From positions 50,656,001 through 50,720,000 of the forward strand of contig CM059432.1 of the NCBI GenBank assembly GCA_030390025.1: 64,000 nt of DNA. Reading direction: 5' to 3'. The notes under the pieces are model-generated. The model did no database searches, was not told where the DNA came from, and saw nothing but the letters and a program-made list of their open reading frames with translations. Each line of letters opens with the position of its first letter. Within the stretch, counting starts at the first letter, position 1. Both the position numbers and the translations under genes were made by a program. This stretch comes from Squalus acanthias. Taxonomy: Eukaryota. Positions 1 through 64,000 of the stretch are shown here, piece by piece.

Positions 1-1568
1 GTATGAAGTATTTATATTCCACTTTTACTTCCCATACAGATCCTGGTGTGCCACACACCACTTGGAATCGTAAGGGCAGACCGGAGACCAGCTCCTAAGC
101 CCTTGACAACGCAACTTTCAAGTCTACAACTAGGAGTACAAAACAGCGACCCTACAATAACTTGGTCTGAATTTTCTCCCACAGTAGAGTGAACATAATT
201 ACGAAATCACATCGCACCACTATGCCACTATATAGCTTTCCTTTTTATTGTCTCTAGCATTCTCCCCCAACCCCCCCAATTTTGGATTATGGTCCAATTT
301 TTATTACTCTAATTAATTTTTGTAGCTGTTTAATTATCTCCTCATTCTCCTTTTCATGACGCTGCATTTATTGTTTATTTTTTTGTATTACAGATATATT
401 ATTTTATATATGTATCTGTAGCTATTTTCATTATTTAGCCTTTAATGTACATCTGATACATCCCAAGTTTGCTCAGATCAATTTAATCTTAGGCTGTAGT
501 TCTTGATATTCCAGTCCTGTGGATGTGTCTAATTCATCTTATTTGCTGTGGTTTTCAGGCAATTTTGTTGTTCTTGGTTCAATATCCCTGGATTATGTTA
601 TAAACTTGGTGTTTGCATCCCTTTTGCTTAGTTTACTGCTGCTAAACGCAACTACTTATTTCTTTCTGATGTATTGGTTTTGCCAGTGGGTGCATGTTTG
701 TTGTGTGTGGGATTGGTTGGGTTTGAGATGAAGGGAGAAACAGTGCAAGTTAACAGCTCTTATTCTTGCTATCATGTCTATAGGAAATAGTACATACATG
801 TCTGGGGATGATGAAGGTCCTTACCTTCTCCTCCACACTGTCTGTGAAGTTAATATAGGTGTTCACCTTCCTTGATATGGTTTTAGTTTCTCTTATCGTT
901 GAGGTATGTTGTAGGTTCGATATAGGTCACTATCTGGCGCACTCATCCTTTATGCAACCTCGCTGGGATGTGCTGTGCATCCCTACATTTTGTCTATGCT
1001 GCCCAGATGTTCATCGGGACTTTCATCATCCCTTGGGCCTTGATAGCTCATTCTTTGGGGAAGGGATAGCTGTGTTTCTAATTGTCGCTTGTGCTATACT
1101 GTATTTCTGGGAAGAGGGTAGCTGTGCTCAATTCTATGTTGTTCTTGGGGCTGTTATCAATTTCTTACCAGTTTTGCTTTTGGTGCTGGCGGGGGGAATG
1201 TGAGAGAGTAGCCTTGTAGACTTTTTGCCTCAGTACTGTGTTCGATTTGGGAGTGAGAGATAGGCATTATATTTTGATGGTAGTATCTGTTGTGTTGCTA
1301 TCTCTTTCATCCTTGATGCTATAGGAGCTGTGCTTCTACCTCACTTGTTACTTGTGCTGATTTGAAGATGATTTCCTATCCCTTGCTCCTGATGCTGTAT
1401 TATTATTTATATTGCTCCTGCTTCTCTTGCCCTTCGTGCAATGATATATTCCTAGGGATGGGATAGTTGTGCTTTCCTTGATGTGGTGCATACTTGTAGG
1501 TGAGGGGTAGTTGTGTACCTGCCTCTGGTGTAGTGGATACTCGGAGGGGTAGTTGTGTTCCTGCCCTG

Positions 1569-2201
1569 GTGCTGTCTGTGGCCGGTCCACTCGTGCTGTC
1601 TGTGGCCGGTATACTGACGCTGTATGTGGCCGGTCCACTCGTGCTGTCCGTGGCCGGTCCACTCGTGCTGTCCGTGGCCGGTACACTGACGCTGTCCGTG
1701 GCCGGTACACTGACGCTGTCCGTGGCCGGTACACTGACGCTGTCCGTGGCCGGTACACTGACGCTGTCCGTGGCCGGTACACTGACGCTGTCCGTGGCCG
1801 GTACACTGACGCTGTCCGTGGCCGGTACACTGACGCTGTCCGTGGCCGGTACACTGACGCTGTCCGTGGCCGGTACACTGACGCTGTCCGTGGCCGGTAC
1901 ACTGACGCTGTCCGTGGCCGGTACACTGACGCTGTCCGTGGCCGGTACACTGACGCTGTCCGTGGCCGGTACACTGACGCTGTCTGTGGCCGGTATACTG
2001 GTGCTGTCTATGGATGGTATACTGTTGCTGTCTGAAGCTGGTATGCTGGTGCTGTCTGAAGCTGGTATTCTGGCGCTGTCTGTGGCCGGTATACTGACGC
2101 TGTCTGAGGCTGGTATACTGGTGCTGTCTGAAGCTGGTATACTGGTGCTGTCTATGGCCGGTATACTGTTGCTGTCTGAGGCTGGTATACTGTTGCTGTC
2201 T
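1569..2201. repeat. 24-bp minisatellite (core unit GCTGTCCGTGGCCGGTACACTGAC, about 26 copies) at the start of CHMP4C intron 1
   Basis: Directly visible tandem array with a homogeneous core (~1690-1980) and diverged flanking units. It explains the repetitive ORFs 1348-1974, 1500-2324 and 1553-2035. Confidence 0.97.
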
Positions 2202-2211
2202 GGGCTCCTAC

Positions 2212-2413
2212 CTCTCTTGTTCTTGGTGCCGTTTCTCCGGGCGGTCTCCAGCTCTTTCTGGATCCTATTCTCCAGGTATTCCTGTTTCTTGGTCAACATC
2301 GCCTCGGTCTCCCGGAGACGATGAAGGGCTTCTTGTGGGCTCGGGCCCTGTTTCCTGGAGCGGGACGAGCCCGAGCTCGGGCCGCCCTTGAAGAAGTTTG
2401 CAAGTTTACTCAT
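2212..2413 (-). CDS. CHMP4C: Charged multivesicular body protein 4c (ESCRT-III, Snf7 family), coding exon 1; the rest of the gene lies left of the window
   Basis: ATG at 2413 gives MSKLANFFKGG...PSPQEALHRLRETEAMLTKKQEYLENRIQKELETARRNGTKNKR, then a phase-1 GTAGGA donor at 2211. This is a CHMP4 N-terminus; paralogue C is assigned from adjacency to ZFAND1. Confidence 0.92.
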
Positions 2414-2550
2414 AGCGATCGGCCGCCGCCGCCTCGAGCCGGACGGAAAAACAAGGAAGGCGCCGCGGCTCGCGCGACCGATCCGGAGGCACTTCCGGCC
2501 AAGCGGCTGTCGCTCGGTGCGGGGGCGGGGCGCCGGCGACAAAATGGCGG
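2414..2550. promoter_or_regulatory. Compact CpG-island bidirectional promoter shared by CHMP4C and ZFAND1
   Basis: 130 bp between divergent ATGs. ETS/GABP-type CACTTCCGG at 2490-2498, GC box GGGGCGGGG in 2521-2530, YY1-type CAAAATGGCGG at 2540-2550 overlapping the ZFAND1 ATG. Confidence 0.75.
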
Positions 2551-2598
2551 AGCTGGAGCTCGGGCAGCGGTGTGAGGTGCAGCAGTGCCGACAGCTCG
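2544..2598 (+). CDS. ZFAND1: ZFAND1 exon 1
   Basis: ATG at 2544, 55 nt, donor GTAGGA. Confidence 0.95.
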
Positions 2599-5500
2599 GT
2601 AGGAAGCTGGGAGGGGCAGCTGCAGTCACTCTCGGGCTTTCGTAAACGTTTTACTGTGTCGTGTCAACCGCGACGGGAATATCGAGGTGTATAAAATTAT
2701 GAGGGGCCTGGATAGAGTGGATAGGAAGCATCTATTTCCCCTAGCAGTGAGGTCCATAACCAGGGGGCATAGATTTAATGTAATTGGTAGAAGGATTAGA
2801 GGGGAGTTGAGGAGAACATTTTTTTCACCCAGAGGGTGGTGGGGTTCTGGAACTTACTGCCTGCATTTAAAAAGTACTTGGATATGCACTTGAATTATGT
2901 AATCTACAAGGCTACGAACCAAGAGTTGGAAAGTGGGGTTTGGTTGGATAGCTCTTTTTTGGCCTGCACAGACATGATGGGCTGCATAGCCTCCTTCTGT
3001 GCTGTAAATTTCTGTGATTCTATGAATATCTTTAATGTCTTACATTTAAGTCCTTTCAACAGGAAGCAGATGAATGTCACTCATCCCTCTGCAAGGATTG
3101 TGAGGATAATTATGGATGAGGGAGGCCATTATTGCCCATCCATCCAGAATGACCCTAAAGACCATTTCCAAAACCACGTTGTGGTCCAGTTCTTAAATAA
3201 TTTCAGGGTTTTGGTCTCCAACATTTTATCTGGGAATCTGTTCACTTGTTCATGATTTAACGTAATTTTCCTGATTTGACTTTGCCATACTGTTTACAAT
3301 CTTATATACTTCTCACAGCCAGACTCTGGAGCCACAGTCTGTCATGTCCAGAGAAGTGACTGATCTCCCCCACTGACCTAATGCTCAGGTGGATTCTGGT
3401 AGCAGTGCGTTCCTTGTATACTTCCAGCAGCTGTTTATTTTGTTCAAAAATGTATAGTTTGACTTTCTTCCAAGACAATAGCGAATCTAAGTTAGGATTT
3501 GTCACATTGTTTCACTTCTCCAGATCTTCTTGGCTCCAGCACTCTGTTCTTGGCTGAAAAGCCCAATTTGCTGTGCTGCCTCCGGTGACTGGACATGGTA
3601 CTGAATCTGTGGTCTGACCATAACACTACAGTTTGACATGAACTTCCTATGACTTTTATTCAAGTGCTTTGGCTGTGAAGTTTTAACATTCTGTTGGCTT
3701 TGTTGATTGCTGCTCTGCATTGATTGAGCATTCAGTCTACTAAAACTCCTAAGTCTTTTTCAACTTCACCCTTAGCTGTTTCAAAACCATTGATTGATAG
3801 AGTATGTGTGTTGCCCATTTTCCTTCCAATGTGTAGCACTCTACATCTGTCTTCATTTGACATTTTGGGCCAACTTACATATTTTATCCAGCTCATTTTA
3901 TAATTTCTGCACTGGCTCCTCTAATTCCACTGCTGTTTGGTATCGTCTGCATTTTTGACTAATTTATATTGGGTTTCTAAGCCTAAATCATTGATGTAAA
4001 TTAGAAATAGTAGTGGTCCTAACAAAGATTCCTGGGGCACCTCACTCAGTACTCTTCCCTCCTCGTCATTTAACTGCTCCAATAAGTACCTGTTGTTTTC
4101 TACCCTTCAGCCAATTTCTTATCCATATCCAAGGTTTACCCAGAATCCCTGAAGCTTTGAACTTAACTCATGCCTTTTCACGCAGAACAACTTCGACAGA
4201 TGCCTTCTAGAAGTCTAGACCCAACACTTTCAATGAGATTACCATAATCCATTTGGGATATTACGTCCTTAGTGAAGTCAAGGAATTTGGTCAAGCAGTA
4301 TCTTCCCCTTCTGAATCTATGTTGATCACTGCTAAGTGATTTATTATTGCATAGATTCAATTATTTTACACACAATTAAAATAAGACTAATGGTTCTATA
4401 GTTGCTTGAGACTGATTTGTTGGCCATTTTGAATATGGGTGCCACGTTGGTCTGTTTCCAATTGAATGTTATTTTCCCCCATGTCGAGTGACTCCCTCAT
4501 AATTGTCAATGTGTCTCAAATCTCCTTCCTAGTCTCTCTCAGCATTCAGATAAATAACCATCTATCCCTAAGAATTTTTTTTTTGGAGTCCTTTCACCCT
4601 ATTGAGGACTTTCATCTTTGTTAAGTCATTAATTTTGACTGGGATAACTCTGTGTGGGCATGTTGCTCATTATTTCCCTTTGATTACTTGGAGGAAGAAG
4701 TTATTTAGAAAAGTTTACTATCCTGTATTCATTAAGTTAAACTTAATCATTCTGTGGTGGATGTCCCCAGGGGTGCCACAAGTTCCTTTTTTTGGTACTT
4801 TAATTATTTACAAATACCAGGTCAAGATGAGCACTACCTCTTGTGGCTTCTCCAAAATACCCTGTATCTCTCCTGCTGGATTGTATTTGATCTTAAATAA
4901 GCAGTAAAAAATTGGAAGTCAGGGGTAGGGCAGGGAAATTACCATCTAAAATTCACCACACTCAAAGCGTGAAACTCAGCAGTACCTGATCGGAATGCAC
5001 TGGTGTGATTCCCTCTGCATGCACCCACACACACGTCCCAAACAAGGATATACATTTCTAGTCTTGTAGACAAATATGTAGACAAATATATAAAGTATGT
5101 TTATTAAACTTGTTTACTGGTAATTTGGCTCCAAAATCAAACTCATTATATATGTTACCAGATGATCATTAACCTTATTTTTTGGGTCAATTGTGAACTT
5201 TGAGAACTAACTCAATTTTTTTTTCTCCTCAGTATAATTGCGAAATAGTCACTCTAGGTAAACGCTAAAGTAATTTTAAGTGAATAACAAATATGCTGTC
5301 AAAGTAGCTGCTGAGTTTTGTTAAACTAACCAATATTCTCCAATCTTTCAGATTTTCTACCATTTGTTTGTGATGGCTGTTCAGGAACTTACTGGTACAG
5401 TATTGTTCATCAAAATAAGCAGCTACAATTGTAACTAGGAAAATACATTCTACAAATATAACAATAGGGATGATTCCTCTTTGTTCTTGCAATCTCTTAT

Positions 5501-8500
5501 TAAATATTGCAGTTGGTATACCATATATTCTTCCTTTTCTTTAGCCTTGAACATAGAAGTAAAGATGCTCATGGTTGTTCTGGGGTGAGTTTTTGTAGAT
5601 CATATGTGTGCATGTAGTATTTTATGCTTTTTTTGCATTAATGTGGGCTATAGATGGGTCACTTTCCCTATATTTAAATAGATCACAAAGAATCTTCTGT
5701 GTCATATTGTGCTGCAGGCCTCTGTTTGGAGTGTGCCAGACAATTTTGAGTGATAATTTTTAACTATACTTATTCCTGAATCAGATGGTTTAACTCTGTA
5801 TTAAGGCAACATTTAAGGTCCCCTTTTTATTGGTAAGTCTGAATCTAATTTTCCACTATGATTATAGAACTAACCATAGGCTTGTGCTAAATTTGACAAT
5901 GTTGCTCTGAGGCAAAAATGCCTGAGTGGTGCAATTCCAATGGTGCAATTCAGGGTGTGTTCTAGGTTTGGGTTGAGGCAAATTGTCATGACAACTGAAC
6001 GGAGGTTTTTATTGTATCTGCCTCATGTCATAATTATGTTATTGGGATTAAAGTGAGAAACGGTGTACATTGCAGCATCATTTGCACGTACCAATCATTA
6101 AAACTGTAAAACATGTTTAAATATATGCACATAATAACTAGGACAATGAATTTCCTGGTAAGACAAACTATTGTTTTCTTACCCTTTACTTTTAAAAGCC
6201 TCTCCCTTTCAGAGATGCACTACAAATTCACCGAACCATAAGTGAGTGGTAGTGGAGGTGAGGCGCTTCCCACAAGGATGGAAACTTAACGGGCAAGTTT
6301 CCCCACGTTACATTTGTACATCTCCTAATGGGCACTACAGCACAAATTTGGCAGGAAGCTGAGAGGTTATTACCTACTCTCTCACTTACTGACAAATGAT
6401 GCAGGATGTGAGGAACATAAAGTGGAAATCTCTTTAATGGAAAATTTTAAATTCCTGTCACCTGGCTTGCTATAATACTGCAAAAATTAGCAGCTATAAT
6501 GGTGACAGCAACAGAAGTATTCATATCCTTGTAAACATATGATATCAATTTGAATTGGAAAAACTGAAACAGAAAAAACTCTTTAACGTTTGTGTGTAAC
6601 CATCTACAGGATGCATTGCAGTAAAATAAAGACCATTTAATTACGGTTTCCACAGAATAATGGACAGAATTGTGGAATTGAATTGCCATGGCACCAGGAA
6701 AAGTCCCAGAATATAATTGAATAAAAATGAAATATAAATTATTCGGTCACTGTAAATCAGTGGTCACAATGTTATCCCCTACATGTCGTAAACACGCCTA
6801 TTCACTGAGCAACACAGTTAGAGATCTGCTAGTATGTAGTAACATTTAGAGTGCTACAGAGTGAAGGAGCTAAATATTTAAAGTCTGAAATTCAAATTTC
6901 AGGTATGTGTAAGAAAAGAACCTGTGAAATCTGAAGGGCCTTCATCTTACAACTGTACATACAAAAGCTGTAAGGCAAAAGAACTCTTGCCAGTAATTTG
7001 CTCGCACTGTGAGAAACACTTTTGTCTGGGGTGAGTATTTGTGTAAGCTGAATTCTGATACTGGTGTTGGTTAAGATTTGCACTTCAGTATGTTGATGTT
7101 TCTGTTTCTGTTTCAGGCATCGACACCAGTCAGATCACGACTGTGAAAAGCAGGAGGTGCCTAAATCACGTTTGGTTATCACTCAACAAGTAGCTAAAGA
7201 GACTGTTGGCAAGTACTGCATTACCTTTCATAAACAGCATAACCTTTCTATTGATTGTGGCCTGGCTACGAGTAAATTAATCTTTAGAGTCTGAACAAAT
7301 GCACAAAAAGCATACGTCGGCTTAGTTAAAACTAAAAATACAATAACAAATTGTACATTCCTAGTTGTAGTAGAACAGGAAATTATTAGCATTCTGTGGA
7401 TATTGTTTTCGTGTGCACTGATCCCTGGTCAAAGGGTGAGGCCAGACACACCCTTTTTGTTCAGGCCTTTTTCTAAAGCAACTGTAATCAGCTACTGGTA
7501 GGTTTATGACATAAGTGCAGTTTAACACTTTCCTACCATTTTGATGGAACACTTCATCTGTCCTGGCTGCAATCCTTAATTCACTGCATGGATAGTTGAG
7601 GATAATCTTTCATGTAATACTCAGCAGCACAAAACATCAACACCTGCATAGCCTATTTGGTTCTTCTCTTTGCAGTTATTATTATGATGCGGAGATGCCG
7701 GCGTTGGACTGGGGTGGACAAAAATGAGAAGTCGCACAACACCAGGTTATAGTCCAACAGATTTATTTAAAATTACAAGCTTTCGGAGCTGTCGCCCCTT
7801 CGTCAGGCAAAGTTACTGTGAGAGAATCTACCAGAATTCACAGAATATAAAAACACAGAGAAAATGCATAGATTAAATCTTTCCCTACATCAAAGACACA
7901 CTAAGAGCACAGCCAAGACAATGAGATGTGTCCCAGGGGGTCCAACGCGTCAGAACACCTGCTGGCTGCATATCCTCTCCATTTTTTGTGTTTGTTTCTT
8001 GTGTTTGTTTGGTTTTTTTTTTTTAAAACTGGGAAGACCGGCAACGATGTCAAGTCACGTTCTATAGCGTGACATGAACCCGATATCCCTATTGAGGCCG
8101 TCCTCATGAGTGCGGAACTTGGCTATCAGTTTCTGCTCGATGATTTTGCGTTGTCGTGTATCACGACGGCCGCCTTGGAGAACGCTAACCCGCAGATCCG
8201 AGGCTGAATGCCCTTGACTGCTGAAGTGTTCCCCGACTGGGAGGCAACCATCCTGCTTGGCGATTGTTGCGCGGTGTCCGTTCATACGTTGTCTCAGTGT
8301 CTGCATGGTCTCGCCGATGTACCATGCTCTGGGGCATCCTTTACTGCAACGTATCAGGTAGACAACGTTGGCCGAGTCACATGAGTATGTACCATGTACC
8401 TGGTGGGTAGTGTCCTCACGTGTGATGACGGTATCTGTGTTCATGATCTGGCATGTCTTGCAGAGGTTGCCGTGGCAGGGTTGTGTGGTGTCGTGGTCGC

Positions 8501-11500
8501 TGTTCTCCTGACAGCTGGGTAATTTGCTGCGAACGATGGTACTTTTGAGGTTAGGCGGCTGCTTGAAGGCGAGTAGTGGAGGCGTGGGGAACCCTATGTG
8601 AGAACCTCTCTGGGTACATCGAGGGCATCCTGAAACCCATCGTACAGGGAACCCCCAGCTTCTGTCGCGACACTACAGACTTCTTGCAGAAACTCAGCAC
8701 CCATGGACTAGTTGAACCAGGAACACTCCTCGCCACGATGGACGTATCGGCACTCTACACCAGTATCCCCCACGATGACGGCATCGCTGCGACAGCCTCA
8801 GTACTCAACACCAACAACAGCCAATCTCCAGACGCCATCCTACAACTCATCCGCTTCATCCTTGACCACAATGTCTTCACCTTCGACAACCATTTTTTTA
8901 CCCAAACACACGGAACAGCCATGGGGACCAAATTCGCACCCCAATACGCCAACATCTTCATGCACAAGTTTGAGCAAGACTTCTTCGCTGCACAGGACCT
9001 CCAACCAACGCTGTACACCAGATACATCGATGACATCTTCTTCCTTTGGACCCACGGCGAAGGATCACTGAAAGGACTACACGATAGCGTCAACAGGTTC
9101 CATCCCACCATCAAACTCACCATGGACTACTCCTCAGAATCGGTTTCATTCTTGGACACACGAATCTCCATCAAAGATGGACGCCTCAGCACTTCACTCT
9201 ACCACAAGCCCACGGACAACCTCACGATGCTCCACTTCTCCAGCTTCCACCCTAACCACGTTAAAGAAGCCATCCCCTATGGACAAGCCCTGCGAATACA
9301 CAGGATCTGCTCAGACGAGGAGGAACGCGATGGACACCTACGGACACTGAAAGACGCCCTCGTAAGAACGGGATATGACGCTCGACTCGTCGATCGACAG
9401 TTCCGACGGGCCACAGCGAAAAACCGCACAGACCTCCTCAGAAGACGAACACGGGACACAACCAACAGAGTACCCTACGTCGTCCAGTACTTCCCCGGAG
9501 CGGAGAAACTACGCCATGTTCTTCGCAGCCTTCAACATGTCATCGATGACGACGAACACCTTGCTAAGGCCATCCCCACGTCTCCACTACTCGCCTTCAA
9601 GCAGCCGCCTAACCTCAAAAGTACCATCGTTCGCAGCAAATTACCCAGCTGTCAGGAGAACAGCGACCACGACACCACACAACCCTGCCACGGCAACCTC
9701 TGCAAGACATGCCAGATCATGAACACAGATACCGTCATCACACGTGAGGACACTACCCACCAGGTACATGGTACATACTCATGTGACTCGGCCAACGTTG
9801 TCTACCTGATACGTTGCAGTAAAGGATGCCCCAGAGCATGGTACATCAGCGAGACCATGCAGACACTGAGACAACGTATGAACGGACACCGCGCAACAAT
9901 CGCCAAGCAGGATGGTTGCCTCCCAGTCGGGGAACACTTCAGCAGTCAAGGGCATTCAGCCTCGGATCTGCGGGTTAGCGTTCTCCAAGGCGGCCTTCGT
10001 GATACACGACAACGCAAAATCATCGAGCAGAAACTGATAGCCAAGTTCCGCACTCATGAGGACGGCCTCAATAGGGATATCGGGTTCATGTCACGCTATA
10101 GAACGTGACTTGACATCGTTGCCGGTCTTTCCAGTTTTTAAAAAAAAACAAACAAACACAAGAAACAAACACAAAAAATGGAGAGGATATGCAGCCAGCA
10201 GGTGTTCTGACGCGTTGGACCCCCTGGGACACATCTCATTGTCTTGGCTGTGCTCTTAGTGTGTCTTTGATGTAGGGAAAGATTTAATCTATGCATTTTC
10301 TCTGTGTTTTTATATTCTGTGAATTCTGATAGATTCTCTCACAGTAACTTTGCCTGACGAAGGGGCGACAGCTCCGAAAGCTTGTAATTTTAAATAAATC
10401 TGTTGGACTATAACCTGGTATTGTGCGACTTCTCAGTTATTATTAAGTTGCACAGTATGGACATGATATATTTGTTGCAGGGATAGGTGACAGTAAGTTT
10501 TATCTGCTCAAGCATAATCTTACTGGTTTTGAATGGGCAGGAAAATTATTAGCTCCGCCATCGTTGATACTGCTTTTTGCCTTTCTTGAATTAAATTGTT
10601 TTTTTAAATCAAAAAACAATTTAAAGTGTTTCCTCCATTACAACAGTGACTACACTTCAAAAAGTACTTCATTGGCTGTAAAGCACTTTGGGACATCCGG
10701 TGGTCGTGAAAGGCGCTTTATAAATACAAGTCTTTCTTTCTTTCAAAAGCCACTAATGCAGTCCCACTGAAGAAAGGAAGAAAAGGAGCAAAGAACAATG
10801 CAACTGCTGCAAAAGTGGCACTTATGAAGTTGAAGCTACATGCTGTTGGAGACAAGTCCATACCACAGGTTAATGTCAGCCTATTTAAGGTGAAATCTTC
10901 ATTGAAGTTTCCCTGATGGGGATAGTGCATATTGTGATAAGTTTCCTATTTTTTTTACATGATGTCTCTAGGCTGATTTTTAGTCTCTCTTATGTGCAGA
11001 CAGAGTGTAAAAATAGGCAGAGATCAGTCCCAGTAGGTCTCTGACCATTCTGTATGCTGATTGTATTCTTATGTGGGTTGGGCAGGTAGCACAAGTTCCT
11101 GCCAAAAATAGGTGAGTGTTTCATAATATTTAAATGAGCAGGGAAGTGGTATCATTTAGATGTTGTGATTTAGCATAGTTTACAACATGAGTACACTTGT
11201 TTCTCATCTTGCCCATATAACTTCTTCATCCAAGACATACCATTTGTGTGTCAAAGCATTTAAAGGGGCAACAGGTGCATTCTGAATTTGTTATTTTATT
11301 AACCCGTTATTCAAAATAAATTTCTATTACAATTCTCCGTGCTGTATATGAAAGGGGTTTGTAGGAGGGATTTTGGTGACTCTGGTTTTGACAAATTCCT
11401 GAACCGTTGGATAGGTGTCCATCTAGGAATTCACCTTTTATTTGACTTACTTGGCGAAAGAGGAAGAATGCAAGGATTGTAAGCAATACCATGCACAGAT

Positions 11501-14500
11501 GCACCCTTGTGCTCCCAACTGAGTATACAGGTAAAGGCACTTGTCAGAGGTGTAATGCATGTGAAAGTAGTGTTTTGCTAAGGAAAGAGTAACAGTTATG
11601 TTGCATGCTGCAGAATGACCTGCAGACAACCTGCATGGCAGGGACTGTACTACCTGTTTGCTCTAAAGGCCACTGTAACCCAGAATCTTTTGGCGTAGGG
11701 CTCCTTCTAGGTTGCTACTGGGGACATTGATAACATCAACTAATCTGTAGTTCATACAAGGATAAAGCAGATGACTTGTGTGCTGTGCACCAGAGTACAA
11801 AGTTTCATCACTTTCTTAATGGGTAGACGGAACCAACAAGAGGGCCATGGGTTTGCCCAAGTTGCACATTTTCCCTAAAGTCCAGGGCATCGTAGATTGC
11901 ACCAATTTTGAGCTGAGAGGACAGTGGAGTGTGTAAGGCCAGGAGAATAGAGTTTAGCCTCAGTGGAAGTGATTGGGACACTAGTACTGAAATTTTCATT
12001 TATTTATTTTACTGTATTGTGAGTTTATTTACTTTGTTTTACCTATTTAACACTAGAAGCTGTTTAAACTTGTTTCCTTGGTGTCTTAACTGTGGACAGG
12101 TTTAAGCTGGTAACAGGTAATTGGTTGCAGAAGAGGAGTGATTAGCTGTTCTCTAATTAACTGTTTTTCCTGTGGCAGTTGGGCTATTGTGTAAGTTAAG
12201 ACAGTATAAATTTGAGCTGAGTAGCAAGAGATCAGTCTCGAGTTGCAAGAGGCCAGAGTTCAGCCATAGATAGAGCTCAGTCTTCAAGTTGGTTGTTTTC
12301 TTTTTATATAATTTAATGTGTGTGTGACGTGAGTAAGCAGAGTATGATTCTTGACAGTTTGTTGTTAGTGGGAGTGCAGGCTAACACAATCTACATCTTT
12401 AAGTTAGACACAGAGGGATGATAATGCAAGGAACCCTCATGGTGTGTGGAGTGTGATGTGTGTACCATCATGAATTTGAACATACGAAAAAGACATAAAA
12501 AAGGACCAGCTGGTCCATCTAGCCTGTCTCATTCAGTTCTACATCCTTCATTGTCGCTGTTCAAAATCCTGGAACTCCCTCCCTCGCAGCACTTTTTTTA
12601 TTAAGTATGTTCATGGGATGTGGGCATTGCTGGCAAGGCCAGCATTTATTGCCCATCCCTAATTGAGAAGGTGGTGGTGAGCCGCCATTTCAGAGGGCCG
12701 TTAAGAGTCAACCACATTGCTGTGGGTCTGGGGTCACATATAGGCCAGACCAGGTAAGGATGGCAGATTTCCTTGCCTAAAGGACATTAGTGAACCAGAT
12801 GGGTTTTTACAACAATCCGCTAGTTTCATTACTGATTTAGTTATTGATTACTGATACTAGCTTTTTATTTCAGATTCATTTAATTAACTGAATTTAAATT
12901 CCCCAGCTGCCGTGGTGGGATTTGAACTCCAGACCTCTGGATTACTAGTCCGGTAACATAACCACTATGCTACAGTACCCTACTGTGGGAGTACCTTCAC
13001 CACACGGACTGCAGCGGTTCAAGAAGGTGGCTCACCACCACCTTCTCGGGGGCAATTAGGGATGGACAATAAATGCTGGCCTTGCCAGCGATGCCCACAT
13101 CCCGTGAATGAATAAAAAATAAGTCATGTTGCAACTAAACATCACAACCCTCAATGCTTCCCATCCACCAGCAGCCATGTCATCTCCTTGGCGATACAAG
13201 AAAGAAAAGATTTTAAAAACCGTAAACCAAGTCGAGGAAAAAATAATTCTGTGAAATTCCTCTGAAACCCCTGAAGGCAAACAAAAATAAGTTCCAAGAG
13301 ATAAGTGACCACAAGGTTAATCACCCAAAATCCCATCTACCTTTTTGTATGCAGCAATATCGGCTTCCTCCAAGAACTCGTTCAGCTCCCTTTTGAATAT
13401 CTGCAGGGAATCTGCACAAGCCAACAACTTATTGCAATGGTCTATACCCTCTATGAAAAGAAAAATCTCCTGACAGCTAACTTGGTTCTGTGTGTAACTT
13501 TTACACATATCCCCTTGTTCTCCCAAACTGCATGGACGTGGTCCAGTCCTTTCATCATTTTACATGCTTCAATCAAATCACCCCAAGGTCTACACTTTTC
13601 TAGAGTAAAAAGAACCAGTAGATAGTTTAGATCCTCAGGCCAGAACTTTCATGGTGTTTTAACCACTTAAATCTTTTGCAAATAAGGTCAACTTTACAAA
13701 AGGAATCCATTCAAGGATTTTATGGGTTCCTAGTTGTAAATCTGCAACACAAACAGGTGAAAGTTAAGCGGTTGATTTTCTCAAATGTACAAATGGCCAC
13801 AAATCAGCACTGAATTGAAGTTGTTATTTGCAGAACGAGCGAGTATATTTTCAAGTTTATTTGCCAAAAGGGAACAAAGAGAAAAGCAGATCGATGTTCT
13901 TCTGTTCCAAATGGAGTATTGGAAAAATGGTGGATAATGCAGCTTCACTGTTGAACCTTAGGAATGACAACAATATTTTGGCATCTAAGGTAATACTTGA
14001 TAAAATAAGAAAGTTTTGCATTTACCTTCTGTATACATGTACCATTGTTGCCTTCATCTGTGATTTATGTCCATTATTTAGCCAGCATGTGATATATTAA
14101 TCTGTTAGTGTTGATAAATCGGGTTTATCTTCAGTTTCAAATAGAAAACTAACCATAAAAATTGGTGCAGTGGCTGGAGCACAGATATAGTGTTGCAGAA
14201 TGATGGAGTATGGATGACAGTCTCCTGTCCTGCTGAGCTCAATACCAACAACTTGCATTTATATAGCACCTTTTAATGTAGTAAAATGTTGCAAGGTGCT
14301 TCACAGGAGCGTTATCAGACAAACCTTGACACCGAGCCATGTAAGGAGATATTAGGATAGGTGACCAAAAGCTTGGTCAAACAGGTAAGTTTTAAGGAAC
14401 ATCGTAAAGGAGGAGAGAGAGGAGGAGATGTTTAGGGAGGGAATTCCAGAGTTTAGGGCCTTGGCAGCTGAAGGCACGACCACCAATGGAGGGGCGAAGG

Positions 14501-16200
14501 AAATCGGGAAAGCACAAGGGCCAGTAGAGATCTCGTAGAACTGGACAAAGGTAGGGAGGGGTGAGGCCATGGAGACATTTGAACAGAATGATGAGAATTT
14601 TAAATTTGAGCCGTGGCCGGACCGGGAGCCATTGTAGGTCAGTGAGCACAGGGGTGATGGGTGAACGGGACTTGGTGCAGCAGAGTTTTGGATGAACTGA
14701 AATTTGTGGAGGGTGGAAGATGGGAGCCCGGCCAGGAGAGCATTGGAATAGTCGAGTCTAGAGTCTGAATAGTCTCCTCCTTCCACCTGTGGGTGGTGCT
14801 GAAAAGAGAGTTTTTTTTCCTAAGCCCCTCTTGCTTGTTCTGGCAGCCAAATAAGAGTGGTATTGGCAGTGCCCTAGAACTAGGTTGCGTCTCCTGTTCT
14901 CTTAAAGAGGGGGGAAAATAAGGTTAACACAAAGGTAAATAAATGTTTGAAAAAACAAATATTGGTTTGATGAAACAATGTATGCAATGTTCCTGTTATT
15001 TTAAAGTCAAAAATAGGATGAACAGTGGAGAAAGTGGATCCTGCAAAGGATTTTTAAAAGATTTAGAACAGTTATGCCATTGGGCAGATGAATGGTAAAT
15101 AAAACTTAACATTGATAAATATAAAGTATTCATAGATTTAAAAAAAAGATGGAACAAGGGTATACAATGAATGGGATTGAATTAGCACGTGGAGAGTTAG
15201 GAAGAGACCTGAAACAGTAGTAGACACACCATTTTCCATAGGATTACAAAACCGTAGAATACAAGTCTACAGAAGTTATGCTATTACTTTACAAAAAATA
15301 AATGTTTGCAGCAGAAAGGGTGCAGAAAAGAGCAAGACTGATCCCAGGTGCCAAGGGGTTGAGCTAAGCGGATAGATTAGTGAAACTAAAGCGCTGTAGT
15401 TTAGAAAGAGGTTGATTAAGGGGGAACACTCAAAAATGTATAAAATATTAGCGTATATAAGGTAAACATTACTTCAAAATATACCAAGAAAGTAGGATTG
15501 GAGGTCATAATGGAAATTAGTGAAAAGTAAATTTACAACAGCTATCAAGCAAACCATTTTTGCTTGGAGTGGAAATGTTTTGGAATAATCAAGCAAAGTG
15601 ATAAAATCAAAAATATTGAGGCTTTTTTATGACTGCTATTATGCAGTCAAAAAATGTGCGGGTTAGGTTGATTTGGCTATGATAAATTGACCCTTAGTGT
15701 TAGGGGGGGATTAAATATGTGGGGTTATGGGGATAGGATGGGATATGTTAGGGGGAATTAAATACGTGGGGTTACGGGGATAGGGTGGGATAGGTGCAGG
15801 CTCGATGTGGGGATTCGGTGTGAGAAAGCAGGGACAGGGTACTGGATTTGGATGATCAGCCATGATCGTATTGAATGGTGGAGCAGGCTCGACGGGCCGA
15901 ATGGCCTACTCCTGCTCCTAGTTTCTATGTTTCTATGCGACAGGTAATATACTGTAGGGACAAGCTTCAGTGGGATGAATGACTTTATGCATCCCTACCT
16001 CTTAATGCTCTTTTTCTTTTATTCCCCAGAAACTGAGACTGTGTCATAGTGAATCAGGAAGTGTATTGCCCATGGGCCATACTTTGGAATTGTGGATAAC
16101 AAGTACTGACTGCCCACTGAACAATGGAGGAACGATTATCCTTGAATATTTAGACAATGATTGTGTAACATTAGAAAGCACAAACTCATACATGGAATGA
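2544..16200 (+). CDS. ZFAND1: AN1-type zinc finger protein 1, 8 coding exons: 2544-2598, 5352-5394, 5545-5584, 6903-7030, 7117-7208, 10750-10868, 13834-13989, 16030-16200 (804 nt, 267 aa)
   Basis: Manually spliced, all phases compatible: [46 protein letters not shown]...[37 protein letters not shown]...[39 protein letters not shown]...[18 protein letters not shown]...[10 protein letters not shown]. Two AN1 fingers plus a ubiquitin-like domain. Confidence 0.96.
2686..3025 (+). mobile_element. CR1 LINE 3' fragment
   Basis: [17 protein letters not shown]...TRGHRF is the CR1 ORF2 C-terminus, followed by a CR1-type 3' tail. Confidence 0.85.
3100..4900 (-). mobile_element. Decayed CR1 LINE ORF2 fragment
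   Basis: Fragmentary RT motifs on the minus strand ([27 protein letters not shown]). Boundaries approximate. Confidence 0.7.
5352..5394 (+). CDS. ZFAND1: ZFAND1 exon 2
   Basis: ttcag acceptor, (D)[13 protein letters not shown](C), GT donor. Confidence 0.95.
5545..5584 (+). CDS. ZFAND1: ZFAND1 exon 3
   Basis: tttag acceptor, [19 protein letters not shown] donor. Confidence 0.95.
6903..7030 (+). CDS. ZFAND1: ZFAND1 exon 4
   Basis: ttcag acceptor, second AN1 finger, GTGAGT donor. Confidence 0.95.
7117..7208 (+). CDS. ZFAND1: ZFAND1 exon 5 (ends at a GC donor)
   Basis: [30 protein letters not shown] followed by G|GCAAGT. Confidence 0.88.
7773..7810 (-). ncRNA. Minimal type I hammerhead ribozyme motif (inverted Penelope arm)
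   Basis: Reverse complement of the motif at 10350-10387. Confidence 0.65.
8576..10108 (+). CDS. Penelope reverse transcriptase + GIY-YIG endonuclease ORF, 5'-truncated (transposon-derived)
   Basis: [34 protein letters not shown] motifs; NVVYLIRC...WYISET...LRQRMNGHR endonuclease. The first few residues come from the inversion junction. Confidence 0.9.
   Translation: MEAWGTLCENLSGYIEGILKPIVQGTPSFCRDTTDFLQKLSTHGLVEPGTLLATMDVSALYTSIPHDDGIAATASVLNTNNSQSPDAILQLIRFILDHNVFTFDNHFFTQTHGTAMGTKFAPQYANIFMHKFEQDFFAAQDLQPTLYTRYIDDIFFLWTHGEGSLKGLHDSVNRFHPTIKLTMDYSSESVSFLDTRISIKDGRLSTSLYHKPTDNLTMLHFSSFHPNHVKEAIPYGQALRIHRICSDEEERDGHLRTLKDALVRTGYDARLVDRQFRRATAKNRTDLLRRRTRDTTNRVPYVVQYFPGAEKLRHVLRSLQHVIDDDEHLAKAIPTSPLLAFKQPPNLKSTIVRSKLPSCQENSDHDTTQPCHGNLCKTCQIMNTDTVITREDTTHQVHGTYSCDSANVVYLIRCSKGCPRAWYISETMQTLRQRMNGHRATIAKQDGCLPVGEHFSSQGHSASDLRVSVLQGGLRDTRQRKIIEQKLIAKFRTHEDGLNRDIGFMSRYRT
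10350..10387 (+). ncRNA. Minimal type I hammerhead ribozyme motif in the Penelope pseudo-LTR
   Basis: UUGC-CUGACGA-A-GGGGC(GACA)GCUCC-GAAAGCUU-GUAA: both core boxes, stem II, short stem I and a palindromic AAGCUU in place of stem III. Confidence 0.7.
10625..10744 (+). mobile_element. DeuSINE-like SINE 3' fragment abutting ZFAND1 exon 6
   Basis: ATTACAACAGTGACTACACTTCAAAAAGTACTTCATTGGCTGTAAAGC...(CTTT)n tail shared with copies at 27695-28152 and 55620-55742. Confidence 0.85.
10750..10868 (+). CDS. ZFAND1: ZFAND1 exon 6 (alternative in-frame acceptor would start at 10762)
   Basis: [35 protein letters not shown] donor at 10869. The 5' boundary is uncertain by 12 nt. Confidence 0.88.
12593..12980 (-). 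mobile_element. tRNA-headed SINE built from LINE 5' and 3' ends, inserted antisense into a LINE 3' tail (~12545-13120)
   Basis: Minus strand begins GGGTACTGTAGCATAGTGGTTATG...GAGTTCAAATCCC (A/B-box-like). Body matches 19932-20181; tail matches 51157-51250. Confidence 0.8.
13834..13989 (+). CDS. ZFAND1: ZFAND1 exon 7
   Basis: [34 protein letters not shown]..., AG/GT bounded, 156 nt. Confidence 0.96.
14245..14765 (-). mobile_element. L2-type LINE 3' fragment
   Basis: [14 protein letters not shown] and [16 protein letters not shown] motifs plus a (GTT)n-like tail. Confidence 0.85.
15653..15937 (+). mobile_element. 5'-truncated V-SINE (HE1-like) with CR1-type tail, nested in an old CR1 fragment
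   Basis: Nearly identical to ~61150-61447; ends in TTTCTATG repeats. Confidence 0.85.
16030..16200 (+). CDS. ZFAND1: ZFAND1 exon 8 (stop TGA)
   Basis: cccag acceptor, [23 protein letters not shown]...YME*. Confidence 0.95.
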   Translation, partial: KLRLCHSESGSVLPMGHTLELWITSTDCPLNNGGTIILEYLDNDCVTLESTNSYME

Positions 16201-16845
16201 CAGTTACTAAAATGAACAAAACCTAATCACTTTTATTTTAATAGGAAAGTACTCTGAAGAAAATTAGTTCTGTTGATGTGTACATTTGATGTATTATAAT
16301 CTCGTCAGAAAACGCTGTGTAAATAGTATATCCTTGTTATTACCAAAGTTTGTCTTTTAATTAAAATTGAATTTGGAAGCCTTAAAAAATCTGTCCAATG
16401 CCATTGTTACCTACTTTAAAGGTGACTATTTAGCTGAAGTTGAACTGACCATATTTAGAGTTGAAAATGTATTTTCAAAAATTATCTCTTCTGTCTCTGT
16501 TCTTTTTGCCTTTACTTTAGTCTACTTTTTTAAAGTTTTAGTTTGCCTCCTGTGCTATGGGGTATAGTAAACTAGTGATAGTACTGGACAAGCAACCCAG
16601 AGGTCATGAGTTTAAATCCTACCAAGTTCTGAAACTGATATCAATAAATCTGGTAATTTGTGGTCTGGCACCAGGAAAATGACCATGAATTAGTGAACCA
16701 GTTTGGTTTTTACAAATTTCCTTCAGGGAAGCAAACCTGCACCCCTACCTGGTCTGACATGCATGTGATTCTAGTCCTACACTGTGAGGTTGACTCTTAA
16801 TGCCCTTGGTGTCCTATTTGACCCTGAAATAAGCTTCTGACCACA

Positions 16846-17603
16846 TATCCGTGCCATGACAAAGATTGCCTATTTCCACTTTTGTAACATTGCCCGACTC
16901 CACCCCTGCCTCAGCTCATCTGCTGCTAAACCCTCATCCATGCCTTTGTTACCTCTAGATTTAACTATTCCAACGCACTCCTGGCTGGCCTCCCACGTTC
17001 TACCCTACGTAAAGTTGAGGTCATCCAAAACTCTGCTGCCCGTGTCCTAACTCTCTCAAAGTCCCGTTCACCCGCTACCCCTGTGCTCGCTGACCTACAT
17101 TGACTCCCCGTTAAGCAATGCCTCGATTTTAAAATTCTCATCCTTGTTTTCAAATCCCTGCATGGCCTTGCCCCTCCCTATCTCTGTAATCTTCTCCAGC
17201 CCCACAACCCTCTGAGAAATTAGGGCAGATATCTCGGGGGGTTGTGGGGCTGGAGGAGATTACAGAGATAGGGAGGGGCAAGGCCATGGAGGGATTTGAA
17301 AACAAGGATGAGAATTTTAAAATCGAGGCATTGCTTAACGGGGAGCCAATGTAGGTCAGCGAGCACAGGGGCAGCGCGTGAACGGGACTTGGTGAGAGTT
17401 AGGACACGGGCAGCAGAGTTTTGGATGACCTCAAGTTTACGTAGGGTAGAACGTGGGAGGCCAGCCAGGCGTGCGTTGGAATAGTTAAGTCTAGAGGTAA
17501 CAAAGGCATGGATGAGGGTTTAGCAGCAGATGAGCTGAGGCAGGGGTGGAGTCGGGCAATGTTACAAAAGTGGAAATAGGCGATCTTTGTCATGGCACGG
17601 ATA
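16846..17603. repeat. Fold-back inverted repeat of an L2 LINE fragment (arms ~16846-17217 and ~17232-17603)
   Basis: Arms are reverse complements with few mismatches (mirror ORFs 16856+/17399- and 16965-/17296+); spacer about 14 nt. Confidence 0.95.
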
Positions 17604-18094
17604 ATTTCTCCTTATGTGGCTCGGTGTCATTTTGTTTGATAACGCTTCTGTGTAGTGCCTTGGGACGTTTTACTATGTTAAAGGTGCTATATAACATGTT
17701 ATTGGGGGCAACTAGAGAATAAATAAATACTGCCTTTTCCACATCCAAGAACAAATTTTAAAAAAAAGTTTCCAGTGTGAGCTGAGAGTAGCTAAACCGT
17801 CTGAAACAGCTACCAATAAACATGAGAGTATAAAAAGTGTATGTTGGAAAAAATGCCCTAATTTCAATGCTATACTAATTCTATCACCCTGTTTTATATG
17901 TTAATTTGGTGCACTCTAATCCACCAGACACTATTTAAGCTAGATTACTTTTCTGTGTTAATCAGTGGTATTCACTCAGTGTAGATCTCAAATTTTCTGA
18001 CTTCCAAAGATTTCTTGATTTTACAAATATGAAAATGGCAACAAAATAAGGTTAAGTTTTCTTTGTTTATAGTAATCAGATTCTACAGTAAGTC

Positions 18095-18510
18095 AATGTC
18101 AGCTAGGCTCAATTGATAGCATTCTCAACTCTTGAGTTAGAAGCTTGCGAGTTCAGCACACTTCAGTGCAATACTGAAGAGCATTCTGCATTGTCAAAGG
18201 TGTGCTCTTTCAGGCAAGATGTTAAACCAAAGTCCCATCTGTCTGTGCCTCTAGTTCAGGTGGACATTAAAGACTATGGCACTATTCAAAGAGCAGAGGG
18301 TTCTTCTGCTGTTCTGGAAAGCCTTCCTCAACCAACACCACCAAAAACTGATTTGTCATTTACTGTTTGTGGGATGTAACTGCACAAATTGGTAGCCATG
18401 TTTAGCGACATAGCAACAAATGCTCTTCAACAGTAACTCAGTGATTCTGAAATGCTTTGGACATCCTGAGAATGTGATAGGGTGCTATATAAGTGCAAGT
18501 TCTACCTTTG
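18095..18510 (+). mobile_element. Old DeuSINE-like SINE
   Basis: Similar to copies at 19575-19932, 27695-28152, 33580-34020 and 59265-59530. Confidence 0.7.
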
Positions 18511-19574
18511 TCAAATAATGGTCCAAAAATATCTAGCAAAATGGAAGAAATAATCTGTTGAGAAATATATTCTTAATTTGTTATGCTGCTATTGTAGCAT
18601 TATCGGGCCTGCTACTTGGAGTAACATATTTAAGAACATCTTTTTGAATTGAAAGCGGAGTAAACTAGAGTTAATCTTCAAATTTCTAAATGGCATTTAT
18701 TTTTATAGCAACTTGGACTTTTCAAATATCTCAGTATTTACCTGGAGTGAGCATAGAGGGTTGCCAGAATGTAATTAATGTTGACTGAAATTTAATTAGC
18801 TCTGATTATGTTTGGAAATAACAAACATCTCTCATAAATGATTATTAGTGATTTATAGAAAATTAAACTCATGAATGATTTAAAACTGCCATCACTAGGT
18901 TTTCCCCCCACAAGACATTTGAACACTCTTGCGCATTCTTAAAATCATGGAATATGATTAAATTTTTTACAGATACATTTTGTCTTTGTACAGTTTACTT
19001 GCAGAGTTGGATATAATGTCATAGGTACCTCCGTACTGATTACACTGATCTAGTTGAGGTCATTGAAATAATCATTACTAAAAGTTTAATGCAAACAAGA
19101 CACTAAAAACATGAACAACACTGAATTCTAGTAATCATTTGAATGTAAGTTTTTATATGTAAACTGATGACAGTTGGGAGAGAGGCTTTAGAAACTCACT
19201 CCACTGTGCCACCTACTGGGCAGAGCTTGTTTACCTAGGCAATTTCAATGTTAACAACATAAAAGCTGACCAAACACCATGACAACAGGAAGTTGGACAG
19301 AAATATATAAATTTTCTGTGGCATTACTTACTGGAGTCAAGACCAGATGAAGCCTTCAGGTGGTGTGGGGTTTAATTAGATCAGGATGCACAGAAATAAT
19401 TCAGCCCCCATTTTAATGTCATCCATAAAATCATACAGCATGGAAGGAGGCCATTCGGCCCAGGGGCGGGAAAATTATTGAGAGAAGTTTGCATAGACAG
19501 TTTAATTATAAATGTGGATATAATGAAAAATTTGACAGGAACCACAGCAGAGGTAAGATTTTTAGTGTATAGAT

Positions 19575-19931
19575 CGCTAGGCCCAGTGGTAGCACTTTTG
19601 CCTCTGAGACAGAAAGTTGTAGGTTCAAGCCACATTCCAGGATTTGAGAACATAATCTAGGCTGACACTTCATTGCAGTACTGAGGGAGCAATGCATTGA
19701 CAGAAGTGTTGTCTTCCTGATGTGATACTAAACTGAGGTAGTATCTGCTCGTTCAGGTGTATGTAAAAGATCCCATGACACTATTTAAAGTAGAAAGAGT
19801 AGACCTGGCCAACATTTATCTTTTAACCAAAACCACGAAATATTATCTGGCCATTTATAGCATTGCTGTTTGTGGGAACTTGCTGTGTGCAAATAGGCTG
19901 CTGTGCTTGCCTACATTACAACAGTGACTAC
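19575..19931 (+). mobile_element. DeuSINE-like SINE
   Basis: tRNA-like head and GATCCCATG.CACTATTT...TTGCTGTTTGTGGGA conserved core. Confidence 0.75.
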
Positions 19932-22280
19932 AGAGGCCTGGACTAATAATCAGACGTGAGTTCAAATCCCACTTTGAATGAACTTAGTTAATTAAATAAA
20001 TCTGGAATAAAAAGCTAGTATCAGTAATGGTGACCATGAAGCTATTGGATTGTCGTAAAAACCCAACTGCTTCACTAATGTCCTTTAAGGAAGAAAACCT
20101 GCCGTTCTTACCTGGCCTGGCCTATATGTGACTCCAGACCCACAGCAACGTCATTGACTCTTAACTGCCCTCTGAAATGGCGTAGCAAGCCACTCAGTTA
20201 TATCAAACTGCTACAAAAAAGCATAAGAGTAAACCTCGATATTGACCTAGGCATCGGACTCTGACACGACAAATGCACACCCAGCCCAGTCGACCCTGCA
20301 AAGTCCTCCTCATTAACATCTGGAGACTTGTGCCAAAATTGGGAGAGCTGTTCCACAGACTAGTCAAGCAACAGCCTGACATAGTCATACTCGGAATCAT
20401 ACCTATCAGCCAACATCCCATCTCCATCACCACTGGCTGGACAGACCCACCAGAGGTGGCGGCACAGTGGTTTACAGTTGGGAGGGAGTGGCCTTGGGAG
20501 TACTCAACATTGACTCTGGACCCCATGAAGTCTCATGGCATCAGGTCAAACATGGGCAAGGAAACCTCCTACTGATTACCACCTACCACCCTCCCTCAGT
20601 ACTCCTCCATGTTGAACACCACTTGGAAAAAGCACTGAGGGTAGCAAGGTGATGTAAATGGGAGCGGGCCCTGTGATATACAGGGTCGACGCTTCGTTGG
20701 GTACAGATGACAGACTTCGAGTGATGGTTCAAAACGATCCTTTAATTTTCACGGGCCTGGGGAGAACCTTCTGAGACCCTTCTCAGATTCGACTCCCCGA
20801 TACCCTAGCGACATTCACACTTATACACAAAAATCATACCCTGCCCTAGGGGCGGGTGCAAAGCTATCAACGTCCCGATTAATCACATTTCTGTTATCAG
20901 TTGGTTCCAGGACCAGATGGCTTGTTTAGTAACATATTTTCTTAAGATAACAGTTCCTGTTTTCGTAACAAGCTCAAGTGCATTTGAATACATATTTTTC
21001 CTTAACAAGCTCAAGTACATTTTTCCTTAACAAGGTCCTATGTCTAACACTTAATGATATCAATTATAAATTTTAATTACTTCACAAGGGTGCAGAACGT
21101 ACTCTGGGTGGGGGACTTCAATGTCCATCACCAAGTGTGGCTCGGTAGCACCACTACTGATCGAGCTGGCCGAGTCCTGAAGGACATAACTGCCAGACTG
21201 GGCCTGCGGCAGGTGGTGAGAGAACCAACACGAGGGGAAAACCAACTTGACCTCATCCTCACCAATCTACCTGTGCAGATGCATCTGTCCATGACAGTAT
21301 TGGTAGGAGTGACCACTGCGCAGTCCTTGTGGAGATGACGTCCCATCTTCACACTGAGGACACCCTCCATCGTGTTGTGTGGCACTACCACCGTGCTAAA
21401 TGGGATAGATTCAGAACAGATCTAGCAGCTCAAAACTGGGCATCCATGAGGTGCTGTGGGCCATCAGCAGCAGCAGAATTGTATTCCACCACAATTTGAA
21501 ACTTCATGGCCCGGCATATCCCTCACTCTACCATTACCATTAAGCCAGGGGACCAACCCTAGTTCAATGAGGAGTGTAGAAGAGCATGCCAGGAGCAGCA
21601 CCAGGCATACCTAAAAATGATGTGCTAACCTGGTGAAGCTACAACACAGGACTATATGACACGCTATAGACAGAGCTAAGCGATCCCACAACCAAAGGGT
21701 CAGTTCAAAGCTCTGCAGTCCTGTCACATCCAGTCATGATTCTTGTGATTGGTGATGGACAATTAAGTAACTAACGAGAGGAGGTGGCTGCATGAACATC
21801 CCCATCCTCAATGATGGAGGAGCCCATCACATGAGTGCAAAAGACAAGGCTGAAGCATTCGCAACCATCTTCAGCCAGAAGTGCCGAGTGAATGATTCAT
21901 CTCGGCCTCCTCCTGCGGTCCCCACCATCACAGAAGCCAGTCTTCAGCTAATTCAATTCACTTCACGTGATATCAAGAAACAGCTGAGCGCACTAGATAC
22001 AGTAAAGGCTTTGGGCCCCGACAACATCCAGGTTGTAGTGCTGAAGACTTGTGCTCCAGAACTAGCTGCGCTTCTAGCCAATTGTTCCAGTACAGCTCCA
22101 ACACTGGCATTTACCTGACAAAGTGGAAAATTGCCCAGCTGTGTCTTGTCCACAAAAAGCAGGTCAAATCCAATCCAGCCAATTACCGCCCCATCAGCCT
22201 TCTCTCAATTATCAGCAAAGTGACGGAAGGAATCATCGACAGTGATATCAAGTAGCACTTACTCATCAATAACCTGCTTG
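19932..22280 (+). mobile_element. Non-LTR retrotransposon (CR1/L2-group), 5' half with decayed AP-endonuclease and start of RT, interrupted by a solo LTR
   Basis: NVLWVGDFNVHH, EPTRGENQLDLILTN, KALGPDNI, NPANYRPISLLSIISK with frameshifts. Confidence 0.85.
20650..21084 (-). mobile_element. Solo LTR (435 bp)
   Basis: TGATGTAA...TTACTTCA inverted termini (TG...CA), 5-bp TSD CAAGG (20645-20649, 21085-21089). Host LINE rejoins across it. Minus-strand TATAA near 20825 and ATTAAA near 20746. Confidence 0.88.
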
Positions 22281-22871
22281 ATTTTAGAGTCACATTATTG
22301 TACAAGCAGTTTAATTCATACTCACATCACAGTTACGGTGTCTAACCATTTAGGCAATGTGAGGGCTTTGAACTACATAATGTGGCGGGTGATAATACTG
22401 TAGTTGGATTGTAACCAAATCTGTTAGTATTTTCATTGCAAGTGAAGAGCATGCAATTTGATTAATGATGTGACTGTTTCTTTTTACTTTCTAATAACTT
22501 AGTCCTGGAAATCAAAGTAAGGTACGGAAGAAAGTATTTGGAGCCAACAAGGAAGCACTGAGTAAAAAATACAGCAGCTTCTGTCAATCATTGACCAATT
22601 TTGGAACGGTGATTCATCATTTTGTTGTTAAAGCCACTGGAACAGATAAGGAATACTAGCAAAGTTTATTTCTCTCTTTTCAGACACTCCAGTAAGTGCC
22701 GAAATTAAAAGAAATTCTAGTAATGCTTCTGAAAAGGAAAATATAGTCAATGCAGTGTGAAGATACAGAAATAAGTGGCCGAGTTCAGTGAGTCTATCAT
22801 ACTGGGACCTAGGAAAAAAAGTTTTCGAAGCAGTGGATTGCAACACCGTCGCCAGTTAAATTATAACCAGA

Positions 22872-24134
22872 ATGAGGCAGATGTTTTATCTTATTTGGAT
22901 CTTCTTAGTAACAATGGAACGATCAAAGAACTCAGCTATGACAATTCAACATTTAAATTCTGACAAGGAACTTAAGATTTTAGAAAAGGCAAAAGGTGGA
23001 TTTATTGTTTCATCTACTTATGTGAAGAGTGCTTTCAGAGGAGAAGAGCAGAATCCTGAGATTGGGACGATAGTTAATGTGACTCGTGGATCAGATCTGG
23101 CCGTGTACAAGGTTTATATAAAACCTGGAAAACTAGGAGAGAGCAGCCTGGAAATCAAGCTCTGGGATTCCCTGGATGGCAGCGACGTTCCAGTTGAGCA
23201 TAAAAATGATATCAAAGTCCAAGTGATTCCAAATATATCCACAGGAAATTTAGCTGAACCAGCACAACATTTCACTGCAACCCCTCTGATGTACTTGCTT
23301 ATTCCATTGGTTTTATTGAACAAATGTGCTTTTGGGTGTAAAGTTGATTTGGAAACCTTAGTTAATATCTGGAACCAGCCCCATCCTGTTGTTATTGGTG
23401 CTGTAGTCCAGTTTGTACTGATGCCACTCTATGGGTTTCTTTTAACAAGGCTGGTTCAGTTGACTGAAGCTTTGTCTCTGGGCTTTATCATGGCTTGCTC
23501 TTGTCCTGGTGGAGGTGGCGGCTATCTCTATGCTCTGTTATTGGATGGAAATGTAACGTTGGCTATTACTATGACATTCACATCTACAGTGTTGGCAGTT
23601 TTTCTGATGCCAGTGTCTTTATCAATATTCAGTGTCATTTTGGATATATCACGTGATCTACACATTCCATTCTTTACAATTGGGTCCACACTCCTTTCTA
23701 TTGCAGTACCTATGTCGCTTGGAATATACTTCAAACATAAAATTCCTAAGGTAGCCAAAATCTTTGAAAGAATAATAAAGCCGTTTAGTATAGTAATAAT
23801 CACAGGTGGTTTTTATCTTGGTTTCAAAATGGGATCCACGTTCCTACAGAGCGCCGACCCAAAATTGTTTCTCATTGGATTGCTAGTCCCAGCATTTGGT
23901 CTCTTTACTGGGTACTTCTCTGCCAGCATATACAAACTCCCTCTTCCAGTTTGTAAGACCGTGGCGATAGAAAGTGGAGTACAGAACACATTAATAGCAT
24001 TGGCAATGTTGCAGTTTTCTTTCTCTCAACCAAAGGCTGATTTAAGCTCCGCCGCTCCTTTTGTTGTAGCTCTGAGTGCAGCCTGTGAGATGATATTACT
24101 GTTAATATTTTACAACTGCAGAAAAAGATGTTAA
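22872..24134 (+). CDS. SLC10A5: Sodium/bile acid cotransporter family member 5, single coding exon, 420 aa
   Basis: LLNKCAFGCKV, CSCPGGGGGYLYALLLDG, LPLPVCKTVAIESG motifs of SLC10A5; N-terminal hydrophobic leader; lies between ZFAND1 and IMPA1 as expected. Confidence 0.96.
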   Translation: MRQMFYLIWIFLVTMERSKNSAMTIQHLNSDKELKILEKAKGGFIVSSTYVKSAFRGEEQNPEIGTIVNVTRGSDLAVYKVYIKPGKLGESSLEIKLWDSLDGSDVPVEHKNDIKVQVIPNISTGNLAEPAQHFTATPLMYLLIPLVLLNKCAFGCKVDLETLVNIWNQPHPVVIGAVVQFVLMPLYGFLLTRLVQLTEALSLGFIMACSCPGGGGGYLYALLLDGNVTLAITMTFTSTVLAVFLMPVSLSIFSVILDISRDLHIPFFTIGSTLLSIAVPMSLGIYFKHKIPKVAKIFERIIKPFSIVIITGGFYLGFKMGSTFLQSADPKLFLIGLLVPAFGLFTGYFSASIYKLPLPVCKTVAIESGVQNTLIALAMLQFSFSQPKADLSSAAPFVVALSAACEMILLLIFYNCRKRC

Positions 24135-24151
24135 GACCAATAAAGCACTGA

Positions 24152-24870
24152 GGACAAGAGTTTCCGCTAGGTTGTGCTGTTTTTTTCAGCGCAATATGTC
24201 CAAAATTAGCCATACCAGCACAAAAGATCGAGGAATTTCAAGCGCAAATTATGTCCAGCGCAAATCAAGTTTCCGCAATCTTTGCGTTGGTTTAAAAAAC
24301 ATTGCGCTGGAAGCCGGCCCCACCCACAACCACCAGATCGAATTAATCACCACTGTAAGTTTCCACTAATTGCACCCGTTTGCGGGCTTTCGAGGAGGTT
24401 CTTTAGCTTAAGCTTTTTTTAGACACAAGGACACTAATAGGAACCTTTTAAAAGCTTTTACATACATTTTTTTAATTTACTGAGAAGCTACCTACTGTAC
24501 ACTAATATAACTAGTAAATGGTTCTGTATTTTTTTTAGTCATTTTCAGTTATTTAAAATCAGGTTACTCACAGGTGGTGAACTAGACACTCTGATTAAAA
24601 AAGCTTATCTGTTATGATAAACCCATTTTCAGCTGTATCAATAAAACTGCACTAGGTTCAATCTTAAACATATCAAGGAATATTCTTTAATGCAATTTAA
24701 AAAAAAAATACATTCTAAAACGCTGCCTGATTGCGCTGTTTCATGGCATATTTTACGTTCGGTGATATGCAAATAAGTTTGAGCAAAAAAACACTTCTTC
24801 AAACGAGTACAATTTTGAGCACAATTTGCGCCCGGATCGTTGAATGCAGACAAAGTGGAAACTCTTGGCT
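24152..24870 (+). mobile_element. Non-autonomous DNA transposon (probably PIF/Harbinger type) just 3' of SLC10A5
   Basis: Terminal inverted repeats CAAGAGTTTCC(G/A)CT. Internal sequence matches 47939-49210 in opposite orientation. Confidence 0.75.
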
Positions 24871-25439
24871 TGCATTTATAAGTTTTTCTTTCAAATGCCC
24901 TGTTCGTTATCGGTAGAATTTCAAACAGTCAAGTGTCACTAATTATGAAGTGTTAGTCTCAAATTCCCAAAGTATTTTTAGGGTTAAGTAATCAAACAAC
25001 TCATGAGATTCAGAGGAATGTATTCAGCTACATATCTGTATAATAGGCAATAGTAGGATATTAAAAGGTTTAGTATCATGTCACTATACAAGGCTTAACA
25101 ATTGATTTAATTGTTTAATTCTTGCTTGGAGTTGACTGTCAACTTCAGTATAATAGAATATGTTAAGAGGCAAGCTACTGCTTCATGCTAATGTTGATGG
25201 AATCTTGCAATCCTTAGGATGGAATTTACACTGGAACAGTAATATTAAGATAAAGCACAACTGCTTTGAGTTATGAGTTGAATTTATCCCCCAACAACTC
25301 TTTGCATGAAAAATTCTTCTAACTTGCCATGTGTGCCTCTATTACTAATCCAAACCTTATGATCCTTTGTTACCAATCCACTGATCCATGCACCACGAGA
25401 TCTCCCTGCTCCTCTACTACAGTGTGAACTTTTACCATT

Positions 25440-26080
25440 TACAACAAAAACTTGCATTTATGTAGCACCTTTAACGTAATAAAATGTCCCAAGGTGCTTC
25501 ACAGGAGCCATTATCAAACAAAATTTGACACCGAGCCACATAAAGAGATATGGGGACAGGTGACCAAAAACTTTGTCAAAGAGCTCGGTTTTAAGGAACG
25601 TCTTAAAGGAGGAGAGAGAGGCATAGAGGTTTAGGAGTGAATTCCAGGGCTTAGGGCCTAGGTAGCTGAAGGCACGGCTGCCAATGGTGGAATGAAGAAA
25701 ATCGAGGATGTTCAGCGGGCCAGAATTGGAGGAGCATAGAGATCTTGGAGCGTTGTAGGACTGGCGGAGGTTACAGAGATAGGGGTCATGAGGGATTTGA
25801 AAACAAGGATGAGAATATTAAAATCGAGATATTGCCGGACCTGGAGCCAATGTAGGTCAGCAAGCACGGGGTGATGGGTGAACGGGACTTGGTGCAAATT
25901 AGGATACGGACAGCAGAGTTTTGGATGAGCTCAAGTTTGTGGCGGGTGTAAGGTGGGAGGCCGGCCAGGAGAGCATTGGAATAGTCGAGGCTAGAGGTAA
26001 CAAAGGCATGGATGAGTGTTTCCGCAGCAGATGAGCTGAGATGGGTGATGTTATGGAGGTAGAAGTCTTGGTGATGGAGG
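25440..26080 (-). mobile_element. L2-type LINE 3' fragment
   Basis: [24 protein letters not shown]...LIQNSAVRIL. Confidence 0.85.
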
Positions 26081-27694
26081 GGATTTAGGGTATATTTCCA
26101 TTCTAGATTCTTTTTCTCAAAATGTAGCACTTCACATTTATCTGCATTTAATTGTATTTGCCACGTATCTACCCACACCCTAATGGTTAAAGTATCAAAA
26201 TTAAGCAACTAGGTTTTTGGATGTGATTGTTTTTTGAATGCTTTATACAGTATATATCTAAACATGTCAGAAGTGGCTGCAACATACATGTTTTATAACT
26301 TCGACGTGTGTGACATTTGTAACATTAGATTTGTTGTGCATAGCACTCACCTGCTTATCTTCTATTTATTTAAACATTTTGAGAGCCACCATCCCATTCC
26401 TGACATCACACTCTGTTCAGTTGTGATTTGTTGATGCTCAGCCATAAAAAGTGTGTAATAAAACAAAGAAACTTAGTTACTTCCATCTATTTATTCTGAC
26501 CTTGAGATAACATAGAGAAGATGTTGAAATAACAAGAAGAGCCAAGCAGGAATGTCTGATGCTAGGAGCAGCTGCAGGTAGATCCTGGGATTGGGGTGGG
26601 GGGGTGTTGGGGGAAGGGGAGGCTGAGCGGGATGGGAGCCCCAGACCTGCAGTGAGCTGCATTTTTATGCGGCCCAGAGGAGCACTCCTGTTCCTCCTGG
26701 CTCCATAAAAATAATGTGAAATTTACCGTTACAGGGCCTCTTTGACTGTAACACCGGTGAAACTGGAGCATACTCTGACCGGTTCTCTCCTAAAATGGCA
26801 ATCTGGGTCCCATATTCCTATACGACCTCAATTTGCATATTAAAAGGGGCCTACCTCCTGAAACAGGCAAATGCTTTGGCTGCCCAGTGGTAGGCCTTTA
26901 TGAATGTTGCAGTGGGCCAATTGTCAGGGTTAATGGGCGGTATTTACCGACCCTATTTTGAGACTATTACCGCCCCATTAATGCCGATTTTGGCAGGTTA
27001 AAATCAACCCCACCTACTGAAAGTTTTATTTATTGATTTTACTGTATTTTGAGTTTAATTTACATTTTTTAGCTGTTCCATTCCAGAAGATGTTTAAACT
27101 TGTCTATTTGGTGTCTTAACTATGGGCTAGCTTGAGTCAGTAACAGGTTAATTAATTATTTCAATAGGTGGTGTGTTTATCTATTCTCTCATCGGCTGTT
27201 TAAGACAGTATGCATTTGAGCTGAGTAAGAAGAGATCATTCTCAAGCTGTAAGAGGTCAGTGGTGTATGAAAGTCCAGGCGAGTGTGGAGTTTAGTTTTA
27301 GTGGGAATGACTGGGAAAAGAGTACTGTAACTTTTATTTATTTATTTTACTGTATTTTGTTTAAATATTTTGCTAAATTTAGTTGATTTAGACTTAGACA
27401 TGGGGAGCAAAATGTTGAAGTTTGCTGATGACACGGAAGTCGAGTGTTTGACAAATGAGCTGGACTGGACATAGGTTAGTGGAATGGGCAGGCAAGTGGC
27501 AGATACAATTTAATGTTGATGGGAGTGAAGTAATACATTTTGGGAGGAAAAACAAGGAATGGGGGTACACACTCATTGGAAAGCAGCTGAACAGTGTGGG
27601 TGAACAAAGAGACTAAGGAGTTCAAATACATAATTCCCTAAAAGTGCAAAGCTGTTTAAAAAAAAGCTAACAGCATTTTGGGTTTTATAAATAG

Positions 27695-28152
27695 AAAAAA
27701 GAAAGTCTTGCATTTATATAGCACCTTTCACGACCTCAGGACATCCCAAAGCGCTTCACAGCCAATGAAGTACTTTTGAAGTGGAGTCACTGTTGTAATG
27801 TAGGAAATGCGGCAGCCAAATTGTGCACAGCAAACTCCCACAAACAGCAATGTGATAATGACCAGATGATCTGTTTTTGTGATGTTGATTGAGGGATAAA
27901 TATTGGCCAGGACACCAGGGAGAATTCCCCAGCTCTTCTTTGAAATAGTGCCATAGAATCTTTTATGTCCACCTGATAGGGCAGACAGGGCCTCGGTTTA
28001 GCGTCTCATCCAAAAGATGGCACCTCTGACAGTGCAGCACTCCCTCACTACTGTACTGGAGTGTCAGCCTAGATTTTTATGCTCAAGTCTCTGGAGTGGG
28101 ACCCACAACCTTCTGACTCAAAGGTGAGAGTGCTACTAACTCAGCCATGGCA
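27695..28152 (-). mobile_element. Near full-length DeuSINE-like SINE inside an old CR1 fragment
   Basis: tRNA-like head at the right end, conserved core, CTTT-rich tail at the left end. Confidence 0.85.
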
Positions 28153-28578
28153 TAGAGTATGAGAGTAAAGAAGTAATGATAAATTTGTACAAAACACTGG
28201 TTAGATTGAAGGGATAATTACTAGTCCTAGCCCTTTCGGACTACCCCAGATCAGGCGTATTCCCCAGACATTTACCTTCAACTAAAGTTAGCGGTAGCCG
28301 GATCCTATAAGACGCTTAATTGGGTCTAAAGGTCAGACTACCTCTTCCTAAAGGAAAGAAATGGTCTAAAGATGTTACCGTCCTCCGGATAGTACTTTTA
28401 ATAAGTTTAACTAGACTGTAACCTTCCGGATATTATGAGGGTCCGGAATACCCCCCAGAATTCTGCAACTCCTTTGTGAAGAGTGTACAGAAATTTGAGT
28501 TTGCAAGATGATACAGAAATACTCTGTGAGACAATTTTAAAAATATATAGATTTATTAAAGAACCGACATTTAGTTAA

Positions 28579-28944
28579 TAACAACAGAAAACGCTGGAAA
28601 AACTCAGCAGGCGAGGCAGCATCCGTGGAGAGAGAAACAGAGTTAACGTTTCAGGTCGAAGACCTTTCGTCAGAACTGGAAATAGCAGGAAATGGAATAG
28701 ATTTAAGGCAAGGATAAAGCTGGGGAAAGGGGGAGGGGATGAAAGAACAAAAGGAGAGATAAAGAGACATTAAGAGATATTCACGGCAAGAGGTGGTGTT
28801 AATGTGACAGGTTAAGGCTAAAAGAAGTGTGAAATGCACTGGCAGAATGAAGGACAGCTGCCAGCTTCTAGGAGGGAAAAAAAAAGGGGGGGGGGGGGCA
28901 AACAAAAGGGTGGATGAAAAAATAAAATATAAATATAAATATAA
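28579..28944 (-). mobile_element. Penelope-family 3' end / pseudo-LTR fragment with hammerhead motif (28641-28677)
   Basis: TSD ATTTAGTTAA (28569-28578, 28945-28954). Minus strand reads AGUU-CUGACGA-A-AGGUC(UUC)GACCU-GAAACGUU-AACU. Confidence 0.85.
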
Positions 28945-29120
28945 ATTTAGTTAACATCTGTTATGGTAATCGCAACTTTAACCATTCAAAATACAAATAG
29001 CTTACATTTCTTATCAGAGATCCTTATCCTCAAATCTTAACTTTGTTACATTTCCACACTTCTACTTATTTCTTAATCCAGAATATCCACCAAAATCAAA
29101 TACCTTGATTACCCGAGACT

Positions 29121-31686
29121 CATAGAAACATAGAAACATAGAACAATACAGCACAGTACAGGCCCTTCGGCCCTCGATGTTGTGCCGAGCATTGTCCGAG
29201 ACCAAGATCAAGCTATCACACTCCCTATCACTCTGGTGTGCTCCATGTGCTTATCCAATAACCGCTTGAAAGTTCCTAAAGTGTCCGACTCCACTATCAC
29301 AGCAGGCAGTCCATTCCACACCCCAACCACTCTCTGAGTAAAGAATCTACCTCGGACATCCCTTCTATATCTCCCCCCATGCACCTTATAGTTATGCCCC
29401 CTTGTAACAGCTGCCTCTACCCGAGGAAATAGTCTCTGAACATCCACTCTATCTATCCCCCTCATCATCTTATAAACCTCTATTAAGTCGCCTCTCATCC
29501 TCCTCCGCTCTAAAGAGAAAAGCCCCAACTCCCTCAATCTTTCCTCATAAGACCTCCCCCCCAAACCAGGCAGCATCCTGGTAAATCTCCTTTGCACTCT
29601 TTCCAATGCTTCCACGTCCTTCCTATAGTGAGGTGACCAGAACTGCACACAATATTCCAAATGTGGTCTCACCAAGGTCCTGTACAGTTGCAGCATAACC
29701 TCACGGTTCTTAAACTCAAACCCTCTGTTAATAAACGCCAACACACCATAGGCCTTCTTTACTGCTCTATCCACTTGAGTGGCAACCTTCAGAGATCTGT
29801 GTATATGAACCCCCAGATCCCTCTGCTCCTCCACGTTCCTCAGAACCCTGCCGTTGACCCTGTAATCCTTATTCAAATTTGCCCTACCAAAATGAATCAC
29901 CTCGCACTTATCAGGGTTAAATTCCATCTGCCATTTTTCAGCCCAGCTCTGCATCCTATCAATGTCTCTTTGCAGCCTACAACTGCCCTCCACCTCATCC
30001 ACTACTCCACCAATCTTGGTGTCATCAGCAAATTTACTGATCCACCCTTCAGTCCCCTCCTCCAAGTCATTGATAAAAATCACAAACAGCAGAGGACCCA
30101 GCACCGACCCCTGTGGCACACCGCTGGTAACTGGTCTCCAGTCCGAAAATGTTCCATCCACCACCACCCTCTGCCTTCTATGAGATAGCCAGTTACTTAT
30201 CCAATCGGCCAAATTTCCCTCTATCCCACAACTCCTTACTTTCTTCATGAGACGACCATGGGGAACCTTATCAAACGCCTTACTAAAATCCATGTATACG
30301 ACATCAACCGCTCTACCTTCATCTACACACTTAGTTACCTCCTCAAAGAATTCAATCAAATTTGTTAGGCAAGACTTACCCTTCACGAATCTGTGTTGAC
30401 TTTCCCTGATTAAGTTGCCCCTTTCCAAATGGTCATAAATCCTATCCCTCAGGACCTTTTCCATTATCTTACCAACCACCGAAGTAAGACTAACCGGCCT
30501 ATAATTACCAGGGTCATTCCTATTTCCTTTCTTGAAGAGAGGAACAACATTCGCCACTCTCCAGTCCTCTGGCACCATCCCCGTGGACAGTGAGGACCCA
30601 AAGATCAAAGCCAGAGGCTCTGCAATCTCCTCCCTTGCCTCCCAAAGAATCCTCGGATATATCCCATCTGGCCCAGGGGACTTATCGACCCTCAGGTTCT
30701 TCAAAATTGCTAAAACATCTTCCCTCAGAACATCTACCACCTCCAGCCTATCCACCTTTATCACACTCTCATCCTCAAGAACATGGCCCCTCTCCTCGGT
30801 GAACACTGACGAAAAGTATTCATTCATCACCTCTCCTATCTCTTCTGACTCCATGCACAAGTTCCCACTACTGTCCTTGACCGGCCCTACCCTCACCCTG
30901 GTCATTCTTTTATTTCTCACATAAGAGTAAAAAGCCTTGGGGTTTTTCTTGATCCGACCCGCCAAGGACTTCTCATGCCCCCTCCTAGCTCTCCTAAGCT
31001 CTTTTTTTAGCTCATTCCTTGCTACCTTGTACCCCTCAATCGACCCAACTGAACCTTGTTTTCTCATCCTTACATACGCTTCCTTTTTCCTCTTGACTAG
31101 ACATTCAACCTCTTTTGTGAACCATGGTTCTCTCACTCGGCCATTTCCTCCCTGCCTGACAGGGACATACCTATCAAGGACACGCAGTAATTGCTCCATG
31201 AAAAAGCTCCACTTTTCGTTTGTGCCTTTCCCTGATAGTTTCTGTTCCCATCTTATACTCCCTAATTCTTGCCTAATCGCATCATAATTACCCCTCCCCC
31301 AATTATAAACCCTGCCCTGCCGTATGGCCCTATCCCTCTCCATTGCAATAGTGAAAGTTACCGAATTGTGGTCACTATCTCCAAAGTGCTCTCCCACATA
31401 CAAATCAAACACTTGGCCCGGTTCATTACCCAGTACCAAATCCAACGTGGCCCCACCTCTTGTCGGCCTATCCACATATTGTGTCAGGAAACCCTCCTGC
31501 ACACACTGTGCAAAAACTATCCCATCCGAACTGTTTGACCTATAAAGGTTCCAATCAATATTTGGAAAGTTGAAGTCACCCATGACAACTACTCTGTGAC
31601 CTCCACACCTATTCATAATCTGCTTTGCAATTTCTTCCTCCACATCTTTATTACTATTTGGGGACCTGTAGAAAACTCCTAACAAC
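29121..31686 (-). mobile_element. Young CR1 LINE, 5'-truncated within the endonuclease domain
   Basis: Uninterrupted ORF2 remainder and (TTTCTATG)n 3' tail at 29121-29143. Confidence 0.96.
29208..31685 (-). CDS. CR1 ORF2 (partial AP endonuclease + reverse transcriptase), 825 codons open, transposon-derived
   Basis: MGDFNFPNIDW, DSDHN, YRPVSLTS, DFSKAFDKVPH, GVPQGSVLGP, KFADD motifs. Confidence 0.93.
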   Translation of the reverse strand: MLGVFYRSPNSNKDVEEEIAKQIMNRCGGHRVVVMGDFNFPNIDWNLYRSNSSDGIVFAQCVQEGFLTQYVDRPTRGGATLDLVLGNEPGQVFDLYVGEHFGDSDHNSVTFTIAMERDRAIRQGRVYNWGRGNYDAIRQELGSIRWEQKLSGKGTNEKWSFFMEQLLRVLDRYVPVRQGGNGRVREPWFTKEVECLVKRKKEAYVRMRKQGSVGSIEGYKVARNELKKELRRARRGHEKSLAGRIKKNPKAFYSYVRNKRMTRVRVGPVKDSSGNLCMESEEIGEVMNEYFSSVFTEERGHVLEDESVIKVDRLEVVDVLREDVLAILKNLRVDKSPGPDGIYPRILWEAREEIAEPLALIFGSSLSTGMVPEDWRVANVVPLFKKGNRNDPGNYRPVSLTSVVGKIMEKVLRDRIYDHLERGNLIRESQHRFVKGKSCLTNLIEFFEEVTKCVDEGRAVDVVYMDFSKAFDKVPHGRLMKKVRSCGIEGNLADWISNWLSHRRQRVVVDGTFSDWRPVTSGVPQGSVLGPLLFVIFINDLEEGTEGWISKFADDTKIGGVVDEVEGSCRLQRDIDRMQSWAEKWQMEFNPDKCEVIHFGRANLNKDYRVNGRVLRNVEEQRDLGVHIHRSLKVATQVDRAVKKAYGVLAFINRGFEFKNREVMLQLYRTLVRPHLEYCVQFWSPHYRKDVEALERVQRRFTRMLPGLGGRSYEERLRELGLFSLERRRMRGDLIEVYKMMRGIDRVDVQRLFPRVEAAVTRGHNYKVHGGRYRRDVRGRFFTQRVVGVWNGLPAVIVESDTLGTFKRLLDKHMEHTRVIGSVIA

Positions 31687-32984
31687 TCCTAAAACTCAAA
31701 ATTGAAAACTTACAGAGAGTGTCTGTGAAGTTGAGAAATGCTTGTCTTCCCAGCGACTTCTGCTTTTCTGTTTGAAAAGGTCTATTTTTATATCTTTTTT
31801 GGGTGGTTTATCCTTTGAAGTTTTCCTGATGATGTAAGCTAATTATTTCAAGTCATTCTTTGCTGACTTTGTTCTATTCTTTACTGTGATATCAGCTGTT
31901 AGCTTTTAGACTTGTGTCTCTACCTTTAGGTGTTTCAAAAACCTATCATAAAATGGTTATTATCGATTTATCTATTTGATGCTATTCTTAGGAAGTCTTT
32001 CTATTGAATTTCTAATGCTACTTTAACTGGTTATTATCAGACATTGTGACTCCATGGTATTCCAAGTTCAATACAAGAACAATGTAATTGCTTGATCCAT
32101 CCATTGAAGTAATATTTTTAAAGTCGTCTTATTTGTGTACCTTTTACAACTTGTAAATTAAAACCACTTTAACTAGTATCTTCATGCATTTCTATTTACT
32201 TCAATTGGTTTTTATTTAATCATGTTTCCTGTCTTATTTGATGTTAAATTATGAAGGCTTATGGTTGTTTAATATTCTAAGTTTCTGTTTGCATCAGTGT
32301 TAGCTTTTAACACTTTAAACTGGGCGATTCCATTGTGTTGGTTCCAATGTTCAGACATAGAGGAACCTTCAATGGTTTGCTTCAATAGGGCATTGTTTTA
32401 ATATTTTTAACTAATTCCCATTTCAAAGCTTGTGGTGTTTTACAACTTTGTTTAACAACTGATCTTATCTTAGAAGCCTGTATTCCTGCCTGCAGCCTGT
32501 GTCTGCTAAGGCTTATGTCTTTTAAACCCAGTATGTCATTTATTAATAATTTCAGAAATCTATTCTTAGTATCGTGTATTTTTCTGAATCCTGGCTATTC
32601 CTTCACAAGATCACAGACTAATGTGTGCAATTTTGAGCATCTCATTAGAGAAAGAATTTTAAATTGTCACTGAGTTAGGGGAAAGTGTTGGAGCATGGAA
32701 TGCTTTGCCACAGGGATAGGTGAAAGCATTGCATCTTTTAAGGGAAAATTTGCTAAATATTTGAAGCAGAGGAAAATACAAGACTGTGGGAAGAGAACAG
32801 GGCAGTGGGATTAAATTTGGGATCGTGCCAGCAAAGAGCCGCACAGAGAGGCCTCCTGTTTTGTAAGCCTCAATGATTCTAAAAGTCATAAAGATCTGCC
32901 TGCAGCTTAATTCTCACAATGTGTGCTCAGGCTGTCTTCGAGCCTGTCTTGGCTTTTGCTTCTGTTTGAGGATTCAGTTTTCCT

Positions 32985-33250
32985 TTCCGCGCCCACTGCA
33001 GGTTTTGAGACGGCCCCTTGAGTCTGCGCATGGGCAGTGGGTGGCTCCGGAAGAGGTTGGTGTGGGGGAGCCGCTCCTGGGAAGAGACGCGGCCGACGGC
33101 TTGTTTCAGGTGAGCAGGAGGCGAGGCTCTCGGTGTCCGCACAGGCCCGGTCCGATTCCCGGGGGTGAATGGTTCTCGAAATGGGTCTCAGGCCAAGAAG
33201 GCAGGGCCTTTAGTCACCGGTGTCTCCTGCCCTGTCGGGGGTGATGTGAT
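32985..33250 (+). promoter_or_regulatory. IMPA1: Probable IMPA1 CpG promoter and non-coding exon 1 (donor CAG|GTGAGC after 33109)
   Basis: Local CpG/GC enrichment, NRF1-like TGCGCATGGGCA at 33025-33036, ETS CCGGAAG at 33047-33053 and a strong donor. The first coding exon has an acceptor 17 nt before its ATG. Confidence 0.72.
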
Positions 33251-33579
33251 GGCTGCTCCATTCTCTGAACTGTACATGGCTCCTTACTGAAGGCCATTCG
33301 CAGCCTCCCCAGTGCTGCTCTGCTGTTTAGTTTAAAATGTGTGTTTGTCCGAGGATGGGGAGGAGGGAGCCAAAGGGTTGATTGAGAACCTTAGGCCCTT
33401 CCAGTCCATTCCTGCCAATGCACTGTGCATCCTGACCGTTTTGCCTCTGCTCCTGAGAGAGGTGAATGATGACCTTGGACTCTTTTTTAAGAGGAAACTT
33501 TGAAATGTAAAAACTAAAATCAGACGAGCAAAAATAATTTTGAGATGGTTACAGCCAGTTGGTAACCTTGTATCCAAAG

Positions 33580-34022
33580 AAAGAAATTGCATTTATATAA
33601 CAAGTTTCACAACCTGAGGATGTCCTCAAAAGCGTTTTACAGTCAATGAAATACTTTTGAAGTATACTCACTGTCGTAATGTAGGGAAACACAGCCTATT
33701 TGTGCATGGCAAGCTCCCACAAACAGCAATGATATAAATAACTAGATAATCTGTTTTTAGTGATATTGGTTGAGGAGTAAATGTTAGTCAGGACTCCGGG
33801 AGAGCTCCCTCTTCTTGGAATAATGTCATGGGATCTGCGTCCACCAGAAAGGCCAGACAGAGTCTTAATTTAACATCTCATCCGAAAGATGATGCCCCCA
33901 ATAGATGGCACTCCCTCAATACTGCACTGAAGTGGCAGCCTAGATTATGTGCTGAAGTCTCTGGAATAGGTCTTGAACGCACAACCTTCTGATTTAGAAG
34001 TCAGAGTCCAAGGCTGACACCT
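33580..34022 (-). mobile_element. DeuSINE-like SINE
   Basis: Colinear with 27695-28152. Confidence 0.8.
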
Positions 34023-34097
34023 AAGTGACAGACTTGGATTACATTTGGAAATATTTCCTAACCGTACTGTTTGTGTCCCAACTCTCAGAATGTTGCG

Positions 34098-34142
34098 CCC
34101 CCACCCCCACCCCCACCCCCACCCCCACCCCCACCCCCACCC
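34098..34142. repeat. (CCCCCA)n microsatellite
   Basis: About 7 perfect hexamer units. Confidence 0.95.
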
Positions 34143-34320
34143 AATCTTTGGTCTTCAATGTTCATCATTCTGGTTTTGTTTCACCAGCGTTCTGCAAAGA
34201 AATGCTAGAAAGCATGTCAAATCTCCTGATGCTACTGAATTATTCACTTATTACAGAAAGACATTTGTTATGTTTTTTTTCTGGAGACAAGCCTGTGATT
34301 CTTTTTTAGCTGAGCAATTC

Positions 34321-34357
34321 AGTTCTGACGAAGGGTCATCGACCTGAAATGTTAACT
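34321..34357 (+). ncRNA. Minimal hammerhead motif in a Penelope pseudo-LTR fragment (~34318-34420)
   Basis: AGUU-CUGACGA-A-GGGUC(AUC)GACCU-GAAAUGUU-AACU. Confidence 0.6.
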
Positions 34358-34504
34358 CTGTTTCTCTCTCTACAGTTGCTGTCTGACCTGCTGAGTATTT
34401 CCAGCATTTTCTGTTTTTTAATTCATTATGATTATTGATTTAGCTAGGCATGAAATGTAAAAATGCAGATTAATTATTTCCAAAGAAAGAAAAAGTGAGT
34501 TACT

Positions 34505-34957
34505 AAAATAACAGAAAATGCTGGAAGCACTCAGCAGGCCAGGCAGCATCCGTGGAGAGAGAAACCGAATTAACGTTTCAGGTCTGTGACCCTTCATCAG
34601 AACTGGAAAAGGTTAGAGATGTAACAGGTTTTAAGCAGGTGCTGAGGCAGGGAAAGGGGGAGGGGAGTGGAGGAAGGAACTGATGGAACAGTCTGTGCTA
34701 GGGTAGGAGGCAGGAGAGATTAAATGCTGCAAATGGGGATGGCAGAATCATCAACAGCCGCCTGAAAAATGGGGGCAGGGGTTATAGTCTGAAATTGTTG
34801 AACTCACTGTTGAGTCCAGAAGGCTGTAAAGTGCCTAATCGAAAGATGAGGTGCTGTTCCTCGAGCCTACGTTGAGCTTCATTGGAACAGTGCAAGAGGC
34901 CGAGGACAGAGGGGTCAGAGTGGGAGTGGAGTGGAGAATTAAAGTGACAGGCGACCG
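34505..34957 (-). mobile_element. Penelope 3' fragment (GIY-YIG C-terminus + pseudo-LTR with hammerhead 34568-34604)
   Basis: PVACHFNSPLHSHSD...[24 protein letters not shown] followed by the CUGAUGA/GAAACGUU motif. Confidence 0.85.
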
Positions 34958-35419
34958 GTATGCATGTCCTTTTTGTACAGGTAATGCAACCAACATAGAC
35001 TGTATCTGCATCATGTCTTTGCAGATATCGCTGTGCACCACACTCTGCACTTTGCATTCATACATGCTAATGCAATATTCTTTGTGCTGCACTATACCAT
35101 TTCTTCCACAGAGTGTAAGTATGGGGTGGGGCAACTGAGCAAATTCCCTGCAACACAACAGCTGTATACAAGTGCTAAACAAATTGTAGGAATGAGATAC
35201 GAGCAGGTCATAAAATTGATTTAGTCAGTTCATTGGTTTGCCACTTTTGTGTTTTGGTTTAGTATTTAAGTCGCTTTTGACTTGTCTGTGTACACTTATC
35301 CATCTGGAGTATAAGATTAATAGGTAATGCAGAGTGAAAGAAGTTAATGACTTGATTTGTCTAATTATAGACTAAATTATGTGCACCCTCAAAATGCAGA
35401 AATGGAGGCATAGCCAGTG

Positions 35420-36222
35420 GATTATTTTTGTTGAGTCCTGCAGTGCAGGAAGGACTCAATATGGTGGAAAGCCGAGAGGAGTATAGAAAGTGCAGGGGTG
35501 AAAGTAAAAAGGAAATTAGGAAAGCAAAGAGAGGGCATTAAAAAATATTGGCAAGGAAAACCCAAAGATGTTTTATAAATACATTAAGAGCAAGAGGATA
35601 ACTAAAGTAAGAGTAGGGACCATAAAGATAACCTATGTGTGGAAGCGGAAGACATTCATAGGGTTCTTAATGAATACTTTGCGTCTGTTTTCACGAGAGG
35701 GACGATGCAGACATTGCAATCGGAGGAGGGGTGTGAAATATTAGATGAAATAAACATAGTGAAAGAGGAAGTATTAAGGTGTTCAGCATCTTTGGATAAA
35801 TCCCCAGGCCTGGATGAAATGTATCCTAGATTGTTAAGAGAAGTAAGAGAGGAAATAGCAGAGGCTCTGACCATCATTTTCCAATCCTCTCTGGCTTCAG
35901 GTGTGGTGCCAGAGGACTGCTAACGTGGTACCTTTGTTTAAAAAGGAAGGGATAGACTGGGTAATTACAGGCCAGTCAGCCTAACCTCGGTGGTGGGAAA
36001 ATTATTGGAAAAAATTCTGAGGGACAGGATAAATCTTCAATTAGAAAGACACAGATTAATCAGGGATAGTCAGCATGGATTTGTTAAGGGAAGGTCGTGT
36101 CTGACTAACTTGATTGAATTTTTTTGAGGAGATAACAAGGAGGGTCGATGAGGGTAGTGTGTTTGATGTAGTCTATATGGATTTTAGCAAGGCATTTGAC
36201 AAGGTCCCGCATGGAAGACCTG
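35420..36222 (+). mobile_element. CR1 LINE internal fragment
   Basis: VLNEYFASVFT, DKSPGLDEMYPRLL, DFSKAFDKVPH with frameshifts. Confidence 0.88.
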
Positions 36223-36626
36223 AAGCTTAATATTATGCAATATCAATAGAAAAAGTGCAAAAGGAGAATGCACTAGGACAACAGTGTAGCACAATCATTT
36301 AATTTAATTGTGCGTTTAGCTCATTACAGAAGTCCTTGCAAAGGGGGTAGGTACTGTGTAATTCTGGGTAGGTGGAGCATATGTAATAGCCTGATATTGT
36401 GTGGTGCAGATTCTTTACTATGGATCTTGCAGAACTAGTTAGCATTTTCTGCTCACATTTTGCAACATCTTGGTTAAGCTCCCACTTTTAAGGCCAGTGT
36501 GAATCTGCATCTTTATCTTACAGTGAGGATAAATAACTGTATTTTCTTGAGCTGTTTGAATGTACAGTGCACAGCAATTCTTTCAAATTTCTATGACTTT
36601 TTTACACAGGAATTCACAGTTGAAAG

Positions 36627-36704
36627 ATGGCAAACGAATGTGCATCAGATCCATGGCAAGATTGCATGGAAGTTGCAGTTGCTGTTGCCCGACAAGCTGG
36701 TGCA
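36627..36704 (+). CDS. IMPA1: IMPA1 coding exon 1 (exon begins 36610)
   Basis: [26 protein letters not shown]|gtgagt. Confidence 0.93.
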
Positions 36705-39700
36705 GTGAGTAAATAAATGGGATTTGAATTGTGCTTATTTTCTATGTTCAGTAGATCTCGCCCACAAATCTTAAACTATCCAGGGAAATTTGTTTTCTTC
36801 TAAAAGACTATTTTTAAATGTTCAGTTGAACAATTTAGTGCAATTAAAATCATTTTAAACCCGTGATTATCTTTATTTCGTCATATTTCTATCTCAAACC
36901 ATGTACATAATCCTCATAAATTGCATCAAAAAGTCCATTATTTTTTAATATGAAGTTTAAGCATTTTATAAAACCAAAAATTTATTGACTTTCTTGTTCT
37001 GTGAGCACAGTCCAGCGTACCCAAATGGCTGCATGCTTGCTGAGGGAGGATAGATTTTTTTTATTTCCTTCCCAGGAAATGTCATTTTCAGTTTGGTCTT
37101 CATACTTTCTCCAAATCCACTATTGTTCCCTCAGGGATTTTTTCTTTATGTATTCCCTTTGGCAGGAATGACTCCTGTTCAGAGTAAGCCTACCTGTCTC
37201 ATAATTCCTTCCAGCAGAATGGCTGCTTATTTCTTCAGTTTTATAATAAGTCAAGTGCCATGAGACATGATTTCTCAATCTCAAGGTTATAAAAATGTCC
37301 TTTCTACAATACAGCTAACCATCTGGTAGTGGAACACACATAATAGAAAAGTTTCCTTGTAGCATTGCTTGATGTGCTAGAAACTTAACACATTCACTCT
37401 TCCTTATTACTAGAGAAATCATACATGGTCCAAAAACAGCTCGTGAAGTTAACTTACCTCATAACTAACTACATGGAATGCAGAATTTTTTATCTCATCA
37501 GTGAAAGGGTATGACTTTCTCATGAATCACTGGCAATTTGAAAATCAAACTGCATGTTCGTAGTATATTAAGTAGCACATCGCCTTGGTATGAATATGAC
37601 TGGGCGTTCTGAGGGATTGATGGCCCAAAAAATTGCTAATCTGTAAACTTTATCTAAATACATTGGCAAATAAAACTAGTGGATACCATTACTGCAGCTT
37701 CGATCTAATACCAACTAACAGTGTCACAGCATTCGAAAGTCAACCGTCCCACTGATTATAAGGTATTACTGCTGTGCACTGCAGAACACACCCTTTGTGT
37801 TCTCTCTGCCATTTGCTCCCCCCTAAAAAAATCTGGTCCAATTCTATTCATAAACCAGTTTCCTTTTAATTTATAACTGTAATATGCAAAATTTGAACAC
37901 ATGCATTATTATATTTAAAAATATTGTAAATTTTCTTCAATGTGCAGCCTCTTTCACTCACGGATTAAACAGCATTCAAGACTTTACATGCAGTGTGGTT
38001 CATACCTATCCAGTCTTCGCTTGGATTCCAAAATGTACCTTGAATGAAAGTGTCTACTTTTAAATCTGTAAATTTACAGAAGTACCTGACCATGTAATCT
38101 CGAAACAATGTGCAAGGAATATGGTGCCACAGTTATTGCTGTGATGATTAGTTGCTTACTGTATTTGTGTGGGTTTGGTGCAGTAGTGCACATGCACTTT
38201 GTTTAGTCATTCACTTTTTTTTGAAATAGCAAGAGAAACATTAATTCACCGCTCCACGCCCACTCAGACCTCACCGTCCTCGGCCTCTTGCATTGTTCCA
38301 CGGAAGCTCAGCGTAAGCTCGAGGAACAGCATCTCATCTTCCGATTAGGCACTTTACAGCCTTCCAGACTCGATATCGAGTTCAACAATTTCAGATCATA
38401 ACCTCGGCCCCTACCACATATACATATATATATTTTATCCCCCCCTTTTGGTTTGTGCCTTTTCCCTTTTTTTTTCTCTCTCTCCCCCACGGCAGCTGTC
38501 TTTCATTCTGCCAGCATTTCACACTTCACACTTCTGAGCCATCTTTTGTTTCTTAACCTGTCCTATTACTATCTCATCTTGCCTTGAGCATCTCTTAATG
38601 TCTCTACTTACCATAGACCACCCCTTTTGTTCTTCCTCCCCCCAGCCTCCCACTTGCTTTTTTTATCTGTTTCATTTCCTGCTTTTTTCTCAGTTCTGAT
38701 GAAGGGTCTTTGACCTGAAACGTTAACTGTTTCTCTCTCCTCGGATGTTGCCTGGCCTGCTGAGTTTTTCCAGCGTTTTCTGTTGTTGTTTCAAGAGAAA
38801 CATTGTGTTCAGTTGAGTATTTGAAATTTAGAAAACATCTGTAAACTGTCATTTGAACAAGTGTTGGTTCATTCAGAATGACTTTGCTAAGTTGCACTAG
38901 GTTTAGTTTATCTCTTTTCCTATTTATTTTATCCAAATTTTTAGTCAATGCAATGCTGAGGCAAAAATATGAATATTAAAAAAAACACATACATATTGAA
39001 GAATAATTGGAGGGGGAAAGGGAAGGAGTTGACATTTTTATTCTCAATATATTTCAATATTTTACATCTTCAAAGAGTATGAAAGGCAAATTCTTGTTCC
39101 CATTAGGAAATTATGGGGATAAAGGAATGTGACAGCTCCATGGGGTTCTGTAAATTTAAAACACTCATATTTTCTTTGCAGGTTATTTGTGAAGCTTTGA
39201 AAAAAGTACAGACCGTTCAGATTAAAAGTTCTCCTGCAGACCTGGTGACCGAGACTGATCAAAATGTAGAAAAAATGATTCTGTGCACCCTAAAGGAAAA
39301 ATTTCCTTCTCACAGGTAAAGGATTATTGTAATAATTTGAGTAGGAGTTGTAATTCTGAGCACTACTGCACCATATTAATGCACCACAAAAATATACTGG
39401 TCAAGAAGTTTTCAAATGAGAAATAAAAACAGAAAATTCTGGAAATACTCAGCAGGTCAGGCAGCATCTGTGGCGATAGAAACAAAGTTAATGTTTCAGG
39501 TCGATGACCTTTTTATCAGAACTGGAAAAAGTTCGAGCTCTAACAGGCTTTAAGCAAGTGCAGGGGCAGGGAAACTACAAAAGTAACTACAAAATGCCTT
39601 AACTTAAGAACTTTAATGTCTTACTGTAACTTTTTTATTTATTTCAGTTTTATTGGTGAGGAGTCAGTTGCAGATGGAGCAGCAAGTGTATTAACAGACA

Positions 39701-42700
39701 ATCCCACGTGGATAATTGATCCCATTGATGGGACCACTAATTTTGTCCACAGGTATGCTTTTTGGCTGGGAAAGGCTTCATGTTTATGGAGAAATGTATA
39801 CTGTATCGGCTGTGTCGATCTGATAAATTGAAGCTTTTTTCTTGTGTGCTTACGGAGCGTTATCTGAATATGGTTCTGTATTTCTAACTAACATAAAACT
39901 TTAAAACTACATGTTTAAAAGAAACTTCAAGATGCTTGGTGTGAAATTAACAGAAGTGGATATTGTTCATTCAACTCGGGCAATTTTGTTTTATAGGTTT
40001 CCCTTTGTAGCAGTTTCTATTGGCTTTTCTGTGAATAAACAGGTAATGCAAGTATTTTGTACAGAATTTAATTTTTTGTTCTGAATAATTTAATATTGGG
40101 AAGCAATGTGAGAATTGTAAACAATGAGAATGTTGTAAAGTAAAGCTACTGGGCAGGAGTTGTATGTTAGTCTTAAGAATATTGAACTGACATTCAATTA
40201 TACTCTTAGGATTTATCTGCCGCTGACCTACATTGGCTCCCAGTCCAACAACAACTCAAATTAAAAATTTGAATCCTTGTGTTCAAATCCCTCAATGGCC
40301 TCGTCCCATACTATCTCCGTAACCTCTATAAATACCTCGAGTCCTGCAACCCTCTGAACTCTGCATTCCTCCAACTCCAGTCGGTCTCTTGTGCATCCTC
40401 CACTTCCTTGGTGGCCATGCATTCAGCCGTCTAGGCCCTAAGCTCTAGAATTCTCTCCCCATACCTCTTTGCCTACCTACCTCTCTCCACCTTTTTAAGA
40501 GGCTCCCTAAAACCTACCTTTTTGACCAAGCGTTTGGCCACCAGCCCTAAGGTCATCTTCTTTGGCTCGGTGTCAGTTTTTGTTTGATTACACTCCTGTG
40601 AAGTGCCTTGGGGTGTTTTACTATGTTAAAGCCACTACATAAATGCAAGTTGTTGTTGAATTGTATCTCTCTTATTTGATTTTTCAGTTCAACACAGGCA
40701 GTTTTAACAGATGAAGCTAATATATTTCCTAGTGCACTGAGTATCTCATTTTCTATATATTGCATTTAGAGTGAAATTGGTGTTGTATATAGCTGTGTGG
40801 AGGACAAGATGTACACAGCTCAAAGAGGGCAAGGTGCATTTTGCAATGGGCAACGATTGAAAGTATCTGGACAAGAAGGTGAGTTAAAATCTTTCAGTTG
40901 CTTTGTGGTCACAAGGATGGTAAATTAGCTGGGCATCTTTGGGCTTTGGTAAGTATTTATGAAGAGAGAGTTCGAGGCTCCCTCGTTTTGGAGGCTTCAG
41001 AGATACAGATGTTCACGTGTTGAGTTAGATGGTGAAGAGAGAGTGGGAAGAAGCTAGTTTATGATCAGTGATCTTCAGCAAATTCAAAAATTATGCCTAT
41101 ATACAGGAAACTTTCGTTTATCCGGCACCCAAATATCCGGAATTCTCGCTTAACCGGCAAAAATCAGGTAAGTTTTATTATACAGACAAGACCCCGATTC
41201 TGACCTTTCGCCCCCACGAAAAGGGGGTCAACGTTCTTCCGACTCGGACCTGTCGCCGCCACGGAGGAAAAAGCCGGAGTCTCGTTTACCTTCCCTCTCC
41301 GGGTCCCAATTGTTCAGCCTGTGGCCGTGTACGGGGCTCTCGTACCTTGGTAAGTATACCTCTCTGTAATCCGGCACTTTCGATCAACCGGCACCACGCC
41401 GGTCCCGTCGGTGCCGGATAAACGAAAGTTTCCTGTAGCTGATTTTACTATCCAGTTAAAGTATGAGCCTTCATAATTTTAATTAAATTATAAATAAAAG
41501 TACTTTCAACAATTAATTTATTGTTTTAAAAAAATGCTCATTAAAATTGGAGTACTCATTTTGAATTAGTGACCTAGATTTGTTTTGGGCTCTTTCTATT
41601 AGGTCACATTAAAGGCAACAGATACATAACATAGTCTGTCTTTGTAGTCAGATGAGGTGCTTCTTCATGTGGCTTTTTGGGGATGCAATAGAATGTTTTC
41701 ATTTGAAAATCTTCAATCTCCAGACAGCCCAGACAACCTGGATACACCACCCAATGAGCAGTTGTAAATGAGCACTATCAGAAAGTTGGTGGGAGAAGGT
41801 TGCCTGCCTGTACAATGGTACCTGGCATGTGTGGGGTGGGGGGATGGATGTAATTGTTTTCATATGATACGAATGCATGCCAAAGTCTAATCTGTCGTAG
41901 ATATACTTTCATTTTTTTTTAATTACAGGCTTCTTTTATGAACATTTATTGAATAGGATTAATCTGTCTGTGTAGATGTGAATGTTCTTGTTCTCTCTCC
42001 ACAATTACTCTAATATCAAATAACTGCTCTGGCAATAGTTGACCTTGTGGTTAGAGCACATTTTTCTATTTCTAAGCACTTATGCCAGCATACCTTAGAT
42101 CCCAAATGGAAATTTATTTCAGGTGGACCACCTCTGAAACCATTCTGTTTGAAAGAATTAAAACCTTACATTTAAACAGGGCTTTACACGTCTCCGGATG
42201 TTCCAAAGCATTTCTCAGCCAATGAATTACTTTTGAAGTGTAGTGTATATAATAACCCCACTGTGGGAACACCATCCATCACAAGAACTGCAGCAGTTCA
42301 AATAGAAAGCTCACCAACATCTTCAGGGCGGCGAGGGATGAGCAACAGATGTGGCTTTGCCATCATCACCCACATCTCAAGGACATATTTTTAAAGAAGT
42401 CACTGTTATGTAGGCAAGCACAGCATCCAATTTGCACACGGCAAGGTCCCACAAACAGTATTACGATAAATGACCAGTTAATCTGGGCCTTGGGTTAACA
42501 TTTTATCTGAAAGATAACACCTCCGACAAAGCAGCACTGCTTCAGTAGTGCAATGAAGTGGCTGTGGTTTTTGAGTAAATTAATAGTAATATTCACTTTT
42601 TTAGTTTTTCCCAATTTCTCCCCTCCCTACAATTGCTTTTTGTTTTTCCAGTTTTCTGTTGCTGGGGTATGACTCCATGGATACAGGCAGCTCTCCATTA

Positions 42701-45700
42701 ACTTGCACAAGTGGCCAGTCTTCATGTGCAACCTTAGACAGTGAGTGTCAGCAAGCTGTTTTGACAGCTGAGAGCATTACAGCCCAACCCAGTCAAGTTC
42801 TCACCTGATGTTTTTACACGCACACTTCCAGCAGGTGTGGGAATCCTGGCTAAAGTTTTTTTTTCCTAGCACAGGGATGTTGAGACCAATTGCAGTGCTT
42901 CAACTGAGATCGAATAACACAGCATGCAGCAGGAACATGGGATCCTGTATGGGTTAGTGCTTCATTAGATGGTGTCTTTATCCATTCGACCAATAGAGGA
43001 GCTGATATTAACATTTCTCATCTGCCTTTGCTGACCTTCATCCATAAGTTGACAAACTTGCCAACCCATGCTTTTTGAGTCTTGGGACATTTGGTTGCTT
43101 CTGGAGGTAAACTCTTCCCCCTCCCCACCCCCCCCCCCCCCCCCTGAAAACATGTGAAGAATCTAATAGTCCACAGGGAAATTGGAGAGTTAAATGTTGT
43201 AATCAAAGAAGTGCTCCTCTTCTCGTATGTCAGTTTTCCTGTACTGATGCATGATTTGCAGTTAGATATTCTTGCCTTGCCATTGTATGTAGTTGAATAA
43301 TTGTCCATTAAATGTTGTAGATATAAGCAAAGCTCTTATAGTAACAGAGCTTGGGTCTAATCGCACACCAGAAATCGTGAAGACGGTTCTTTCAAACATG
43401 GAAAAACTAATTTCTATTCCGAGCCATGGGTAGGTATCTTAACTTTCACAAATGACATATGAAATTGACTTTTTTTGTATGTGGACTGTTGTTCATTCAG
43501 ATAATGCTGTAGCTGTAATAGACAATGTGCATACAATTTCTTTGCTAGAAACTCCTAGGATGAACTGAGAAGCAGTTTCACTTCTGGGACCAGAGTTCTA
43601 GTCTAGTCCAGACTCATGGGGTGTAAGTGTCCTCTGTCTACTGACTGTAAAGGTCCTATTTGGAATGTGTTTCAGTAGTCTCCAATTCAATATTTTAGGC
43701 ATAGGTTAAAAATAATAGGGTAGAGAGAATGTGTATGTCAGGAAAAATTGAGTAGGTGCCATCAAACGTAGGTTTTAAAAACCTTTAGGCTGTAAGAGGG
43801 ATGTTAGAAGGTCTATAGTTTTGACTCTGGGGAAAAATGAGCTGGAGCAGAGGACAAAGTCATTGATATGAAGAACCAAGTGGGAGAGAGAATGGAGTCC
43901 TGTGTTGGTGGAGAAAGTCCATGAATGAGCTAGAGTAGGGAACAAAGTATGGGCTCTGATATCAACATCGAGGATACAGGTGGGGAGGAATGCATATTTG
44001 GAATTTGGGAGGCAAGTGGGGATGACTGGGTGGAGGCTGGAGAAACGGGAAGAGAGGATTGCGACTAGAGGTAAAACAAAAGATCCGTCAGCTGATTTTT
44101 TGTGTGCGTCCTGTCCAGGACTGTGCAAAAGGTATCCGAGGTGTGAATCTTTAGGTAAAGGAACAGTTTCAAATCCTGGACAGACTTGGGCTTTACAGAG
44201 TTGGAAGTTTTCGGAGGCAGGTTGAGCAATAAAGTTGATGTAGGAATTTAATTTGAGATCAGAGTTGTTGATGAGGTCAATAATGTCTTTAGATTAAAAA
44301 GGACTAAGGGTGGGTTCATCAAAGGGAGGAGGTTGGCAATTGTTGGTTGAAATTGTATTTGAAGAATTAAGGGAAGATGTTCCATCGCTTCACTTAGTAT
44401 GGAAAACATCAAAATTGCACTGAGGAGAATAATACTTTCTGAATATGTTTCAGAATTCGAGCTCTGGGAACTGCAGCTGTAAACATGTGCATGGTGGCAA
44501 CCGGTGGTGCAGACGCCTACTATGAGATGGGAATTCACTGCTGGGATATGGCAGCAGCCGCAGTCATTGTTACTGAGGCTGGTGGTGTTGTGCTGGATAT
44601 ATCAGGTAGTTTTGAGTCATGAATTCGCTGTTTTGTATATAAGTGGAACTTTCTAGTATATTTTCAGATCATGGTTTTTCTGGTAAAAGCAGACTCCTTT
44701 ACTTGAATAGATTCAAATCTTTAAAAAAGATTACTTTCAGATTTAGGAGCAATGCACACATTTGTAAAATTTAGATAAAATGCCAACTTCTTTGCGCATC
44801 TTCAGATGATGCTATTCAGTCAGATTTGGTCAAAAAAAGTGCTTAAAATTTACAAAATGGTTTCTCAATATGTGCACTTAATTTCTAATCCTTAGCATTA
44901 AAGTACATTCTGCACATGGCAGGCGTATACCTAAATTCTTTGAACTGCTATTAAATGGTGGCATGTTCCCCTCCCTTTCAAAACTGCAGTCATCAGTCCA
45001 TCCTCAAAAAGATACCCCTCTGTCTTTGCAAACTACTGCCCCATTTCCAATCTCCCTTTCCTCTCAAGTCCTTGAATGTGTTGTCCCCTCCTAAATCTGT
45101 GCCCATCTTTCCTGCAACTCCCAGTTTCAAGTTCTGACCCTCCCAAAGTACCAAATTTGCCCTAACCAAAGTCACAAATGACATCTCTGTGACTGTAACC
45201 ATAGTGCCTTATCCCTCCTCATCCTCCCTGCAGCCTTTGGTACAGTCAGCTATACCAATCTCATTCCTCCATTGTCCAGTGGGACTGTTCCTGCTTGGTT
45301 CCATTTTTAAGTATATGATCATAGACAAAGCATCTCTAACAATGGCTTCTCTTCTTTCCCCCACACTATTACCTCTGCAATCCCCCAATTAACCATCCTG
45401 GTCCCCTGCTCTTCTTCATCTACATGTTGCTCCTTGGCGACATCATGAGCTTCCATGCTGATGACACCCAGCTCTACCTCTCCACTACCTCTCCCAATCC
45501 GTCTACTGCATCTGTGTTGTCAGCTTGCTCGTCCAACATCCAGTCTTGGATTTGCTGCAATTTCCCACAGTTAAACATTGGAAAAACTATAGTCATCATC
45601 TGCGGCTCCTGCCACAAACTCTGTACCCTTGCCGCCAATTCCATCCCCCTCCCTGGCCACTGTCTCAGGCTGAACCTGACTGCTCACAACCGCTGTTTCC

Positions 45701-46327
45701 TATTCAACCCCGAGCTGAGGTTCCAAACCCATATCCTCTTGGTCACAAAAAAACCCTATTTCCACCTCCGTAACATTGCCAACCGCCGCCCCTATCTCGG
45801 CCTATCTGCTGCTGAAAACCTTCATGCCTTTCTCACCTCCAGACTTGTCTATTCCAATGCTTTCCCGGATGGCCTCCTATCCACCACCCTCCGTAAGCTT
45901 CACCTCATCCAGAACCCTGCTGCCCGTATCCTATCCCACACCAAGTCATGCTCACCCATTGCTCCTGTCCTCACTGACCTACAATCGTTCCAGGTCTCCC
46001 AATGCCTCAGATTTAAAATTCTCATCCTCATGTTTAAATCCCTTTATGGATTTGTCCCTGCCTTTCTCTCTAACCTCCTCCAGTTCTACACCTCCTCTTC
46101 CCTCTCAGGATTTTAATGTTGACACAAAATAACCTTTAAAGATAAAGTACAACTAATTGTAAGAACACTCTGATATCTCTTTGTCATTGACATTTTATTT
46201 TCTCCTTTTAGGAGGACCATTTGATCTGATGTCACGCAGAATAATTGCTGCAAGTAGCAGAGCCATTGCAGAGAGAATAGCGCAAGAAGTGCAGATAATC
46301 CGTTATCCGAGGGATGATCAGGAGTAA
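36627..46327 (+). CDS. IMPA1: Inositol monophosphatase 1, coding exons 36627-36704, 39182-39315, 39648-39752, 39997-40042, 40770-40878, 43321-43429, 44454-44605, 46212-46327 (849 nt, 282 aa)
   Basis: All GT-AG, phases compatible. [66 protein letters not shown] motifs. Confidence 0.97.
38243..38791 (+). mobile_element. Penelope 3' fragment with hammerhead motif (38692-38728)
   Basis: 13-bp TSD CAAGAGAAACATT (38230-38242, 38792-38804); GIY-YIG C-terminus [33 protein letters not shown](UUU)GACCU-GAAACGUU-AACU. Confidence 0.88.
39182..39315 (+). CDS. IMPA1: IMPA1 coding exon 2
   Basis: VICEALKK...[13 protein letters not shown]...KFPSH. Confidence 0.96.
39648..39752 (+). CDS. IMPA1: IMPA1 coding exon 3
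   Basis: FIGEESV...[14 protein letters not shown]. Confidence 0.97.
39997..40042 (+). CDS. IMPA1: IMPA1 coding exon 4
   Basis: [15 protein letters not shown]. Confidence 0.95.
40160..40640 (+). mobile_element. L2-type LINE 3' fragment
   Basis: Same family as 14245-14765; (TTG)n tail. Confidence 0.8.
40770..40878 (+). CDS. IMPA1: IMPA1 coding exon 5
   Basis: [36 protein letters not shown]. Confidence 0.96.
41104..41435. mobile_element. Tc1/mariner (pogo/Tigger-like) MITE, 332 bp
   Basis: Perfect 26-bp TIRs CAGGAAACTTTCGTTTATCCGGCACC flanked by a TA duplication. Confidence 0.93.
43321..43429 (+). CDS. IMPA1: IMPA1 coding exon 6
   Basis: [17 protein letters not shown]...IPSHG. Confidence 0.96.
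44454..44605 (+). CDS. IMPA1: IMPA1 coding exon 7
   Basis: [35 protein letters not shown]. Confidence 0.97.
44945..46100 (+). mobile_element. Decayed L2-type LINE RT fragment
   Basis: [37 protein letters not shown]. Confidence 0.85.
46212..46327 (+). CDS. IMPA1: IMPA1 last coding exon (TAA, followed by TGA)
   Basis: [37 protein letters not shown]. Confidence 0.96.
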
Positions 46328-47938
46328 TGAGAAAATGTATTTCTCAATACAGTTTATTATATTTACTACAGTTTATTATATTTACTCCAGTTTAAATAGG
46401 TTTCCAGTGTTTTATTTGCAAACGCACTGGGAATATCTCTGAACCCATTAAGTGAAAATGGTGAAATGGTCAGGTCAAGTTCAGTATATCTGATGCAGAC
46501 ATGCCAATTCACGTGAATTTATCGCGAGAGACGCGATTTCGAAGCAAAATTAAGCTTCACTCATGATCATGCGATAGAACGGTCAATCTCATGATTTTCC
46601 CCCCCCCCCCCCCCCCTCGCAAAGCTGGTTGCTTGTGATGTCAGTAATCGCTTAGTGACAGCCGAATGCACTTCCTGTCTGGGAGCAAAGGTCGGGGAAG
46701 CACCAGATGGTCTGTCCACGGAGTAGGATAGTGGTGAGTCCCCAGCTCCAAGAGCCACTGCTCTCTCTGCACTCGTGTGCGCAGTTTAACGGCTACGATT
46801 TCTCAAAAGTGGCGCGAATGCCGCACCATGTGGGTGAATGAAGGACAGTTCCCGGCTCAACCTAAATATACTACACACAGGCTCATTAGCATGTGCCCGA
46901 GTGTCAATCAGAGCTGCTACCACAGCAACCCTGCAAACAAAACTATCTGCGTGCATGCAACCAGCATCCATTTTACAGCTCCGCTAACTCCAAATTAAGT
47001 TTAATTGGATTGGCTTCAACCAATTTGTAATTTTATTTTCTTTCTTTAAAACAACAGCGATTGGGGTAATCAGTAATTAATATAGATTACCCATTTACAA
47101 TTATCAAAGAAATCGCAAGTGGACTGGACTGGATTTACTAGTAACAAATCCACTTGTGTAAGTTTTGTGTTTTATTTTAAAGTCTCTGTGTTTTAGATAC
47201 ATTTTCAATTAAATCAAATAAAGGTTGAACAAACCACGTGTAAGAGTGTAAGCATAACTACTATTTTACTGAAAATGAAAAACACTGGTTGCCCATGTGT
47301 TATCAATGGGGAAAAAAACCTAATTTACACGTGCTCGCCTTTTTAAAGGGGCATAACTGCAGTAATAAAGGTAGTATGTAGAAATGTCATCCCAATCACT
47401 GTCATCTTAACCTTAAACTGAGTTGCATTGCAACATGGTGATAACAGGTAGAATTTTTAAAGCATTTTTTGTAAAGCATTTTCAGATACAGTGATACAGT
47501 TTTTGTAAAGAGCTGTGACCTGTTAGAGATTAAATAAAGCCACTAATGAGGCTTAGAAACCAACTGTCAATCTATATTGGTTTATGTTTGGAAAAAAATA
47601 GTAACTCATGATTTTTATACCAAATCTCTTGATTTATAAGATAGTGGGGTTGGCATTACTGCTGATGTATATTTTGCTTGTAGCACAGTGTTGATGAAAA
47701 CCATAACTTTCACCAATATTTTACAATAAAAGAATTACTTGCTTCTGCAAAAGCTGCTCAGAAGCTGATGTATTTAAGTGATGCAGCCAGAATTTGGACC
47801 ATTACTACCAGTGGTTTGTGTTGGCATTTTGTTGGTAGCTATATGGTTATGGTATATAAACACACATTCCTTACTTGTTTTGATATTTAATGAATGGAAA
47901 TGAGTGCAGAAATTGAATGTGAGAAGTATAATATTATG

Positions 47939-49210
47939 GGGGTAGAGTTTCTGCTTTGGGCGCAATTTGCGGACGTTTTGAGAAGTTTTTTTCTCTCGGC
48001 AAACCCAAATTCTACCATGAACCAGTGCAATCGGGCAGCGTTTTAGAACATTTAAAAAAAAACATTTGCTTTAAAAAATATTCTGATATTTATTTAAGAG
48101 TGGTAACTTGACGCAGTTTGATTAATATAGCTGAAAATGGGCTTACCACATAAGCATTTTAATCAGTGTCTAGTCCACCTCTGAGTAACCCAATTTTAAA
48201 TGACTGAAAATGACTTTAAAAAAAATACAGAACCATTTGCTAGTGATATTGGGGTACAGTAGTCAGTTTCTTAAAAAAATATATTCAAAAGCTTTCAAAA
48301 CATGCCTACGAAACATACAAACAATGATGGACAGCTAAAGACACTCTGGTCCATCCAGCCTGTCCCACACAATTGTGATACCATACACTCTCACCCCATC
48401 CAAAACCATGTGATCTCCTGGGAAAGGCGAAAAAAAACATTAAAAACCTAAGCCAATTTGGGGGGGGATAAATCTGGGAAATTCCTCTCCGACCCATCTA
48501 GGTGATCAAAACTAGTCCAGGAGATCAGACTGGCCCTGAATTCCCTGAAGTACCTACCTTTTGTGAGATGTAATGTCCGTCCCAACCAGAAACCGGTCCA
48601 GCTCCCGCTTGAAGGAATAAAGCCTATTAGTGTCCTTGTGCCCAAAAGAACCAGTTTAATTTTTGGAGCCTCCCCGAAGGCCTGCAAACGAGCGCAATTA
48701 GCAGAAACTCCTAATGGTGATTAATTCATCCTGGGGGCGGGGCTGCCTTCTAGCGCGATTTAAAAAAAAAAAAAATTTGTTTACGGGTTGTGGGCATCGC
48801 TGACAAAGCTGGCATTTATTGCCCATCCCTATTGCCCTCGAAGGTGGTGGTTAGCCACCTTCTTGAACCGCTGCAGTCCTTGTGGTGAAGGTACTCCCAC
48901 AGTGTTGACTTTGTCGTAGTGGTTTGGTACAATTGAGTGACTTGCTAGGCCATTTCAGAAGGCAATTAAGAGTCGACCACATTGCTGTGGGTCTGGAGTC
49001 ACATATAGGCAGATTTCCTTCCTGAAGGGACATTAGTGAACCAGATGGGTTCCGCGATCATTTGTACTAGTTCCTAGAACTAGTGCAAATGATCGCGGAA
49101 ACTCAATTTGCGCTGAACATAACTTGCGCTTAAAATTCGGTGATCTTTTACACGGGTTACTCCGATTTTGTGCTGAAAAAACCAGTGCAATCGAGTGGAA
49201 ACTGTACCCC
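47939..49210 (-). mobile_element. Non-autonomous DNA transposon (family of 24152-24870) with nested CR1 tail (~48305-48612) and bipartite SINE (~48762-49052)
   Basis: TIRs GGGGTAGAGTTTC / GGGGTACAGTTTC; internal blocks are reverse complements of the 24152-24870 element. Confidence 0.75.
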
Positions 49211-50411
49211 TCCATATATAATAAAGGGAGCTGCTGTGCTGGTGTAAGTGTAAAATCATTTGTTCCAAGTACATCCCACATGGAAACACTTGCTATTTTA
49301 CTCTGATAGTAAGAGGTTTTTTTGAAACTCGCAAGAACTGAGAAATTTTCTTTTACTGATTTCTCCCTAATTCCATCTGCACCTGTTTGCAGGGCATAAA
49401 GGAGATTTCTGTTTTGAGTGGTGATGAAAATCAGCCCCACTCATTGAGTTCGGAATCTGATTCCTAAATTGATCTTTTGCCTTTCTTCAACCTAATTCAT
49501 GCCCAGTACTCTGCCTGAGCATGCTTGTTGGTTTTAAAAATGCCACCCACTTTAGTTGCGAAACTCAGTAGCCCGAATAGATTGAGCGCAGTCAACTTGC
49601 ACACACAAATTTAGCCGTCTACCATCTGCACTTGAAAGGGAACATTAAGGATGGTAGGGGCCCCAACTTCTGAGAATTGTTGGACAGCTGTTGTGAATTT
49701 TATATTCACCTGTTGTAAAGCATGGAATGTAGTGCAACATGATGTACCAAAGCAGATTAGCAGGTCGGGCCCACATTTTAGAGATGGCTCTGGTATTCCT
49801 GGAAGATATAGCCTTTCTTAGCTACATCCTAGTCTATAATCAAACTGAGTAACAATTCCCACAAAAGTAGTTACAACTAGATACGATCACTACCAGCCAG
49901 GCATTTGAAGAAGTTAGTAGGGCACTTGTTTCCTTCTGCAATATTAAGTTGTTATGGATGGCTCTGCAGTACCAGGAGTATTTGATATTTTACATTGGAA
50001 TTAAATAATTTGTGGTGTGCTTTTATGTTTCAATATAAGGTGCTATATTAATGCAAATCTTATTAAAAGGCTCCTATTCACAAGGATAGACTGCTGGCAT
50101 ATCTTCACTAGTCTGGAAGACTTGGGAGAGTGGTTTATGGTTATAGAAACAATACAGAGATAAATACCAGTAACAACTTTCAACATCCTCCTTTTATATG
50201 GGAGGTGGTATGGCAGCCTTGAATCTTTAGAGCTAAAGGGCTGAATTTCCCTCTTCCTGCCTCTATAGGATCGGGGCAGGACTTCTGGCCACTGTTCCAA
50301 CCCCACCACGCTGCTGGTTCAGTTTTCTAGGTCAGGGGTCATTAAGCATTCGTGGCACTGGTGCAAGCAACCTAGGAGAAAAATCATAAGGGCAAAAAAA
50401 AAGTTTTTTAA

Positions 50412-51254
50412 AATGCATGCAACAAGACCTGGACGACATTCAGGCTTGGGCTGATGTGTGGCGCGAATGTTACCTGCCACTTAAGTGCCAGGCAATGACT
50501 ATCTCCAACAAGTGAGAGTCTAACCACTGCCCCTTGACATTCAACGGCATTACCATCGCCGAATCCCCCACCATCAACAGCCTGGGGGTCACCATTGACC
50601 AGAAACTTAACTGGACCAGCCACATAAATACTGTGGCAACAAGAGCAGGTCAGAGGCTGGGTATTCTGTGGCGAGTGTCTCACCTCCTGACTCCCCAAAG
50701 CCTTTCCACCATCTACAAGGCACAAGTAAGGAGTGTGATGGAATACTCTCCAGTTGCCTGGATGAGTTCAGCTCCAACAACACTCAAGAAGCTTGACACC
50801 ATCCAGGACAAAGCAGCCCGCTTGATTGGCACCCCATCCACCACCTTAAACATTAACTCCTTCCACCACCGGCGTACCATGGCTGCAGTGTGTACCATCT
50901 ACAAGATGCACTGCAGCAATTCGTCAAGGCTTCTTCGGCAGCACCTCCCAAATCTGCGACCTCTTCCACCTAGAAGGACAAGGGCAGCAGGCGCATGGGA
51001 ACACCACCACCTCCAAGTTCCCCTCCAAGTCACACACCATCCTGACTTAGAAATATATCAGCGATCCTTCATCGTCACTGGGTCAAAATCCTGGAACTCC
51101 CTCCCTAACAGCACTGTGGGAGTACCTTCACCACACGGACTGCAGCAGTTCAAGAAGGCGGCTCACTACCACCTTCTCAAGGGCAATTAGGGATGGGTAA
51201 TAAATGCTGGCCTTGCCAGCGACGCTCACATCCCATTAAAACGAATTTAAAAAA
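50412..51254 (+). mobile_element. Non-LTR retrotransposon 3' fragment (probably the family of 19932-22280)
   Basis: LGVTIDQKLNWTSHI...IYKAQVRSVMEYSP...IQDKAARLI and the GGGCAATTAGGGATGG...AATAAATGCTGG tail. Confidence 0.88.
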
Positions 51255-51257
51255 GTT

Positions 51258-52832
51258 TGATGTGTTTGACAGGACATCAGAAGAGGAAGACCATCACCAT
51301 CCACGGCAGCGATGATGTGCTGTGGTGGGATCAGCATGTTCACAGGAGACACTACCCAAGTTACAGTTTACAGACAGAGGCTCAGCTTCCTTGACCTCTT
51401 GGAAGAGCAATTCTTCTGCAGGCTGAGGTTGTCACATCAGGTGGTTGCAGACATCTGCAGCCTCCTAGAAGAACAACTGCTACTTGCTGGATATGGCAGA
51501 CTTGCATTACCAGTGGCTGTGAAAGTCACCACGGCCCTTAATTTTTTTACTCTGGTTCCTTCCAGGGTGCTCTCGTAGACCCTATTGGGCGTCTTGCACT
51601 CCACTGCACTTAAATGTATAAGGCAGGTGATGGATGGATTGTTTGTCCGGGCTGGGAGTTAGGTAAATTTCCCCTGTGATGACAATAGCCAGAATGAGCA
51701 GGCAGTCGGATTCGCCTAACTATACGCGTGAAGGCCCTGGAAGACAAATGAGATAATCGTGGCAAAGTCAGAATCTTAACAAACACCATACTCAATCTTC
51801 TCATTGTTCAGTCATTGATGAAATAAAGTCAGCATCTATGTGTCAGAGATACTTGTATTTCTGTCACTTGTTATCTGCGAGCTCCCTGTCTCTTCATCTC
51901 CAACTGAGAGGGATGCAGATGTGCCACTTACATCCAGGGCATCCTCCTCTGCATCTATTAGCTGGACTATTAGTGGTGGCCCCCATCCAGTGCTCTCCCT
52001 CTGCCTTGCGTTTTGTGCTCTCTTGTACAAGGGGTGAAAAAACAAACGTGTGATTGAGTGAAGGTCAGGTATTCACCTCATGGAGGCAGTGCATATGGTG
52101 AGGGAGTCTATGGGACAGATGCATCACATTGCATAAGGACTAGAGTGTCAATGATGGCTAGATAAATGGGGAAGTGATGAAGTGCATAGAAAGTGAAGGC
52201 TGGGTACTGCTGAAAGTTGAGTGGGTGTGAGGAGTGAGGTGATGGAGTACGCTTGGCAAGACAGAGTGAAAGGTAGGTGGGTGGGGGGCTTAAACCACAT
52301 GCTGTAGGTTACTCAGCAAATGTACTCACTTTTCCTGACCTGGTTAGGCCATTAAATCGCTTCCTGCACTGCATCCAAGACCAGGGCACAATGCTCCTGC
52401 TGCTCACCTCCTCAGCCACCTCCAACCACGCCTTCTTGGTGAGAGCCGCAGGTTTCTTCCTCCCATTGCCTGGGAAAAGTATGTCCCTCCTCCTCCTGAC
52501 TGTACCCAGCAGTAATTCCAGTGATGCATCATTAAATCTGGATGCTGGTCTTGCTCTATGTGCAGCATCCATCATAAACACCTCTTGGCTCCTTCAATTT
52601 TCACTTGTACATTGTTCCGTTAGAGCTGAGATTGTGTCATGTGGAAGTGCATCACGCCCCCTGCGCAGCTTGGAAACACTAAACCCGGAAGTCAAAATTT
52701 ATTGCTTCAATTCAGTTGCGCTCACATTGCGACGCGCTGACTTGACTTCCGGGTTTCACCCACACAGTTCCACTCCCCCGGCTCCCACCCCCAAACCTGG
52801 AAACCATCTTCAGATTAATATTAGGGCCATAG
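51258..52832. mobile_element. PIF/Harbinger transposon remnant: transposase N-terminus (+, ~51360-51720) and convergent Myb/SANT gene (-, ~52330-52575 and ~51850-52032)
   Basis: YRQRLSFLDL...LRLSHQVVADIC...ALPVAVKVTTALNFF (Harbinger transposase-like, frameshifted). RFNDASLELLL...TKKAWLEVAEEV...WMQCRKRFNGL (Myb/SANT trihelix). Confidence 0.82.
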
Positions 52833-53312
52833 TTTAGGAACTCTGTTTTTTGGTTTGATGAAAATCAATCGTTATTGAATGACCAGAATTGGTTTGGTTT
52901 TGTGTTGTAATGAGGGGGAAACCTCACCTGATGTGCTACGCCTTAATATAATTGTAGAGTGATCTAACACAGGAAAAAGCTCCTGTTGCCCTCCTCCAGC
53001 ATAGGACTTTGTAATTTCATCCGCATAGTAACAATGCCATTAATGCAAAGCAATTCAGTGGATGTGATTACTTTGGGCCATCATAAGAACTGTGATAAAC
53101 TGCTATACAATTGGAAGCCTTTAAGTTTCTGGCTCAGGTGTCTTCATAAAAAGTTATGCTTTTTCAACTGTACACCCACTAAATCTCGAGATTCTTCCAA
53201 AGATTTTCTTTACAAGAGGGACCTGTAGGTTTTTATCCAGATTGACAAGCTAGCATAGGCTGAATGGCATTGCTCATAATATCTACACTGTGACCTTGTA
53301 ACTGATAAGAGA

Positions 53313-53670
53313 TAACAACAGAAAACGCTGGAAAAACTCAGCAGGCCAGGCAGCATCCGTGGAGAGAGAAAGAGAGTTGACGTTTCAGGTCGATGACCTT
53401 TCATCAGAACTGGGAAGAGCTGGAAATCAAATAGATTTAAGGCCAGGGTAAAGATGAACAAGGTTGAAGAGCCAAACGGAAATCCCGTCGAAGAGAAGAG
53501 CAGAACTTCTTCAAGGTAGGCATTCCAAGAAGAGAGGTGGCAGTGAACCAAACACTAATACGATAGCAAAATACTGCAGATGCTGGAAATCCGAAATAAC
53601 AACAGAAAACGCTGGAAAAACTCAGCAGGCCAGGCAGCATCCGTGGAGAGAGAAAGAGAGTTGACGTTTC
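53313..53670 (-). mobile_element. Miniature Penelope derivative with direct pseudo-LTR repeats and hammerhead (53375-53411)
   Basis: 9-bp TSD GATAAGAGA (53304-53312, 53671-53679); 74-bp direct repeat with period 284; AGUU-CUGAUGA-A-AGGUC(AUC)GACCU-GAAACGUC-AACU. Confidence 0.85.
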
Positions 53671-55781
53671 GATAAGAGAGCTGTCTGCAGTTTCCAGGTA
53701 TGACACTTGACCCTTTTTTGTAAATGTGGGTTTTGTTAACCACTTTCCAATTCTTTTAAACTTTGTACCTCTGGCTATTTAAAAGGTAAAGCACTGCATT
53801 GTATTTGCAAGTCAGAAAATTCCATTTGCAATACTCCCACCCTCTTGTTAGTGGTCCCAATAGGAGATGAGTTCACGGTATTTATAAATATGTAAGCGCT
53901 AGGCCTTTGTTTAGCTTCACCTTGGTCAGTGTGGCTGAGATTAATTGTGATTTACATATGAGAGAGATAGGATGTGGGTTGAAAAATTCAATCACTTCAC
54001 AATTAGCATTTAAATGTTTTGTTTTCAGGTTGAATGGCATATACCGTCCTTTCACCTCTTCGTTTTGTATTCATTCCAGACTGATTGAGGAAATGTCTTT
54101 TCTCTGGATTGCTAGTACAGCAGGAGCGTCTCTGCTTTTTGTCATCATGGTCTTTTAATCTGGCTATTAAACGATCTTGGTCTTTATCTTTAGAAACTAA
54201 TGAGGCTAGCCCCCCCAGCCCCATCCATAAAATTCAAACAAGATAAACTAATGAGTAAGAAATATAAATGCAAATAAAACAAAGTTGCCTAGATTTTACA
54301 GGCTGAATATAACCTACAGTCTGTATTTTGGACAGCTTTGCAGTAGAGTAATTAACACACTGGGGAGAAAATACTGAACATTTTATTTGTTTTAAACATA
54401 ATCAGGGGTTGTGATCACAAGATTAGCCTTCTATAGTGGAACACAAGCAACTTCCAAAATTCAAAAATATAAAAGCTATATTGGAATGAGGAATATTTTT
54501 CAAGGACAAACTAATTAAAAGAAATATAAATTAAATGGGAACAATGTGCAAAATCACTCAAGCAGTGAGTTGTTTACTTAACTGCAAAGGTTTCACTGGA
54601 TATATATATATGTATTCCAGTGTGGGATCACAGCAGTTTTAACAATAGTTATTTCCTTAATTCTACTGCATATACATTTAACATAGGAGCTTTGAACCAA
54701 TCAGAATTGATTTGTTAGAAATTTTCCCATGCTCTCTGGCCAGCTGTCAGACTTATAAGTAGGACACACGTCAATCCTGATTGGCTCAAATCCCCCCATG
54801 TTAAATTTATAAAGTAAAAGAACAGAAACTGAAGTTCAATTGTTGCTAAGGAGCTTCACTAGACATGATCGTCGGGTGCAGAATTGAGTGTAGTGTTGTA
54901 GCCCCATCTCCAACCCAAGCACATGTATGGTGAGGCTCTGTGCTGGCAGTGGAGCCTTGTAATTTCTGCCCTATCTGTAAAATTATTCTCATGGCTATTT
55001 ACTACAATGCAGCCAATCAAATGGCTGATTTTTTCTTTTAAACATGGTACCTCTAAAAATTACATTTAACATTAAAAAATTAAATTGTGAAAAATATTAA
55101 ATTTCCCTGTTTCTTAAAAATGTGGAAAAAGTTTTTCTGAAGGTTGTGCTTGAGTTCTGCATTCCCTGAGCTTCCCTGCTTCAGATGGGCACCATTATAG
55201 TGTTCTGAAAAATACATCCCAGGAGCCAACCACAGCACTGACATTCCCCTGATGCTATTACACACTTGCATCGGGCACACATGCAGGCTCTGCTCCTGCT
55301 TCTGAGATCCCTTCAGATGCAGGTCATTGCTATGCCACACACCATCAGGCCAGCTGCATGTCAAATCCCAATCTCTTCTTACCCTCCCTCTCTCATACAC
55401 TCAGCCCCAAAGTGGTGCCAGGCCCAAACTGGCTACTCCATTCTCCTACCCTAGATAAAGAAACTGGGAATGAAACATTTGTCTGTGAGCAATGCCACAG
55501 GAGATCAACTGGTGCTTAAGCATAATTGACAAGTGGTGAATAAAGCAAATAAAAATAAATGTAGTCTTAACAAGAGTAAATCTTGAAATAAAGCACTTTC
55601 ACATTAAGTTTAAAGTCTCTGTGGCTGTGCCTACACAGTTTGCTACATTACAAAAGTGACTACACTTCATTGACTGTAAAGCGCTTTGGGACGTCCAGTG
55701 GTCGTGAAAGGCGCTATATAAATGCAAGTCTTTCTCTCTTTCATTCTACATGGAATACTTCCTCTTCTCATTAAGCATCTG

Positions 55782-55859
55782 TCAGATGGAAGCAAATGAT
55801 CCTAAACTATTGTTGGAAACAGTTTGTTGATGGTCCAGCTTTAGTTCATTCATTAGTTT
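55782..55859 (-). CDS. RNF31-like terminal coding exon
   Basis: tttttaacag acceptor, KLMNELKL...ASI*, phase 0. Resembles the KLxxExxL end of HOIP. Confidence 0.75.
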   Translation of the reverse strand, partial: KLMNELKLDHQQTVSNNSLGSFASI

Positions 55860-58800
55860 CTGTTAAAAATAAACCAGATAACATATGTTAGTTTCACATG
55901 GAAGGTTTACCTCTGAACAAAATGTCCTCCTCTGACACCCAAGAACTCAAAAACAAAATATTTTTTAGACATCACCCAAGACTCATTTAAGCATGTACCT
56001 CCATCGAGAAAGATTCATTTAAACTGCAACCAAATTCAACAGAATTCACAGAAGATGGCTAGTTATTACAATTCACTCCATTTTTGGTCTTAAGATGTGC
56101 AGTTTATGTCTACCTCACATTTAATTTAATTCAGTGAATTTAGTGCCACTGGATGAACATTTAAATTGGTAAATTTTAATTTGAAATGACAAAAGAATGG
56201 ATGTAAATAGAGTAATGTTTCACCCTCTACTAACTTGAGTGGAGTTAAAAAAATAAAATGCATTGTCTGGGGTCTATATCTACAGCTACTGTCACTCAAC
56301 TAGTAGGTGCAAGTCAAGCAGCATAAGCTTATCTTTATCAGTTTCTCCTTGGTAAGAATACCTCAACACTGCTGCTTCCCATCATGTAGCCCCATTAAGA
56401 GAGGAAGGTCATCCAACCAAGGCTAGTTAAGTAAGAGTAATCCTTGGAGATTTAATCTATTTTGTACTGCGGACTAATTCCCACAACCTGTTTTGCTCAA
56501 TGAGACACTTTGGACCTGAAAACTTGCAATCTGCCGATGCAGAGAGATCCTGACCCCGCTGGAGTTTCTGGGCTCAGGAAGTTTGAATAAAACAGGTCCT
56601 CATGCCAGTATGGGTGTATCTTGGGCACCCACTAGAGGGCAGCAGAATAAAACATGCTCCTGGGAAGTCAATATCAGTACAATGCTGACAGGACTGGCCA
56701 CAAAGGTCTGGTATCTTAGAATTGGCCTTCTTTAGCAGAGGATTGATTTCAATGCATCTGTATTATAACTGCAGAAATTCTCCAGACTAAGTCCCAGGCC
56801 TTAAACCCCACTTCTATCATTCACAGGTACTGTATTTTGCCAGCGTATAGCACGTCAGGTGCATAGAAAGTGTGAACAGCAGGAAATCTGGCAGGTGATG
56901 CTATCCACCCTTCGTCGAATACGCCAGATCTCCATGGAACTTCCGCATGCCCGCTGGGAGAAATCCCTAGTTATGATCTTTGCAGCGGGGACCCAGCATT
57001 ACCGGACCTGCTCGTCAACTTCTGCCCCAAGTATGTTGCTGGCCACGAGGAAATGCGAGGTCCTTGTGTCATTGTTTGAAATTAATACAGAGCAGGGCCA
57101 ATTTTCCAAATGCATGCTCCTCACAGTTAAAAAAGAGGTCTTGAAAAGTTTTTTTTTTAAATTCTGTGCTCATCAAGGTGAGGGAAGTTGATGCTGGAGA
57201 GAGGATCACTTGCTGATTCAGGTATCGCATAGCTGGATGCAGAGTAAAGCTCACGCTGCACTTTCCCAATGATGTGCCTCAGCCTGAACCTCAGAAGAGC
57301 ATCCCCTACAAGATGACACCTATTCCATTTCTCACAACAACAATCCTTAGGTCAGTGACATTTGCAAAAGAGGGACAGTTTTGGGATGTACACCCATGCC
57401 AACTAGGAAATGGGCTGAGAATGCTCAAATGCATTTCTCATAGGACTTTTATCCCATCTGTCCGGGCTGGATTTGAACTCAAGTTCCGGAGGTGAATTGG
57501 TTGATTCAATTTTGGGTATGCAATGTATTAATAGTTAATGTAGTGATAGCTAATGCATTTAATTGTACACAGGAGTTAATTTTCTTTGAGATTTTTGATA
57601 ACTTACTTTTCTTAGTCTTTGTGTAAATTGTTCTTCCAGTTCATTCACGTGCTGGTTAGGGATAGCGACACCCCAGCGTTTTAGTTCCATTAACATTTCC
57701 TCCTTGCTGTATAGTACAGCTGGGTCCAAAGAAGTTTTATTAATGAGTTCCACCAAATACTGTTTAAAATGGATTCTGTAATGACGATGAGAGAGCTGTG
57801 TCAAATAAAAGTCTTTGGACACTTTTATTAATAAGTCTTTATATTTTTCCCCTGCGTGCAGTTTTAAACTGTCAAATTTGAATAGCAATACTTTGTTAAA
57901 ATAAAAATGTCCCATGACAACTACAATGAAAAACTTGGCCAGTCTTATTTTGGTTAGGTATCAGTTTAAGAGAGTAAATACTGTTCATTAAAAATAAAAT
58001 GCAAGCATTTATAAGTTAAAACTAATTGCAAGAATAGTTTTAATTTTTAAAAGCACGATATTTTGAGACAATGACTATGATAACAGCAGCAACATAAACA
58101 TCTCAGTGCTTTACAAGGTGAGAGGTAGATACTGAACAGGACAGGAGGGATTAAGGAGGAAACCAAAGGAATGGTTGAAGAAATTGGTTTTCAAGTGTCT
58201 TTTGAAGATGAGACAAGAGGGGGCTAGATGAACTAACTTTGGAAAAGTATTCCAAAATAAAAGGATATAATGAATGAAGGATAAACCTTTGATGAGTAGG
58301 GAAAAAGCTGTAATCCAGAGTTAGAAGAGTGGAGGTTGTGACTGGGGCATATGGCTGGAAAATAACATTCTGATGTGATGAAGTGAAGCCATAAAGGGTT
58401 TTAAAAAGTGAGGAAGGAGATCCTATAATTGATTTGCTGGGGTATGGGAAGTCAGTGCTGCTTTGCAAGGACAGGAATCATGCTGTATTGCTTTGTATTA
58501 CCTAAGGTTTGTAGATAGTTGAGCACAGTAAAGAGGGCATTAAAGAACTCAATCCTCAAGATGATTAGGATTTCAGCAGCAGTGGTAGTAGGGGAAAAAA
58601 GAGCATTGTGGTTGCACACCACCAGGTTTAGCCTGAGCAGCCAGCTTGGAAAGTTAATGTTGGCAGGTGGCAAAAAGGATGGCTTCAGCTTGTTAACAAA
58701 ATGCACACCCCAGGGTTATGTTAGACATGGAGTTGGACAGTACAGAAACAGCCTTGGACTTCATGTTGTTGGTGGAGAGATAGTGTTGGGTGTTACCAGC

Positions 58801-61711
58801 AATGTTCCCGCTAAGCTGGGCGGCCACGCAGCTGTCTGTCAGTCCCGCGCAGCTCGGGATCAGCTTTTCCAATAGGAAATTTTGAGCATGCGCAAAACTT
58901 TGAATGGGCCGCGCAGCCCGTTAAAGGGACCATGCACCCCCAAAAGAAATGAGGGGAACATTGGTTACCAGTATACAGGCGGAAGCCGACCTCATGCTTG
59001 TGAATAATGTTGCTGAGCGGTTGCATGTAAATGAAGAATTGGAGGGGACCAAGGGTGGAGACCTGGGGCACACAGGAGGTGAATTAGAAAAGCAGCTGCT
59101 GGATTGAGTGCTCATAAGAGTGGTGAGAATATTAGTCAGCACTAACAAAATTCAACTTCAAGCTTCATAGTGAGGCACAGAGAGATGAACCTCACAACGA
59201 GGCACAGAGATGAACCTCATAACTTTCAATGACACTCAAACCTGGGTACTTAAAAATAAATAGGTGTCAGCCATGGCTCAGTGGTAGCTCTCTTGTCTCT
59301 GAGTCAGAAGGCCTTGGGTTCAAGTCTACTCCAGAGATGAGCACATAATCTAGGCTGACACTTCAGTGCAGGACTGAACCCTCATCTGCCTTCTCAGATG
59401 GACATAAAAGATCTCACAGCACTACTTCTTCCGGTTACCTGGCCAACATTTATCCTTCTGCCAACATCACTAAAATAGATTTTCTGGTCAGTTATCCAAT
59501 TGCTGTGGGACCTAGTTTGCGCAAATTGTTGCGGTCTTTCTCCACAGTTTATTACAATAAGCAGGGCACAACTATACAGGAAATAATGGGGGAATGCAGA
59601 AGTCAGTCTCCTGTGTAAGCCACTTTGATACAAGATTAAGCATAATGCATAGAGATTAAAAGCCTATACCATCACCTTTGGAACTGACTTGAAGATTTCC
59701 AAATATTAGAATCATTACAAATGGACTAATGTTAAGCTTTTAAGTACTATTTTCAATAAGTAGGAGGTACCATAGTTGCCTCAGAAAACACCATCTTAAG
59801 CATACTCATGTTCAGAGAAATGTCAACTCAGATTATCATTTCACTTACTCGCAGAAGCCCGAGTAGCCTTTAACTGAAGTGTGTCCACACTGCTCATCCT
59901 TCAGACCATGTGAGGTTTCTTTCTGCTCCATAACCTTACATTTACCTAAAGAAGCACAGTGTTTATCATGGAGAACAAAGTTTTGCGATCCACTACTAAT
60001 ATTTACAGAAAAAGCTGGATTAAATTTTATTGCCCCATTGGATGCAGCATAAATGCAAATAAGGTTTTTTTTAAATTTCATGCACAAAAAGGTAATTCTG
60101 TATTATGGATTTATATGAAGAAGCCAAGTATTGAGTCATCATTTACATGTAAATCCAGATAATCACAAAATGACATATGTCCAAAAAAAGTTTCTCTGTT
60201 ACAAATGAAAATATTGGTATCACAGTATCACTATACTGCCTTTAGGGCAAGAATATCTGTGTTGCTGGGTCACGATCTGCTGAATATTAACATATAATTT
60301 CACAAAAATTAAAAAGTGATTTTTCCTTTTTCCGTACATTTCATTAGTTCTGTGGTAAAACAAAATCATGCAGAGCCATTATTGGGGTTGGGAGCAATGT
60401 TTTAAATTGAACACTGTTCACTTCTGTCAAATGTATAGTTTAGCATACAGCATCTTGTGTGTGTCTATAGATATGTATATAAAACACCAGATACTCTGTG
60501 CTAAACTACATGTGAGCGACACCATGGGCGAGCTACTCTTACTGTCAAAGGACACAGAAACTTAAGGGTGCATACAAATTATATTCTTATGCAGTATACC
60601 ACCCATTATTTAAAGCCAATAGTTATTACCTTCCACCTGTCCTAGACTGTTATCTGTTACAAAGGCAGTCAAGGAAATACCCTCCGTCTGTATGAAAGGA
60701 AATCACAGACATTAAGAAAGTGCTAAAAAAGCCAATTGTTTTGGTATTTAATAAAGTATAATATGACAAGAATAATATGACTGTAGAAGGGACAGCTTTA
60801 ACTAAAAAATTGGCTAGTTTATTTAAAAAACTGTGTTGACATACTCATAAATGTTGTCCTATGAGAAACCTTCTCTCCCCATATACAAATCCTCCACTTC
60901 AAGACTCGATGTGGAGTTCTGACAATCCACTGACTCAGTGAAGAAGCCTGTCTGCTTGAGGTTCCACAGGGAACTTCCTAGATCAGCAGCTGGGTTGGCA
61001 TGATTCATTATGAGCCAATTACTGCTCCTACCAGTTAGGAGTTTTCTAAAAGTTATCCACCATACCATATCGGGTGACTGTCTGTGTGGAGTTTGCACAT
61101 TCTCCCCGTGTCTGCGTGGGTTTCCTCCGGGTGCTCCGGTTTCCTCCCACAGTCCAAAAATGTGCGGGTTAGGTTGATTTGGCTATGATAAATTGACCCT
61201 TAGTGTTAGGGGGGGATTAAATATGTGGGGTTACGGGGATAGGATGGGATATGTTAGGGGGAATTAAATACGTGGGGTTACGGGGATAGGGTGGGATATG
61301 TGTCGGTGCAGGCTCGATGGGGATTCTGTGTGAGAAAGCAGGGACAGGGTACTGGATTTGGATGATCAGCCATGATCGTATTGAATGGTGGAGCAGGCTC
61401 GACGGGCCGAATGGCCTACTCCTGCTCCTAGTTTCTATGTTTCTATACCTAATGTTAGTCTTTGGGGAGGGGAATCAAGGAGTAGTCTGTATTGAAAGTC
61501 CTCACTCTACGATAATGCTCCCTCTTGTTAAATTATTTGAAATGCATTTACAGTACTCTAGGCAGAGTAGAACATCAAGAAATTAGATACGACTCACATT
61601 TAATAGTTGCTGCATCCGTTCCACACTCCAGTCTCTGAGGTGATAGAAACAGTCCCGGGGATGATGTGCATGCAAACCCTTTGTATGGCAGTTACTCATG
61701 AATGTACAAGC
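55782..61711 (-). CDS. RNF31/HOIP-like RBR E3 ubiquitin ligase, last five coding exons: 61598-61711, 60630-60687, 59849-59945, 57607-57775, 55782-55859; 5' part beyond the window
   Basis: Spliced in frame, all GT-AG: ACTFMSNCHTKGLHAHHPRDCFYHLRDWSVERMQQLLN-TEGISLTAFVTDNSLGQVEG-KCKVMEQKETSHGLKDEQCGHTSVKGYSGFCE-IHFKQYLVELINKTSLDPAVLYSKEEM...FTQRLRK-KLMNELKLDHQQTVSNNSLGSFASI*. Matches the recalled HOIP motifs HHPRDCLFYLRDW, CRVMEQKE..GLRDEACG, GLC..HYKEYLVSLIN..SLDPA.LY. Confidence 0.92.
57607..57775 (-). CDS. RNF31-like LDD exon
   Basis: ttacag acceptor, IHFKQYLVELINKTSLDPAVLY..., GTAAGT donor. Confidence 0.92.
58100..59150 (-). mobile_element. Old L2-type LINE fragment
   Basis: VPQVSTLGPLQFFIYMQPL RT motif, highly decayed. 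Confidence 0.65.
58800..58963. mobile_element. hAT-type MITE, 164 bp
   Basis: TIR CAATGTTCCC...GGGAACATTG with perfect 8-bp TSD GTTACCAG (58792-58799, 58964-58971). Confidence 0.92.
59265..59535 (+). mobile_element. DeuSINE-like SINE with internal deletions
   Basis: TGGCTCAGTGG...GGTTCAAGTC tRNA-like A/B boxes followed by the shared core. Confidence 0.75.
59849..59945 (-). CDS. RNF31-like LDD exon
   Basis: ctttag acceptor, KCKVMEQKETSHGLKDEQCG...GYSGFC, GTAAGT donor. Confidence 0.93.
60630..60687 (-). CDS. RNF31-like linker exon (58 nt)
   Basis: cctttcatacag acceptor and GTAATA donor; phase 0 to 1 exactly bridges its neighbours. Confidence 0.8.
61070..61447 (+). mobile_element. V-SINE (HE1-like) lacking its tRNA head
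   Basis: V-domain GGAGTTTGCACATTCTCCCCGTGTCTGCGTGGGTTTCCTCCGGGTGCTCCGGTTTCCTCCC plus CR1-type tail. Confidence 0.88.
61598..61711 (-). CDS. RNF31-like zinc-finger/LDD exon
   Basis: acaacag acceptor, C..C..LHAHHPRDCFYHLRDW, GTGAGT donor. Confidence 0.94.
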
Positions 61712-63029
61712 CTGTTGTAATCAAATGTATTTAAAATAATGTTTGCATAATTGTATAAAGCAAGCAGTTTCTATTATCTGGATATGACTATTAGCAAAGT
61801 ACACAAGGTGAAAATATACAAAGTTAAATCAAAAAAGGTCAATGAGAGAAGCAAGATTAAAAGGGGACTAGCTGAGTGAAGTATACTTAAATTGGAGGCT
61901 GTGAGGAAGCTTGCTCTCAGAGGAAACTGATCATAGGGTAGAAGATAGTCAAGGTGTGCTTGGGCATAAAAACTGTATATAGGAACCAGAGACCAAGAAA
62001 AGGCAGACACTCGGGGCCATGAAATGTACTAAGTCTACATCAAGAATCAAGATGTATTTACACAAATTAAATCCCATCATGACAAGTTGTGAAACTGAAT
62101 TGAATAAATCTGTTAATGTGTGGTTTGTTACCAGAATAAACATGACCATGAAAGCTTCTGGTTTTATCATAAAAATCCAAATAATCATTAACGCCCTTCA
62201 GGGAAGAGAACCTGCCACCCCTATCTGCTCTGACCTACATGCTACTCCAGTCCCATGCTATGTGGTTGACTCTTTATGTCCTCAGAACAATTAGGGGTGG
62301 GTAATAACTGCTGCCATACTGGTCTAGTCCAGAACAAATAGTACAAAAATACATTAGAAATAAGATGTAGGAACTGGAGGCTATTGTGGCTGTAGGGAAC
62401 TACAACATAATGGGAATATCTTGGCTAACTCTGGATGATAGTAACGAATATAACATACAGGCATATAGACAGAGTGGACAGAAAAGAAGGCAGTGTAGCC
62501 CTATATATCAGGACACATGGGTGGTAAAAGAAGCTGATCCTGCAGAAGGTGGCAAGTTACACAATGAACTACTCTGGTTACACATCTCTATGTGAAAAAA
62601 TTCAGCCTAAACCCTAGGGTTATGCTACAGGCTAACCAGATTACCATAAGGAAGAAGACAGCTTGCTCTATGAAGTGATAGGAAGAAAAGGGAAGTTATT
62701 TTAATTGATAACTTCAATCAATCAAATATAAATAGGGAAGATGCAAGTGGTTTTCGAGTCAGGGTTGGTTGATGTAAAGCATGACTGCTTCATGATCAAG
62801 TTCATCTCTGCACTAGAGGCAGTGCTCATCTTGACCTGGTATTCCTAAGTAATTCAGACAATATACAGGAAATAGAAGTTATGGCATCCTTGGGGGCAAG
62901 GGCTCATTTACATAAAAAGAGACAGGAACCTATGCCATTTACAGGCATCCGCCCCACAGGAGGCTAGGAATATCAGAGCAGCACACTGCTGCTCCATTGG
63001 GGGATGGGCTCACCTTTCCAGCCGTAGAG

Positions 63030-63635
63030 TTCAACTTTCTAAAAAAGGTCAACCGAGTATGGCATCAAGAAGCCTTAAGCAAAACTGAGGTCAATGGAAA
63101 AACCCTGCAGTTATGCCTGACACAAAAGAAGATAGTTGTGGTTGTTGAAGGTCAATCATTGTAGTCCCAGATCATCCTCTCACCCTTCAGGTAAGTGCTC
63201 AATCATTTTTGGCTGTTTCATCAATGATCTTCCTTTCATCATAAGGTTAGGAGTGCTGACAATTCCACACTGTTCATCTCCATTTGCAATTCCTCTGATA
63301 ACAAAGCAGTCCATGCTTGCCTATAGCAGGACCTGGAGAATGTCCAGGTTTGGGCCGATAAGTGGCAGGTAATATTTAGGCTACATAAGTGCATGGTAAT
63401 GACCACCTCAAACAAGAGAAAGCCCACTGATCTCCCTTAGACCTTTTACGGCAGCATCATCGTCAAGTTCACCACCATCAACATCTGAGGGGTCACCACT
63501 GACCAGAAACTTAAATGGACCAGCCATATTAATATCATAAGTACTAAATCAGGGCAGAGGCTTTGTACTCTGCAATGAATTACTCACCTCCTGATCCCTC
63601 AAAGCCTTTCCACCATTTGCAAGGCTTAAGTCACA
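63030..63635 (+). mobile_element. Decayed non-LTR retrotransposon RT fragment (family of 50412-51254)
   Basis: GGGGTCACCA.TGACCAGAAACTTAA.TGGACCAGCCA block shared with ~50585-50625. Confidence 0.75.
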
Positions 63636-64000
63636 AGGAGGTGGACACAAGAAGTGTTCATGATACCTTGCAACTGAATTTTTGTTAGTGTAGGGAAAGG
63701 GCAAGATCTGGTGGAATCAGGTCCACTCTCAAATTCTGGTTCCCTTACTTTCGTATGCCCTGATACTGTCCTCCTAAGCCCAGGAACTTAATCTAGAATC
63801 AGCAAGTTGGCTCATACTGAACAATTATGACTCTAAATGCGTTAACAAACAAATCAAAAGTGAAAGAGGAAAAATAACCTCTACAAATCCCACCGGGAGA
63901 AAAGGGAAGGGGGATTCATTGGGGCGAATATTGAAACATGTAGAAACATGTTTAAAGCATAACGAGGGGCAAAGAGAGACCTAGAAAAAAGCATAGTTGC

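Follow-up and report, generated by a model that had tools for sequence, protein, structure and literature searches.

The window analysed here, a 64,000-nucleotide stretch of Squalus acanthias DNA, likely covers the 3' portion of a gene, intact and conserved, for an RBR ubiquitin ligase. The enzyme would combine a HOIP-like catalytic core with a UEV/NID front, and its predicted mechanism is that of a Met1 chain ligase. An initial annotation called it an RNF31/HOIP-like gene. For the gene as a whole this name does not fit, since the PUB, NZF and HOIP-type UBA domains are missing, with UEV and NID domains in their place. Judged by its sequence, the shark gene is not RNF31 but a separate enzyme that has the HOIP catalytic core.

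The window contains the last five coding exons of this gene (Table 1). The initial annotation had read five small exons that splice in frame into 171 residues, and these are indeed found where it had put them, on the minus strand, with GT-AG junctions and compatible phases throughout. The splice sites were optimised against a shark homologue. The exon fourth from the end has a length of 1 modulo 3, which fits the phases of its neighbours.

Table 1. Coding exons and domains of the gene. Plain numbers are window positions, C8 numbers are positions on the contig.
Feature	Position	Strand	Content	Evidence
Coding exon, fifth from end	61711-61598	minus	ACTFMSNCHTKGLHAHHPRDCFYHLRDWSVERMQQLLN; tail of the RING2 zinc-finger insert, then the beginning of the LDD, C-x5-C...H-x-HHPRDC...HLRDW	acceptor cag, donor gtgagt, phase 0-0
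Coding exon, fourth from end, 58 nt	60687-60630	minus	variable LDD linker TEGISLTAFVTDNSLGQVE and first base of a Gly codon	tblastn matches to P0004 and P0007 (shark homologues); GT-AG
Coding exon, third from end	59945-59849	minus	LDD zinc-finger/beta-hairpin part, KCKVMEQKETSHGLKDEQCGHTSVKGYSGFC	PF18091, E 5.3e-9, profile positions 26-58
Coding exon, second from end	57775-57607	minus	LDD helical base, starts IHFKQYLVELINK; (E)IHFKQYLVELINKTSLDPAVLY	PF18091, E 3.1e-9, profile positions 60-92
Last coding exon	55859-55782	minus	KLMNELKLDHQQTVSNNSLGSFASI	stop TGA at 55784-55782
RING2 exon	C8:50725676-50725807, 5.7 kb beyond the window		GGC-I-H motif	Pfam IBR_1, 1.4e-16
UEV exons	C8:50770872-50770773, 50766404-50766339, 50760187-50760024, 50758813-50758723			PF05743, 1.6e-10
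NID/RRM-like domain (NMI/IFP35-like), central	the gene's own exon			PF07292, 3e-8

The reading of this segment as a HOIP-type RING2 end and LDD module holds up. A frame of 45 amino acids around the fifth exon from the end matches human HOIP PDB chains (E 1.4e-9). The exon second from the end, which is unique in the genome, matches HOIP chain 4ljo (E 4e-5). Both matches to PF18091, the LDD profile (5e-9 and 3e-9), exceed the Pfam curated cut-off. Together this means that the likeness to HOIP is not down to chance. One detail changes: the first zinc motif, originally given as C-x4-C, is actually C-x5-C (CTFMSNC). The frame of a third PF18091 match, at C2:108480092 (E 8.5), resembles retroelement reverse transcriptase, and the match was dismissed as chance.

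Extended by about 59 kb beyond the window, the model has 22 coding exons, running from C8:50770872 down to window position 55782. All junctions are GT-AG, and the 852 residues are interrupted by no stop other than the terminal one. RING2, which lay outside the window for the initial annotation, turns out to have its catalytic Cys and the neighbouring His, and the upstream exons, which could have betrayed a pseudogene, are intact. The protein is rather probably an RBR E3 of roughly 865 residues, predicted to consist of a UEV domain, a disordered linker, a NID/RRM-like domain, a short helical domain, RING1-IBR-RING2 and the LDD.

A first coding exon of about 14 codons, with the start codon, was looked for upstream of the first matched exon and not found. 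The frame there closes after 30 nucleotides, and a pyrimidine-rich AG acceptor sits just inside the first match. A short exon is thus expected further upstream. The sequencing runs for this species (14 runs from 4 studies, 17-37% of sampled words) include none recorded as RNA.

The family has many members. Eight shark homologues of 797-915 amino acids are 76-91% identical over the exon labelled D, and the three that were scanned all have the order UEV-NID-RBR-LDD. Members are found in sharks, rays, chimaera, coelacanth, gar, bowfin, teleosts and frogs. The zebrafish member is the predicted gene si:dkey-181m9.8, and the shark gene is quite likely its orthologue. The gene has been conserved from before the split of sharks and bony vertebrates. 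The nearest ESM Atlas clusters are chordate.

Among 120 proteins listed, 109 carry UEV, RBR and LDD, and none carries PF16678 or PF09409. A Pfam scan of shark, coelacanth, carp and frog members likewise finds no PF16678, the HOIP UBA pair. PUB and RanBP zinc-finger domains give no matches in the scanned members, and the N-terminus is a UEV domain.

The residues that matter for HOIP are well kept, as had been claimed for the Arg-Asp of LRDW and the zinc ligands. In an alignment of 31 family members, C661, H663, R711, D712, W713 (P0004 numbering) and the zinc ligands are invariant. A second alignment, of 38 rows, takes in HOIP and HOIP-like proteins of invertebrates; 47 of its columns are invariant throughout, including GGC.HF.C, H.HH.R.C and RD. 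The RING2 catalytic Cys and its neighbouring His are the same in all 38 rows, and the RING2 exon of the shark gene has both. In the 38-row alignment, no position was found that is fixed across all 15 non-frog family rows and differs in 18 or more of the 20 others. In frogs the family has lost zinc ligands of the LDD and matches PF18091 weakly, while the RBR is kept. This means that the LDD is not indispensable throughout the UEV-NID-RBR-LDD family.

In a maximum likelihood tree the family forms a clade of its own (100/100) within the vertebrate RNF31 clade (98/91). The shark gene falls in an elasmobranch subclade (100/99), and tunicates, amphioxus and arthropod rows lie outside the vertebrate clade. 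Placement of the family outside the chordate RNF31s is rejected by the AU test (p 0.00285). The position inside the vertebrate clade and the rejection of an older origin fit an ohnologue, as had been expected: the gene is a paralogue of RNF31/HOIP born in vertebrates, and probably an ohnologue. The stem branch of the family is long, at 0.74.

The surroundings also agree with what was first described: the gene lies in a block with CHMP4-type, SLC10A5-like and IMPA-like neighbours. The corresponding human 8q21 block from IMPA1 to CHMP4C is not known to have an RNF31-like gene, and human RNF31 itself adjoins CHMP4A on chromosome 14. The family is seemingly absent from mammals. The loss in mammals that had been suggested extends, as far as protein databases go, to amniotes, which have no member among the 120 listed proteins.

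If the enzyme works as HOIP does, RING1 would bind the E2~ubiquitin, and the ubiquitin would pass to the RING2 cysteine in GGC-I-H-F. The LDD would then hold the acceptor ubiquitin, which in HOIP is bound by Arg935 and Asp936. The Met1 amino group would attack, with the neighbouring His as base, and the product would be Met1-linked chains. The UEV domain (ubiquitin or P(S/T)AP binding) probably recruits or regulates the enzyme, as the NID probably does (NMI/IFP35-type protein contacts, possibly interferon-linked).

It had been suggested that the gene implies an alternative LUBAC-like system. That comparison is not borne out: there is no PUB for OTULIN or SPATA2, no NZF, and no UBA for HOIL-1L or SHARPIN, which leaves no evident docking site for any of these four proteins. 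In HOIP the UBA pair serves autoinhibition and the binding of HOIL-1L and SHARPIN. With this pair and the PUB missing, the enzyme should act without LUBAC partners, by analogy with LUBEL, and most likely it would make Met1 chains in this way. It is about an even bet that ancestral jawed vertebrates had two Met1 ligases, LUBAC and a stand-alone enzyme with UEV, NID and HOIP core that offers no docking for HOIL-1L, SHARPIN, OTULIN or SPATA2, and that the latter persists in sharks and bony fishes, decays in frogs and disappeared from amniotes. Its targets are perhaps ubiquitinated or PTAP-bearing endosomal or viral ones, or it may serve interferon responses.

There are other ways to read the gene. 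It could be the only RNF31 of the species, a translocated orthologue of mammalian HOIP. The genome-wide PF18091 scan does yield a single locus above cut-off, the UEV-type one, and several family members are named 'RNF31' in RefSeq. But the genome has the second locus that the initial annotation had called for: the unplaced contig C242 carries PUB, NZF, UBA_HOIP (PF16678) and RING1 exons of a canonical RNF31, 70-86% identical to sawshark RNF31-like. Below RING1 this contig is satellite DNA and the locus breaks off; profile and homology scans of the assembly, two of them with a stricter first pass, turned up no canonical IBR, RING2 or LDD exon. In the tree, a full-length electric ray RNF31 of the PUB/UBA type falls outside the UEV family and joins the RNF31 of horse, bird, caecilian and teleosts (100/100), and the shark gene has UEV and NID where these have PUB, NZF and UBA. 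The C242 locus and the tree rule the translocated sole RNF31 out, to the point that it is hardly conceivable. A scaffold that has no catalytic activity, or a pseudogene that decays or is not expressed, is very improbable too. The missing first exon, the apparent loss in amniotes and the degeneration in frogs would suit such a reading. They are countered by 22 exons free of stops and of damaged splice sites, 88% identity to the protein of another shark (Heptranchias) over 400 columns, and catalytic residues that are invariant in 31 of 31 members. In addition, Logan contigs of 2.5-3.0 kb from other species (P0036, P0070, P0071, P0092 and P0118) have open reading frames of 731-879 amino acids, which leaves hardly any reading but spliced transcripts in those species.

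A working RBR ligase whose remodelled LDD has no Met1 specificity is harder to dismiss, if still rather unlikely. The products of such an enzyme would be Lys-linked chains, mono-ubiquitin or ester linkages, or else its acceptor would be something other than ubiquitin. HOIL-1, another RBR, makes ester bonds according to PMC9016349. The long stem branch after duplication and an identity of only about 41-45% to any PUB/UBA-type HOIP are in line with this, and the acceptor surface may have shifted. The frog members, which drop the LDD zinc ligands and keep the RBR, point the same way. Sharks, coelacanth, gar and teleosts, however, have kept all LDD zinc ligands, HHPRDC...LRDW and the Cys-x-His. 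Constraint across the entire LDD would be difficult to account for were the cradle for the acceptor ubiquitin out of use. Met1 specificity, as suggested by conservation, is the preferred reading for the UEV family.

The family is not absent from databases. As had been foreseen, RefSeq computational models in sharks, fishes and frogs carry automatic names, which are "RNF31", "RNF31-like" and "lubel". A literature search found no paper that treats the family as a distinct gene, and none on si:dkey-181m9.8. The paralogue was also not found in the literature on linear ubiquitin and HOIP in teleosts. Papers that use 'RNF31-like' treat it, in the excerpts at hand, as LUBAC's RNF31. Reviews, in passages quoted from PMC5413910, describe the LDD as specific to HOIP and LUBAC as the sole E3 for linear ubiquitin chains. 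Knock-downs of zebrafish rnf31 are interpreted as loss of linear ubiquitination in parts of PMC8614155 and PMC12778051.

What the second gene adds is an RBR-LDD that is conserved (frogs excepted), with different targeting domains, and present in zebrafish. If it is active, fishes have an unrecognised LUBAC-independent branch of linear ubiquitin signalling, and the names 'RNF31' and 'RNF31-like' conflate two enzymes in fish immunology papers. If the Met1 reading is true, LUBAC as the only linear-chain ligase is a mammalian special case, and rnf31 knock-downs in zebrafish would leave some Met1 capacity.

The closest known relative is HOIP/RNF31, the catalytic subunit of LUBAC (PDB 5EDV, 4LJO, 6SC5), which has the RING1-IBR-RING2-LDD core in common with the family. 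Residues 470-839 of the basking shark homologue P0004 match human HOIP RBR-LDD (5edv) with E 9e-105 and about 41% identity, and the family RBR-LDD is 40.6% identical to horse HOIP. The short helical domain directly before RING1 also aligns. The catalytic Cys-x-His, HHPRDC...LRDW and the zinc ligands of HOIP are also found in the shark gene (the LDD ligands being lost in frogs). Excerpts of PMC3463842 state that the HOIP RBR-LDD alone is enough for linear specificity and that C930 in HHPRDC has a part in the binding of ubiquitin, and catalytic roles are given for Cys885 and His887 in parts of PMC5135002. Of the HOIP domains, PUB, B-box/ZnF, NZF and UBA_HOIP are missing in the UEV family, which has UEV and NID instead.

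The closest functional analogy for an LDD ligase that is independent of LUBAC is Drosophila LUBEL (CG11321), also an RBR-LDD ligase. Passages of PMC5413910 report that it makes M1 chains alone, without HOIL-1L or SHARPIN. LUBEL, however, is the invertebrate orthologue of HOIP and not of the UEV family, and at about 2,900 amino acids it keeps the B-box, NZF and UBA that the family lacks.

The front part resembles other proteins. NMI NID matches P0004 residues 305-390 (E about 1.3e-8), IFP35 does so less closely (4e-3), and PARP14-type RRM is also akin. In the shark gene there is a single NID-like unit, placed inside a ligase, and frog members have no NID match. The TSG101 UEV of ESCRT-I (PDB 1S1Q, 1KPP) matches P0004 residues 16-134 (E 4e-23 to 9e-22). 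Structural matches to the AlphaFold model of P0004 include RBR chains of HOIP as well as the TSG101 UEV, and the ubiquitin-bound form of the latter (1s1q) superposes on it with a TM of 0.86 and an rmsd of 2.0 A. A complex prediction for P0004 UEV (13-150) and RBR-LDD (437-845), run without controls, speaks neither for nor against cis docking, with scores of 0.01 and 0.00 where the mark is 0.34. TSG101 has its UEV joined to the ESCRT-I core, where the shark gene has a UEV joined to a ligase. TSG101 has been reported to activate human HOIP RBR-LDD (PMC10336271), and this could be the trans counterpart of the cis fusion of UEV and ligase. If the fish enzyme is active, this fusion with a HOIP core is a testable hint on the mechanism of the stimulatory effect that TSG101 has on HOIP in human cells.

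The S. acanthias genome contains two HOIP-type genes, since beside the minus-strand HOIP-like gene of the window it holds a separate canonical RNF31 on C242, an unplaced contig of the same assembly. The window gene has UEV and NID domains in place of the PUB, NZF and UBA of the canonical one.

The minus strand of 55500-64000 was inspected with all reading frames listed, and a shark homologue served to refine the exon borders. The five exons that the initial annotation had spliced into a C-terminus of 171 residues are present as claimed, with agreeing phases and GT-AG at each junction. Its description of the motifs is otherwise accurate, but the first zinc motif should read C-x5-C instead of C-x4-C. 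The window occupies C8:50656001-50720000 (C8 is contig CM059432.1) of a 3.71 Gb assembly. From this assembly, 70 kb past the window edge were then fetched, shark homologues were mapped by tblastn and each junction was optimised. The resulting gene has 22 coding exons, running from C8:50770872 down to window position 55782, all GT-AG. The model has 852 residues and no internal stops, and the gene is at least 59 kb long. The model lacks one short exon at its start, of some 14 codons; the frame upstream of the first match closes after 30 nt, and the sequence immediately within that match reads as a pyrimidine-rich acceptor. RING2 is encoded 5.7 kb outside the window, in an exon whose sequence retains the catalytic Cys of HOIP together with its general-base His.

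The frame enclosing the first window exon matches six human RNF31 chains that differ in sequence (E 1.4e-9 to 1.2e-8), and the fourth exon matches human RNF31 chains at E of about 4e-5. On window exons 3 and 4 the LDD profile PF18091 reaches 36.5 and 37.2 bits, with a cut-off of 23. Judged by sequence, this is far beyond chance.

Features of the window gene, its basking-shark homologue P0004, the canonical RNF31 and the neighbouring genes
Feature	Located on	Position	Strand	Detail
5th-from-last coding exon	window	61711-61598	-	phase 0-0, GT-AG
4th-from-last coding exon	window	60687-60630	-	phase 0-1, GT-AG
3rd-from-last coding exon	window	59945-59849	-	phase 1-2, GT-AG
2nd-from-last coding exon	window	57775-57607	-	phase 2-0, GT-AG
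Last coding exon	window	55859-55782	-	phase 0-stop; stop TGA 55784-55782
UEV	window gene's own exons			Pfam E 1.6e-10
NID	window gene's own exons			Pfam E 3e-8
RING2 / IBR_1	window gene's own exons			Pfam E 1.4e-16
LDD	window gene's own exons			Pfam E 5e-9 and 3e-9
Human HOIP RBR-LDD (5edv)	P0004	470-839		solved-structure search, E 9e-105
TSG101 UEV	P0004	16-134		solved-structure search, E 9e-22; 4e-23 as sole query
NMI NID	P0004	305-390		solved-structure search, E 1.3e-8
UEV	P0004	~8-146		AlphaFold, pLDDT ~90
Linker	P0004	147-303		AlphaFold, disordered
NID-like domain	P0004	304-394		AlphaFold
Linker	P0004	395-423		AlphaFold, disordered
Helical domain + RBR-LDD	P0004	424-840		AlphaFold
PUB	C242	near 68.4 kb and 60 kb	-	P0123/P0127 mapping
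NZF	C242	37.2-37.7 kb	-	P0123/P0127 mapping
UBA exon duplicate	C242	near 31.5 kb		ends at run of N
UBA	C242	near 26.6 kb	-	P0123/P0127 mapping
RING1	C242	21.2 and 18.5 kb	-	P0123/P0127 mapping
CHMP4-type Snf7 exons	C8	50638689-50641358		~15 kb left of window
SLC10A5-like transporter, single exon	window	22860-24131	+	SBF domain E 1e-37
IMPA-like (inositol monophosphatase) exons	window	39173-44610	+	PF00459, best exon E 2.1e-17

Exon D of the gene, used as a query among longer proteins, finds eight shark proteins of 797-915 aa at 76-91% identity. Their database entries bear the names 'uncharacterized protein si:dkey-181m9.8', 'LOC...' or 'E3 ubiquitin-protein ligase lubel'. The suggestion that the gene might already be auto-annotated elsewhere is thus borne out, under misleading names. 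All three homologues scanned have the domain order UEV, NID/RRM_PARP14, RING, IBR, IBR_1 (RING2), LDD; we refer to such proteins as the UEV family. An AlphaFold model of P0004, based on an alignment of 31 members, shows three folded regions joined by two disordered linkers. With this model Foldseek matches HOIP RBR chains, and also the ubiquitin-bound TSG101 UEV (TM 0.86, 2.0 A).

No PUB, RanBP/NZF or UBA_HOIP domain is found in the UEV-family members scanned. Among the matches listed (120 of 358), 109 have the UEV domain and none has PF16678 or PF09409. UBA_HOIP is present in the RNF31 of lamprey, hagfish, electric ray, caecilian, horse and amphioxus; PUB is matched in all of these except the lamprey protein.

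Among 1.84 billion representatives, phmmer with P0004 as query finds 197 proteins at E <= 1e-30. The UEV family scores at least 484 bits and all other HOIP-like proteins at most 410, with horse HOIP at 366. The RBR-LDD region was excised from proteins covering it (227 of 272 kept), and trees were built with FastTree (133 rows) and IQ-TREE (38 labelled rows, 400 columns, LG+C20). Their topologies agree. In the IQ-TREE result, the 18 rows of the UEV family group together at 100/100, gnathostome RNF31 (electric ray, two teleosts, caecilian, bird, horse) makes a separate 100/100 clade, and lamprey and hagfish RNF31 a third (100/99). Together these make up a vertebrate clade (98/91), within which the tree does not settle the order. 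Outside it come tunicates (96/88), amphioxus (93/83), then other invertebrates. Holding the PUB/UBA-type chordate proteins together, with the UEV family outside, is rejected by the AU test (delta lnL 20.0, p 0.00285), for a constraint group chosen post hoc, after tree inspection. By tree and test, the UEV family originated in a duplication at or near the vertebrate stem. This is the pattern expected of an ohnologue, as initially proposed, dating from the genome duplications early in vertebrate history.

The gene could also have been the shark's only RNF31, moved to a new place. In a whole-genome scan with PF18091 only the C8 locus is above the cut-off; a third match (C2, E 8.5) was set aside, as it sits in a retroelement-like frame. 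When the genome is scanned with PF16678, UBA_HOIP exons turn up on C242 (106,950 bp, GC-rich). Mapping with a sawshark RNF31-like protein (P0123) and horse RNF31 (P0127) places a canonical RNF31 there on the minus strand, at about 18,400-68,500 (loci L009-L015), with 70-86% identity to the sawshark protein. The same queries match the C8 gene weakly, at 37-53% identity. This PUB/NZF/UBA/RING1 gene rules out that the window gene is a translocated RNF31, and it is the second locus that had been predicted. Past RING1, from 18.4 kb downwards, C242 consists of satellite DNA, some 18 kb of repeats, and a whole-assembly search found no canonical-gene exons for IBR, RING2 or LDD. The probable cause is an assembly gap, since database models of shark RNF31 are often partial too; it may instead be a real truncation.

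The neighbourhood includes the IMPA-like gene, as first annotated, and a SLC10A5-like transporter with an unbroken 424-aa frame that holds SBF (sodium/bile-acid symporter) and an NTCP5/P3 N-terminal domain. We take this CHMP4 / SLC10A5 / IMPA block to match the human 8q21.13 order CHMP4C, ZFAND1, SLC10A5, IMPA1; human RNF31 is presumably near CHMP4A on 14q12. The window also has an open 826-aa LINE frame at 29211-31688 (-), with endonuclease and reverse-transcriptase domains (RVT_1 E 1.4e-36), and a further RT fragment at 8567-10105 (+). At 1351-2650 (-) two long open frames (219 and 415 aa) overlap; they have only weak low-complexity Pfam matches (Cornifin, gp5 trimerisation) and are probably a tandem repeat, not a gene.

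Named UEV-family members come from sharks, rays, skates, sawfish, chimaera, coelacanth, gar, bowfin, many teleosts and several frogs. Retention outside mammals therefore holds as claimed, and among the protein-database matches listed (120 of 358) there is no reptile, bird or mammal. Ten further representatives were looked up; nine are fishes or frogs, and one is a sponge, whose match is a summed score. This protein, P0131 (Ephydatia muelleri, 883 aa), reaches 520 bits against the shark protein over 5 separate stretches, more than amphioxus or lamprey HOIP-like proteins. It may contain RBR parts more than once, or the model may be mis-assembled or a contaminant. Five Logan-derived proteins from other species among the listed matches (731-879 aa) lie on contigs of 2.5-3.0 kb. 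We infer that these are spliced transcripts, in those species only, because the shark gene is so much longer.

The frog members scanned (P0064, P0113, P0018) have no NID match, and frog LDDs score 27-60 bits versus 85-90 in fishes. Two frog members aligned by eye have lost the Cys-Gly and His ligands of the zinc finger in the LDD helical base; both retain the RBR and the HHxR.C...LRDW motif. The pattern suggests decay in tetrapods ahead of loss in amniotes, and these changes may reflect relaxation or a change of function.

The UEV-family gene appears unstudied so far. The open literature searched (main texts) has no mention of dkey-181m9.8 or 181m9. No such HOIP paralogue is evident in the titles and abstracts listed for UEV-RBR-linear-ubiquitin and RNF31-paralog-zebrafish. 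In the available portions of salmon proteomics and trout GWAS reports, 'RNF31-like' is equated with LUBAC's RNF31, and those of the zebrafish rnf31 knock-down reports (PMC8614155, PMC12778051) do not mention a second gene.

Across 38 HOIP-like rows of the alignment 47 columns are invariant, and C661, H663, R711, D712 and W713 are invariant in all 31 UEV-family members. Catalytic and structural residues are, as far as the alignment goes, fully conserved. Arg935/Asp936 of HOIP presumably have a role in acceptor binding.

According to the accessible parts of the papers cited here, Cys885 and His887 are the catalytic Cys and general-base His of HOIP (PMC5135002). C930 of the HHPRDC motif matters in its acceptor-ubiquitin binding (PMC3463842), and the acceptor is cradled by LDD and RING2, such that only Met1 reaches Cys885 (PMC5413910; PMC5135002). 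The RBR-LDD of HOIP by itself is enough for linear-chain specificity; the full-length protein is inactive until the UBL of HOIL-1L or SHARPIN binds its UBA (PMC3463842). Drosophila LUBEL makes M1 chains alone (PMC5413910).

Linear-chain activity is likely for the window-gene enzyme, which would form Met1-linked chains via a RING2 thioester. It would act independently of LUBAC partners, and OTULIN or CYLD would not be recruited through PUB, because the UBA and PUB modules are absent. What stands of the initial interpretation is an ancient second gene with a HOIP-type LDD, kept in non-amniotes; what does not is another LUBAC. UEV and NID would recruit or regulate the ligase. With HOIP RBR-LDD as two-hybrid bait, human TSG101 was recovered; in vitro, TSG101 stimulates HOIP(633-1072), as far as the available text of that report goes (PMC10336271). 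The fish and shark gene fuses a TSG101-type UEV to the same catalytic module. The parallel between stimulation by TSG101 and a UEV fused in cis is suggestive.
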